From contig JBAXLX010000001.1 of assembly GCA_037134595.1 (NCBI GenBank), forward strand, positions 1-49,905: a stretch of DNA of 49,905 bases. Direction: 5' to 3'. This DNA comes from Pseudomonadota bacterium (GTDB taxonomy: Bacteria > Pseudomonadota > Alphaproteobacteria > Rhodobacterales > Rhodobacteraceae). Positions 1 to 49,905 of this stretch are shown here, piece by piece. The notes below the pieces were generated by a model. It made no database searches, was not told where the DNA came from, and saw nothing but the letters and a program-made list of their open reading frames with translations. A program made the translations under genes and the position numbers. Within the stretch, counting starts at the first letter, position 1, and each line of letters begins with the position of its first letter.

Positions 1-1189
1 CGATCAGCTTGCCGATCAGGCTGTCGTAATAGGGCGGGATCGAATAGCCGCCGTACAGCGCCGAATCCATCCGCACGCCCAAGCCACCGGGCGCGTGAAA
101 GACTTTGACCTTGCCGGGGCGCGGGGCGAAATCGGGCAGGCGTTCGGCGTTGATGCGCACTTCGATGGCGTGGCCGTTGATGTGCAACTCGTCTTGGGTG
201 AACGACAAGGGCAGGCCCGAGGCCACGCGGATTTGTTCGCGCACAAGGTCAACGCCAAAGATCGCCTCGGTGACAGGGTGTTCCACCTGCAAACGGGTGT
301 TCATCTCGATAAAGAAGAATTCGCCGTCTTCATAAAGAAATTCAATCGTGCCTGCGCCGATATAGCTGATCTTCTGCATCGCGTCCGCGCAGACCTTGCC
401 GATCTTGGCCCGCAGCGCGGGGGTGATGGCGGGGCCGGGGGCTTCTTCGAACACCTTCTGGTGGCGGCGTTGCAAAGAGCAATCGCGCTCTCCCAGATGG
501 ACCGCGCCGCCCTTGCCGTCGCCAAACACCTGAATTTCGATATGGCGCGGCTTTTGCAGGTATTTTTCGATATAGACTTCGTCATTGCCAAAGGCAGCTT
601 TGGATTCCGAGCGTGCGGTGCGAAAGGCAATCTCAAGCTCTTCGGGGTTGCGCGCCACTTTCATGCCGCGCCCGCCACCGCCTGCGGTGGCCTTGATGAT
701 CACCGGAAAGCCGATTTTCGCGGCCACGCCAATCGCCGTTTCATAATCCGCCACCCCGCCCTCAGACCCCGGCACCACGGGAATGCCCAAAGCCTTGGCG
801 GTTTCCTTGGCGGTGATCTTGTCGCCCATGATGCGGATATGTTCGGCATTGGGGCCGATGAAGGTGATGCCGTGGTCCTGCAAGGCCTGCGCAAACGAGG
901 CGTTTTCCGACAAGAACCCGTAGCCCGGATGCACGGCCTGCGCGCCCGTAATCTCGCAAGCGGAAATGATCGCGGCTTTGTTCAGATAGCTTTGGGTCGA
1001 CGAGGCCGGGCCGATACACACCGATTCGTCGGCCATGCGCACATGCATGGCATCGGCATCGGCGGTGGAATGGACGGCCACCGATTTGATGCCCATCTCG
1101 CGGCAGGCACGGATGACCCGCAGGGCAATCTCGCCGCGATTGGCGATCAGGATTTTGTCGAAGATGGGCAGCGCGGGGCTTTGCGTCAA
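1..1189 (-). CDS. accC: Acetyl-CoA carboxylase biotin carboxylase subunit (3' end runs off the window)
   Basis: Minus strand reads ...[26 protein letters not shown]...[10 protein letters not shown]...; likely TTG start at 1189 just after the accB stop. Missing from the ORF track because it has no stop in the window. Confidence 0.95.
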
Positions 1190-1199
1190 GATGCCGCCC

Positions 1200-1691
1200 T
1201 CACTCGATGATCATCAAAGGCGCGCCGTATTCGACGGCTTGGCCGTCATTGGCCAGAATGCGCTTAACGCTGCCTGCGCGCGGGGCGGGGATGTGGTTCA
1301 TGGTTTTCATCGCTTCGATGATCAAAACCGTTTGGCCTTCGCTGACCGTGGCCCCCACGGTGACAAAGGGGGCGGCGCCGGGTTCTGCCGACAGATAGAC
1401 CGTGCCGACCATGGGCGAGGTCACAGCGCCGGGATGTTGGGCGGGATCTTCGATGGCGGCAGGCGCTGCGGGTGCTGGGGTGGCGGCGGGGGCGTGCTGC
1501 ACCATCGGGGCCGCCTGCATCACGGGGGCAGACTGTTGCACCACGGTGACCTGTTTGACCACCTTCACATCCAAGCTGTCATATTCGCCATATTCGCGCA
1601 TCACGGACAGTTCGGTGAGCTCGTTCTTATTAAGAAGCTCTGCCAAGGCCGAGATAAAGGCCACGTCCGCATCGGGGGAATGTTTGCTCAT
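1200..1691 (-). CDS. accB: Biotin carboxyl carrier protein
   Basis: SPMVGTVY and biotinylation motif EAMKTMN; Ala/Pro linker; ATG 1691 after GAGG. Confidence 0.96.
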
Positions 1692-1911
1692 GCGATCCTC
1701 TGTTGGCGTCGTTGATGGGCGGCCTTTGGGCCAAACGCGCATTTGAAAGCCTCGTATAGTGTACAGATGCCCAAAGGAAAAGCATCTGATGCGGTTTGGG
1801 GCGGGGTGGGTGTGAATTCTTCGCTTTGGACGAAATTTACCATTTGATAAAAAACTAGACCTGTGCCAGCCTTCCCCCATAGGTTCCCTTCAAAGAGATG
1901 GCGGAGGCCCC

Positions 1912-3204
1912 ATGCCAAATTCCCCCCAAACGCCCGGTATCGTGGCGCAGCGCTTGTCCAGCGACCAAGTGGCCCACAACTTTGCCACCTATCAGCCCGC
2001 TTATGACGCGCATGAAGCCCGTGTTGCGGCGGATCGGTGCTATTTCTGCCACGATGCGCCCTGCATGACGGCTTGCCCCACCGCCATCGACATTCCCCTG
2101 TTCATCCGCCAGATCGCCACCGGCACGCCCGATGCGGCGGCCAAGACGATCTTTGCGCAAAACATCATGGGCGGCATGTGCGCGCGCGTCTGCCCGACCG
2201 AAACCCTGTGCGAAGAGGTTTGCGTGCGCGAGGTCGCCGAAGGCAAACCGGTCGAGATTGGCCGTTTGCAACGCTACGCCACCGACAGCCTGATGGCCAA
2301 AGGGGTGCATCCCTTTACCCGCGCGGCCGACACGGGCAAGCGCGTCGCCGTGGTGGGGGCAGGGCCTGCGGGTCTGGCCTGCGCGCACCGATTGGCGCTG
2401 CATGGTCATGCCGTGACGGTCTATGACCGCCGACCGAAGGCGGGTGGCCTGAACGAATACGGCATTGCGGGTTATAAATCGACTGACGACTTCGCCGCAC
2501 GCGAGGTGGAGTGGTTGCTAAAGATCGGCGGTATCTCGCTGGAAACGGGCAAAGAGTTGGGCCGCGATATCACGCTGGCTGGTTTGGAAGCCGCCTTCGA
2601 TGCGGTATTTCTTGGCATCGGTTTGGGCGGTGGGAACGCGCTTGGGTTGGCGGGCGAGGATATGGCGGGTGTTGCCAACGCCGTCGATTTCATCGCCACG
2701 CTGCGGCAGGCTACGGATAAATCCGCGCTGGAAGTGGGCCGCGATGTCGTGGTGATCGGCGGCGGCATGACGGCGGTGGATGCGGCGGTGCAGGCCAAGC
2801 TTTTGGGCGCGCAGACCGTGACGATGGTCTACCGGCGCGGCAAAGAGAAGATGAGCGCCTCGGTCTACGAGCAAGAGCATGCAACTGCTTCGGGCGTGAC
2901 GATTGTGTATGGGGCGGCTCCTGTGAAGCTTGTCGGCTCGGCCAAGGTCGAGGGCGTGCAATTCGCCTATGAGTCGGGCGAAACCTTTACCCTCAAGGCC
3001 GATCAGGTGTTCAAGGCCATCGGCCAGACGCTGGTGGATGCGCCCATTGCGCGGGAGGGGAAGAAGCTGGTCACCCGCTCGGCCAAGGTCTGGGCGGGCG
3101 GCGATTGTGCGGCGGGGGGCGAAGATCTGACCGTTACCGCCGTTGCACAGGGCCGCGATGCGGCCGAAGATATTCACGCTGTTTTGACGGGAACGGTGCG
3201 CTAA
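1912..3204 (+). CDS. preT: Dihydropyrimidine dehydrogenase subunit (GltD-like NAD(P)/FAD Fe-S oxidoreductase)
   Basis: RCYFCHDAPCMTACP Fe-S motif, GAGPAG and GGGMTAVD dinucleotide motifs; directly upstream of preA. Confidence 0.9.
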   Translation: MPNSPQTPGIVAQRLSSDQVAHNFATYQPAYDAHEARVAADRCYFCHDAPCMTACPTAIDIPLFIRQIATGTPDAAAKTIFAQNIMGGMCARVCPTETLCEEVCVREVAEGKPVEIGRLQRYATDSLMAKGVHPFTRAADTGKRVAVVGAGPAGLACAHRLALHGHAVTVYDRRPKAGGLNEYGIAGYKSTDDFAAREVEWLLKIGGISLETGKELGRDITLAGLEAAFDAVFLGIGLGGGNALGLAGEDMAGVANAVDFIATLRQATDKSALEVGRDVVVIGGGMTAVDAAVQAKLLGAQTVTMVYRRGKEKMSASVYEQEHATASGVTIVYGAAPVKLVGSAKVEGVQFAYESGETFTLKADQVFKAIGQTLVDAPIAREGKKLVTRSAKVWAGGDCAAGGEDLTVTAVAQGRDAAEDIHAVLTGTVR

Positions 3205-3229
3205 GGCGCAGGTTATCAGGGATCACATC

Positions 3230-4528
3230 ATGGCAAATCTGGCGTCCAATTTCATCGGCATCAAATCGCCCAACCCGTTCTGGCTGGCCTCTGCCCCGCC
3301 GACCGACAAAGCCTATAACGTCGAGCGCGCCTATGAGGCGGGCTGGGGCGGGGTGGTTTGGAAAACCTTAGGCTCGGAAGGGCCACCTGTGGTGAACGTA
3401 TCCGGCCCGCGGTATGGGGCGATCTGGGGCGCGGATCGGCGGTTGTTGGGGCTAAACAACATCGAACTGATCACCGACAGACCCTTGCAGGTCAACCTTG
3501 ACGAGATCAAAGCCGTCAAGCGCAAGTGGCGCGATCGGGCCTTGGTGATCAGCCTGATGGTGCCCTGTGACGAGGAGTCGTGGAAAGACATCCTGCACCG
3601 GATCGAGGATACCGAAGCTGACGGGGTCGAGCTGAACTTTGGCTGCCCGCATGGCATGGCCGAGCGGGGCATGGGGTCGGCGGTCGGGCAGGTGCCGGAA
3701 TATATCGAAATGGTGACACGCTGGGTGAAAAAGCACTCGCGCATGCCCTGCATCGTCAAACTGACCCCCAATATCAACGACATCCGCAAACCGGCTGAGG
3801 CGGCACATGCTGGCGGGGCGGATGCGGTGTCACTGATCAACACGATCAACTCCATCACCTCGGTCAACCTTGACAGCTTTGCGCCCGAACCGATGATTGA
3901 CGGCAAGGGCACCCACGGCGGCTATTGCGGCCCTGCGGTCAAGCCGATTGCGCTGAACATGGTCGCCGAGATTGCCCGCAACCCTGCCACGCGCAACTTG
4001 CCCATCAGTGGCATTGGCGGGGTGACCACATGGCGCGATGCGGCAGAGTTTTTGGCCCTAGGGGCGGGCAATGTGCAGGTCTGCACGGCGGCGATGACCT
4101 ATGGGTTCAAGATCGTGTCCGAGATGATCTCGGGCCTGTCGGACTATCTGGATGACAAGGGGATGGGCCTGTCTGATCTGGTGGGGCGTGCAACGCCGAA
4201 CGTGACCGATTGGCAGTTCTTGAACCTGAACTACGTCACCAAAGCCGTGATCAACCAAGACGATTGCATCAAATGCGGCCGCTGCTTTGCCGCGTGTGAA
4301 GACACCAGCCACCAAGCCATCGCGATGAGTGCGGACCGCACCTTTACGGTGAAAGACGAAGAATGCGTGGCCTGTAACCTGTGCGTCAACGTCTGCCCGG
4401 TGCAAGATTGCATCACCATGGTCGAAGTGCCCAAAGGCGGGGTGGATCAGCGCACGGGGCGCACAGTGGGCGATTATGCCAATTGGACGATGCATCCTAA
4501 CAACCCCTCGGTCGCTGCAGCAGAATGA
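3230..4528 (+). CDS. preA: NAD-dependent dihydropyrimidine dehydrogenase subunit PreA
   Basis: NPFWLASAPP, ELNFGCPH, KLTPN motifs and two C-terminal CxxCxxC ferredoxin motifs. Confidence 0.95.
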   Translation: MANLASNFIGIKSPNPFWLASAPPTDKAYNVERAYEAGWGGVVWKTLGSEGPPVVNVSGPRYGAIWGADRRLLGLNNIELITDRPLQVNLDEIKAVKRKWRDRALVISLMVPCDEESWKDILHRIEDTEADGVELNFGCPHGMAERGMGSAVGQVPEYIEMVTRWVKKHSRMPCIVKLTPNINDIRKPAEAAHAGGADAVSLINTINSITSVNLDSFAPEPMIDGKGTHGGYCGPAVKPIALNMVAEIARNPATRNLPISGIGGVTTWRDAAEFLALGAGNVQVCTAAMTYGFKIVSEMISGLSDYLDDKGMGLSDLVGRATPNVTDWQFLNLNYVTKAVINQDDCIKCGRCFAACEDTSHQAIAMSADRTFTVKDEECVACNLCVNVCPVQDCITMVEVPKGGVDQRTGRTVGDYANWTMHPNNPSVAAAE

Positions 4529-4540
4529 GGCGGGGGCAGA

Positions 4541-5131
4541 ATGACGCGGGGGCAGGGGCTACAGCGGGTGGTGACGGCGGCAGAGCAGGCTTTTGCCGAG
4601 GCTGATCTGTCGCCTCAGGCGCGGGCGGCCCTGACGAAGGTGTTTGACCGGCTGAAAACCGTTCACCCTGCGGCGGAGGTCGTGGCTGAGGATTTGCCCG
4701 TTCTCTCGCTTCTGCCCCAAGCCGTGGCCAACCTGAACGGGCAAGGGCAAAGCCTGCAAGCCTTGGGGGAAGCGGTGCAAGACCTTGCCCCCGCCTTGGG
4801 GTGGAGCACGCGCAAAAGCGTTGGCCCTACCGCCAGCGCGGGCTTTGCGCAGGCCCATGCCAACGCTGTGCTGATCGGCCCGAACGGGTTAGAGCCGCGC
4901 GAGGATGTGTGGGTGGGCCTAAGCCTGATGGCGCCGCAGACCCGCTACCCCGACCACGACCACGCGCCCGAGGAGGTGTATCTGGTGCTGAGTGATGGGG
5001 CGTTTTTGCAAGGCGATGCCGATTGGCTGCCTCGCGCCGCTGGCCAAACGGTCTATAACACGCCGTGGATTCGCCATGCGATGCGGGCAGGCGATCAACC
5101 CTTTCTCGCCTTATGGTGTTTGCCGGTATAA
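4541..5131 (+). CDS. Cupin of the DMSP lyase (DddQ/DddL-like) family
   Basis: [24 protein letters not shown]...HAMR...PFLALWCL cupin motifs. Confidence 0.7.
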
Positions 5132-5192
5132 GGTGCTGGAAACTGGGGCACTATCGGCCCATATGTTAGAATTGCAGACCAAAGGGGCGAAA

Positions 5193-6200
5193 ATGCGCTA
5201 TTCCGTGTTAGACTTGGCCCCCGTGGTCGAAGGCCAAACCGCAAGCGACGCGCTGCGCAATGCGGCTGATCTGGCGCAAAAGGCCGAAAGCTGGGGCTAT
5301 CACCGCTATTGGCTGGCCGAGCATCACAATATGCCCGGCATCGCCAGTGCCGCGACCGCCGTGGTTGTGGGCCATGTGGCAGCACAGACCAAGACGATCC
5401 GCGTGGGGGCAGGGGGCATCATGCTGCCCAACCACGCGCCCTTGGTGATTGCCGAACAGTTCGGCACGCTGGAGGCGCTGTTTCCCGGACGCATCGACCT
5501 TGGCCTTGGCCGTGCGCCGGGGTCTGATATGGCCACCGCACGGGCGATGCGGCGCAATATGGACTCGTCCGACAATTTCCCTGCCGATGTGGTGGAATTG
5601 CTGCACTATCTGGATGTCGCCGACCCCAAATCGCCCATCCGCGCTTGCCCGGGGCAAGGGTCACAGGTGCCCGTGTGGATACTGGGGTCCAGCCTGTACG
5701 GCGCGCAACTGGCGGCCTATCTGGGCCTGCCCTATGCCTTTGCCAGCCACTTCGCCCCCGCCCAATTGGCCGAGGCGGCGCAGGTGTATCGCAGCAGTTT
5801 TCGGCCCTCGATCTGGCGGACAACCCCCTATTTTATGATGGCGATCGGCCTATGTGCCGCGGCAAGCGATGCCGAGGCGCAGCTTTTGCGGTCGTCGCAA
5901 GTGATCTCTTTTGCCCGCCTTCGCACGGGGCAACCCGGGCTTTTACCGCCGCCCCAAGCCGATCTGTCGCATATCCCCGACCACGTGATGCAAGGGGTCG
6001 ATCAGGCGTTGTCCTGTGCGGCGGTGGGGGCCCCTGTCACCGTCCAGCGGGCTTTGGCCGCCTTGGTGGCGCAGTATCAACCCGACGAGGTTTTGCTCAC
6101 CGGTATGACCCATTCCCACCAAGCAAGGCTGGAGTCGTTTCGCATCGGGGCAGCGGCCATGCAGGCTTTGGGCGCGCGCCCGTCGCAGTTGGCGGCTTAG
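5193..6200 (+). CDS. LLM-class flavin-dependent oxidoreductase (luciferase-like)
   Basis: [38 protein letters not shown]; start taken at ATG 5193. Confidence 0.9.
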
Positions 6201-6592
6201 GTCGACATCAGCGTCAATCGCTCGTGCGGCCCCAGTGCGCGCAGCTCGTCTTCGACCATGGCGGGATTGGGCAATGCGGGGGCAATGACCATGATGCGGT
6301 GCATGTAGCCAAAGGATTCAAGCGTTGTGACCATCTCGAAGGCATCAGCGGCTTGTGAAAACAGCGGGATAACCACGGTCGTCGGAGACAGGTGTTTCAG
6401 CGTTGCGTAGGTTAATTCCGTGAACCTAATATGGGTTATCGGGCGCAAAGCTGTCGGACCCTGCGCGACCAAGACCGCTTCGCACGCAATTGCAAGCGTC
6501 AAAGGCGGAATGCCCCAGTTGTCGTTGGATGCAGACCCCATCACACGCAGATATTTTACGGCAAAAGCGAATTTCATAGGGGCTCGAATCAA
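6197..6592 (-). CDS. Hypothetical protein (start uncertain)
   Basis: Open frame with protein-like C-terminal half, convergent with and overlapping the LLM stop by 4 nt. Confidence 0.55.
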
Positions 6593-6808
6593 TCCGGAGT
6601 TTATTTTTTCCGACCGTTAAACTACTTTAACGATAACCGACACGCACAGTTTGCCTATGCGGTGCCTTGGCCAAACGCAATTTGGCCACAAACCGATCTT
6701 GGCTATGGACGCCGCATATTCCTTCGTGAAACGATCTCAGTGCACCCGGGCCTGTGCGTGTTCATCGGCTTGACGCGAGAGAATCTGTGGCAAAGGGAAG
6801 TGATTGGC

Positions 6809-7828
6809 GTGGATCAAGACATGTTAAACGAGGTTTTGGCAGGTCTGCCCTTGCCCGCCCTGATGATCGGCGCAGATGAGCGGATCAGCGGGTGCAACAG
6901 CGCTGCGCTGGTTTTGTTGGGCGCGGGTCTGGTCGGGCGACATCATGCCTTTGTGCTGCGCCAGCCCGAAGTCTTGCAGGCCATATCCGCCGCCCTGCGC
7001 AGCCGCGTTTTGGCCGAAGCGCGCCATGTTATCCCCGGCCCCAGCCATGAAGTGACCCACCGTGTCACCGCGGCGCCGGTCGGGCAGTCGGTGCTGTGCA
7101 CCTTTGAAGACCTGTCGGACCGCGAGCAAATGGATGCGATGCGCCGCGATTTTGTGGCCAACGTCAGCCATGAACTGCGCACGCCCCTCACCTCGGTTCT
7201 GGGGTTTATTGAAACGCTACGCGGTCCTGCCCGGGATGATGCCGCCGTGCGCGACCGGTTTTTGGCCACCATGCAGACCGAGGCGGAGCGCATGGTGCGC
7301 CTGGTGCGCGACCTGTTGCAGCTCTCCAAAGTCGAAGCCCAAGAGCGTCAGCGCCCGACCGACCGCCATGATGTGGCCCGCTTGATCTTTTCGGCCGCCC
7401 AATCGCTGCGCCCCATGGCCGAGGCGGCCAAAGTGCGTTTGGTTCTGGCCGGATTGGACGATCCGGTGGAGATTTTCGCTGATCCTGACCAAATCACCCA
7501 AGTTGCCACCAATTTGATCGAGAATGCCATCAAATATGGGGGGGCGGGCAAAGAGGTGCAGGTGACGCTGACCCATGAAAGCAGCCCGCGGGGGCCCAAA
7601 GTGCGGTTTGCGGTGAAGGATCAAGGCGAGGGGATTGAATCCTTTCACCTGCCGCGCTTAGCCGAACGCTTCTACCGCGTAGATGGCCACCGCAGCCGGG
7701 AAAAGGGGGGGACGGGGTTGGGATTGGCCATCGTGAAGCACATCGCCCACCGCCATAGGGGCCGGCTGGTGATCGACAGCGTGGTCGGTCAAGGGTCTAG
7801 TTTTGCGGTGCTTTTGCCCGCCAACTGA
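6809..7828 (+). CDS. phoR: Phosphate regulon sensor histidine kinase (soluble, PAS-like N-terminus)
   Basis: H-box DFVANVSHELRTPL, N-box NLIENAIKY, ERFYRVD and GGTGLGLAIV; heads the pst/pho cluster. Start is GTG 6800, GTG 6809 or ATG 6821. Confidence 0.92.
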   Translation: MDQDMLNEVLAGLPLPALMIGADERISGCNSAALVLLGAGLVGRHHAFVLRQPEVLQAISAALRSRVLAEARHVIPGPSHEVTHRVTAAPVGQSVLCTFEDLSDREQMDAMRRDFVANVSHELRTPLTSVLGFIETLRGPARDDAAVRDRFLATMQTEAERMVRLVRDLLQLSKVEAQERQRPTDRHDVARLIFSAAQSLRPMAEAAKVRLVLAGLDDPVEIFADPDQITQVATNLIENAIKYGGAGKEVQVTLTHESSPRGPKVRFAVKDQGEGIESFHLPRLAERFYRVDGHRSREKGGTGLGLAIVKHIAHRHRGRLVIDSVVGQGSSFAVLLPAN

Positions 7829-7875
7829 CCCAATTTGGGTCACCGAGACCGCGGCGTTGCTGCAGATCAAAGGAA

Positions 7876-7904
7876 TTGTCATTAAAAAGTTACACAAATG
7901 TCGC
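7876..7904 (+). promoter_or_regulatory. Putative Pho box (three 7-mers at 11-bp period)
   Basis: TTGTCAT (7876), AAGTTAC (7887), ATGTCGC (7898), similar to the CTGTCAT consensus, upstream of the pst genes. Confidence 0.7.
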
Positions 7905-7958
7905 AAAAGCGAAGTACTGCGGTTCTATCCCAATCCGAAACGTATCGGGGCTTTTTTT

Positions 7959-8084
7959 ATGAAGCGTGGACTGGGGAAACATCTGTCGTGCCAGCTTATC
8001 GCCTCTGGTTTGGTGTCTAACGCAAATAAGTCCGCCACCAAAGCGGCTGTTAATGCGGGTGCGTTGATGGCGCCTTTGAAATAG
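7959..8084 (+). pseudogene. pstS: Probable pstS remnant (C-terminal tail only)
   Basis: 41-codon ORF at the pstS position ending ...GLVSNANKSATKAAVNAGALMAPLK*, resembling Rhodobacteraceae PstS C-termini as I recall them; no full pstS between phoR and pstC. Confidence 0.55.
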
Positions 8085-8092
8085 CAACAAGC

Positions 8093-8120
8093 GGCGCGCG
8101 GTTCGCTCGCGCGCCTTTCT
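8093..8120 (+). terminator. Stem-loop ahead of pstC
   Basis: GGCGCGCG-gttcgct-CGCGCGCC followed by TTTCT. Confidence 0.6.
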
Positions 8121-8139
8121 CTATCCTGACAGGACGATC

Positions 8140-9588
8140 ATGAGCCTTGGCCTTCTTTTACTAACTATCGTTGCGTTGGCGGCCCTTGGCTATGGCTTGG
8201 GCCGCCGCAGGGCCATGCTTTCGGCGGGCGGCGATATGCGAAAGTTGCATTCCCTGCCCACCTTTTACGGCTGGATTACTGCCCTTGGGGTCTTGGTGCC
8301 TGCGCTCTTGATCCTCATCCTTTGGTTGTTTGCCGAAGGCTTTGTCATCCACAATAGCGCGGTTAGCCATATTGATCCGGCGGATGTGCCCGCTGACAGT
8401 TCGGTCAACCTGATGATGGCCGATGTGACGCGACTGGCCCAAGGTCTGAGCGCGCTCGCGGCGAAGGGCACCGATTTGCCTGCGCTTGAGCAGGATATCG
8501 AGGCGCTGAAAACCGCACTTGCCGATGCGGGGGTTGCCATGGGCAACGATCCGACCCCGTCGATGATCGCCGCAGCCCAAGCGGTGCGCAGCACGGCGGC
8601 GATGTCGCGGGTTGGGCTTTCGGTGACAACCTTGATCGTGTCGCTGGCGGGATTGGTTTGGGGGATGCGGCGGATTTCGCCCGAGTTTCGCGCCCGCAAT
8701 GCCACCGAACGGGTGTCATTGGGCCTGCTGATCGCGGCGTCCTTGATTGCGGTTTTGACCACGGTTGGGATTGTCTTCTCGCTTCTGGCCAATACCGTGC
8801 ATTTCTTTGCGATCTATCCGGCGTCAACCTTTTTCTTCTCGCCCACGTGGGATCCGAAGTTTGGCGGCGGCTCGACTTTGGGAATTTTGCCCTTGGTCTG
8901 GGGGACGCTGTATGTGTCGGTGATCTCGCTGGTGGTGGCGGTGCCCATCGGGTTGTTTTCGGCGATTTATCTGGCTGAATATGCCTCGCGCCGCGTGCGC
9001 GGCATTGTGAAGCCGCTGATTGAGGTTTTGGCGGGCATTCCCACCATTGTCTACGGCCTGTTTGCGCTGATCACGGTTGGCCCCTTGCTGCGCGACTGGA
9101 TCGCGATGCCGATGGGGTTTGGCAATTCGTCCTCGACCGTGATGACGGCCGGCTTGGTCATGGGGATCATGATCATTCCCTTCGTCTCGTCGCTGTCTGA
9201 CGATATCATCAACGCCGTGCCACAATCGCTGCGCGATGGGTCGTTGGGGCTGGGGGCCACGCCGTCGGAAACCATTCGTCAAGTTGTCATTCCCGCCGCT
9301 TTGCCGGGCATCGTCGGGGCTGTCTTGCTGGCCGCGTCGCGGGCGATTGGTGAGACGATGATCGTGGTTCTGGGGGCAGGGGCTGCGGCCAAACTGTCGA
9401 TGAACCCGTTCGAAGCCATGACCACGGTGACGGTCAAGATCGTCAGCCAGTTGACCGGCGATACCGAATTCGCCTCGCCCGAGACGCTGGTCGCGTTTGC
9501 GCTTGGCCTGACCCTTTTCACCTTCACCTTGGGCCTGAACGTGGTGGCTTTGGTGATTGTGCGCAAATACCGGGAGCAATACGAATGA
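8140..9588 (+). CDS. pstC: Phosphate ABC transporter permease PstC
   Basis: LAGIPTIVYG, SDDIINAVPQSLRDGSLGLGAT, SRAIGETM. Confidence 0.96.
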   Translation: MSLGLLLLTIVALAALGYGLGRRRAMLSAGGDMRKLHSLPTFYGWITALGVLVPALLILILWLFAEGFVIHNSAVSHIDPADVPADSSVNLMMADVTRLAQGLSALAAKGTDLPALEQDIEALKTALADAGVAMGNDPTPSMIAAAQAVRSTAAMSRVGLSVTTLIVSLAGLVWGMRRISPEFRARNATERVSLGLLIAASLIAVLTTVGIVFSLLANTVHFFAIYPASTFFFSPTWDPKFGGGSTLGILPLVWGTLYVSVISLVVAVPIGLFSAIYLAEYASRRVRGIVKPLIEVLAGIPTIVYGLFALITVGPLLRDWIAMPMGFGNSSSTVMTAGLVMGIMIIPFVSSLSDDIINAVPQSLRDGSLGLGATPSETIRQVVIPAALPGIVGAVLLAASRAIGETMIVVLGAGAAAKLSMNPFEAMTTVTVKIVSQLTGDTEFASPETLVAFALGLTLFTFTLGLNVVALVIVRKYREQYE

Positions 9589-10952
9589 GCGCCGTTTCAT
9601 CAACCCCGGGCGATCAGCCCACCCCCGAGGCAGCCCGCGTCCGCCATTCCCTGTTCGCGCCCGACAAGCGCACGGCGATGCGCAACGCCCAAGAGGGCCG
9701 GTTTCGCGTCTACGGTCTGGTGGCGATTGTCATCGCCCTGCTGGCGCTGGTCTGGCTGTTGTTTTCGATCTTCTCGGCCGGGCTTCCGGCCTTCCGTCAG
9801 ACCTTTGTCGAAATTCCTGTGATGCTCGATGCCGCCGTGCTGGATAAGGCCGGTCACGGCGATCCGGCGGAAATGGCCTCGGTCACCACGATTGGCTATG
9901 GCAAACTGATCGGCAAAGCTTTGGCGGCCGAGATCGAAGCCAAGGGCATCGACATTGGTGCGATGACGCCGAAAGACTTGGTTGGCATGGTTTCTGAAAA
10001 TGCCGCCGCCGACCTGCGCGATATGGTTTTGGCTGACCCGAAATTGCTGGGCACCACGGTGCAGTTCACGGCCTTGGCGAACGGTCGGATCGACGGCTAT
10101 TTTAAAGGCCGTGTCACGATGGAAAGTGCCGCGCGCGACAACAACACCTCGCCCGAAAAGCTGATGCTGGCGGATAAGTTGGTCGCGGCCGGGCTGATGG
10201 ATATGCGGTTCAATCCCGGCTTTATGTTCATGCCTGATGCCTCTGACAAACGGCCAGAGGCGGCTGGTCTGGGTGTGGCGATCATCGGGTCGCTGTATAT
10301 GATGGTTGTGGTGCTGTGCTTGGCGCTGCCGATCGGGGTGGCCGCCTCGGTCTATCTGGAAGAATTCGCGCCCAAGAACCGCTGGACTGACCTGATCGAG
10401 GTGAACATCGCCAACCTCGCCGCTGTGCCATCGATTGTCTATGGTATCTTGGGCCTGTCTTTCTTTATCAACTTCGCCGGATTGCCGCGATCAGCCTCTA
10501 TCGTCGGCGGCTTGGTGCTGACCTTGATGACCTTGCCGCGCATCATCATCCCGACCCGTGCGGCGCTGAAAGCTGTGCCGCCGTCAATCCGCGATGCGGC
10601 TTTGGGGGTTGGCGCGTCTAAGCTGCAAACCGTCACCCACCATGTGCTGCCCTTGGCCATGCCCGGCGTTCTGACTGGCACGATCATCGGCCTTGCCCAA
10701 GCCTTGGGCGAAACCGCCCCCTTGCTGTTGATCGGCATGGTCGCCTTTGTGCGCGAGTATCCCGGCGCGCCCTTGACGGGCCTGTTTGACCCCGCCTCGG
10801 CCCTGCCGGTGCAAATTTATAACTGGACGCAACGTGGCGATCCGGGCTTTGTCGAGCGGGCCTCGGGCGCCATTATTGTGCTTTTGGCCTTCTTGATCGT
10901 GATGAATACCGCCGCCATCATCCTGCGTCGCCGCTATGAACGCCGCTGGTAA
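9585..10952 (+). CDS. pstA: Phosphate ABC transporter permease PstA
   Basis: [28 protein letters not shown]; ATGA overlap with pstC. Confidence 0.96.
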
Positions 10953-10968
10953 GCAGGAGAACGCAAAA

Positions 10969-11763
10969 ATGAAAGATCTCAGACTGGAGCGCGACGTGCA
11001 AACCGAGACCAACAAAATCGAAGCCCGTAAGGTGCAGGTGTATTACGGCACCAACCACGCGCTGAAGGATGTCGATGTCGATATTCTGGACAAAACCGTC
11101 ACGGCCTTTATCGGCCCGTCGGGCTGCGGCAAATCCACCTTTCTGCGCTGCTTGAACCGGATGAATGACACGGTCGCCTCTGCCAAGGTGCAAGGTGTGA
11201 TCACGCTGGACGGCGAAGATATCTATGATGCCCGCGTCGATCCGGTGCAGTTGCGCGCCAAGATCGGCATGGTGTTTCAAAAGCCCAATCCCTTCCCCAA
11301 GTCGATCTATGACAATGTCGCCTACGGCCCCAAAATCCATGGGTTGACCCGCACCAAGGCCGAACTCGACGAGGTGGTCGAAGCCTGCCTGCGCAAAGCC
11401 GCGCTCTGGAACGAGGTCAAAGACCGCCTGCAATCGCCCGGCACTGGCCTTTCGGGCGGCCAGCAGCAGCGCCTGTGCATCGCGCGTGCGATTGCCACCT
11501 CTCCGGAAGTGCTGTTGATGGACGAACCGTGTTCGGCCCTTGACCCCATCGCCACAGCCCAAGTCGAAGAGCTGATTGACGAGCTGCGCAGCCAGTTTTC
11601 GGTGGTGATCGTCACGCACTCGATGCAGCAAGCCGCCCGCGTGTCACAGCGCACGGCGTTTTTCCACCTTGGGAACTTGGTGGAATACGGCGAAACTGGT
11701 GCAATTTTCACCAACCCCAAGGATCCGCGCACCGAATCCTACATCACCGGCCGGATCGGTTGA
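10969..11763 (+). CDS. pstB: Phosphate ABC transporter ATPase PstB
   Basis: [45 protein letters not shown]; AGGAG RBS. Confidence 0.97.
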
Positions 11764-11773
11764 GGAGAGACAG

Positions 11774-12481
11774 ATGAGCAATGACCGTCACATAGCATCG
11801 GCGTTTGACCGCGACCTCGAGGGCGTTCAGGCGCTGGTTCTGCGCATGGCGGGCCTTGTCGAGGCAGCGCTGTCCGATGCCGCCACCGCCCTTGAAACCC
11901 GCGATGAGGCTTTGGCCGAGCGCGTGCGCGAAGGCGATAGCGCGATTGACGTGTTGGAAGAACAGGTCAACACCGAATGCGTGCGTCTGATTGCCATCCG
12001 CGCCCCAACGGCGGGCGATCTGCGCACCGTGCTGACGGTGATGAAAATCGCAGCCTCGCTGGAACGCTGCGGCGATTATGCCAAGAACTTGGCCAAACGC
12101 TCGATCGTTCTGGCGCAGATGCACACGATTGAAGGTGCTGCAGGGTCGATCCGGCGCATGGCGCGGCAGGTGAGCTTGTTGCTAAAAGACGCGCTGGATG
12201 CCTTTATCAGCCGCGATGTGGAATTGGCCCATGCCGTGCGCCAGCAAGACCGCGACATTGACCAGATGTATTCCGCGCTGTTTCGCGAATTCCTGACCCA
12301 TATGATGGAAGACCCGCGCAATATCACGGCCTGTATGCACCTGCATTTCATCGCCAAGAACATCGAACGCGTCGGCGACCATGCAACAACGATTGCCGAA
12401 CAGGTGATCTACCTTGCCACCGGTGATCTGCCGCGCGATCCGCGGCCGAAAGCAGAATCCATCACGATGGGGAACCTGTAA
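11774..12481 (+). CDS. phoU: Phosphate signalling complex protein PhoU
   Basis: LERCGDYAKN and IERVGDHATTIAE repeats; GAGGAG RBS. Confidence 0.96.
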   Translation: MSNDRHIASAFDRDLEGVQALVLRMAGLVEAALSDAATALETRDEALAERVREGDSAIDVLEEQVNTECVRLIAIRAPTAGDLRTVLTVMKIAASLERCGDYAKNLAKRSIVLAQMHTIEGAAGSIRRMARQVSLLLKDALDAFISRDVELAHAVRQQDRDIDQMYSALFREFLTHMMEDPRNITACMHLHFIAKNIERVGDHATTIAEQVIYLATGDLPRDPRPKAESITMGNL

Positions 12482-13164
12482 TGGCACAGCCGACCGTCCT
12501 TTTGGTAGAAGATGAGCCTGCGCAACGGGAAGTCTTGGCCTATAATCTTGAGGCGGAAGGCTTTGTCGTGCAACGTGCCACCAATGGCGAGGAAGCCTTG
12601 TTGCTGGTGGCCGAAAACCCGCCAGACCTGATCTTGCTCGATTGGATGATGCCGCATGTTTCGGGGTTAGAGGTCTGCCGCCGCCTGAAAATGCGCCCTG
12701 AAACCCGCTTGATTCCGATCATCATGCTGTCGGCGCGGTCGGAAGAGGTCGACAAGGTGCGCGGGCTGGAAACCGGGGCGGATGATTATGTGATCAAGCC
12801 CTATTCCATCGTGGAACTGATGGCGCGCTTGCGCGCGCAGCTGCGCCGGGTGCGGCCCTCGACGCTTGGGATGGTGCTGGAATGGGAAACCATCAGCCTT
12901 GACGCCGAAACCCACCGCGTGATCCGCGATGGCCAAATTCTGAAACTTGGCCCGACGGAATTTCGCTTGCTGGCAACCTTTCTGGAAAAACCCGGCCGCG
13001 TCTTTTCGCGCGAGCAGTTGCTTGACCGTGTCTGGGGCCGCGACATCTATGTCGACAGCCGCACGGTCGATGTGCATGTCGGCCGCCTGCGCAAAGCGCT
13101 GTGCGCCTTTGGCGGCGACGACCCGCTGCGCACGGTGCGCGGTGCGGGCTATGCTTTGGGCTGA
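12481..13164 (+). CDS. phoB: Phosphate regulon response regulator PhoB
   Basis: Receiver (VEDE, LLDWMMP, GADDYVIKP) plus OmpR-type DNA-binding domain (LGPTEFRLL, RTVDVHVGRLRKAL). Confidence 0.96.
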   Translation: MAQPTVLLVEDEPAQREVLAYNLEAEGFVVQRATNGEEALLLVAENPPDLILLDWMMPHVSGLEVCRRLKMRPETRLIPIIMLSARSEEVDKVRGLETGADDYVIKPYSIVELMARLRAQLRRVRPSTLGMVLEWETISLDAETHRVIRDGQILKLGPTEFRLLATFLEKPGRVFSREQLLDRVWGRDIYVDSRTVDVHVGRLRKALCAFGGDDPLRTVRGAGYALG

Positions 13165-13165
13165 C

Positions 13166-14185
13166 TTAAGCGGTCAGGGGCGACAGACCGCGCAACAGGT
13201 TCAGCCGCGCCAAAGCCTGCCCCGAATCGATTGAGGCGCGTGCCATGGGCACCCCCTCTTTCAAACTCGCAGCCTTGCCCGCCACCAGCAATGCCGCCGC
13301 CGCATTCAGCAGCACGGCATCGCGGTAGGCGCCGGTTTGTCCGTTCAGCAATGCGCGAAAGGCGTCGGCGTTTTGCTTCGGCGTGCCGCCCAAGATCGCT
13401 TCGAAAGGATGCACCGGCAGGCCGGCATCTTCGGGATGCACGGTAAATTCCCGAATTTCTCCCGCCTCCAGCGCCACAACGGCGGTGGGCCCTGCAATGG
13501 TGATCTCATCCGTGCCATCGCTGCCATGCACCAGCCATGCCGCCTCTGACCCCAAAGCGCGCAGGGTTTCGGCCATGGGGCGCAAAAGCCGTGCGGCGAA
13601 AGCGCCGGTCAGTTGGCGCTTCACCCCGGCGGGGTTGGTCAAAGGCCCAAGGATGTTAAAGATCGTGCGCGTGCCCAATTCGGCCCGCACCGGCCCGACA
13701 TGGCGCATGGCGGGGTGGTGCATGGGGGCCATCATAAAGCCAATCCCGGCCTCGGCCAGACAGCGTTCGACCACTTGGGGGCCAACCATCACATTCAGCC
13801 CCATCTCGGTCAGGGCATCGGCGGCACCGGATTTCGACGACAGGTTGCGATTGCCGTGTTTGGCGACAGGCACGCCAGCCCCCGCCACAACAAAGGCGGT
13901 CGCGGTCGAGATGTTCAGCGTGCCCTTGCCATCGCCGCCGGTGCCCACGATATCCATCGCCCCTGCGGGCGCACGCACGGCATGGCATTTGGCCCGCATG
14001 ACGCTGGCGGCTGCGGCAAATTCATCCACCGTCTCGCCGCGCGTGCGCAGCGCCATGAGCAACCCGCCCATCTGGGCGGGCGTGGCATCGCCGTCAAACA
14101 GCGCGGTAAAGGCCAGTTCCGCCTCGGCCCGGGTCAGGGGGCGTTCGGCGGCAAGGCCGATCAGGGGTTTTAGCGTTTCACTCAT
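13166..14185 (-). CDS. trpD: Anthranilate phosphoribosyltransferase
   Basis: [42 protein letters not shown]. Confidence 0.97.
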
Positions 14186-14769
14186 GCCGCCACCTTGGCC
14201 TTGTGGCGCGTCAGGAAATTCTGCAACAAGCGGTGCCCATGTTCGGATGCGATGCTTTCGGGGTGAAACTGCACGCCTTCAATGGGTTTGGTTTTATGGC
14301 GCAGCCCCATGATCGTGCCGTCTTCCAGCCAAGCCGTCACGTCAAGACAGTCCGGCAACGAGGCGCGTTCCACCACCAGCGAATGATACCGCGTCGCCAT
14401 AAAGGGCGAGGGCAAGCCGCCAAACATGCCCTGCCCCTCATGCAGCATGGCCCCCATCTTGCCATGCACAATCTCATGACACCGCACCACTTTGCCGCCA
14501 AAGGCTTGGCCAATGGTCTGATGGCCCAAGCACACCCCCAACAAAGGCGTGTTCGTTTCAGCCGCCGCCAAAGTCAGGGCCAAGCAAATCCCCGCCTGAT
14601 CAGGATCACAAGGCCCCGGCGACAGCACAATCGCCTCAGGCCCCAGTGCGATGACCGCTTGCACATCCATCGCATCATTGCGCACCACGCGCACATCTTC
14701 CCCCAACTCACCCAGATAATGGACAAGGTTGTAGGTGAAACTGTCGTAGTTATCGATCAAAAGCAGCAT
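14182..14769 (-). CDS. trpG: Anthranilate synthase component II (glutamine amidotransferase)
   Basis: [33 protein letters not shown]. Confidence 0.95.
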
Positions 14770-16323
14770 GGTGATTACAACCGTTTGTTTTCATGACGAG
14801 TCATGCATTGGTAAGTCTGATAGGACCCGCTCCTATGCCCGCCTTTGCAACGGCACCCTCGCAAGCGTCCCAACAGACCAAACCTTGGCAAAACTTATCG
14901 CCCAACACCGGGGCGGTGTAAACCGTGGGCATGGGATAAAGCGCACCAATGCCCCTCATCGTCAGCCTTGCTTTCGTGGCTTGGCTGGTCGAGCCCATCG
15001 TCACAGCCGCCTGAACTTGTTTCGCTTGGTCAAGTTTAGGGACTTGAAGGGGCAGCAACTGCTGGCAAACCCGTGCGCCGCAGGCAATCTTAAGCTTCTT
15101 GAGAAAGTTCTCGCCGTGGCTTTGGCAAGTCAGACCCTTTGTCCTTTGGAAAACTTCACCGACACGACCACTGGCGCAGAGCGCTTGATCGAAGTCGTGG
15201 CTGCGCGATGTCGGTGTTGAAGGCGGGCAAAGCTACGCGCGTTTCAAGCCTGCCGCGCGACAGTCTAAGCGGTGCACCTCTGGGCGCGTTGCAAAACTCT
15301 GAAAGACAATATGAGCCCTAATCCCGTTGCCCTCGGCAAGCGCACAGGCGGTAAGCGGTTCCAAGCCCCCACCTTCCCGCCTTGCGCCTAACCTGCAATG
15401 CCTTGCCAAAGTACACGAGCCGCGCGAAGGCGAAGACGGGAGCTTCTCAGGGACCAAGCGGTGGGCATCCGGACCAAGCGGCAAAGATGCTGGCGCGATG
15501 AGATCAAGGCGCACAGGTGGCACAGAGCCACACGCGGGTGCAACGGGCGCGCCCCCTGCCGGTGATCGACACGGGGCTGGTTGGTCACGGCCGCCTTCCC
15601 GTCTTGACCGAACATCTTCTGGCCAATCGCCTTGGGCCGCGCGGGCAGTTCCGGCGGATGGATAAAGCAGACACCCGTTGCGGCATCCACCGGCCGAAGG
15701 ACAGGCTGCAACACAGGCTTGGCCTAAAGGATCGTCAGACCCTCGCCCCCTGAACGCGGCGATCTGTGCGCCGGTTGTGTTGCCAGACGGGACCGTTTTG
15801 AAGCAGTCGCGCCATCAATTCCCTATCGGTTGCTCTTTGACCCCATGTGGGGAAAGATGCAGGTGCCCAGCCATCCGACCCGCGCAGCGGCCCAAGCGGT
15901 GCTGGGTATGGCCGCCCGCCCGGACACCGATGTAAAGACGCCCGATCATGCCCGCTCAAACACCTTTCAGGTGATCAGATCCGTCTGCCGCACCACCGCG
16001 GGACGCAGATCAACGAGGTCGATCAGTTTCAGGCGGCACAGGCCATCTTGTTCAGACAGACACCTGCGGTGCTTCATCCGCAAGGTGGAATTGCAAGGTT
16101 CCCAGTGACGTCAAGTGACCCACCCCGGACAGGGCCGAGAAAAACCGTCATTCTCCAAAGTGAAATAAATAGGATGAAAGTGCTTCTCATGAACCTAGAT
16201 TTCTCTCTGTCCACCCGAAGTTCATCTATAAAAATCCAAAGGTTAAATTGACTGAGATGAGAAGTGAATGATAAAAACCGGTAACTGCTGTGGGTAAGCT
16301 GTGACGAAAGGGTAGTTCACTTA

Positions 16324-16674
16324 ATGAAATATGAGTTTAAAATCTTAAGTGCTACTGCACTTTACTTAATCCTATCGACGGTGCCTGTTTACGCCGCTCC
16401 TGGAATTGTGATCGGTTTTTCATACAATTTCGGCACGGAAACACCCAAGTTAGGCGTAACGACCAAAGTGCTGTCTTCTGACGAGCTGGACGACGTGGTT
16501 GCCGCAGCGGGTGTCACGTATTTTTTCGATGACAACAGTATCGGTTGGGATGCTGGGCTGGGCTATACATTTGACGGCGGGGCGGCAACCCTGTCCTATG
16601 ATTTCCGGCATAAATCCCCTCAATTTTCTCTGGGGTTTGGCGACATTCATGCTCCCGAGCGTCACAACATTTAA
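16324..16674 (+). CDS. Exported hypothetical protein, possibly small beta-rich outer-membrane protein
   Basis: Signal-peptide-like N-terminus ending VYA-A; alternating aromatic/Gly beta-strand pattern. Confidence 0.7.
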   Translation: MKYEFKILSATALYLILSTVPVYAAPGIVIGFSYNFGTETPKLGVTTKVLSSDELDDVVAAAGVTYFFDDNSIGWDAGLGYTFDGGAATLSYDFRHKSPQFSLGFGDIHAPERHNI

Positions 16675-16825
16675 AGTTTATGATGACCCCGAGTTTCCAT
16701 CCGATTCATTAGCATAGCGTATGTTTTTCGTCAGGATACCGGAACTTATTTTTGTCAATAAATTCGTTTTACAAAATCGCAGGTGTGCCAAAACAGATGT
16801 TTGAGTAGGGATAATTTGGACCCAT

Positions 16826-19800
16826 ATGAAACATATCAGGATTGATCTGCTCCGATCCATGCAAAATACGACTTGCTCAGATCATCAGGTGGACAGGCGG
16901 GAGTATCGAGTGGCAAAGCAACAAAAAAACTCGTTAATTGCTGCGCCTTCGCTGGTATCGAAGGGGTTGTCGCTATTGAGCGAGGCCAAGCCTGCTGATG
17001 CCTATGCGGCGTTTCGCCTAGGCTTAAACTTAGCGCCAAACGATCCATTCCTTCATACCGCTTTGGCCCGCACCTGCCTTATTTTATCGGCAACCCACTT
17101 GGCGGCCTATCATGCGCAAACCGCACTGGAGCATGAATCCCAAAATTTGGATGCTATAATCCTTTTGGCGGAAGCGGCACGCAGAGAGGGAAATCGGGAT
17201 CTTTGCTTGAAACAAATGGCGAAATTTGCCAATATCCCTGCCGCAAAAAGAATGCACCGTTGGCTTGAATTGAGCCTGACGATTGAAGATGGCGATTTTG
17301 AAAATGCCCTCTGCGACATCGCGGCACTTCTCGAAGAAACCCCCAACGATCCCATGTTTGAAAGCCTATTCGAGAAAGGCTTCGACTTCTTTAAGGTCGT
17401 TGCGGATCAAACCCGGTTTGAGTCTTTTGTCGATGGCCTTGGCCTGTCTTGCGCGCCCAATGTCAGCCCCCCTCAATTCAGCGCAGCAGGACCAGAGCAA
17501 GGGTCGATTGATGTCATCATTCCGGTCTTTAATGCCCTGAATGATCTTCAGGCCTGCTTGAATTCAATACGTCATTGCAAGTCGCCTGCCTTGGGTAAAA
17601 TTATTCTCGTGGACGACTTTTCTGATCCACCCACAGCCAACTGGATGCAGGAACTGGTTGCCAAAGAGCCAAACATCGTCCTTCTGCGCAATCTGGAAAA
17701 TCTGGGATTCACGCGTACCGTGATGAAAGGTTTGGCCTATAGCACGTCGGCGTTTCCTGTGATCTTAAACAGCGACACATGGGTAACTTTGGGGTGGCTT
17801 GACGGATTGTGGCAGGCAATGCAGTGCCAACCCACCACGGCTTTGGTGGGTCCATTATCAGACAACGGCTATCATCAAACAATCATGCCGAAGACAAGCG
17901 TTACATCTGCACCCTTTGCCGGGCCTATTGAAGCGTCTGCCCATGTTGACCGTGCCGCAGCGATGGTTTTACTAAACTCACGAAAGAAATATCCTGTTGT
18001 TCCGCTGCTTTCGGGATTTTGCCTGATGATTCGGCGCGAAGCCTATGATCGCGTTGGGGGTTTTGACGCGGGGGCCTTCCCGGAAGGCTATTGGGAATTG
18101 CAAGATCTGGGTTTCAAACTTATTGATCAAGGCATGAAGCTTGTGATTGCCGATGACGTTTTTGTGCATCATGCCGGCAGCGCCAGTATTTCGAGTGACC
18201 GCAAGAAAAGATTGCACAGCGCGGGCCTTGTTAAGATGTACAAGCGCTATTCGGCGCTTAGGCTTCTTACGGCCGAGCGACTCGCTGCTCATGAACCCGA
18301 AATCGAACACCACAAACGGGGATGGTGGCGGGATGACATGCAATTGAACAAAATGTCACCCAACCGCTTTACCGCCGAAATGGGAGATGAAACCAGGCCT
18401 CGGATGAGCTGCCGTATTCTTTTGCAACCAAAGGGTGATTTCGCTGAGCGCGAGGTTTGCTTATTCGTCGTGCATGCGCCCTACGGAACCGCATCCGAAT
18501 ATACGAAAGCTTATATCCGCGCGGTTCGGGATGCTCATGTTTATGTCATCGTTTGCCTTGTGGTGGAGGAGTTGGACATTCCCGTTGACGCCGCCCTATT
18601 GGCGGCTTCAGATGCCCTGATGATCCGGTTGAACGGCGGCTATGACTTTGCGGTTTGGGCCGATATGTTGGTAACCTGTCCGCAAGTTTGGTCAGCAGAT
18701 CGACTGTATTTTCTGAATGACAGTATTACAGGGCCCTTTGCGCCCTTGGATCCGATTTTTGACAAAATTAGGATGGCGGATGCGGGTTTTTTTGCATTAA
18801 CCGAAGCGGTCTATCCGGACTATCACGCCCAGAGTTTCTTTTTTGGATGGTCGCAAGCCAATCTAAGTGCGCCCGCCCTGCGCGCATTTTGGGAGTCTGT
18901 ACGTGTACACCGAGATAAGGCACTGGTTATCAATCTTTACGAAAAGAGCATTTCACCGCTGAGCACGAATCTGCCTGATCAGACTCAGCAAATCGTTTTT
19001 AACTTAAGGGACTTTTTTGATATGGATGCTAAGTCAGTGGTTGACTTTTCACCAACTCATAAGGGTTGGCAGAAACTAATTGACGGTGGTTTCCCATTTA
19101 TTAAAACAGATGTTATTAGAGATGAAATGCACTCAAGTATTATAACTACAAATTGGAGGGAACACTGTGTGTCTAAAGGAGCTGATATAGACATGTTAAA
19201 CCGTCACGTCGAAATGTCACGTACAAACCGTCTTCAAAGGTTTTCATCTTTGCCGCTTGGTGACGCCAAGGCAGAACCACTTGGGGACGCCAAGGCAGAT
19301 CTCAATGCGAAAGAAGCGCGTCCGAAGCGTTCTGCATCGGTAAAAAGGCGCCGCATTTTTTTCCATATTGGGTTTGGCAAGACCGGATCCTCCACCTTGC
19401 AACGCTTTTTGTCGCGCAACGCTGCACAATTGGAAAGTTTGGGCGTATCCTATCCCCACCCAGAGACGCACGATGGGCTAACTGGATGGATCGGTAATTT
19501 ATTTCCCAACATAATGCAACGCGCGCGACAATTTGGGACCGGCTATCAGCAGCATCAAGATATCGTTGACCAACAGTTTGCGCTGACTGTGGACGCCGCA
19601 TTATCCGAAAGCAAGGCTTCAACGGTCGTGTTCTCGGGTGAGTTTATGGGTTCTTATCTAAATACTCATACATTGAAATATCTCAAGAACCTATCTGAGT
19701 ATCATGACGTTTCCTTAATAGCCTTTGTGAGGGATAGTTATGATCATGCCATGTCAAGTTGGAAGCAAATTGTTAAGGCTAACGTCTATCGCAGTTCCTT

Positions 19801-20485
19801 TGATACATGGGTCAACGCAACTTTGGATACAGAGAAGTTACCTGTCCAGCGTTTACATCTCATTGCAATGTCTGGGATTGATGTTAAAATTTTCAATTAC
19901 GACCACCATAAGAAATCTCTGGCTTCTACGTTTATGCAGATCATCGGGCTTGACCCGGTCTCGCCGGGTATCATTTACGAAGATGACCTGATCGTGAATC
20001 CATCTTTTTCCTATTGGCAGTGCAGATCAATCGTTATGGCGCAGTCCCAGACTGGGGCCACCTATCTTTCAGCAATGCTCCTCAATCAGTTTCACGAATT
20101 GCCGGATTTTCGGAAAGATCCGGTCATCGCGGATATTGATTCGTTGATTTTGAACAGGCTTTCTGTCGAGACAGCCTGGGTGAATGAGCACCTGCCAGAA
20201 TCGGAGCGCCTGCGTGAGACAGCCAGAGATGTCATGTCTTTGGAAGAGCCCGAGTTTTCCGATGCCGATGTGTCACTGCTTATGGCCACGGTCGGCGATT
20301 ACATCAGAGCCGTGAAGATACCGACCACGCTTCCACAGGAACTGCTTACGGCGGGCTTACCTGCAGATTTCAATCCTGAGGAATATTTGGTCCTTAATCC
20401 CGATGTTGCAAAGGCAAAGGTAGGCGCCGCAGAACATTACTTGGATCACGGCCGCCACGAGGGTAGACCTTACCGCGCGAGCTAA
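16826..20485 (+). CDS. Multidomain glycosyltransferase: TPR + GT2 + RgpF-like + sulfotransferase-like + C-terminal motif
   Basis: TPR-like helices; GT2 motifs IDVIIPVFN, VDDFS, NLGF, LNSDT; RgpF-like NGGYDFAVW, LNDSITGP, HAQSFF, FPFIK; HIGFGKTGSSTLQ; C-terminal FNPEEYLVLNPDV..HYLDHGRHEGR. Start could be GTG 16910. Confidence 0.85.
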   Translation: MKHIRIDLLRSMQNTTCSDHQVDRREYRVAKQQKNSLIAAPSLVSKGLSLLSEAKPADAYAAFRLGLNLAPNDPFLHTALARTCLILSATHLAAYHAQTALEHESQNLDAIILLAEAARREGNRDLCLKQMAKFANIPAAKRMHRWLELSLTIEDGDFENALCDIAALLEETPNDPMFESLFEKGFDFFKVVADQTRFESFVDGLGLSCAPNVSPPQFSAAGPEQGSIDVIIPVFNALNDLQACLNSIRHCKSPALGKIILVDDFSDPPTANWMQELVAKEPNIVLLRNLENLGFTRTVMKGLAYSTSAFPVILNSDTWVTLGWLDGLWQAMQCQPTTALVGPLSDNGYHQTIMPKTSVTSAPFAGPIEASAHVDRAAAMVLLNSRKKYPVVPLLSGFCLMIRREAYDRVGGFDAGAFPEGYWELQDLGFKLIDQGMKLVIADDVFVHHAGSASISSDRKKRLHSAGLVKMYKRYSALRLLTAERLAAHEPEIEHHKRGWWRDDMQLNKMSPNRFTAEMGDETRPRMSCRILLQPKGDFAEREVCLFVVHAPYGTASEYTKAYIRAVRDAHVYVIVCLVVEELDIPVDAALLAASDALMIRLNGGYDFAVWADMLVTCPQVWSADRLYFLNDSITGPFAPLDPIFDKIRMADAGFFALTEAVYPDYHAQSFFFGWSQANLSAPALRAFWESVRVHRDKALVINLYEKSISPLSTNLPDQTQQIVFNLRDFFDMDAKSVVDFSPTHKGWQKLIDGGFPFIKTDVIRDEMHSSIITTNWREHCVSKGADIDMLNRHVEMSRTNRLQRFSSLPLGDAKAEPLGDAKADLNAKEARPKRSASVKRRRIFFHIGFGKTGSSTLQRFLSRNAAQLESLGVSYPHPETHDGLTGWIGNLFPNIMQRARQFGTGYQQHQDIVDQQFALTVDAALSESKASTVVFSGEFMGSYLNTHTLKYLKNLSEYHDVSLIAFVRDSYDHAMSSWKQIVKANVYRSSFDTWVNATLDTEKLPVQRLHLIAMSGIDVKIFNYDHHKKSLASTFMQIIGLDPVSPGIIYEDDLIVNPSFSYWQCRSIVMAQSQTGATYLSAMLLNQFHELPDFRKDPVIADIDSLILNRLSVETAWVNEHLPESERLRETARDVMSLEEPEFSDADVSLLMATVGDYIRAVKIPTTLPQELLTAGLPADFNPEEYLVLNPDVAKAKVGAAEHYLDHGRHEGRPYRAS
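19253..19300 (+). repeat. In-frame 24-bp tandem duplication (PLGDAKAE/PLGDAKAD)
   Basis: ccgcttggtgacgccaaggcagaa followed by ccacttggggacgccaaggcagat. Confidence 0.9.
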
Positions 20486-20838
20486 AGCTGAACAAACTCA
20501 TGGTGTCGCACACCAGGTTAAACCATGGAAACGGCGGAAATGGAATTGTTGGGTGCTTTCATGAAGCGTTCCAGTTTAGAATTTAGTGCGGTGTCGGTTC
20601 GAGGTTCTCGTCTTTTATGACTGTTCCATAAAGGGTAATTCTCTGGGCGCACCCTGCGGTAAACCCGACGGAGTTTGCTGCTCTACGACCAAGAGGGTCC
20701 GCATTTGCCTGCGGACTGCAGGACGCCCTTGCAGTCATTGAAGAAATGCGACACACTAGTGCGCGAGGTGTTTAGGACGCCGCCACACTCCGTTGCAGGA
20801 TGTGGTTTGTATTCAGCTCCGAGCGGAAGATAGATGCG

Positions 20839-21927
20839 ATGCAAGATGAATTGACCGATTGCAAAAAGACGAACCGTAAAATATTTCTTCATATTGGAAT
20901 GCACAAAACTGGAAGCACAGCCATCCAATCTGCATTCCATGGATATGATAACGGGCGACTTTTGTATGCGCCGTTAGAGAATGAAAACCACTCTATACCC
21001 TTTTATACGGCCTTCTCTGGTGATCATTTTTCTTATCACATTTGGCAGACGGCGGGTTTAAGCGATTTAGAGATTGCGGCCAAGCAGAGGTTCTATTTAA
21101 AGGAAATTGAACAGATACTGTCTTTGAACAAGGATCGCGATGTTTTCTTTTCTGGTGAAGACATTTCAGTCATCAGCAAATCTGGCGTTGAACAGATCGC
21201 TTCGTTATTCAAAAAAGTAGACAGAGACGTAACGGTGATCGTGTATGTGCGTTCTCCATTATCATATGCCACTAGTGCTCTTCAGGAAATCATAAGACAA
21301 GGCTCCACCAATCCTGTACCTGAACGACCTGATTATCGTTTTAAAATTGAAAAATTTTTGGATGCATTTGGTTGCCAGAATGTTTTGATTAGAGATTTTC
21401 ATGATTTGCAAAACTCGAGTGGTGATGTCGTGCGGGATATTTCTCGATTACTGAACGCTACATCTGTTCAGAGCGTGGGGTTGCTTAATGTGGGCTTTTC
21501 AACCGAAGCGATTAAGGTTGTCTGTAAAATTAACAAGGTGATCCGTGCGATTGGCGAGCCAGGCTGGGCTCGTGAATGTCGAACACGTTGCATCAATCAT
21601 GTTCGGTCTATTCTACCTGGTAAGTTTGAAGTGCCTGCTCATCTGATGTCCGCCTGCATTGATAGCGATGACATCGACTGGCTCCGCTCAGTCTCTGGAA
21701 TCGACTACAGAAGCGATGTTTCGGTAGCTCGAGGTCAAGCAACTGGGAGTTTGGGAGAGTTTCTTAGTGAAATCAATACGTCTACAAAAGATGTGATTGT
21801 GGAAGCGTTATTGGCCAGGGATGAACCGGAAAATCTACCACAGCAAACAGATCCGCTCATCTTGAGATACCTTTTGTCATTTGCAAACTATGATGAAAGG
21901 AAACTCGATCCGAATCGTTATGTTTGA
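20839..21927 (+). CDS. Sulfotransferase-like P-loop protein, C-terminus truncated
   Basis: LHIGMHKTGSTAIQ, FFSGED, VIVYVRSPLSYATS; paralogous to the last catalytic domain of 16826..20485. Confidence 0.75.
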   Translation: MQDELTDCKKTNRKIFLHIGMHKTGSTAIQSAFHGYDNGRLLYAPLENENHSIPFYTAFSGDHFSYHIWQTAGLSDLEIAAKQRFYLKEIEQILSLNKDRDVFFSGEDISVISKSGVEQIASLFKKVDRDVTVIVYVRSPLSYATSALQEIIRQGSTNPVPERPDYRFKIEKFLDAFGCQNVLIRDFHDLQNSSGDVVRDISRLLNATSVQSVGLLNVGFSTEAIKVVCKINKVIRAIGEPGWARECRTRCINHVRSILPGKFEVPAHLMSACIDSDDIDWLRSVSGIDYRSDVSVARGQATGSLGEFLSEINTSTKDVIVEALLARDEPENLPQQTDPLILRYLLSFANYDERKLDPNRYV

Positions 21928-21931
21928 GTGG

Positions 21932-22071
21932 GAGTGGTGGCTTGGGAAAGCTAAACAGCTTGGATAAGTGGATTTTCTGATCAACAGCGGCTTGGTGCCT
22001 TAAGCGATCGGAAGATCATGACAAAACGACCGCGCCCGAACGATAGTGTGGCAATTAAAACAAAAGTGGCA
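21932..22071 (+). mobile_element. IS3-family left-end remnant
   Basis: AGTGGTGG...AACAGCTTGGATAAGTGGATTTTC leader, then ATG 22018 MTKRPRPNDSVAIKTKVA, resembling the IS3 OrfA start M-x-K-R-P-R-R-N-H-S-x-x-F-K-A-K-V-A (from recall). Confidence 0.55.
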
Positions 22072-22134
22072 GGTGCGGCGCAACATTATTTGGAACATGG
22101 TCGGCGTGAGGGGCTTCCCTACCGCGCGGGGTAA
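22072..22134 (+). pseudogene. Detached C-terminal tail of the 20839 gene
   Basis: Encodes GAAQHYLEHGRREGLPYRAG*, compared with GAAEHYLDHGRHEGRPYRAS* at the end of the 1219-aa protein. Confidence 0.75.
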
Positions 22135-22967
22135 GGCTGTTGCGACATATTTGGAGAACTGGGCAATCCGGACATGCGATGTTGCTAAGACAGGGCGTCA
22201 GTGACTCTGCTATCAGCGCGGGAGTGTCGAGCTCCGGGGCAGATCAACTGTTTGAGGGGCTGTTGAACCACACCGGTCAGCTATTTCGAGATTTTTTGCG
22301 GGTTTGCGAAGATGGTTATGGCCTGAGTGTTGAAAGCCTAAAGTCAGCAGCCGGTGTGCCGTTGGCAACTTTGGGGTGGTTTTCAAATAAGCGTGCCTCG
22401 GCCAACACGCGCAACCGCCCTCTTTAAGGGATCGCAGATGCGCAGGTTGCCGCCCTAACAAGGTGTGCGGAACGTGATCGTGGGGGGGCGCCAGCGAAGG
22501 GTTAGGCCAAAGCCGTCGGGCGACCCTTATCGCGGCCAGACGAGAGGGAGCCGGTCGCGCCGCAGCTTTTGGTCATTGACTGCCAAGTTTGGGAAGGGCC
22601 TCGGCGTTCGTCAAAGCGGGTATCGTCGCTTATAAGGGGCCGCGCGGGTTGGAGGATGGGCGCCGCAGGCACCGTTCAGCGTGCCTGACGTGAAGGCCGC
22701 CGCATCGTGCGAGACGAGGTGGGTGATACGAAGATTGGGCATGGCCGCACCCGAACCGATGCAGAGTATCGCGTGACATCTGCGCGTTTGGTCAGTCCAT
22801 GTGCAAGTTTGTGCTCTGTCGCCCATAGTGGGTGCAGGAACCGCCAAAAGGCTATTTTTAAATCTTCGTTCGTCGTTTGTGGCAAAAGATGATGCTGGCG
22901 TGAAGGGCGCGTTTTGCGTAAAGCCCAAGTCACCGGCATCTGCGGTAGTATTTTGGGCAAATGGCAG

Positions 22968-23426
22968 TTAAAACAACAGCTTATACGTATTACCCAAAGT
23001 ATCCGTCACAGTCCCCGTGCCGCTTTCCGTGCCCGAGCCAGTGATAAACCGCCCCTGCACCCGTGCCCCGTCGGTGCAGACGGCATAAATCTCGCCGGAA
23101 TTCACGCCGCCGACATCGGTGACCGATTTGTTCAACTTTCCACCCGTGCTTTGCAGCGTCAGCGACAGGCCGCGTTCTTTTTCGATGACGCGGGGGGCGA
23201 CAGAGGTCCAGGTGCCGTTGCAGCGGTTCTTTTTACCCGGGCCGGGCAGAACAAAGCTGATATCGGCCGAGGCTGTCGTTTGATTGCTGACCTTGACAGC
23301 GATGATTTGCGAAGGATTGCTTTGCTTGATCGGCCCGTCAATCGGGTAAAGGCGCAGGTTGACGCTGGGGCCGCCACAGGCGGTCAGCGTGGCCAAAAGG
23401 CCAGCAGCTAAAACATTGCGTTTCAC
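22968..23426 (-). CDS. Lipoprotein, copy A (outside the element)
   Basis: AAGGAGG RBS, GTG start, MKRNVLAAGLLATLTA-C lipobox. Confidence 0.85.
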   Translation of the reverse strand: MKRNVLAAGLLATLTACGGPSVNLRLYPIDGPIKQSNPSQIIAVKVSNQTTASADISFVLPGPGKKNRCNGTWTSVAPRVIEKERGLSLTLQSTGGKLNKSVTDVGGVNSGEIYAVCTDGARVQGRFITGSGTESGTGTVTDTLGNTYKLLF

Positions 23427-23494
23427 AGGTTCGGCCTCCTTGGCCACAGGTTGGGCCAAAGGCCAGCGGCTGACAGGTTTCGCGTGAAGCTCTC

Positions 23495-23518
23495 GGCAGT
23501 TGGCTGGGGCGCTAGGAT
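23495..23518 (-). other. att core copy (3' end of tRNA-Gln plus 6 nt)
   Basis: GGCAGTTGGCTGGGGCGCTAGGAT is identical to 31070..31093; similarity stops abruptly at 23519, inside the T-loop. Confidence 0.92.
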
Positions 23519-23569
23519 ACCATGAAAGGGGAAGAAAGGACGAGGAAAAGCTGGTGTGGTTGAAGAAGG

Positions 23570-23589
23570 TGGGGCAGCGGCTGGGGCAG
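23570..23589 (+). repeat. Putative integrase arm-type sites, left (TGGGGCAG x2, 12-bp period)
   Basis: Copies at 23570 and 23582; the same pair recurs at 30516 and 30528. Confidence 0.7.
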
Positions 23590-23859
23590 TTAAGGCAAAC
23601 GACGGTATTTCACGTCACGGTCATTTCCAAGCAGGCCGATGGGCTCGCACAGAGGGGCCTCACAATCTTGCACGGCCAAGGAGAACGGGTCACCGAGTTT
23701 TCGTCTTGTGTTTCCATCGACCATTTCGACCCGAGCCTGATCCCGAAGTTCGCACAACGATAAAACTTGATTTGCAGGAAAGTAAGCCAACCTAGCGAAA
23801 AGCTCAATTTGGAGTCTATCGTTTATTGCTTTGGATACCTAAGTTGGTCGAGACACTTC

Positions 23860-24240
23860 CTAAGTGTTTTGACGAGCACAATCGTCGCTTGCGGAAACCA
23901 CTCGCTTAACCCAAGGCACCGTTAGAGCGGAATAATACTTGAAAATCTGAAAGCTACCATCTGTATTTATGTCCGCGCTAACTAGGTCGTATGAGCCTGC
24001 GGTCATGTTAACTCGCTTGCCTGTGCGGGTTTCCTCACGTCGAACTTGAAACTCACCCAGGCGATTGTCGAAGAATGCAAAATATACACATTGCTCCATT
24101 TCGCTAAGGTTTTTGGGCGAAAATGAATTTGTGCCAAGTTCAGTGTAGAACGATTGGTTGACCCTTGAAGGTGCAGCAAATGCGCACGCCGAAAGCAACG
24201 TAACCGTCATTAAGTGTGACAGATATTTCTTCTTGGTCAT
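23860..24240 (-). CDS. Putative lipoprotein
   Basis: MTKKKYLSHLMTVTLLSA-C lipobox; GAGG upstream. Confidence 0.75.
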   Translation of the reverse strand: MTKKKYLSHLMTVTLLSACAFAAPSRVNQSFYTELGTNSFSPKNLSEMEQCVYFAFFDNRLGEFQVRREETRTGKRVNMTAGSYDLVSADINTDGSFQIFKYYSALTVPWVKRVVSASDDCARQNT

Positions 24241-24358
24241 GGGGTACCCTCAGCTCGTTTGCATTCAGGTATTTGTCGATCATTTCTGTTTTCGTAGCAA
24301 TCAAAAAAACTGAGCAACTTCCTGTATCTAAATAAAGAAACAGAAACAGGAGCTTAAG

Positions 24359-24517
24359 ATGAAACTGCTATCCGCCCTCGGCCTTTTGGCCGGGGGTTTT
24401 GTTTTGGTGCCCAAGGGTCTTTGGGTGTTCGTGGCCTTGTGGGGTTTGGCGAAGGTACAGCCCTTGGCAATGGTCACGCTGCTTGGGGTGTGGCTGCTGG
24501 TGGAGCGGTGGCTATGA
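24359..24517 (+). CDS. 52-aa hydrophobic membrane peptide (below the ORF-track cutoff)
   Basis: CAGGAG RBS; MKLLSALGLLAGGFVLVPKGLWVFVALWGLAKVQPLAMVTLLGVWLLVERWL; ATGA-coupled to the next ORF. Confidence 0.65.
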   Translation: MKLLSALGLLAGGFVLVPKGLWVFVALWGLAKVQPLAMVTLLGVWLLVERWL

Positions 24518-24711
24518 AGCCTGGGCCCGTTAGACCTGGGGATGTGGTCACTATACGAGCCTTCGACGATGTGCCGGAACATCAGTTCCTGGTGGACGAG
24601 GTGTTCGAAGACTTCGTTACAGGCTTTGCGGTGACAGGTGACTTGGCAGGAGAATATGGAGAGCCTGCGCTAGTCATGGTTCTCAAGAATCCCTCTAAGC
24701 CAAAGAAGTAA
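24514..24711 (+). CDS. 65-aa hypothetical protein
   Basis: ATGA overlap with the upstream stop; MKPGPVRPGDVVTIRAFDDVPEHQFLVDEV... Confidence 0.65.
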   Translation: MKPGPVRPGDVVTIRAFDDVPEHQFLVDEVFEDFVTGFAVTGDLAGEYGEPALVMVLKNPSKPKK

Positions 24712-24766
24712 ATCAGAAAAATGAGAAACAACACAGCAATGGGGCCTTTGCCCCAAAGGAGGACTC

Positions 24767-25984
24767 ATGTCTCTTAGGATACAATATGCTTACCTCAAGC
24801 AGCAGACTTGGTTGTATCGGCGCAACTACCCGGTTGAAATGCAAGCGGTGCTAGGGGCTGCGTTGAAGCAGTCTTTGAAGACGGGTGACGCCAAGGTGGC
24901 CAAGGTTCGCGCTGCCGAGGTGAACGCAAAGTATGAAGAGATCGTATCAAAGGCGCGAGACGGGGTGGTGCTGGGTCGGCCAGAACCGATCCGCGTGTCG
25001 CCCAAGGTCTTCGCCCCGGTCGTCGTCATAGGGCGGTTGCCTGTGGCTAAGCTGGCCAAAGACTATCTGGCAAAGCGGGCGAAAGACCTGCAGCCGGGTG
25101 GGTACAAGAGCGTGCGGTTCAGTGTGGGGCTGTTCGCTTCGGCCTACGGTGACAGGCAGGTGGCGCAGGTGACCCGAGAAGACGCTGCCAGCTTCGTTCG
25201 GCGGTTGGGTGACCTGTCAAGGGATGTGGGCAAGTCTTATCGGGCAAAGGGGCTAGGGCTGGATCAGCTGGTGAAGATCAGTGCTGGTCAGAAGATCTTG
25301 CCCCAGACCCAGCGCCGGATCGTCACTCAGGTGGGCCACTTTCTCGACTGGGTGGTCTATCAGGGTGAACTGGCAGCCAATCCGTTCAGCACAGTGCGGG
25401 TCGAAGGCAAGGCCAAGGTGCACAGCTATGTGGCCCCGACGGACGAAGAGGTGCGCAGGCTGGTGGGGTTAGCTGATGCAGTCATTGGCGATGTGTTGAA
25501 GGTCTGCCTCTTGTCAGGAATGCGGTCGGGGGAAGCGGTTGGCCTGGTGCGGGAAGATCTGGTCTGGAAGGGCAACTTGGGATGGTTTGCTTGGGTGCGC
25601 CCTAACGCGGTTCGCAGCTTAAAGACCGATGCAGCCGAACGGTTGGTTCCCTTGCACTCTGCCCTGACAGCGGTGCTTGGGCGACGGCCAGAGGGGGAAA
25701 GGTTGTTTCCCGAACTAGATGTGTCGGTGGTGACCAAACGCTTTGCTAAGCTGAAGGGTCAGGTTGGGGTTGATCGTCCTGGCTTTGTGTTTCACTCGAC
25801 GCGAAAGTGGTTCGTGACGCAGTGCGAGCGTGCTGGGGTGCCGGAGCATTGGACCGCTTCAATCGTCGGCCACCAGTCTGCTAGGTCAGAGAACCGGATG
25901 ACCTATGGCATCTATTCGGCTGGTATCAGCGACGAACAGAAACGCGAGATCGTAGAGAAGGTGGGCCTGCCTTGGCACCCCTGA
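24767..25984 (+). CDS. Tyrosine recombinase/integrase with DUF6538-like N-terminal domain
   Basis: WLYRRNYP..LKQSLKTGD N-terminus; catalytic SGMRSGE (R), LKT (K), FHSTR (HxxR), VGH (H), MTYGIY (Y); AGGAGG RBS. Confidence 0.95.
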   Translation: MSLRIQYAYLKQQTWLYRRNYPVEMQAVLGAALKQSLKTGDAKVAKVRAAEVNAKYEEIVSKARDGVVLGRPEPIRVSPKVFAPVVVIGRLPVAKLAKDYLAKRAKDLQPGGYKSVRFSVGLFASAYGDRQVAQVTREDAASFVRRLGDLSRDVGKSYRAKGLGLDQLVKISAGQKILPQTQRRIVTQVGHFLDWVVYQGELAANPFSTVRVEGKAKVHSYVAPTDEEVRRLVGLADAVIGDVLKVCLLSGMRSGEAVGLVREDLVWKGNLGWFAWVRPNAVRSLKTDAAERLVPLHSALTAVLGRRPEGERLFPELDVSVVTKRFAKLKGQVGVDRPGFVFHSTRKWFVTQCERAGVPEHWTASIVGHQSARSENRMTYGIYSAGISDEQKREIVEKVGLPWHP

Positions 25985-26157
25985 CACCCGTTCCAGACAT
26001 CGACGCGTTCGAGGAGAGGGCCGCTATCAGGCAGTATGATGGGGGTGTCACTCGTGCTAGGGCCGAAGACGAGGCTGCAAGGGCGCAGGGCTTCCGGGAT
26101 GCTGCCCACTATCGTCAGGTGCTGGCAGACTATGTGGTTTCGGGTAGACTGACGTAA
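25972..26157 (+). CDS. Small mobile-element protein (FEERAAIxxYDGG motif)
   Basis: Overlaps the integrase stop; I recognise the motif from small phage/island proteins, function unknown. Confidence 0.65.
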   Translation: MAPLTPVPDIDAFEERAAIRQYDGGVTRARAEDEAARAQGFRDAAHYRQVLADYVVSGRLT

Positions 26158-26162
26158 GAACA

Positions 26163-26190
26163 ACCCTCGGCGGCTTCGGCTGCCGGGGGT
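26163..26190 (+). repeat. C(UUCG)G hairpin, copy 1
   Basis: ACCCTCGGCGGC-TTCG-GCTGCCGGGGGT; 26/27 identical to 27313..27339. Confidence 0.85.
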
Positions 26191-26254
26191 GCAATAAGCC
26201 TAACGAGAACTTTGCCTTGCGTGATCCATACACAAGAAAGAATGCCAAATGAAA

Positions 26255-26734
26255 ATGGAAGTTGTGTCTAAATATGCCAACCTGCTGCTTGCAGTGCTTT
26301 TTCCGGCTGCCTAGTTTGCTCCGCTTATCAGAACTGGTTTGTTTCGGCCACCTCCATTGCCCTGGCCATTCGATTGGGATCTTTTTAGCCTGAAAGGCGT
26401 TTCTGTCGTATCAGGGCTTCAGGCTCTTTGGGAAAAAGATGTGTTTTTGGCAATCGCAGTCACGTTTTTTGCCCTTGTTGCTCCTTTGCTGAAATGCTTG
26501 GGGCTCGCATTGATTGACTTTGGACTTCTGGACAAGCGAGTGAAGCCCGTCATTGGGGTATTGGGGAAGCTTGCAATGGCCGATATCTTCATCCTTGCGA
26601 TGTGTGTCATTGTAGCAAAGGGTATAGGCATAGGCGAGATAGAGGTGGCTTGGGGCCTGTATCTTTTCACCGGCTGCGTCATAGCTTCGTTGCTTCTTTC
26701 CATAAGGGAGCCTGGCTTGAACTATGCTAAGTAA
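26255..26734 (+). pseudogene. PqiA (paraquat-inducible protein A)-family membrane protein with premature TAG
   Basis: MEVVSKYANLLLAVLFPAA*FAPL...APLLK...LGKLAMADIF; in-frame TAG at 26312 where Trp (TGG) is expected. Confidence 0.7.
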
Positions 26735-27305
26735 GCTCAGGAATATAATAGTTATTTTGGCATTAGTGATATCCTTGTGCCTCAATATAGCGATTGTGAC
26801 GGTGCAGTCCGTTGCGACTGGTGTATCGGCGATGGTGAGCGCCGTTGCGGGGGCGTCGGCTGTGCTACCTGAACTACGGTCAGTGATTTATAAAGGTGAA
26901 CGGAAGACGGTTGCCGAGGTGGTCAAAAGCACAACGAAGCGCATTGCACGCCGCACGGCGTTTGATGCAACAAGAAATGTTTCATCTACCTTCGGGGAAG
27001 CCGTTCCAGCAATTGGGATCGGTGTGATCGCTGGGGTAAGTGCTTGGGAGTTGAAGGATTCATGCGATACGATGCGCGATTTGCATGAACTCGACGTCGC
27101 GTTGGATCCCTCTATGGCTAACGATGCAGCGGCTACCGAAGTATGCGGCCTTAAAGTTCCCACGAAGGAGGAAATCTGGGCGAAAGTAAAAGCTAGTCCC
27201 GGTGAGGCATGGGAGATGGCTAAGGCCATGGTCCCAGACTTACCAGATATGCCCGCCCTGTCCTTGCCTGAAATGCCTGAGATCGACTGGAAGTTCTGGG
27301 ATTGA
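26724..27305 (+). CDS. Hypothetical membrane-anchored protein
   Basis: N-terminal hydrophobic helix, GGGAG RBS, Pro-rich tail; overlaps the pqiA-like stop. Confidence 0.8.
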   Translation: MLSKLRNIIVILALVISLCLNIAIVTVQSVATGVSAMVSAVAGASAVLPELRSVIYKGERKTVAEVVKSTTKRIARRTAFDATRNVSSTFGEAVPAIGIGVIAGVSAWELKDSCDTMRDLHELDVALDPSMANDAAATEVCGLKVPTKEEIWAKVKASPGEAWEMAKAMVPDLPDMPALSLPEMPEIDWKFWD

Positions 27306-27312
27306 CCATTAG

Positions 27313-27339
27313 ACCCTCGGTGGCTTCGGCTGCCGGGGG
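27313..27339 (+). repeat. C(UUCG)G hairpin, copy 2
   Basis: ACCCTCGGTGGC-TTCG-GCTGCCGGGGG directly after the 27305 stop. Confidence 0.85.
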
Positions 27340-27481
27340 AGCCTGACTTTCCTTTTTTTATCGTTTTCCACGAAAACATGGCAGTCAGGGCCTTTCTTTC
27401 CTGGCGAGTTTTATGAGGTTTCCGGCCACGTGCATGCAACCTTTAGGATTTTTTGGTCAACTTTAAGGTGACGATCTTGAT

Positions 27482-27598
27482 TTTGGCGTGACTTTACTGT
27501 ATTTCACGGCTGTCGAGGCGATGAGAGGGGGATTGAGAAGACGACTTTGGCGATTGAGCGGCCTACGGCTCTGGAAAAATTTTTGGCGTAATTTGGCG
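27482..27598 (+). repeat. Four TTTGGCG direct repeats in an intergenic region
   Basis: Copies at 27482, 27546, 27582 and 27592. Confidence 0.6.
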
Positions 27599-27653
27599 TT
27601 ACCTTTCATGATCCAATTTCAGGGTCTCTAGGTCGCTGTTAACAAGGAAGTTC

Positions 27654-28127
27654 ATGATGGCTATTCACGTTACCGAGACGCAGAAACTGATACTGAAATC
27701 TGGCTATTTGGCCGCCTCTGAGCGGGGCGAAGACCTTGACCAACAAACCTGCGAAGAAATTGTCAGAGCAATGCTTTTGATTGAGCGTTCTGGCATGCAG
27801 CCCTACTTCCTGAAGGGCTACAATTGGTCGTGTCGGTCAAGAGCTCACGGCAATCATCGGCAAATTGAAGAAGAGTCCGAGGAGTTGGAAGCTCGAGTTG
27901 AGGAGTTCAATTTCCGGATAGCCACGTCGCAAGGACATGCCGCATCAAGGATCAGGTCCAATCGCGTGCGGAGCATCAAGGCTATCGAGGGGCACGATAA
28001 TCAAGTGCTTGTTGCTGAGGCTAGATTTGGTGAATACTGGCAAGTGGCATTAAGACGGGCTGACTTTTTGAGGTTTGGCCAAGCTAACGACGTTGATCGG
28101 CCAGATCCGCAAGTCAATGCCGCCTGA
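27654..28127 (+). CDS. Hypothetical protein
   Basis: 157-aa ORF with AAGGAAG RBS, followed by a hairpin. Confidence 0.7.
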   Translation: MMAIHVTETQKLILKSGYLAASERGEDLDQQTCEEIVRAMLLIERSGMQPYFLKGYNWSCRSRAHGNHRQIEEESEELEARVEEFNFRIATSQGHAASRIRSNRVRSIKAIEGHDNQVLVAEARFGEYWQVALRRADFLRFGQANDVDRPDPQVNAA

Positions 28128-28135
28128 TTGACACT

Positions 28136-28159
28136 GGAAGGGGGCTTCGGCCCCCTCCC
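28136..28159 (+). terminator. C(UUCG)G hairpin upstream of the polymerase-like gene
   Basis: GGAAGGGGGC-TTCG-GCCCCCTCC. Confidence 0.6.
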
Positions 28160-28183
28160 TTATCCTTTGATCAGGTATAAGTA

Positions 28184-29704
28184 ATGGAAGAAGAAGAACA
28201 ATTTGAGATACTGAAGGAGGCTATTGCTGTTCCTCCTCCCCCCATAGAAGATCCTTGGTACTCTAGGCCTATAGACGTTCATCGCTGGTCGGATCATCCC
28301 GAACTCGCGGGGTTAGCAGAGAGGTTATGGGTAGCCTACTGTTTCGATATGGAACGAAAGGCATCTTCGCCTGGACCACGACCTAAGACCAGCTTCCGGC
28401 ATCAGTTCAGGGTCCTCCTTCTGGACCTGTATGTTGCTTGGTTAGAAGATCCCCGGTTGTGTATCGGGGTGGCCATGTCAGTGAACTATTGGGATACCAC
28501 TAGCCGCTATAATGCCCTGAATATTTCAAAGCAGATCATTCCTATCGTGAAACGTCTGACCGATGTGGGGCTACTTGACCTCGCGAGGGGCAGTTATGCG
28601 GGACCCACGGCGATAACCAACAGAACAACGAGAATAAGGGGGTCAAAGGCCTTGCGTGACATGTTTCAATCGTTGACTGCCACACGGGATGACGTGAAAC
28701 GGATTGAGTCTGAGGAGTGCATTATCCTGCGTGAAGGGCTGGTCGTGGGCGATGGAACAAAGATCTATGACTACAAGGACACTGATGAAACCAATCGCAT
28801 GAGAGACGAACTCAGAGCCTACAACAAGGTTTTGGTTGATGCTTTCATCGATATACCGAGCCTAGATGAACCCGTCGTGCAAAGGACGGATCAGTTTGGA
28901 AAGGTGTTCATACAGCCCCTAGATCATCACCATCACTTTGTCAGACGGGTGTTTAGCCGTGGCTCTTGGCAGATGAATGGGCGGTTCTATGGGGCTTGGT
29001 GGCAATTGATCCCCAGTGACCTGAGGAGAGGCATCTACATCAACGATACGCCGACAGTTGAGGTGGACTTCAAGGGACTGCATGTGTCTTTGTTGAGTGC
29101 TGAACAGGGTGTAGCAATGGAAGGTGACCCGTACACCTTGGACGGGCTGGTTATTCCAGGAGTGCCCGCTGCCCTTCAGCGATCATTGGTTAAGCAGCTT
29201 GTCTTGACAGCCCTGAACGCGAAGGACCGTAAGTCTGCGTTTCAGAGTTTCCGAGACGGGTGGCCTGCTAATCATTATGGAAAAGGGATGCTCAACGAAG
29301 AACTGTCAGTGCTTCTTGATGCTTTCACTGGGCAACACCCTCACCTGAAAGAGCTTGTGTGTGCTGATCAGGGCATCCGGTTGATGAACGTGGACAGTCG
29401 AATAGCGGAGAGGGTGCATTATCATTTCACACGTCAAGACGTCCCGGTGCTGTCGGTTCATGATAGCTTCTTCATCGACTACACCCGCGTTGGGGAACTG
29501 AAGCAGGTCATGGCGGAAGCTTCTACTGCCGTGGTGGGGCGGCCGATGGCTGTGTCTGCTTCAGGTCTGGGTGTTGATGAGGTTGAGCCTGATTTCCGGT
29601 TGGATTTCGTGGGCTGGGCTCAGCTTCCTCGTTCCCCTGCTTATCTTCGTAGGATGTCGGCTTGGGAGGCTAGGTTAGGTTGGGAGGTTATTCCATATAG
29701 ATAG
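28184..29704 (+). CDS. Compact superfamily-A polymerase-like protein (PolA / T7-RNAP / TV-Pol-like palm) with probable N-terminal winged helix
   Basis: NGRFYG (~266), motif A VEVDFKGLH (D295), motif B RSLVKQLVLT (R333/K337), motif C LSVHDSF (D427). Confidence 0.75.
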   Translation: MEEEEQFEILKEAIAVPPPPIEDPWYSRPIDVHRWSDHPELAGLAERLWVAYCFDMERKASSPGPRPKTSFRHQFRVLLLDLYVAWLEDPRLCIGVAMSVNYWDTTSRYNALNISKQIIPIVKRLTDVGLLDLARGSYAGPTAITNRTTRIRGSKALRDMFQSLTATRDDVKRIESEECIILREGLVVGDGTKIYDYKDTDETNRMRDELRAYNKVLVDAFIDIPSLDEPVVQRTDQFGKVFIQPLDHHHHFVRRVFSRGSWQMNGRFYGAWWQLIPSDLRRGIYINDTPTVEVDFKGLHVSLLSAEQGVAMEGDPYTLDGLVIPGVPAALQRSLVKQLVLTALNAKDRKSAFQSFRDGWPANHYGKGMLNEELSVLLDAFTGQHPHLKELVCADQGIRLMNVDSRIAERVHYHFTRQDVPVLSVHDSFFIDYTRVGELKQVMAEASTAVVGRPMAVSASGLGVDEVEPDFRLDFVGWAQLPRSPAYLRRMSAWEARLGWEVIPYR

Positions 29705-29810
29705 AGAAGGGGGGGAGGGAGGAGGAGAAGCTATGTATTACCAGTCCCCTACATTTCCTTCTTCTTCCATTACTTATACCTAATCCCTACTCAGCAAATA
29801 AGATGGGCTG

Positions 29811-30431
29811 TCATGCAGGAGAAGGAATTACAGAAACGTCTTCCAAAGAAGGAACAGCATCTTTCGTGAGAACATAGTATGCAAAGGCACCAACGATTAG
29901 AATTGCTATCAAACCGGTTGTGAGGGCTGCTGTCACCCCGATTGGTATCCCACCTATGATCAGTACCTCGCCTGCAGACACTGCGTTAGATAAGGCTATG
30001 GATTTGATTATTGTCATTCCAGCAATCTTGCCTGTGGTGACTTGACCTACCCAACTCCCAGCCCCGGCAGCAGCTGCCAAGAGTGGGCCACTCACAGAAG
30101 TAACTGCTGACGATCCGAAAACAACAAACGATCCAACTTGTACCATGGTGTAGGACACTGCCGTCGTCGCACCAAATGTGCCAGCGATGAAAGCCCCTGC
30201 CGCTGCGCCCGAAACCATTGCAATCTTGGTAGCGATTGCAGCGGCCCCAGCAGTTACAATGGTCGAACCTGCTAGTGCCCCCGCCGCAACACTAGCACCT
30301 GCACCCAAAGTGGCAGCGCCAGCAATCTTGGCAGCAGCTATAGCGTCTCGGTAATCAACAACCCCGTCGCCGTTAATGTCCAGAACACTGGATGCAGTCG
30401 ATGCGGCTTTTTTGATCTGTTTGAGTGTCAT
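29811..30431 (-). CDS. Membrane protein with EF-hand/dockerin-like loop and Gly/Ala-rich hydrophobic helices
   Basis: DINGDGVVDYRD followed by ~150 mostly hydrophobic residues; AGAGGA RBS. Confidence 0.75.
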   Translation of the reverse strand: MTLKQIKKAASTASSVLDINGDGVVDYRDAIAAAKIAGAATLGAGASVAAGALAGSTIVTAGAAAIATKIAMVSGAAAGAFIAGTFGATTAVSYTMVQVGSFVVFGSSAVTSVSGPLLAAAAGAGSWVGQVTTGKIAGMTIIKSIALSNAVSAGEVLIIGGIPIGVTAALTTGLIAILIVGAFAYYVLTKDAVPSLEDVSVIPSPA

Positions 30432-30515
30432 GATGCGATCCTCTGAACGAGTTACTCATCGAACACCAATTTTTGTCAAAGTGCTAGGGAAATCCGATCC
30501 ACGACACCCGCACCT

Positions 30516-30535
30516 TGGGGCAGTCGTTGGGGCAG
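30516..30535 (+). repeat. Putative integrase arm-type sites, right (TGGGGCAG x2, 12-bp period)
   Basis: Copies at 30516 and 30528, same spacing and orientation as the left pair. Confidence 0.7.
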
Positions 30536-30542
30536 TTTGCCG

Positions 30543-31001
30543 TCAGAACAACAATTTATAGGTGTTTCCCAAACTATCCGTCACAGTTCCCGTGCCGCTT
30601 TCCGTGCCGGACCCTGTGATAAACTGCCCCTGCACCCGCGTGCCATCGCGGCAGACGGCGTAAATCTCACCGTTGTTCACACCGCCCACATCGGTGACCG
30701 ATTTGTTCAACTTTCCACCCGTGCTTTGCAGCGTCAGCGACAGGCCGCGTTCTTTTTCGATGACGCGGGGGGCGACAGAGGTCCAGGTGCCGTTGCAGCG
30801 GTTCTTTTTACCCGGGCCGGGCAGAACAAAGCTGATATCGGCCGAGGCTGTCGTTTGATTGCTGACCTTGACAGCGATGATTTGCGAAGGATTGCTTTGC
30901 TTGATCGGCCCGTCAATCGGGTAAAGGCGCAGGTTGACGCTGGGGCCGCCACAGGCGGTCAGCGTGGCCAAAAGGCCAGCAGCTAAAACATTGCGTTTCA
31001 C
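30543..31001 (-). CDS. Lipoprotein, copy B (inside the element)
   Basis: Same RBS, GTG and lipobox as copy A; differs by about five residues, all in the C-terminal third. Confidence 0.85.
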   Translation of the reverse strand: MKRNVLAAGLLATLTACGGPSVNLRLYPIDGPIKQSNPSQIIAVKVSNQTTASADISFVLPGPGKKNRCNGTWTSVAPRVIEKERGLSLTLQSTGGKLNKSVTDVGGVNNGEIYAVCRDGTRVQGQFITGSGTESGTGTVTDSLGNTYKLLF

Positions 31002-31075
31002 AGGTTCGGCCTCCTTGGCCACAGGTTGGGCCAAAGGCCAGCGCCTGACAGGTTTCGCGTGCATCTTAGGGCAGT

Positions 31076-31150
31076 TGGCTGGGGCGCTAGGATTCGAACC
31101 TAGGTATGTCGGTACCAAAAACCGATGCCTTACCGCTTGGCGACGCCCCA
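31076..31150 (-). tRNA. tRNA-Gln (anticodon TTG)
   Basis: TGGGGCGTCGCCAAGCGGTAAGGCATCGGT-TTTTGGT-ACCGACATACCTAGGTTCGAATCCTAGCGCCCCAGCCA; cloverleaf with encoded CCA. Confidence 0.97.
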
Positions 31151-31260
31151 ACTGCGGCGGTGTTTAGCGAAGCGCTTGCGGGCCTGCAAGAGGGTTCTGG
31201 CGGAAAATGTCATAAAGCATCGGGCGTTGATTGCGCGGGCTTTGCGGTCTAAGGGGGGCT

Positions 31261-32460
31261 ATGGAACAGGTGGATGTGGTAATTTTAGGCGCCGGGGCTG
31301 CCGGCATGATGGCCGCGATCGAGGCGGGCCGGCGCGGGCGGCGGGTTTTGGTGATCGATCACGCGCGTCAAGCGGGGGAAAAGATCCGAATCTCGGGCGG
31401 GGGGCGGTGCAATTTCACCAATCTGGGCTTGGGGGTTGAGCGGTTTATCTCGAAAAACCCGCGCTTTGCTTTGTCGGCGCTCAAACGCTTTACCGCGCTG
31501 GATTTTGTGGCGCGCGTTGATGCGGCGGGGATCGCGTGGCATGAAAAGGCGCTGGGGCAGTTGTTTTGTGACGGGTCTGCCAAAGAGATCGTCGCCATGC
31601 TTTTGGCCGATATGGGCCGTGCCAAGGTGGCTTTGTGGTTGACCTGCACGCTGGGCGAGGTGCGCCAAGCCGCCAAGGGCTTTGTGGTTGAGACAGAGCG
31701 CGGTCCGGTGCAGGCGGCCTCGGTGATCGTGGCGACGGGGGGCAAGTCGATCCCGAAGATGGGGGCGACGGGGTTTGGCTATAAGGTGGCCGAATCCTTT
31801 GGCTTGCCCTTGGTTGAAACCCGTCCGGCGCTGGTGCCTTTGACCTTTGCCGAGCAGGAACTGGCGTGGATGGCGCCTTTGACGGGGGTTTCGTTGAACG
31901 TTCAGGCCCGCGCCCATGCGGCGGGCAAGCCCATAGGGCCGGGCTTTGCAGAAGCCGCCTTGTTCACCCACCGCGGCCTGTCGGGGCCTGCGGTCTTGCA
32001 GGTCTCCAGCTATTGGCGCGAGGGGCAGGGGCTGCGGCTGGCGCTGTGCCCTGATCTGGATGTCGCCACGGCCCTGCGCGGTGCCAAAGCCGCCAACGGC
32101 CGCCAAAGCCTGCGCACAGCCCTTGGTGCCCTTGTGCCAGAGCGTTTGGCACGGGTTCTGGCGGGGCAATTGGGCCATGACGAAAGCCCGATGGCGACCC
32201 TGTCGGGGGCCGAGATCGAACGCATCGCCCGCCATCTGCAAGACTGGGCGCTGACCCCGGTGGGTTCAGAAGGCTACCGCACCGCCGAGGTGACTTTGGG
32301 CGGGGTAGATACCGACGCATTGGATGCCCGCACGATGCAGGCCAAGGCGGTGCCGGGCTTGTATTTCGTGGGCGAAGTGGTCGATGTCACCGGCTGGCTG
32401 GGCGGGTACAACTTCCAATGGGCTTGGGCGTCAGGCTGGGCTGCGGGGCAGGTGGCTTAG
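31261..32460 (+). CDS. NAD(P)/FAD-dependent oxidoreductase, HI0933/BaiN/YhiN family
   Basis: GAGAAG, KIRISGGGRCNFTN, ATGGKSIP, FTHRGLSGP, GGYNFQWAW. Confidence 0.93.
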   Translation: MEQVDVVILGAGAAGMMAAIEAGRRGRRVLVIDHARQAGEKIRISGGGRCNFTNLGLGVERFISKNPRFALSALKRFTALDFVARVDAAGIAWHEKALGQLFCDGSAKEIVAMLLADMGRAKVALWLTCTLGEVRQAAKGFVVETERGPVQAASVIVATGGKSIPKMGATGFGYKVAESFGLPLVETRPALVPLTFAEQELAWMAPLTGVSLNVQARAHAAGKPIGPGFAEAALFTHRGLSGPAVLQVSSYWREGQGLRLALCPDLDVATALRGAKAANGRQSLRTALGALVPERLARVLAGQLGHDESPMATLSGAEIERIARHLQDWALTPVGSEGYRTAEVTLGGVDTDALDARTMQAKAVPGLYFVGEVVDVTGWLGGYNFQWAWASGWAAGQVA

Positions 32461-33287
32461 GGGCGCAGCGGATTGGCTTTGGCCAGACGGTCAAAGTCCA
32501 TCAGGCTGGACACCAGCGCTTGCATGTTGTTGAGCGCGATCATATTCGGCCCGTCAGAGGGCGAATTGTCAGGGTCTTCATGCGTTTCGATGAACACCCC
32601 CGCAATGCCCAAAGCCACGGCACAGCGCGCCATGACGGGGGCAAATTCGCGCTGCCCGCCCGAGGAATTGCCTTGCCCGCCGGGTTGTTGCACCGAATGG
32701 GTGGCGTCCATCACCACCGGGTAGCCCGTGCGCGCCAAAATCGGCAGGCTGCGCATATCGGCCACCAGTGTGTTATAGCCAAAGCTCGCGCCGCGTTCGG
32801 TCAGCATAATCTTGTCATTGCCGGTCGAGGCGACCTTGGCCGCCACATTTGCCATATCCCACGGGGCCAAAAACTGCCCCTTTTTGATATTCACCACCGC
32901 CCCCGTTTCGCCCGCTGCCAGCAGCAGGTCGGTCTGGCGGCAGAGGAACGCGGGGATCTGGATCACATCGACCACGCGCGCCGCCTCTTGCGCTTGGCCA
33001 ATGTCATGCACATCGGTCAGCACGGGAATGCCCATGGCGCGCACTTCGGCCAGCACTTGCAAGCCGGCCGCAATCCCCAAACCGCGCCGCCCGCTTAGGC
33101 TGGTGCGGTTGGCTTTGTCATAGCTCGCTTTAAAGACATATTGCGCGCCAGCGGCGGCGCAGACCTCGGCCATATGGCCTGCGATCATTTGCGCATGGGT
33201 CAGGCTTTCCAACTGGCAGGGGCCTGCGATGACCAGAAGCGGTCGGTCGTTCGAGACGGTCAGGCCGCCGATTTTTACGTCTTTCAT
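32457..33287 (-). CDS. kdsA: KDO-8-phosphate synthase
   Basis: AGPCQLES, KASYDKANRTS, QIPAFLCRQTD, KKGQF, DATHSVQ. Confidence 0.97.
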   Translation of the reverse strand: MKDVKIGGLTVSNDRPLLVIAGPCQLESLTHAQMIAGHMAEVCAAAGAQYVFKASYDKANRTSLSGRRGLGIAAGLQVLAEVRAMGIPVLTDVHDIGQAQEAARVVDVIQIPAFLCRQTDLLLAAGETGAVVNIKKGQFLAPWDMANVAAKVASTGNDKIMLTERGASFGYNTLVADMRSLPILARTGYPVVMDATHSVQQPGGQGNSSGGQREFAPVMARCAVALGIAGVFIETHEDPDNSPSDGPNMIALNNMQALVSSLMDFDRLAKANPLRP

Positions 33288-33529
33288 CGCAGGTCCTCTT
33301 TGCCAGCACAGTCTTGCCGCAAGGCTGTAGCATCAAAGACTGCGCGCCGCAAAGATCAACCCATCGAGTCAACATCGTATCGACGCGGGCCCCCAATGCC
33401 CTTGCATGCCTGACCCCGTGGGCTAGTTGGCAGGGGATCAAACCTGCGGAGCCGCAGGATTGCAGGGGATTGGCCTTGATGCGGCGGCTTTGGCGCTTTA
33501 GCGCTGGCAGTGTGAACTTGGGGGATGCG

Positions 33530-34312
33530 ATGACGCCACTGGATCAGGCCCATGCGGCGATGGAAGCGGGCGGCGAGCCCGAGGCCTTGGCCTTTTGGCG
33601 CGCCTTTGCCGATGCGGAATTGTATTTGGTGTTAGAGCAAGAGGCGCAGGGTGACAGTCTGGAACCGCGGGTGTTTGACCTGTCGATGGGGCGGATGCTT
33701 TTGGCCTTTGATAGCGAAGAGCGCTTGGCCACGATTTCTGACCAGCCCATGCCCTATGCCGCCTTGCCCGGACGGGTGGTGGCCGCGCAATTGGCGGGGC
33801 AGGGGCTGGCCTTGGGGTTAAACCTTGGCACCGGCGCGGGATGCGAGACAGTGCTGGCGGCAGGGTCTATCGACTGGCTGGCACAGATGTTGACCCAAGA
33901 CGCCCCGCAAGAGCATAGCGCCCAGATTGCCCGACTGGCCGCGCCGCTCTTGCCAGAGGCGCTGCATCAGGCCTTGCGCGCCTTGCTGCCGGTACAGGCG
34001 CAAGGCGCTTTGGCACAGGTGGAATATCAAGATGGCGGATGGGGCCATGTTATGGCTTTAAGCGGGCTGACACCCGAAGACGCGCCGCGCATGGGGCGGG
34101 CAGTGACGGAGGCTTTGGCTTTCTCTGGCCTTGATGCGGCCGCTTTGGATCTGGTGTTTACCGAAGCAGAGGCCCCGTTGTTTGCGCGCATCGCGCAGGC
34201 AGGGCAGATTTTGCAGCCCTTGACGCGGGTGGCACCGCCGGAACCTGCGGCCGCACCGAAGGGGCCGGGAACTGATCCAGCGCGCCCGCCGATTTTGAAA
34301 CAGATGGGGTAA
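33530..34312 (+). CDS. SseB family protein
   Basis: MTPLDQAH, LAFDSEERLA, LPGRV, LGLNLG, AVTEALAFSG and C-terminal DPARPPILK. Confidence 0.8.
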   Translation: MTPLDQAHAAMEAGGEPEALAFWRAFADAELYLVLEQEAQGDSLEPRVFDLSMGRMLLAFDSEERLATISDQPMPYAALPGRVVAAQLAGQGLALGLNLGTGAGCETVLAAGSIDWLAQMLTQDAPQEHSAQIARLAAPLLPEALHQALRALLPVQAQGALAQVEYQDGGWGHVMALSGLTPEDAPRMGRAVTEALAFSGLDAAALDLVFTEAEAPLFARIAQAGQILQPLTRVAPPEPAAAPKGPGTDPARPPILKQMG

Positions 34313-34451
34313 AATAATACCGTATATTATAAGTCTCTGTTTTAAAACGCTTTAAACTTTCTTCAGCCCCTTGACCCGCTGCAGGCCTTGGGCGATAAGC
34401 CCCCATCTTCGACCATGGCGAGCTGTTCGCCCTTTCACACTGGGTTCTGAT

Positions 34452-34916
34452 ATGAAAACCTTCACCGCAACGCCTGCGGATATCGTGAAAAAGTGGGTCC
34501 TGATCGACGCTGAAGGCGTTGTTCTGGGCCGCCTTGCCACGCTGGCCGCCTCGATCCTGCGCGGCAAGACCAAGCCGACCTTTACGCCCCATATGGACAT
34601 GGGGGATAATGTCATCATCATCAATGCTGACAAAATCCAGATGACCGGGACCAAGCGCAAAGACAAAACCTATTACTGGCACACCGGCCACCCGGGCGGC
34701 ATCAAGATGCGCACGGCAGAACAAATCCTCGCTGGCGCGCATCCTGAGCGCGTCGTGGAAAAAGCGGTCGAGCGGATGATCTCGCGCAACCGTCTGGGTC
34801 GTGTGCAAATGACCAACCTGCGCGTCTATGCCGGCGCTGCCCACCCGCATGAAGCCCAGCAACCCGAGGTCATCGATATCAAAGCGATGAACCCCAAGAA
34901 CACCCGGAGCGCTTGA
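34452..34916 (+). CDS. rplM: 50S ribosomal protein L13
   Basis: [37 protein letters not shown]. Confidence 0.98.
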
Positions 34917-34918
34917 TC

Positions 34919-35404
34919 ATGTCGGATATCAAATCCCTTGACGATCTGAAATCGGCCGTGGGCGCTGCGGCCCCGGTGCAGACCTTGGCCCCCGTGCGGG
35001 TTGCGGTGCGCGACAAACTGGGCCGCGCCTATGCCACGGGCAAGCGCAAGAACGCCGTTGCGCGCGTCTGGATCAAGCCGGGCACCGGCAAGGTCGTGGT
35101 GAACGGCAAGACCATGGCAGAATACTTCGCCCGCCCCGTGCTGCAGATGATCCTGCGCCAGCCCTTCACCATCGCTGGCCGTGAAGACCAGTTCGACGTG
35201 ATGGCCACGGTCGCCGGCGGCGGCCTGTCGGGCCAAGCTGGCGCTGTGAAGCACGGCGTGTCCAAAGCGCTGCAACTTTACGAACCCGCCCTGCGCGGTG
35301 CCTTGAAAGCCGCAGGCTTCCTGACCCGCGACAGCCGCGTGGTGGAACGTAAGAAATACGGTAAGGCCAAGGCGCGTAAGAGCTTCCAGTTCTCTAAGCG
35401 TTAA
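34919..35404 (+). CDS. rpsI: 30S ribosomal protein S9
   Basis: [39 protein letters not shown]. Confidence 0.98.
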
Positions 35405-35427
35405 CTGGTATCGGCCCAGTCCAACCC

Positions 35428-35460
35428 AAAAGCCTCGCAGCGATGCGGGGCTTTTTCTTT
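35428..35460 (+). terminator. Intrinsic terminator after rpsI
   Basis: AAAAGCCTCGCA-GCGA-TGCGGGGCTTTTTCTTT. Confidence 0.85.
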
Positions 35461-35591
35461 AGACGCATTGGGTCGAAACCAAGGGAATTTTGGCGGCCCA
35501 TTGCGCGAGCCCCCGCCATCAAAGGGCTTGTCATACCGCCCCCAAGGTGGTTGATCTTAGGCCAAAGCCCACCAAGCCGATAGGGTGCCCG

Positions 35592-36530
35592 ATGTCTGAA
35601 CCGCTTAAGCCCCCAAGGTTTTGGGGATCGCAGGCCGCCTCTGGCTTGGCCTTGATCAGCCCGACGGCCCTTTATGCCATTTTGCTGCTGGCAGCGCCTT
35701 TGGCGGCGACGCTGGTCTATTCGGTGATGACCGATGGCTATCTGACCATCATACCCCGTTTCCAGTTGTGCAACTACTTCGGCGAGTGCCATGCGCAACT
35801 GGCCGATGGCACGATGGCGCCCGAAGCTTATCTGGGCGCGTGGAGCGATCCGATCGTGCGCACCTTGATGGCGCGGTCGTTGTTGGTGTCGGTTCTGGTG
35901 ACGGCGGCGACGGTGTTTTTGGCCTATCCTGTCGCCTATTTTGTCAGCTTCAATGTCGAAGCCTCGCGCAAATCGCTGTGGTTGTTCATGATCACCATCC
36001 CGTTTTGGACCTCTTACGTGATCCGCGTCTTTATGTGGAACGTGATGATCAGCCGCACCGGAGTGATCAACTCGGTCCTGCAGGGGCTGCATATCATCAC
36101 CGACCCGTTGCAGATGAGCTTTACCCTTCAGGCGATGGTCATCACCCTCGCCCATGCCTATGCGCCCTTTGCGATTTTGCCGATCTATGTGGCCTTGGAA
36201 AAGATCGACCGCTCGCTGCTGGAAGCCGGTCAAGACCTGGGCGAGACACGGTTTGCAACCTTCTTGCGCGTCACCTTGCCTTTGTCGATGACCGGCGTGA
36301 TTGCAGCGGTGTTGATCGTCTTTATCCCGACCATTGGCGATTACGTCACGCCCAACCTGATCGGAGGTGGTAAAATTCCAATGATTGCCAATATGATCGA
36401 AAAGCAAATGCTCAAAGCCGACAACCGCGCGCTGGGGTCGGCAATCGCTGTCTCTGCCATGTTGGTTGTGGGCTTGGTGTCGGTGATTTTCCTTGCCTTG
36501 AACCGCCGCTATCTGAAGGGGCCGAAATGA
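35592..36530 (+). CDS. ABC transporter permease, PotB-like
   Basis: LAYPVAY, IPFWTSYVIR, EAA loop SLLEAGQDLG. Confidence 0.9.
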   Translation: MSEPLKPPRFWGSQAASGLALISPTALYAILLLAAPLAATLVYSVMTDGYLTIIPRFQLCNYFGECHAQLADGTMAPEAYLGAWSDPIVRTLMARSLLVSVLVTAATVFLAYPVAYFVSFNVEASRKSLWLFMITIPFWTSYVIRVFMWNVMISRTGVINSVLQGLHIITDPLQMSFTLQAMVITLAHAYAPFAILPIYVALEKIDRSLLEAGQDLGETRFATFLRVTLPLSMTGVIAAVLIVFIPTIGDYVTPNLIGGGKIPMIANMIEKQMLKADNRALGSAIAVSAMLVVGLVSVIFLALNRRYLKGPK

Positions 36531-37333
36531 AAATTCCCGTCTTGCGGATTTACACGGTGGGGTATCTTCTGTTCTTATACTGCCCCATTGTCATTTTGCC
36601 GATCTTCGCCTTTAACAACTCCACCGCCGTGGCCTTTCCGTTGCAGGGGTTCACGACCGAGTGGTTTTCGAATGTCTTTCACGATGCGGTTCTGGGCCAT
36701 GCGCTGAAAAATTCGCTGCTTGTGGCCGCGTCAACGGCGGTTTTGGCGACGGTTTTGGGCACGCTCGCCGCCCGCGGCAACACGCGCTACCAGTTCAAAG
36801 CGGCAGGCCCCCTTATGGCGCTGATCATGCTGCCGATGGTGCTGCCCGAAATCATCATGGCGATGGCGCTGCTGGTGGTGCTGCTGTCGGTGGGCATTCC
36901 GCTGTCGCTGTTCACCATTGTGCTGGGCCATGTGCTGGTGTGCACCCCCTTTGCGGTGGCTATCTTGACCTCGGCCTTTCAATCCTTGGATAAATCGCTT
37001 GAGGAAGCGGCCTATGATCTGGGCGAGGGGCCGGTTTCGACCTTTCGTCTGATCATCCTGCCCTTGGTCATGCCCGGCATCATCTCGGCCATGCTGATCT
37101 GTTTTACGATTTCGCTGGATGAGTTTATCGTCGCGAATTTTCTGGGCTCGGGCGAACCCCTACTCTCCACCTTCATCTACGGGCAATTGCGTTTTCCCAA
37201 AAACGTGCCCAATATCATGGCCTTGGGCACCCTTCTTGTGGGGGTGTCGATCACCCTTCTGGCCTTGGCAGAGTTTTTCCGCCGGCGCGGGCTTGCGCGC
37301 ACCGGTGCCAAAGATAGCGGAGGATTCCTGTGA
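36527..37333 (+). CDS. ABC transporter permease, PotC-like
   Basis: GFTTEWF, SLEEAAYDLG, FTISLDEF. Confidence 0.9.
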   Translation: MKIPVLRIYTVGYLLFLYCPIVILPIFAFNNSTAVAFPLQGFTTEWFSNVFHDAVLGHALKNSLLVAASTAVLATVLGTLAARGNTRYQFKAAGPLMALIMLPMVLPEIIMAMALLVVLLSVGIPLSLFTIVLGHVLVCTPFAVAILTSAFQSLDKSLEEAAYDLGEGPVSTFRLIILPLVMPGIISAMLICFTISLDEFIVANFLGSGEPLLSTFIYGQLRFPKNVPNIMALGTLLVGVSITLLALAEFFRRRGLARTGAKDSGGFL

Positions 37334-38430
37334 CATCCGGCAAACCCACGATGATCGAATTCCAAGATGTGCACAAATATTACGGCGATTACCACGCTTT
37401 GCGCGGCATTTCTGCCACGATCAAGGCGGGTGAATTCTTTTCCCTGCTCGGCCCCTCTGGCTGCGGCAAGACCACGTTGTTGCGCACGATTGCGGGGTTT
37501 GAAGGCATCTCTTCGGGCGTGGTGCTGATTGACGGCAAAGATGTGGCCGGCGTGCCGCCCAACAAGCGCCCGACCAATATGGTGTTTCAAAGCTACGCCA
37601 TCTTCCCGCATCTGAGTGTGGCGCAGAACGTCGGTTTTGGTCTGCGCAAAGACCCGCGCTCTGCCGCCGACAAAGCCCGCGCCGTGGACGAGGCTTTGGC
37701 CATGGTGGGCCTGTCTGGCTACGGCGCGCGCGCCGCCCATGCCCTTTCGGGTGGCCAGCGTCAGCGCGTGGCTTTGGCCCGTGCGCTGATCTTGAAGCCC
37801 AAGGTCTTGCTGCTGGATGAACCACTCTCGGCTTTGGACAAAAAGCTGCGAGAGAATATGCAGGTGGAGCTGATCAAACTGCAACGGCAGGTCGGCATCA
37901 CCTTTATTCTCGTCACCCATGACCAAGAAGAAGCGCTGGTCATGTCTGACCGCATCGCCGTGATGTTCGAAGGCCAGATCGCCCAGCTTGACAGCCCAGA
38001 ACGGCTCTACCGCCTGCCCAAAACCCGCGCTGTGGCCAATTTCATCGGGACGATGAATTTCCTGTCCGCCCAAATCCTGTCCGAAGCCGGTGGCAAGGTC
38101 GAAGTTGAAGCCCAAGGCTTCGGCCGCCTGCAGCTCGATGCCGAAAAGCAGGTGACGGGCACCCCCAGCACCAATGGCGCGACCATCGGCTTTCGCCCCG
38201 AAACCGCCACGCTGTTGTTCGAAGGCCAACAAGCCAGCGACCGCGAAACCATGGCCACTGTCGAAGAGGTCGTCTATTACGGCGACATGACCTATTACGA
38301 CGTTCTGCTAGACGGCACCACCGCCCCCGTCCGCCTGTCGATGCGCAACGTCTTTGGTCGCCCCGTTCTTGACATCGGCACCCGCACCCGCGTCGGGTGG
38401 AGCCCGGGCGCGCTGGTTCTGTTTCGCTAA
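37330..38430 (+). CDS. ABC transporter ATP-binding protein, PotA-like
   Basis: GPSGCGKTT, VPPNKRPTNMVFQSYA, LSGGQRQR, VTHDQEEAL, TOBE-like tail. Confidence 0.92.
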   Translation: MTSGKPTMIEFQDVHKYYGDYHALRGISATIKAGEFFSLLGPSGCGKTTLLRTIAGFEGISSGVVLIDGKDVAGVPPNKRPTNMVFQSYAIFPHLSVAQNVGFGLRKDPRSAADKARAVDEALAMVGLSGYGARAAHALSGGQRQRVALARALILKPKVLLLDEPLSALDKKLRENMQVELIKLQRQVGITFILVTHDQEEALVMSDRIAVMFEGQIAQLDSPERLYRLPKTRAVANFIGTMNFLSAQILSEAGGKVEVEAQGFGRLQLDAEKQVTGTPSTNGATIGFRPETATLLFEGQQASDRETMATVEEVVYYGDMTYYDVLLDGTTAPVRLSMRNVFGRPVLDIGTRTRVGWSPGALVLFR

Positions 38431-38432
38431 AA

Positions 38433-38499
38433 CCCGCTCTCCTTCACCGAGGCTTAAATACTCCACGGGGGGTCTTGGGGGGTGTGAAACCCCCCAGCC
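38433..38499 (+). repeat. Short interspersed intergenic repeat, copy 1
   Basis: ccttcaccgaggcttaaatactccacggggggtcttggggggtgtgaaacccccc; near-identical inverted copy at 41281..41344. Confidence 0.85.
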
Positions 38500-38521
38500 G
38501 GGGCCGCCGCGCGCCCTTGGC

Positions 38522-39391
38522 CTATAGCCCGCACAAGGCTGGACCGCCGCAAATCCGTGTGTCAATCGTGCCGATGATCTTGGGGTCTTTGCCCGGATAG
38601 TCCATCGCCATGAGCACGGTTTGCATCGCAGCGATGCGGGCGCGCAGTTTGTCGTCTGACAAAATCACCGTCCAAGGCGCATAGGCGAAATGCGATTTGG
38701 CCAGAGTATGGGCGATGGCCGTGGAATAGTCTTTCCACTTTGAGAGCCCGTCGATGTCGATCTGGCTAAGCTTCCACTGTTTCATCGGGTCTTTCTCGCG
38801 GTCGAGGAACCGCTTCAGCTGTTCGGCGCGGTCGACCTCTAGCCACAGCTTGATCAGCACAATCCCCTCATCGGCAATCATGCGTTCAAATTCCGGCAGT
38901 TGGCGCAAGAACTTCGCGCGCTCTTCCTCGGTGCAAAAGCCAAAAACCGACTCCACAATGGCGCGGTTGTACCAACTGCGATCATATAGGGCGATCTCGC
39001 CTTTGGCGGGCAATTGGTCGATATAGCGCTGGAAATACCATTGCGCGGCTTCGCGCTCACTCGGTTTGGCCAGCGCCACGATCTTGGCCACGCGCGGGTT
39101 CAGGTTCAACCGCATCACTTCGATCGTGCCGCCCTTGCCGGCCGCATCACGCCCTTCAAACACCACGACCAGCCGCTTGCCCTTGGCCTTTAGATCATAA
39201 TGCATCCGCACCATCTGCAATTGCAGCCCCTCCATCAGCGCCTCGTAGTCTTTGCGCTTGATCTCTTCGCGGTAGGGATAGGCTTTGGACAGGATCTGGT
39301 CTTTGCCCGCCTCTTCAATAGCGCGGCGCACCTCTTTGGGGGCTTCGGTTTTCAGATAGCGGGTGATGGCGCCGTCAAAGGGCAAGTCCAT
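38522..39391 (-). CDS. ppk2: Polyphosphate kinase 2
   Basis: [31 protein letters not shown]. Confidence 0.95.
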
Positions 39392-39440
39392 GCTTGGGTT
39401 CGCCTGTGTTGGGCCGCCCTGTCAGGCTGGCCGAGGGGCT

Positions 39441-40361
39441 TTATGTGCCGATCTTGGCCAGATCGAACCACGTGGTCTGGTACAGCTCGTTCACCCAATT
39501 GCCGTACAAAAGATGGGCATGGCTGCGCCAGCGGTTGCGCGGGGTTTGGGTGGGGTCGTCGTTGGGATAGTAATTTGCGGGCACGTTGATCGGCGTGCCG
39601 TTCGCTACATCGCGGTCATATTCTTGTTTGAGCGTTTCGTTGTCATATTCGAAGTGGTTGAAGATATACAGGGCGCGGTGGGCGGCATCTTCGACCAGGC
39701 AGGGGCCCGTGTCAGCACTTCCCAAGAGGGTGCGCAGACCAGCCGCGTCAATCTCGTCTTGGCGCTCTTCTGTCCAGCGTGACACGGGGATCACCAGATC
39801 ATCGCTGAACCCGCGCAGATAGGGCGAGGTCGGGGCCAAGTTTTGCTGCGTAAAACAGCCGAACGCCTTGGCGGACAACATATGCTTTTGGATGCCGTGG
39901 AAATGGTACAACATCGCCATCGCCCCCCAGCACACGCCAAAGGTAGAATGAACATGGCTTTGGGTCCAATCCATCACGCGGGTCAACTCATCCCAATAGG
40001 TGACGTCTTCAAAGGGCAGATGTTCAATCGGCGCACCGGTGATGATCAGCCCGTCAAACTTTTCACCACTCGCCTCGACCTCGGCAAAGGGGCGGTAGAA
40101 GGTTTCCATATGTGCGGCGGCGGTATTTTTGGTTTGATGCTCGCTCATCCGGATCAGGTGGAAGTCGATCTGCAACGGCGTGGCCCCGATCAACCGCGCA
40201 AACTGCGTTTCGGTTTGGATCTTTTTGGGCATCAGGTTCAGCAAACCAATCCTGAGCGGCCTGATGTCTTGGGCGGCGGCACGGTCGGGCGACATGACCA
40301 TAACCCCTTCGGCACGCAAAACGTCAAAGGCGGGCAGAGTTTGGGGGAGCGTGATGGGCAT
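39441..40361 (-). CDS. metA: Homoserine O-acyltransferase MetA, probably acetyl-CoA specific
   Basis: [25 protein letters not shown]; TGAPIE has Glu at the specificity position (Gly in succinyltransferases). Confidence 0.95.
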
Positions 40362-40379
40362 GGCGAACCTATGGGGTTT

Positions 40380-41258
40380 TCAGGCGGCAAATGTGGGGTC
40401 GGCAGCGCGCCGATCAAGGGCGCGGGCGATCAGCGCATCAAAGTCAGCGGGAGAGGCTATCGCCGCCACCTCCTCTGCCGTCACCGTCACGCCCCAGCGC
40501 GCCATCGCGGCATAGCGCGGTTGGCGGCTTTCCAGCAGACGGGCATAGCCAAAGCGCAAGAAGGCGTCGGGGTCGACCTGATCGGGGCCTTTGCCTTCTT
40601 GGGCCAGATACTCGCCCCAGACCTGCATCAAAAAGTCCGGGCGGTAATACATCGGCTTGGGCGCACGGTCAAACCGGCGGCACAGCTCGTCGCGGTGGGC
40701 TTCTGAGCCTTTGATCCAGACCAGCAGCAAATTGGCCGATATCTCGCGCAGGACCGGATCGTTGGCGTCAGAGCCGTCAACCACCTCGCAGATCGACCCT
40801 GAGGTGTCGCAAATGAAATTCGCATAGCCGTAGATGTCTTGCGCGCGGGCAATAAAGCGCGTGGTGTCCAGCATGGCCGCGACCTCGGCCTTGGCGTGCT
40901 GGGCTTGGCGGCGTTGGTATTCGCCCAAAGCCAGCCCGCCTTTGGCCGGATCGCCCGGTTTGCCAAGATAGGTCGACAGCGGTGCGAGATTTTCAAAGGT
41001 GATGTTCGAGGCGATAAAAACCGAATCCGTCATCAACAATTCGCGCAGCAAGGGCACTTTCATCGCCTCGCGCTTGAAATTATCGGCGATGAACTCGTTC
41101 ATATAGCGCGTGCCGATGCGGTAATCGACCGAGTAGTGAAACCACCCCGCCCCACGCATCAGGTTCGACAGATAGGTCTTGCCCAAGCCAGACATGCCAA
41201 AGAGCAGCACCTGTTTGTGCGGGGCTTGTGCGTAGTCTTGGGCGGTTTGATAGATCAT
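40380..41258 (-). CDS. P-loop ATPase/kinase-like conserved protein
   Basis: GMSGLGKT Walker A, SVDYRIGTRY, DTSGSICE. Confidence 0.85.
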   Translation of the reverse strand: MIYQTAQDYAQAPHKQVLLFGMSGLGKTYLSNLMRGAGWFHYSVDYRIGTRYMNEFIADNFKREAMKVPLLRELLMTDSVFIASNITFENLAPLSTYLGKPGDPAKGGLALGEYQRRQAQHAKAEVAAMLDTTRFIARAQDIYGYANFICDTSGSICEVVDGSDANDPVLREISANLLLVWIKGSEAHRDELCRRFDRAPKPMYYRPDFLMQVWGEYLAQEGKGPDQVDPDAFLRFGYARLLESRQPRYAAMARWGVTVTAEEVAAIASPADFDALIARALDRRAADPTFAA

Positions 41259-41280
41259 CGGCGTTGCGTCCTGTGGCCAA

Positions 41281-41344
41281 AGCCGGGGGGTTTCACACCC
41301 CCCGGACCCCCCGTGGAGTATTTGTGCCTCGGTGAAGGGGCGGG
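41281..41344 (-). repeat. Short interspersed intergenic repeat, copy 2
   Basis: Reverse complement matches 38433..38499. Confidence 0.85.
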
Positions 41345-41376
41345 TGATCGGGGTTTAGCGTGATCTGCGCCCGCTT

Positions 41377-42300
41377 TCACGCGGAAAATCGCGCCGCCAG
41401 CCAAAGAAGGGGGCGACCGTCCAGCACGATCATGCCTGCCATCAAAAGCACCATGCCGCCAAAGGCTTGGGGCGGCAGGGTTTCGCCAAACAGCACCGCG
41501 CCGAACACCACCGCACAGGGCGCGATCAGCAAGGTCACAAGACCCAGATTGCCCGCACCCGCCTGTTGCAGGATGGTGTAAAACAGCCGGTAGGCCAATG
41601 CCGAGGCGATGACGGCAAGATACAGCAAAGCGGCCCAAGTTTGCGCTTGGGGCAGGGGGGGCAGGCCCCCCAAGGCCAGCGCTGCGGGAACCATAATCAG
41701 GGCCGACGCGGTCAGCATCCCTGCCGCCCCAACCTCTGGCCGGATGCCTTTGAGCGCTTGGCGGCCAAAGGCCGCCGCTCCGGCATAAGACATCCCCGCG
41801 CCCAAGATCGCCAATTGGCCCAGCGAGGTCAGGTCAAGATGCCGAAGCGCCGCAGGGCCGATCACCACCGCCACCCCCGCCAGCCCCAAGATCACACCGA
41901 TCAGGCGGCGCGGCCCCAGGCGTTCATCGGGAAAAAGTGCTGCCGCCAGCAAGACCGAGAAAAGTGCTGTCGACGCATTCAATATCCCCGCCAGTCCCGA
42001 GGGAATATGGGTTTGCCCCCAGACGATCAGGCTAAAGGGGATGATGTTGTTGAACACCCCCAAGACCAGCGCGCTGCGGGCAAAGGCCCATGTCTTGGGC
42101 ACGGGCAATCGCGCCAGCGCGATATAGGCCCACAGCACAAGTGCGGCCCCGCTGACGCGAAAAGCCACCACGCTTGCCACGGGCATTTGCGCGAGGGCTG
42201 CATGGTTGGCCGTGAAAGACCCGCCCCAGATCAGCGCCAGAAGAAGCAAAAGGCCCCAGCCTTTCATGGTCAGATGGCGTTGGGCGATGGGCGCTGTCAT
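41377..42300 (-). CDS. DMT (EamA) family transporter
   Basis: IWGGSF, VAFRV, ~10 transmembrane helices, LFGETL. Confidence 0.9.
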   Translation of the reverse strand: MTAPIAQRHLTMKGWGLLLLLALIWGGSFTANHAALAQMPVASVVAFRVSGAALVLWAYIALARLPVPKTWAFARSALVLGVFNNIIPFSLIVWGQTHIPSGLAGILNASTALFSVLLAAALFPDERLGPRRLIGVILGLAGVAVVIGPAALRHLDLTSLGQLAILGAGMSYAGAAAFGRQALKGIRPEVGAAGMLTASALIMVPAALALGGLPPLPQAQTWAALLYLAVIASALAYRLFYTILQQAGAGNLGLVTLLIAPCAVVFGAVLFGETLPPQAFGGMVLLMAGMIVLDGRPLLWLAARFSA

Positions 42301-42371
42301 GGTGGATCTCGTTTTGCTCTATGCGGCCTTTTGGGGCAGGGTCGGTCGGCAGTCCACCCGAAAGCTGCGGT

Positions 42372-43247
42372 TTAGGCGGGGGCGGGCATGGAGCTTTGGG
42401 CGCGGATGTTCAGCAAGATGCCGGCAAAGATCACAACGCCGCCCAAGAGCACAAAGGGATCAAAGGCTTCGGCGTAAAACAGCGCCCCGATCACCGCAAT
42501 CAGCGGCAGGCGCAGAAAGTCGATCGGTGCGACAAAGCCAGCGGGGGCCAGCGACAGGGCCGAGGTTAAGCTTAGATGCGCCACCACCCCGCATACCCCG
42601 ATCAGCCCCAGCCATGGCAGGGTTTGCGCCGTAGGCCAAGTGATATGGCCGTCGATGCCAGCGCCGATCAGGCCGAAGAAAAACTGCATCAAGGTCAGCC
42701 AGAACAAAATACCAATCACGCTCACCCCGCGTGTCAACCGCTTGGTCATGATCGACACCGCCGCAAAGGCCACCGCCGCCCCTGCTGCGGCCAACACCCC
42801 CCAGTTCAGGCTTTGCGCGGTGGGGTGGGCGACTATCAAAATCCCCGCAAAGCCCAAAGCCGCTGCGCCAAGGCGCAGGGGGGTCAGCCTTTCGCCCAGA
42901 AAGATCGGCGAGAGCAGAATAACCCAAAGCGGCGAGGTAAACTCTATCGCAAAGACCTGTGCGAGGGGGATCAAAGTTATGGCGATGAACCACAGGTTTT
43001 GCCCGGCAAAATGCACGATATTGCGCAAGGCATGGCCCGATAGACGTTGGCTTGACACTTCGTGCAAGCGCCCAGTCATCAGGCCCACGATCACCACCAA
43101 ACAAAACCCCACGGCAGAGCGGACGGTGAGCACCTCAAAACTGTCATGCACGGTTTCGACATTGCGCGCGGCGATGGCGATCAGGGAAAAAGACACCACC
43201 GACCCCATCATCCACACCGCAGCCTTGGTCAGGCGCGCGTCAGCCAT
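42372..43247 (-). CDS. DMT (EamA) family transporter
   Basis: FAIEFTSPLW, FLGERL, APIDFLRLP; ATG 43247 overlaps the MFS stop. Confidence 0.88.
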   Translation of the reverse strand: MADARLTKAAVWMMGSVVSFSLIAIAARNVETVHDSFEVLTVRSAVGFCLVVIVGLMTGRLHEVSSQRLSGHALRNIVHFAGQNLWFIAITLIPLAQVFAIEFTSPLWVILLSPIFLGERLTPLRLGAAALGFAGILIVAHPTAQSLNWGVLAAAGAAVAFAAVSIMTKRLTRGVSVIGILFWLTLMQFFFGLIGAGIDGHITWPTAQTLPWLGLIGVCGVVAHLSLTSALSLAPAGFVAPIDFLRLPLIAVIGALFYAEAFDPFVLLGGVVIFAGILLNIRAQSSMPAPA

Positions 43248-44490
43248 GCGGCGTGCCGTCAAGCGTGTCGGCACGGCGTAGGGCAGGGAACATCCATGCC
43301 CAACCGCCCGTCACAAGGATCGTGCCAATGCCGCCCAAAGCTGCGGCCATAACGGGGCCAACAAAGCGCGACAAAACGCCGCTTTCAAACTCTCCGAGCT
43401 CGTTCGAGCCCGAGATGAACAGGCCCGACACCGCCGAAACACGACCCCGCATATGGTCGGGGGTGACGATCTGAATCAGGGTTTGGCGCACGTTCACCGA
43501 AATCATATCGCCCGCCCCCAGCACCGCCAGCGCCAGCAACGAGAGTGGCAAAGAGCGCGAATAGGCAAAGACCACGGTCGACAGGCCAAAGGCCGCCACG
43601 CCCAAAAACATCTTCACCCCGGCTTTGCGCTGGATCGGGCGAAAGGTCAGATAGGTTGACATGGCCAATCCCCCCACCGCAGGCCCCATGCGCAACAGCG
43701 CGTTGCCCATCGGCCCGACGTTCAAAATATCGGTGGCAAAGGCGGGCAGCAGGGCCGTGGCCCCGCCCAAAAGCACGGCGAACAGGTCAAGCGAGATGGC
43801 CCCGAAGACCACTTTGTTTTCCCAAACATAGGCCAGCCCCTCGACCACAAGGGTGATGGGATGGCCCTGTTGGCGTTCCGGCGTGGTGTTCACGCCGATC
43901 GCCGCGATCATCGCAATGCCAAGGGCGTAGGTCAAAGCCGTCACCCCGTAGGCCAAGGGGATCGAGCCTGCAATCAATAGACCACCGATAAAGGGGCCCA
44001 CGATCACACCCGTCATCCAGATCGTGGTCGAAAACGAAATCGCGGTGGGCATATCAGAGCGTGCGACCAACATGGGCACAAGGGCCGAGGCGGCGGGCGA
44101 TAAAAAGGCACGCGCCGCCCCAAAAAGCCCGGCGATGATAAAGATCGGCACCAGACCTGCGCTGGGTTGTAACGAAAGTGCCGTCAGGGCGATAACGCCG
44201 ACAGCCTCGGCCAAGAGCGCCCAGATCACAATCGCCTTGCGGCTGTAACGGTCGGCGGCGGTGCCGGCAAACAGCGTCAGGGCGAACATCGGCAGGAATT
44301 GGCACAGGCCCACCATACCCACCATAAAGGCACTTTCCTCGATGGATCGGGTTTGGCGGGCGATGTGGTAAACCTGCCACGCCAGAGTAATCGCCTCGAT
44401 CTGGGTGCCGAATTGAATGGGGATCATGCCCAGAAAATAGCGCCGATAGTCTGTGTGGCGGGATAGAAATTGAAGCGGATTGTCAGACAT
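43240..44490 (-). CDS. MFS transporter
   Basis: AGTAADRYSRK motif A, LDLFAVLLGGATALLP, PDHMRGRV, SNELGEFESG. Confidence 0.92.
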   Translation of the reverse strand: MSDNPLQFLSRHTDYRRYFLGMIPIQFGTQIEAITLAWQVYHIARQTRSIEESAFMVGMVGLCQFLPMFALTLFAGTAADRYSRKAIVIWALLAEAVGVIALTALSLQPSAGLVPIFIIAGLFGAARAFLSPAASALVPMLVARSDMPTAISFSTTIWMTGVIVGPFIGGLLIAGSIPLAYGVTALTYALGIAMIAAIGVNTTPERQQGHPITLVVEGLAYVWENKVVFGAISLDLFAVLLGGATALLPAFATDILNVGPMGNALLRMGPAVGGLAMSTYLTFRPIQRKAGVKMFLGVAAFGLSTVVFAYSRSLPLSLLALAVLGAGDMISVNVRQTLIQIVTPDHMRGRVSAVSGLFISGSNELGEFESGVLSRFVGPVMAAALGGIGTILVTGGWAWMFPALRRADTLDGTPHG

Positions 44491-44579
44491 GGGTCACCTG
44501 CGCCTTGCGCGCGGACCATGGCGAGGGCGCGGGGCAACCGCAAGGGTGAAATGGTTCAAAGTCGCACGGGCGGTATGAC

Positions 44580-44631
44580 TGGAGGGCTGCGCGCCCTCCA
44601 GACCTCTGCGGGATATTTGGGCAAGTATGAA
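44580..44631 (-). repeat. Diverged member of the same intergenic repeat family
   Basis: Hairpin TGGAGGGC-tgcgc-GCCCTCCA then gacctctgcgggatatttgggcaagtatgaa, same layout as 41281..41344. Confidence 0.55.
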
Positions 44632-44635
44632 AGGG

Positions 44636-45625
44636 TTAGGGCAGGATCAAGACTTTGACGTCATTAGGCAGGGGCGGCTGGCTGATGGCTTGGACGGCCT
44701 GATCCAGCGGGATTTGGCGCGAGATAAGCGGGGCCACTTGGATGGCGCCAGAGGCGATGAGGTGCGCGGCGCGGCCTTGGGTGAAGGGGTTGAGGAAAGA
44801 ATACAGCAGGCTGATTTCGCGAAACAGCAGATCGAAGGGTTCGATAGGGACGGTGGCCCCTTTGGGCAGCACCCCCAAGATCACCACGCGCCCCCCCGCG
44901 GCACACAGGGCGGGCGCGCCCGCCACCGTTTCGGGCACGCCTGCGCATTCCAGCACAAGATTGGCCCCCTGTGGCCAAAGCGCAAGGGCGCCGGGCAGGG
45001 TGGCGGCGGTGACATCTGCGCCGATATCTTCGGCCAAACGGCGCTTGGCGGCTTGGCGGGTCACCAGCATCACCTCGGCCCCCGCAAGCTTGGCCAATTG
45101 CACGGCCAATTGCCCGATCACCCCGCCGCCCAGAACCATCACCCGCTCACCCGGCTTTGGTGCCCCCAGATCCACCCCGTGCAACGTGCAGGCCAAAGGT
45201 TCGCAAAAGGCCCCGAAAAGCGGGTTCAGATCGGGCGGCAGCACATGGGCGCGGTGGGCGGGCAAGCTGGCATACGTGGCAAAGCCGCCGTCGTCATGAA
45301 TGCCAATAGCACGGTTGTGGGGGCACAGGTTGACTTTGCCGGCACGACAAAAAGCACAGCTGCCGCAGGGGCAATTCGGGTCGCAAGCCACGCGCGCCCC
45401 CAAGGGCAAATCCACACCGCTGCCTTTCGCGGTCACGATGCCGCTGAATTCATGGCCAAGGGTGACGGGCGGCGCACAGGGAAACTCTCCCTTAAAAAGG
45501 TGCCGGTCAGTTCCACAAATTCCTGCTGCCTCGACACGGATGACGATCTGTGCAGCGCTTGGCGCGGGGACACCAATCCGTGTCAGGCGCAGATCCCCCG
45601 GGGCATATAGTCTGACGGCTTGCAT
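44636..45625 (-). CDS. Zinc-dependent alcohol/polyol dehydrogenase
   Basis: GICGTD, GHEFSG, CxxCxxC...C structural Zn site, GGGVIG. Confidence 0.92.
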   Translation of the reverse strand: MQAVRLYAPGDLRLTRIGVPAPSAAQIVIRVEAAGICGTDRHLFKGEFPCAPPVTLGHEFSGIVTAKGSGVDLPLGARVACDPNCPCGSCAFCRAGKVNLCPHNRAIGIHDDGGFATYASLPAHRAHVLPPDLNPLFGAFCEPLACTLHGVDLGAPKPGERVMVLGGGVIGQLAVQLAKLAGAEVMLVTRQAAKRRLAEDIGADVTAATLPGALALWPQGANLVLECAGVPETVAGAPALCAAGGRVVILGVLPKGATVPIEPFDLLFREISLLYSFLNPFTQGRAAHLIASGAIQVAPLISRQIPLDQAVQAISQPPLPNDVKVLILP

Positions 45626-45994
45626 GGCACCCTCCGGTTTGTATCAGGCGCAAGGTCTGACGCCGCGTCAAGGGCCTGATGCATGGGGCTTTGTCAACTG
45701 AAAGGGCCGGGGTCGTGTGTTGCGACAGCTCCCCCAAAAAGAGCGACCGCGGGACGGTCACTGCATGGCCCGCACGTCCTGGGCATGCTTCCCGCTGGGC
45801 TTTTACCCCAAGGCACGGCTGCCGACAGTTCAGCGATGTGACGAAGCAGGGTTTTGCGGGTTGGTGGTCGACCATGCCGAATCACCCTTGTTGCAAGCCA
45901 GACACAGGCGCAGTTTAAAATAATTTAGATGATTGTTGGCAACTATGTTGGCACTTTAACAACGAAAGTCATGCGGTTCACGAAAAGGCAAACC

Positions 45995-46588
45995 ATGCGT
46001 CATATCCTTCTTGCCCTTTCGACCGTCGCTGCCGCGGCATCTGCGGCAACTGCGCAGGATGTCCCTTGGAAAGGGGCCTATGGTGGCCTGACAAGGGCAA
46101 ATAACCTGGGCGACGATGATTATAGCATCGACCTTTCTTATGATCTTGAAGGGCAAACCACGGGCGCTTTCGCTGGGTACCTTTGGGCCAAAAACAAGAT
46201 GGTTTATGGCGTGGAGACGGCCGTAACACTCGGAAAAGTTTATGAGGTTGAAAAAGACGGGAGCTTCCGTTTCGAGGATGACTACCAATATGAACGTTTC
46301 TTCGACCTGAAGGGCCGTTTTGGCTATTCTGCGGGGCACGTTTTGCTTTATAGCCTGCTGGGCCTGTCGCACACCGACTTTCGGGCCGATATGCGGCGGG
46401 CTTATGAAATCGACACAAGCACCAATGGCCTTATGTATGGTGTGGGTGCTGACTACAGGGTGGCGGGGCAAACCTTCATCGGTGTGGAATACCTGCGCCG
46501 CAGCTACGACTTTTACGAGCCGCTGCAAGATGTGGATATTTCATCGAAGATCAACACCTTGACCCTGCGCGTCGGGATGGAATTCTGA
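45995..46588 (+). CDS. Outer-membrane beta-barrel protein (Omp25/RopB-like)
   Basis: Signal peptide ending ATA-Q, WKGAYGG, FAGY, KGRFGY, YGVGADY, terminal Phe. Confidence 0.85.
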   Translation: MRHILLALSTVAAAASAATAQDVPWKGAYGGLTRANNLGDDDYSIDLSYDLEGQTTGAFAGYLWAKNKMVYGVETAVTLGKVYEVEKDGSFRFEDDYQYERFFDLKGRFGYSAGHVLLYSLLGLSHTDFRADMRRAYEIDTSTNGLMYGVGADYRVAGQTFIGVEYLRRSYDFYEPLQDVDISSKINTLTLRVGMEF

Positions 46589-46954
46589 CGTGTGCTCTCT
46601 GTGTCAGCCTGCGCAGCGATGCCCAGACGATTGGGCAGCCGTTGTATTTTAGTCTAACCGCGATGTCTTTGCACAGGCCCTTAGACAAAGCGTGCGACGG
46701 CTTTGGCTGCGCAGACAGCTGTGCCCAAAGCCTGCTTTGCAGCGTAAAAGGGGTCTCATTCGACAAAGAGGAAGCGGGGCATTTGGTCTGATAAACAAGC
46801 CAAGGAAGCGGCGGCCGTTTGTGCCGCAACGGTTTTGAACAGTCCTATGGCAGCCGTTTGCCGCGCGCTGACGGCTGTTTGCGATGGACGAAAGCGGCAG
46901 AGTTTGATGATTGTTATCAAAAAACCCCTGTCCAAATGACAGCCCCCTTTCCCG

Positions 46955-47153
46955 CAGATGGTGCAAAGACGCTTTGGGCCTGTCGTGGCAGATCATCCCT
47001 CAGGCCCTGCCAAGGGGTTTTCCGGCAGGCGGAGCGGTGGCGGAACAGGTCTTTGCGGAGATGATGCAGATGCAAAAGATTGATGTGGAAGCGATGGAGG
47101 CGGCGATGCAGGGAGTGATTTTTCGCAGAAAAATCGCGCATCGGGGTGGGTGA
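46955..47153 (+). pseudogene. C-terminal fragment of a VOC/PhnB-like protein
   Basis: WCKDALGLSWQIIP...MMQMQKIDVEAMEAA; the N-terminal two thirds are absent. Confidence 0.7.
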
Positions 47154-47316
47154 GTTTGGTTGTCGTGCACAAAAGCGTCCTTAGGCCACACCATCGCCCG
47201 AAGTCAGTCGCGCTAAAAGATTGATGGATCCAGTTTAGTCAAATGACCGTTTTCAAACCGAGGACTGACGCCCAACACCTCTGAGTCCACATATTTTTAG
47301 GTAATACTATCGCTGA

Positions 47317-47985
47317 TCAATTTCCCAGCGGTCCTTGGAAATCAAATATATCATAATCTTTTTTGTAGAAGGCGCGCAATTTGTCTATGGCATTTGGGCT
47401 GAGATCCGCCACGCTCATCTGCGGCCCAAGATTCTGCTCTTTCGTTAAGTTCAACTCCATTCCCGTTCTGTCGCACAATTCAGTAACGAGCAAAGGCAAT
47501 TCCCCGATCGAAAACAAACGGTCATACTGGTGCGGATCAGACCCCAGAAAGAACACATGGGGTTTGGTGTGATGTGCGATGCTGCGTGATGCGCGACAAT
47601 AAAGTTCTAAACGCTCGACAAATACGTCAAGCGAGGGTTTGGGAAGCGCGCCTTCTTTTACAAAGTTTGCCGCTATGAAACGTTCATCAAGCTCATGATG
47701 ATGCAGGACACGGTTGCGATAGCAAGAGACCAATCTCTGCAAAGGATCACGCACAACGGCGAATTTCCAGTAAGAACTGGCGTCGGATAGTTCATTGGGG
47801 TTGAATGCTTTGCAACCGTAAAAGTTGTGGACGTGAAACACCGAACCATTTCTCACCAAATTCACAAAATTCGATTTATTTTCGATATAATAAAACATGT
47901 TTTTAAGTGACGTGCAGGCATTCTTCGGCACAGAGGTATAGCTAATTTTCCATTTCGGCGAAAAGTGGGCCATCGGCTTTCCCAT
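47317..47985 (-). CDS. Sulfotransferase family 2 protein
   Basis: 5'-PSB-like VPKNACTSLK, 3'-PB-like VRDPLQRLVSCY, FYKKDYDIF tail; AT-rich. Confidence 0.85.
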   Translation of the reverse strand: MGKPMAHFSPKWKISYTSVPKNACTSLKNMFYYIENKSNFVNLVRNGSVFHVHNFYGCKAFNPNELSDASSYWKFAVVRDPLQRLVSCYRNRVLHHHELDERFIAANFVKEGALPKPSLDVFVERLELYCRASRSIAHHTKPHVFFLGSDPHQYDRLFSIGELPLLVTELCDRTGMELNLTKEQNLGPQMSVADLSPNAIDKLRAFYKKDYDIFDFQGPLGN

Positions 47986-48109
47986 ATAAAATTTTACGTA
48001 TTAATAAATATTCGCAATGGTAGGATTGCGGTCAAACAAGAAAAGATTGGAATTTTCCAAAATCAGGTGACACGTTTGAACTTCACCTGTCAAGTCACCT
48101 GCCGCGCGC

Positions 48110-49669
<1,560 letters not shown>

Positions 49670-49905
49670 GCGCCCGATTAGCTTTTGGGGGCCAACCTTG
49701 CAAGGGGCGCTCTGCTTTTCGCCTGCCCGTCAAACAGGTCGTTTCCGATCCTCCCCCATGTCGGTTTTGGAGCGTAAGCGGCGCAAACAAAGACCCTTTG
49801 GCCCGCCATTCCCGCCATACAGGGCCAAACTTTCCGGAGATGGATCATGAACTTTAGATGACATTGCAGTTGCAGCAATACTGAAAATGCTGTTTTTTAA
49901 AAATG

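What the first reader, a model, noticed from the sequence alone, without database searches (positions are those of the whole stretch)
23501..31093. 7.6-kb tRNA-Gln element: integrase plus polymerase-like gene, with no transfer or virion genes
Seen: tRNA 3'-end duplication, an internally placed tyrosine integrase with intact catalytic residues, the polymerase-like gene, several tiny ORFs and mostly membrane or lipoprotein cargo. I see no relaxase, T4SS, capsid, terminase, AlpA or repressor gene. It does not fit ICE, prophage, PICI/P4 or pipolin (PolB-based) layouts. Inference: a minimal self-replicating integrative element or satellite that depends on a helper such as a phage or gene transfer agent.
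Basis: partly seen in the sequence, partly recalled or inferred. Interest (0 to 1): 0.75.

Follow-up and report, generated by a model that had tools for sequence, protein, structure and literature searches.

The report
Mini-polymerase island with paired start sites
A small DNA island inserted at a bacterial tRNA gene carries a stripped-down polymerase gene between two opposite-facing copies of a short conserved site, and sister islands carry a helicase in its place, so this poorly understood enzyme likely starts copying the island at those sites, which can now be tested directly.

Summary
The element is real: 7,575 bp at tRNA-Gln(ttg), with an intact DUF6538 tyrosine integrase and a 506-aa protein modelled as a winged-helix domain plus PolA/T7-RNAP core without exonuclease. 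That protein is homologous to phage divPolA2 (Yutin 2024; function open: repair DNAP or RNAP) and resembles TV-Pol (Iyer 2008). The element belongs to a family: close integrases in 27 of 400 related genomes, 15 of them polymerase-positive. So the polymerase is likely the replication module, initiating at its own paired sites without a helicase. Not shown: activity, excision, amplification (reads show single copy) or any helper. The end repeat is 595 bp, not just the tRNA end. The scan earlier noted a broken TV-Pol island on other DNA. Verdict: new variant of a known, untested kind.

The parts
31076..31150 (-). tRNA-Gln(ttg), integration target (attL side)
31070..31093 (-). att core, tRNA-proximal copy (24 bp)
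23495..23518 (-). att core, distal copy (24 bp)
30499..31093 (.). 595-bp direct repeat, copy inside the element (core + lipoprotein gene)
22925..23518 (.). 595-bp direct repeat, copy just outside the element; identical tract 23113-23468
   Evidence: doubled depth in run X1
30543..31031 (-). lipoprotein gene copy B (162 aa), lies between core and arm site; follows tRNA-Gln also in genus members without the element
22968..23459 (-). lipoprotein gene copy A (163 aa, 97% identical), outside the element
23570..23591 (+). TGGGGCA-N5-TGGGGCA direct repeat, likely integrase arm-type site; same motif next to att in relatives
30516..30537 (+). second arm-type site
23590..23790 (-). small ORF (66 aa or slightly longer), unknown; 64% homologue in sister element L245
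23860..24240 (-). 126-aa predicted lipoprotein, cargo
24359..24517 (+). 52-aa hydrophobic ORF
24514..24711 (+). 65-aa conserved ORF upstream of the integrase in nearly all relatives (core gene, no family)
24767..25984 (+). DUF6538 tyrosine integrase, 405 aa
25972..26157 (+). 61-aa conserved ORF overlapping the integrase stop (ATGA/GTGA overlap in many relatives); core gene, possible excision factor
26163..26192 (+). GC-rich hairpin closing the integrase module; conserved in L001, L212, L214, L245, L305
26339..27305 (+). cargo slot: PqiA-like membrane ORF (131 aa) and 193-aa ORF; replaced by 836 other bases in a sibling in run X2
27313..27342 (+). second copy of the hairpin
27654..28127 (+). 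157-aa ORF, unknown, cargo
28140..28157 (+). terminator-like hairpin just before the left site
28169..28196 (+). left arm of the inverted repeat; holds the conserved site (15-bp core 28172-28186) and overlaps the polymerase start codon
28184..29704 (+). 506-aa divPolA2/TV-Pol-like polymerase: winged helix (about aa 36-170) + PolA/T7-RNAP-fold core (about aa 177-463); R267, D295, H300, R333, K337, L341, N345, H426-D427-S428
29758..29785 (-). right arm of the inverted repeat; conserved site (core 29782 to 29768) pointing back into the polymerase gene
29811..30431 (-). 206-aa Gly/Ala-rich hydrophobic ORF, cargo (52% homologue in L037)

Best explanation
This is a tRNA-Gln integrative element whose 506-aa mini-polymerase likely serves as its helicase-free replication starter, binding two opposite-facing 19-bp sites and priming synthesis on each strand of the excised circle. 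Shown: an integration module (65-aa ORF, DUF6538 integrase, overlapping 61-aa ORF, arm sites, tRNA core) is joined, in relatives, to either this polymerase or a DUF5906 helicase; the paired site travels with the polymerase. Inferred: the integrase (perhaps with the 61-aa ORF) excises a circle; the winged-helix domain reads AATAGGTATAAGTAATGGA; the PolA/T7-like core starts de novo in the purine-rich tract, probably with ribonucleotides since the two rNTP-excluding residues of Pol I are replaced (H300 for E710, L341 for F762); the two sites, or a panhandle between the inverted arms on the displaced strand, start both strands; elongation is by the enzyme itself or by host polymerases. How the circle reaches other cells is unknown.
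For: Fold: PolA/T7-RNAP core Z 12.3 (apicoplast PolA, rmsd 4.2, 251 aligned), 9.0 (yeast mtRNAP), 8.7 (T7 RNAP), no exonuclease, winged-helix N-terminus Z 5-6.6; catalytic D295/D427, R267, R333/K337 conserved in 98-100% of 114 diverse homologues. Swap: sister element L245 (integrase 96.5%) has a 483-aa DUF5906 protein plus HNH in the same slot and no site; 6 of the 10 polymerase-negative close-integrase genomes fetched (of 12) carry DUF5906; none in 28 other loci or the window by tblastn; sister pairs polymerase/DUF5906 on the integrase tree with support 1.0, 0.998, 0.997, 0.915, 0.68, 7 changes of 7 possible. Site: 14 of 16 long close-polymerase loci have it, 10 on both strands, versus 1 of 7 DUF5906 loci and 2 of 52 distant-polymerase loci; of 17 of 400 genomes with the exact 13-mer, 11 have it beside the polymerase gene or a fragment, control pattern 12 of 400; only 2 copies with up to 1 mismatch in the host genome, both here; conserved whether or not its ATG starts a gene, 79% purine in the next 25 nt over 31 instances. 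Divergent polymerases carry variant sites (L050, three copies on both strands; L305; L265). CCPol-MP shows a TV-Pol-type enzyme can prime de novo (PMC7581432, passages).
Against: No activity, excision or circle is shown; element depth equals host depth in two runs (78-81 vs 82-87 in X2; about 7 vs 4-8 in X1). The site was defined on the same loci it is counted in, and in six of the ten two-strand loci the pair lies inside long inverted repeats that also occur in polymerase-free elements (L216, L218), so the pair is independent evidence mainly in the window, L001, L035 and L048. Exclusivity is not perfect: L012 has a DUF5906-like fragment beside an intact polymerase, L224 has both in adjacent units, L220 has DUF5906 and degenerate sites. 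Four close-polymerase loci have the site on one strand only and two (L050, L305) lack the strict form. Most distant polymerases show no shared inverted site. Phage homologues sit in phages that have their own replicase (PMC11348598), so the family is not always replicative. The fold cannot tell DNA from RNA synthesis; the helicase it replaces has no primase domain by Pfam.
Confidence: 0.57

Rival explanations
1. The protein is a miniature single-subunit RNA polymerase and the sites are its promoters, used for transcription (self-expression, antisense control) rather than replication.
For: Site layout is T7-promoter-like (AT-rich start, variable middle, TAAT, then purines; T7 layout recalled); HDS motif C and no steric-gate Glu; RNAPs score close behind PolAs; Yutin et al. 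raise RNAP for divPolA2; left site overlaps the gene start behind a terminator-like hairpin.
Against: No copy in front of the integrase or cargo; right-arm copies open only 2-10 codon ORFs antisense to the gene; most copies lie 144-315 bp inside att pointing inward; replacement by a helicase makes little sense for a transcription enzyme; no repeated 14-mer (3 or more copies) in 50 kb of divPolA2 phage 2L372X.
Confidence: 0.2
2. The polymerase plus its two convergent sites is a selfish self-amplifying cassette that copies the segment between the sites and hitchhikes in these islands, not the island's replicase.
For: In the window and L001 the arms bracket just the gene; convergent geometry over the gene in most relatives; the gene comes and goes between sister elements.
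Against: No target-site duplication at the arms (sequence); in most relatives the sites sit by att and its arm sites; a replication helicase fills the slot when the cassette is absent; L035 has the pair divergent, which only works on a circle.
Confidence: 0.12
3. The polymerase is accessory cargo (repair or anti-phage, for example making nucleic acid from the convergent sites on infection) and the element does not replicate.
For: Relatives carry defence cargo (Thoeris-like, reverse transcriptases, Mrr, Type ISP, deaminase); phage homologues are accessory; 4 of 10 fetched polymerase-negative elements have neither module; single-copy depth.
Against: No PADLOC hit; fixed slot and near exclusivity with DUF5906; site tied to att geometry.
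Confidence: 0.08
4. The region is a decayed fragment of a larger prophage or ICE.
For: A low-GC island continues to about 16,000 beyond the distal att; many relatives hold broken copies.
Against: Both att cores, arm sites and intact genes; same compact layout in many genera and no phage or conjugation genes in 142 relative ORFs scanned; a 93-98% identical sibling in another run.
Confidence: 0.03

Closest known systems
divPolA2 of barbaviruses and ICP1-like phages (Yutin et al. 2024, PMC11348598; PHROG 4756)
   Same: Sequence homologue of the paper's model protein AUR84708 (tblastn E 5e-6, identity of record, hhalign probability 96%, E 6e-9; HMM E 5e-22); palm intact, no exonuclease, extra N-terminal domain; DNAP-or-RNAP question open.
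   Different: Here it sits in a 7.6-kb integrative element as the only replication-type gene, with a cognate inverted site; the N-terminal domain, unassigned in the paper, models as a winged helix; AUR84708 keeps Glu at the steric-gate position where this clade has His.
TV-Pol elements with lambda-type integrase (Iyer, Abhiman, Aravind 2008, PMC2579912)
   Same: Minimal PolA-family core, no nuclease, N-terminal extra domain, integrase neighbour, predicted prim-pol; Rhodobacteraceae named among hosts; motif register D-x4-H and K-x3-L-x3-N shared with Ma-LMM01 gp030, which I infer to be their phage member.
   Different: Similarity to gp030 is not significant (E 0.25; no HMM hit); no D5 helicase; the paper's main text reports no cis site, no tRNA-Gln family and no swap with DUF5906; its alignment could not be read.
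PICMI satellites (PMC10803314)
   Same: About 6-8 kb, tyrosine integrase, small integrase-overlapping gene, DUF5906-type replication gene in sister elements, no capsid genes.
   Different: No AlpA, not at fis, not Vibrionaceae; this copy has a polymerase instead of the primase-helicase; no helper known.
CCPol-MP of SCCmec (PMC7581432, PMC10061031)
   Same: A-family polymerase on an integrative element that primes de novo.
   Different: CCPol needs an OB-fold partner and a helicase, keeps E710/F762 and uses dNTPs; this protein has a fused winged helix, no helicase and lacks both residues.
Pipolins (piPolB elements; search listing and abstract start only)
   Same: tRNA-integrated, polymerase-encoding, defence-type cargo in relatives.
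   Different: Family A fold, not family B.
Cargo-carrying tycheposons (bioRxiv 10.1101/2020.12.28.424599, passages)
   Same: Small tRNA-targeted elements with integrase and interchangeable replication modules, tandem accretion, capture of flanking host DNA, no transfer genes.
   Different: Described from marine cyanobacteria; integrase clade relationship not tested; this polymerase and site were not seen in the passages read.

Membership tests
divPolA2 (Yutin 2024) | Sequence homology to divPolA2 representative AUR84708 | tested here: met
divPolA2 (Yutin 2024) | Intact palm, no 3'-5' exonuclease, N-terminal globular domain | tested here: met
divPolA2 (Yutin 2024) | Context: second polymerase of a lytic phage that has its own replicase | tested here: not met
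   integrative element in a bacterial chromosome, (protein family member, different context)
TV-Pol (Iyer 2008) | Beta-hairpin Arg, two catalytic Asp, RxxxK and conserved Asp in fingers | tested here: met
   R267, D295, D427, R333/K337, D315
TV-Pol (Iyer 2008) | No nuclease domain; neighbour is a lambda-type integrase, resolvase or transposase | tested here: met
TV-Pol (Iyer 2008) | Bi-helical coiled-coil thumb; all-helical TV-PolN domain | tested here: inconclusive
   one long helix 201-218 plus a hairpin, and an alpha/beta winged-helix N-terminus; TV-PolN sequences not available
TV-Pol (Iyer 2008) | Significant sequence similarity to listed members | tested here: inconclusive
   supplement unreadable; Ma-LMM01 gp030 aligns in register but E 0.25; about 62 kb in the middle of that phage was fetched but not searched
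TV-Pol (Iyer 2008) | Primase and polymerase activity | not testable with these tools
   needs biochemistry
PICMI | AlpA regulator | tested here: not met
   no hit in Pfam, PHROGs, NCBIfam
PICMI | Integration at fis | tested here: not met
   tRNA-Gln
PICMI | DUF3987/DUF5906 primase | tested here: not met
   absent from window and genome; DUF5906 present in sister elements
PICMI | Small gene overlapping the integrase | tested here: met
   61-aa ORF; homology to iolg not tested
Pipolin | Primer-independent family B polymerase | tested here: not met
   all top polymerase fold hits are family A or T7-like
ICE / IME | Relaxase, T4SS or coupling protein | tested here: not met
   an oriT-only form was not tested
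Prophage / PICI / P4-like | Capsid, terminase, AlpA, repressor, primase-helicase | tested here: not met
T7-like single-subunit RNA polymerase | Promoter-specific RNA synthesis; full-size N-terminal domain and specificity loop | tested here: inconclusive
   core fold Z 8.6-9.0 below PolA Z 10-12; no Pfam RNA_pol hit; much smaller; activity untested
Tycheposon | Integrase of the tycheposon clade | not tested
   no reference integrases fetched

The most novel reading that the evidence does not exclude
A one-protein replicon: a single 506-aa enzyme recognises a T7-promoter-like site on duplex DNA with its winged helix, opens it, primes de novo and copies both strands of the excised circle by strand displacement, using the inverted arms as a panhandle, with site sequence co-varying with the enzyme. 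It would be a living intermediate between DNA polymerase I and T7-type RNA polymerases and would give a function to thousands of unannotated proteins, including those of ICP1-like phages.
Probability: 0.28. Interest if true: 0.88.

Novelty: new variant of a known kind. Interest (0 to 1): 0.7.

Why it matters
The protein family is large (8,753 clusters at 50% identity with E up to 0.001), has no Pfam model, and its role was left open in print (repair DNA polymerase or RNA polymerase, PMC11348598; predicted prim-pol, PMC2579912). This locus supplies what a test needs: an intact gene, a precise candidate binding and start site found as an inverted pair, natural site variants that go with divergent enzymes, and a genetic argument (swap with a helicase) for replication. 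If right, it adds a helicase-free, sequence-specific PolA-fold initiator to the known replication strategies of mobile elements, offers a compact orthogonal replicon or promoter-polymerase pair, and describes a common cargo shuttle of the host's family (defence genes, transporters).

Tried and rejected
Sequence search of PDB with the protein and its profile found nothing. Exact-motif scans of viral contigs gave 37 hits, none with the polymerase or any element gene nearby; of 121 metagenome hits returned (scan cut at its limit) only 4 had the polymerase beside them, the rest are chance or short contigs. The search for related loci was insensitive (3 loci each). A de novo search for inverted sites around distant polymerases found only L265 and a 705-bp repeat in L262; a relaxed pattern fitted afterwards was unspecific (15 hits in the host genome) and missed L050, so it is not used. 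No shared short inverted site was found in DUF5906 elements. No sigma-70 promoter and no Rfam RNA other than the tRNA in the element, so a plain host promoter or RNA reading of the site was dropped. My recollection that ICP1 gp80 is an RNA polymerase was wrong: it is an HNH; the ICP1 homologue is ORF100. Reads gave no attP joint and no excess depth; these are contigs and the 595-bp repeat hides the junction, so this is no evidence against excision. RNA runs cover too little to say anything on expression. Genus-level searches added little. Literature searches that did not find this element family or site: (open-access library only). Assembly artefact for the 595-bp repeat was considered: doubled depth in X1 and the same duplication (78%) in G406 argue against.
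Full report
Observation. The tRNA-Gln(ttg) gene lies at 31076-31150 on the minus strand. Its last 18 bases plus 6 more form a 24-bp core that recurs exactly at 23495-23518, 7,575 bp away, and nowhere else in the 3.77-Mb assembly. TGGGGCA-N5-TGGGGCA repeats at 23570 and 30516 look like integrase arm sites and recur beside att in relatives. The integrase (24767-25984) has DUF6538 and Phage_integrase domains and intact catalytic residues. The 506-aa ORF hits only phrog_4756. No transfer, virion or AlpA gene was found in four libraries. The end repeat is longer than reported: 595 bp at 92%, holding a lipoprotein gene, with a 356-bp identical tract. That gene follows tRNA-Gln in genus members without the element (L246, L249, L250, L252) and is duplicated the same way, at 78%, in G406. 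I infer that an ancestor of the element captured the host gene next to att and that the two copies here later recombined.

The protein. The AlphaFold model (pLDDT 90) has a PolA-superfamily core at about 177-463: Z 12.3 to apicoplast PolA, 10.5 to Klenow, 9.0 to yeast mitochondrial RNAP, 8.7 to T7 RNAP, with no exonuclease. The N-terminal domain folded alone (pLDDT 94) matches almost only winged-helix proteins, at modest Z 5-6.6 and with no Foldseek hit below E 0.001. Across 114 diverse homologues R267, D295, R333, K337, N345 and D427 are 98-100% conserved and H300 93%. H300 and L341 stand where Pol I has E710 and F762, the residues that exclude ribonucleotides (PMC7581432, passages; the position match is my reading of the motifs), and motif C reads HDS as in T7-type RNAPs (recalled). 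The family is large. It includes phage proteins (89 records), among them AUR84708 (hhalign E 6e-9), the model protein of divPolA2, which Yutin et al. leave as repair DNAP or RNAP (PMC11348598, section 13 read). It also fits the description of TV-Pol with an N-terminal domain beside a lambda-type integrase (PMC2579912, whole main text read), but the supplement was unreadable and the likely phage member gp030 aligns only in register, E 0.25.

The family of elements. In 400 genomes of the host's family, 47 have a polymerase match and 27 a close integrase (E up to 1e-40); 15 have both. Close-polymerase loci are mostly at tRNA-Gln with the same 65-aa ORF, integrase and overlapping 61-aa ORF. Of the 12 integrase-positive, polymerase-negative genomes I fetched 10; 6 carry a DUF5906 helicase, often with an HNH gene, and 4 neither. 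The closest relative, L245 in the same genus, has a 96.5% identical integrase and DUF5906 plus HNH where this element has the polymerase. On an integrase tree of 24 proteins, polymerase and DUF5906 elements form sister pairs (support 1.0, 0.998, 0.997, 0.915, 0.68); among the 16 tips counted (9 polymerase, 7 DUF5906; L224, five 'neither' and two distant-polymerase tips left out) the label changes 7 times, the maximum, which 151 of 1,000 shuffles also reach, so module type carries no trace of integrase descent. No DUF5906 was found in 28 other loci, the window or the host genome. Exceptions: L012 has a DUF5906-like fragment beside an intact polymerase and L224 both in adjacent units. Differential loss from a two-gene ancestor is therefore not excluded. 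A sibling in run X2 is 93% (integrase module) and 98% (polymerase region) identical while host-like contigs of the same depth are about 86% identical, which suggests recent transfer if they are one genome.

The paired site. A 28-bp inverted repeat brackets the polymerase gene (28169-28196, 29758-29785), well above shuffles. Its core, TAGGTATAAGTAATG, is conserved upstream of the gene in relatives irrespective of frame. Over 31 non-redundant copies the consensus is AATAGGTATAAGTAATGGA followed by 79% purines in 25 nt. With up to 2 mismatches it is in 14 of 16 long close-polymerase loci, on both strands in 10; in 6 of 8 short or fragment loci; in 1 of 7 DUF5906 loci; 1 of 6 loci with neither gene; 2 of 52 distant-polymerase loci. 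Genome-wide, 17 of 400 genomes have the exact 13-mer, 11 of them beside the polymerase or a fragment; a twelfth (G362) is a remnant of the same element; the reversed control pattern occurs in 12. The host genome has two copies with up to 1 mismatch, both here, and three with up to 2. Most copies lie 144-315 bp inside att, pointing inward. The two loci without the strict form have divergent polymerases and variant sites (L050: AATAGACAC-AGTAATGGG, three copies, both strands; L305: one copy), and distant L265 has its own site four times on both strands. Caveats: the site was defined on these loci; six two-strand cases lie in 300-515-bp att-anchored inverted repeats that also occur without the polymerase (L216, L218), so those repeats belong to the integrase family; most distant polymerases show no such site.

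How it likely works. Shown: anatomy, co-occurrence, swap, site association. Inferred: excision by the integrase, possibly with the 61-aa ORF by analogy to PICMI iolg, which is needed for excision (PMC10803314, passages and sections 6, 10); site binding by the winged helix; de novo priming in the purine tract; one start per strand, as in strand-displacement replicons, or via a panhandle of the arms (IncQ and adenovirus analogies, recalled); self-repression through the site over the start codon. Because the element has no helicase, the enzyme must open the site itself and either displace strands or hand over to the host. Rivals are a mini-RNAP for transcription (0.2), a self-amplifying cassette (0.12), accessory cargo (0.08) and a decayed prophage (0.03). 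Reads show single copy and no junction, which is uninformative for contigs. The host has a GTA gene and three capsid-family genes elsewhere; GTA heads hold about 4-5 kb (recalled), less than the element, so a GTA helper is doubtful, and phage, vesicle or mobilisation routes are all open.

Novelty and score. Ten searches of the open-access library did not show this element family, the site or the swap; unread supplements of PMC2579912 and PMC11348598 may list bacterial members. I rate it a new variant of a known but biochemically untested kind, interest 0.7, because it turns an open question into a direct assay.

Noticed in passing
L002, L034, L037, L039, L040, L041, L216, L218, L220 (e.g. L034 8881-9394 vs 11281-11794): Many relatives hold a complete attP-like site in inverted orientation inside the element, with 250-515-bp inverted repeats (mostly 94-100% identical, 90% in L039) starting at the att core and enclosing the replication gene (polymerase or DUF5906). 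As a circle this has the two-unique-arcs-and-inverted-repeat shape of the yeast 2-micron plasmid (recalled); origin unexplained.
   Followed up: partly
L262 7314-8018 vs 12348-13052: A distant polymerase from another family is flanked by a perfect 705-bp inverted repeat that starts with a tRNA-end-like sequence: the same architecture with a different target.
   Followed up: partly
L265 8555, 10969, 11050, 13112: Distant 658-aa polymerase with its own repeated site ATAGTCGTATAATG on both strands around the gene.
   Followed up: partly
L298 3032-4699 (ICP1 ORF100); L255 5512-6777: Vibrio cholerae phage ICP1 ORF100 and Aeromonas phage 2L372X_029 are divPolA2/phrog_4756 members, annotated as hypothetical; several phages have two copies.
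   Followed up: partly
window 16000-22900: A second low-GC stretch (0.49) beyond the distal att: 1219-aa TPR-like/GT2/RgpF/sulfotransferase protein (16826-20485), a 375-aa sulfotransferase-like ORF, and a degenerate repeat of the big gene's 3' end at 22068-22139; probably older island accretion.
   Followed up: no
L217 807-3589; L034, L039, L218; L035, L216; L036; L038: Defence-type cargo in relatives: Thoeris-like TIR/SIR2 genes, reverse transcriptases, Mrr, Type ISP methylase, dCTP-deaminase-like gene.
   Followed up: no
L001: Record titled Variovorax paradoxus MAG, but its tRNA-Gln flank is 70-77% identical and syntenic to this host's; probably a misbinned contig of the host's family.
   Followed up: no
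L305 3211-15703: Paracoccus versutus pBEN carries a tandem of this element at a tRNA-Gln on the chromid, with a truncated older copy.
   Followed up: partly
window 26163-27342: Two copies of a 30-bp hairpin bracket a cargo slot that is exchanged in siblings (836 other bases in run X2; another gene in L245).
   Followed up: partly
window 45900-48000: Small low-GC patch before guaA with an outer-membrane beta-barrel-like ORF (45929-46588) and a sulfotransferase-like ORF (47317-47985); labels by eye from the translations.
   Followed up: no

Follow-up and report, generated by a model that had tools for sequence, protein, structure and literature searches.

What does a stand-alone polymerase of 506 residues do in a short bacterial island that carries no helicase? 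This question is raised by an ORF at 28184-29704 on the forward strand of the window, the 49,905-nucleotide stretch of Rhodobacteraceae DNA analysed here. The original prediction had placed four polymerase motifs in this ORF and the ORF in a small integrative element. The ORF and its motif positions were confirmed, and the element can be delimited: the island spans 7,595 bp (23500-31094; GC 52.9% vs 59.8% for the genome), with 18 bp of the tRNA-Gln(TTG) 3' end duplicated at its two boundaries (23501-23518 and 31076-31093). The features are as follows.

23501-23518, reverse strand: second att core, a direct repeat of the tRNA 3' end (repeat match), forming the far boundary
24421-24711, forward strand: small ORF upstream of the integrase, kept in 8/80 related loci
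24767-25984, forward strand: tyrosine integrase with DUF6538 and Phage_integrase domains, the second core gene (domain scan, related loci)
26339-28127, forward strand: variable cargo block with a PqiA-like ORF (26339-26734), a 193-aa ORF (26724-27305) and a 157-aa ORF (27654-28127)
28137-28160, forward strand: UUCG hairpin, GC-rich and immediately 5' of the left site; conservation ahead of other sites is not evident
28169-28196, forward strand: left cis site (left arm), core AGGTATAAGTAATGG at 28173-28187, its ATG being the polymerase start codon
28184-29704, forward strand: minimal superfamily-A polymerase of the phrog_4756 family, with a probable winged-helix domain (residues ~44-167) and an exonuclease-less core (residues ~175-463)
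29758-29785, reverse strand: right cis site, core 29781-29767, ~77 bp past the stop codon and antisense into the gene, followed by a purine-rich tract
29811-31151, reverse strand: cargo with a 206-aa hydrophobic ORF (29811-30431) and a lipoprotein-like ORF region
31076-31150, reverse strand: tRNA-Gln(TTG), the integration site, whose 3' end holds the att core 31076-31093

The polymerase and the tyrosine integrase are the core genes of a small tRNA-integrating element. Of the genes in 27 delimited elements, the polymerase (27/27) and a DUF6538-type integrase (20/27) are the only ones that recur widely, and tRNA-Gln(TTG) is the integration site in 32 of the 81 loci of close relatives. Of 300 host-family genomes, 27 have the polymerase, 17 a close integrase and 10 both; the polymerase gene is intact in 56 of the 59 loci having both flanks. 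The cargo of related elements is variable (CBASS, DRT9, R-M, Mrr and metabolic genes), and a related strain carries the same island save for one swapped cargo block. The lipoprotein-like ORF region of the window is repeated at 22925-23518 (595 bp, 92%). As the original prediction had stated, no helicase was found among the ORFs scanned in the island, and 82 cargo or representative ORFs of related elements include no primase, relaxase or D5, with one UvrD-type fragment. Neither amplification nor a circle junction was seen in the contigs of four runs, and contig depth over the element did not rise in two DNA runs. In the contigs of an RNA run, no long stretch of the polymerase gene was covered, which is uninformative either way. 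No small replicon with the gene was found in 72,556 plasmid records, the five matches being 128 kb to 2.2 Mb.

The polymerase carries a hairpin motif (N265-G266-R267-F-Y-G), motif A (V292-E293-V-D295-F-K-G-L-H300), an R/K motif (R333-xxx-K337-xxx-L341-xxx-N345) and motif C (V425-H426-D427-S428-F429). In 117 diverse relatives, R267, D295, K337 and S428 are each kept in 117/117, R333, N345 and D427 in 116/117 (the exception at D427 being Glu), H300 and H426 in 112/117, and D315 in 110/117. The catalytic residues are thus invariant or almost invariant in these relatives. The likeness of the GRxY and HDS motifs to those of RNA polymerases (RNAPs), noted in the original prediction, is supported. 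An AlphaFold model, calculated from an alignment of 67 close relatives, has a pLDDT of 89.8 and a pTM of 0.87; a single-sequence model of the N-domain (pLDDT 40) was left unused. Residues ~175-463 match family-A polymerases in Foldseek (best E 2.4e-6, PolA structures at the top). In the VIA structural search, the core matches apicoplast PolA (Z 12.1), T7 DNA polymerase (10.0), yeast mitochondrial RNAP (8.9), T7 RNAP (8.8) and N4 mini-vRNAP (6.9), so that DNA polymerases outrank RNA polymerases in both searches. D295 lies at a strand end and D427 within a palm-like strand-turn-strand. The model contains no exonuclease domain and, together with the structural matches, agrees with a stand-alone superfamily-A polymerase that lacks one. 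One long helix (201-218) precedes the hairpin, where a two-helix thumb is expected, and residues ~311-395 give HTH-type matches. Since only helices are found between motifs B and C (residues 348-420), the model has no T7-type specificity loop.

The N-domain of ~125 aa is alpha/beta and winged-helix-like in the model and the structural search. The original prediction had placed a winged helix at ~60-155, and residues ~44-167 indeed match winged-helix proteins; since the Z scores are only middling (about 5-6), we regard this fold as likely rather than proven. The N-terminal ~13 residues, which are unstructured in the model, are encoded by the left cis site itself.

In sequence searches, the protein matches phrog_4756 (function unannotated; E 2.4e-45) and has no match in Pfam, NCBIfam or PADLOC, nor among PDB sequences by single sequence, profile or core fragment; the ESM Atlas returns only unnamed clusters of its own family. 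This family comprises 6001 clusters at 50% identity. A tblastn match (H33) is AUR84708, the reference protein of divPolA2 (E 5e-6, 25% over residues 261-455), and Barba and Aeromonas phage models head the viral fold search (E down to 5e-22). A helicase-free, integrase-linked subset of TV-Pol was already described by Iyer, Abhiman and Aravind in 2008 (PMC2579912). The modelled protein appears to fit the description of this subset, and the host lineages overlap. Searches of Ma-LMM01 with two profiles did not detect a TV-Pol member, and searches at 887-2530 aa and 1232-3515 aa, a weak test, gave no longer fused forms. TV-Pol stands as the closest described group by its core features and integrase linkage. 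The claim of an undescribed system does not stand for the protein: the family is large and already noted computationally, both as divPolA2 and as the integrase-linked TV-Pol subset. The polymerase is a real and probably active enzyme.

The residues expected to select the nucleotide depart from those of DNA polymerases. We take His300 to occupy the steric-gate position and Asn345 the position of the O-helix/motif-B Tyr, both being placed by motif spacing from the catalytic residues and not by superposition. Of 48 distant homologues, 44 retain the His, 46 the Asn and 46 the Ser of HDS, and the paralogue AUR84708 has Glu, Tyr and Glu at the three positions, unlike the family majority. The excerpts of PMC11617373 and PMC10201439 give Glu in DNA polymerases and Gly542 in T7 RNAP at the steric gate, and Tyr in both enzyme types (Tyr639 in T7 RNAP) at the motif-B position. 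The spacing of motif A had been likened to that of PolA in the original prediction, a likeness that fails at the decisive position, where His replaces the steric-gate Glu. DNA polymerases have Glu, Tyr and HDE where this protein has His300, Asn345 and HDS, and this linked triple difference suggests another sugar preference, most simply for ribonucleotides. This lean is weakened by the bulk of His at the steric gate, unlike the Gly of T7 RNAP. A Leu at B3 of the polymerase, which according to the accessible part of the literature is found in SPO2-like DNA polymerases too, also counts against it.

The polymerase gene is bracketed by a 28-bp inverted repeat (28169-28196 and 29758-29785), in which copies of AGGTATAAGTAATGG point inward from both sides. 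There are two matches in the window vs 0.02 expected, and the 3.77-Mb genome holds no exact match besides these gene-flanking copies. Convergent sites of this kind do not figure in the original prediction. A position weight matrix (PWM) trained on GTDB loci gives 93 matches in real loci, 82 of them facing the polymerase gene, and 3 matches in 1.17 Mb of reversed sequence. Within ~600 bp of the gene, the training loci have an upstream site facing it in 32/67 cases and pointing away in 1/67, and a downstream site in 25/72 and 0/72, respectively; in metagenome loci outside the training set, the counts were 11/68 vs 0/68 and 12/70 vs 0/70. Of 161 loci, 119 have the invariant core RGTAATG facing the gene and 17 have it pointing away. 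These numbers become 104 and 16 of 143 loci after 90% gene clustering, and 52 and 6 of 66 in clusters without a training member.

The ten bases 5' of RGTAATG vary with the polymerase clade (e.g. AATAGGTATA, CATAGGGATA, ATTAGGTACT and AACTCTTCCT), which may reflect co-evolution with the polymerase or simple co-inheritance. Seven of the top ten protein columns that separate the site classes lie in residues 24-164; since the site classes follow clades, this tracking by the N-domain is only a hint. Downstream, the site is followed by a purine-rich run of ~25 bases (purines make up 0.78 of positions +10..14 and 0.57-0.66 of +15..34, vs ~0.5 upstream), and no structured RNA is indicated there (mean folding z -0.3 for 60 of 137 sites). 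Among the 93 sites, 25 lie <400 nt past the stop codon and are antisense into the polymerase gene, 40 have a sense ORF of at least 150 aa beginning within 400 nt, and 28 are neither antisense into the gene nor ahead of an ORF. The site ATG is the polymerase start codon in the window and four relatives. Back-to-back pairs occur in L014, L018, L027 and L030, and site variants flank relatives adjoining other tRNAs (L062, L074 and L076). Since only 12/59 and 1/60 loci having both flanks show a two-sided pair within ~600 bp, the tight flanking pair of the window is not the rule. The core shares 10 nt, TATAAGTAAT, with a yeast 14S rRNA promoter oligonucleotide in the available text of PMC4558008; the likeness covers clade-variable bases and may be due to chance.

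The site accompanies the polymerase gene rather than the integrase. The exact site pattern occurs in 14 of the 300 host-family genomes and its reversed control in 2. Seven of these 14 have a polymerase gene or piece at E<=1e-10, vs 27/300 overall (p=5e-5, for genomes that are kin rather than independent). The remainder consists of two with 5' polymerase fragments, three with the site adjoining tRNA-Gln without the gene and two unexplained. Seven genomes are known to carry same-integrase islands without the polymerase gene, and the site is absent from all six examined, so that it goes with the polymerase; a role as an integrase arm site is rejected on the same ground. Near 48 distant homologues from the viral collection the site is absent (1 toward the gene, 13 away), the 57 viral matches found pattern-first have no polymerase within 3 kb, and no promoter-like repeat was found in phage 2L372X or in 25 viral loci. 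Two PWM matches, in L153 and L157, fall inside a coding frame. Two promoter types were also discarded as identities of the site. There is no consensus sigma-70 promoter in the island, and the conserved block has variants that break TATAA. For the GTAAtg-N16-aCTA promoter of phage sigma factors, conservation lies upstream of GTAATG and a second block is not evident by inspection.

In relatives, the site is also embedded in a larger symmetry. In 14 of the 32 tRNA-Gln(TTG) loci, the element contains an extra att core that is inverted, and the cis sites are located 133-314 bp inside each inverted att arm, within long near-identical inverted repeats. Relative to the integrase, the polymerase segment is reversed when L012 is compared with L017, and L075 with L045, and therefore flipping of this segment in relatives is likely. 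The inner inverted att core is absent from the window's own element, where 1.3 kb separate a cis site from the closest att core. The literature searched, comprising sources other than subscription papers and bioRxiv supplements, yielded no cis site for this polymerase family, and likewise neither the flip-type arms nor the active-site signature. These three features, the site being a candidate cognate site, are the new contribution of this analysis.

We consider that the polymerase may be a sequence-specific, primer-independent enzyme that binds the site on each strand, starts a short RNA there and thereby primes replication of the excised element, an explanation that we prefer tentatively and rate at somewhat below even. 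The integrase would excise the island as a circle. The winged helix would then read the clade-variable 5' half of the site, with the invariant RGTAATG part being melted, and synthesis would begin with ribonucleotides within or just after GTAATG. The purine-rich RNA would stay hybridised and be extended by host DNA polymerases, and one site per strand would allow continuous copying of each strand without an element-encoded helicase. In the window's clade, where the site ATG is the start codon, a start at the left site could therefore also yield a near-leaderless mRNA of the polymerase itself. The site geometry fits origins, since the antisense sites have nothing to express. Against this explanation, tight pairs are confined to a minority of loci, and the 40/93 sites ahead of a sense ORF suit a promoter equally. 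The unchanged contig depth over the element, the absence of small replicons with the gene among the plasmid records, the lack of the site near the distant viral homologues and the higher rank of DNA polymerases in the structural searches also weigh against it. The RNA-priming model for the yeast ori is itself disputed, according to the accessible part of PMC8555793.

The same motifs and site could also belong to a miniature single-subunit RNAP for gene expression, a reading that we regard as unlikely. The site would then be a promoter, whose upstream copy yields the polymerase's own mRNA and that of cargo and whose downstream copy yields a limiting antisense RNA. The GRxY, RxxxK and HDS motifs, the loss of the Glu/Tyr gate and the purine-rich start agree with this, as does the bipartite site, whose variable 5' half and invariant 3' half resemble T7-family promoters. 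So do the ATG that opens the polymerase ORF in five elements and the yeast promoter identity, as far as the text of its source is available. Phage homologues that coexist with PolB have been proposed as RNAPs in the available portion of their description. Ten elements have cargo between the gene and the far site, and in 7 of them the nearest cargo ORF follows the site direction, but this count is not beyond chance. Antisense sites and sites without an ORF (25 and 28 of the 93) are unfavourable to a promoter, as is the lack of a recurring promoter-like motif in phage 2L372X or near the other viral homologues. With two sites per genome, an orthogonal RNAP would, moreover, have little to transcribe, and the model has neither a T7-type specificity loop nor a large N-domain for an RNA exit channel. 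RNA priming is favoured over this reading because each strand has one site, helicase and primase are lacking, the integrase is the sole partner, and the model shows neither the specificity loop nor the large N-domain. In a bolder version, again improbable, these would be ~500-aa promoter-specific single-subunit RNAPs, slightly over half as large as T7 RNAP, that recognise a 17-bp site via the winged helix, with the clade variants as natural orthogonal pairs. A gene between inward sites would form a self-transcribing and self-priming unit, which many elements could also flip between inverted att arms.

It is less probable still that the enzyme is a de novo DNA primase-polymerase, as predicted for TV-Pol, which starts and extends DNA at the two sites as sole replicase, in the manner thought for piPolB of pipolins. 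DNA PolAs are the best structural matches, and one site per strand suits strand displacement. The element architecture mirrors that of pipolins in the excerpts of PMC5695915, and the ends of metagenome contig L239 (6,063 bp), which carries a distant homologue, overlap exactly over 55 nt, as expected of a free circle. Of the TV-Pols, only CCPol with MP has been tested biochemically; it makes DNA primers, at a preferred origin site, according to the available text of PMC7581432, but CCPol is a truncated Pol I relative outside this polymerase family. The Glu/Tyr/HDE signature of DNA polymerases is lost family-wide and retained in one paralogue, no proofreading domain is present, and one long helix stands in the model in place of the two-helix thumb. 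There is also no conserved SSB-like partner, the upstream 157-aa ORF having no homologue among 80 related loci. Least probable, and in our view very unlikely, is that the site serves only as an operator or recombination accessory, with the winged helix acting in autoregulation or in integration and inversion and the core in gap filling or repair without a fixed start. The sites just inside the inverted att arms in 14/32 loci, the five motif-positive genomes without a polymerase piece by the site (three of them adjoining tRNA-Gln) and the repair role suggested for divPolA2 in the accessible part of PMC11348598 point in this direction. Against it, the nearest att core of the window is 1.3 kb from the site, the sites in L074 and L076 are far from tRNA copies, same-integrase islands without the gene lack the site, and a strict direction with a purine-rich downstream tract is unexpected for an operator.

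Computational work has predicted the stand-alone TV-Pol and divPolA2 enzymes since 2008; the biochemistry that we found concerns only the distant CCPol-MP. With a defined, directional and clade-variable site, the question of primase, replicase or RNAP comes down to an experiment on a single template, and this for a family that runs to thousands of clusters. RNA synthesis by the enzyme at the site, if it occurs, would bear on the origin of T7-like and mitochondrial RNAPs from family-A polymerases and would explain the copying of helicase-free islands of 6-13 kb with defence and metabolic cargo. The enzyme could then also supply a very small orthogonal polymerase-promoter set.

Among known systems, TV-Pol (PMC2579912) shares the minimal superfamily-A core without nuclease domains, an extra N-domain and an integrase neighbour. 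Its beta-hairpin Arg, its two catalytic Asp and the conserved Asp and RxxxK of its fingers, a tri-helical HTH, correspond here to R267, D295, D427, D315, R333 and K337. The hosts overlap as well, Rhodobacterales bacterium and Paracoccus denitrificans being listed there and represented here by L070 and L079. No D5 helicase accompanies the present polymerase, which the integrase-linked TV-Pol subset does not require (PMC2579912). The N-domain is winged-helix-like alpha/beta in our model, whereas theirs is all-helical, and the thumb is described there as two antiparallel helices; the model shows one long helix before the hairpin. The main text of PMC2579912 describes no cis site and predicts a primase and DNA polymerase. 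The divPolA2 proteins, with the direct homologue AUR84708, likewise have no exonuclease and an extra N-domain, and the available text of PMC11348598 raises a repair polymerase or an RNAP as their function. They belong, in that text, to lytic phages with their own PolB, whereas the present gene lies in a bacterial tRNA-integrated island. AUR84708 has Glu/Tyr/DE where this polymerase and the family majority have His/Asn/DS, and the cis site is absent near viral homologues.

T7-like and mitochondrial RNAPs share the family-A palm fold (Z 8.5-8.9), the GRxY, RxxxK and HDS motifs and a short directional bipartite site, to which the 10-nt yeast identity may be added within the available text of its source. 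The present protein has 506 aa vs 883 for T7 RNAP, with His and Asn vs Gly542 and Tyr639 at positions assigned by spacing; it has no specificity loop in the model, and a probable winged helix replaces the T7 N-domain. DNA polymerase I differs in having Glu, Tyr, HDE and a 3'-5' exonuclease, in place of which His, Asn, HDS and no exonuclease are found here. CCPol-MP is, in the excerpts of PMC7581432 and bioRxiv 2022.12.02.518924, also a family-A enzyme of an integrative element that starts de novo at a preferred site. CCPol, of the CCPol-MP / PolA-SSB primases of SCCmec, is, as far as these excerpts go, a truncated Pol I relative requiring an OB-fold partner and a helicase, neither of which is conserved here. 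Pipolins, in the accessible part of PMC5695915, are likewise integrated at tRNA genes, with a tyrosine integrase, one stand-alone polymerase, no primase and variable cargo including defence. Their polymerase is of family B and proposed in that text to start at multiple origins, whereas the present element has a family-A enzyme without proofreading and a fixed, conserved site.

When related elements are compared, the polymerase segment is found in either orientation. The inner att core, a copy of the tRNA-Gln 3′ end, lies in inverted orientation in the related loci L008, L009, L011, L012, L017, L022, L023, L025, L030, L037, L041, L043, L044 and L075, and since this core is inverted, the polymerase segment of these elements looks invertible. 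Many short isolate contigs that carry only the polymerase gene probably end at the inner-att inverted repeats. In L011, L014 and L015, one tRNA-Gln locus holds related elements or site pairs in tandem. The contig L239:1-6063, whose ends overlap exactly over 55 nt, is possibly a free circle; it encodes a distant polymerase homologue, a 503-aa ORF without a Pfam match, and a ubiquitin-family ORF. A ubiquitin-autotransporter fusion is among the cargo of L068, and other related elements carry defence cargo:

L012:7422-8738, DRT9 reverse transcriptase
L021:14318-17304, CBASS cyclase with E1-E2
L019:7190-9937, type IIG restriction-modification
L014:5071-6069, Mrr

In the window, three similar GC-rich UUCG hairpins lie between cargo genes:

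26163-26192, first hairpin
27313-27342, second hairpin
28137-28160, third hairpin

Because the cargo between the first two is replaced in a related strain, the three hairpins may mark cassette boundaries. On weak evidence from a single RNA run, a contig spans 27527-28123, covering the 157-aa cargo ORF, and ends shortly before the hairpin 5′ of the left site, the left copy of the conserved signal flanking the polymerase gene.

Immediately 5′ of the integrase, a small ORF (24421-24711) is a candidate excisionase or regulator; it is kept in 8 of 80 related loci and matched nothing in Pfam or PHROG. Outside the far att, a second low-GC region (16000-23500) contains a 1219-aa glycosyltransferase/RgpF protein and a 375-aa sulfotransferase-like ORF. 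This region, preceded by a 595-bp copy (92%) of the tRNA-adjoining DNA, is probably an earlier island at the identical integration site.

Within the polymerase family, the homologues P0147, P0153, P0155, P0162-P0166, P0171, P0175 and P0187 have an additional N-terminal extension of 100-200 aa, for which a Pfam search gave no match. AUR84708 (L339:2338-3630), the model protein of the published phage branch divPolA2, carries the DNA-polymerase-like Glu/Tyr/DE set, whereas nearly all other members carry His/Asn/DS. Judged by these residues, AUR84708 is an atypical member, and together with the His/Asn/DS members it forms a natural pair for a test of sugar choice.
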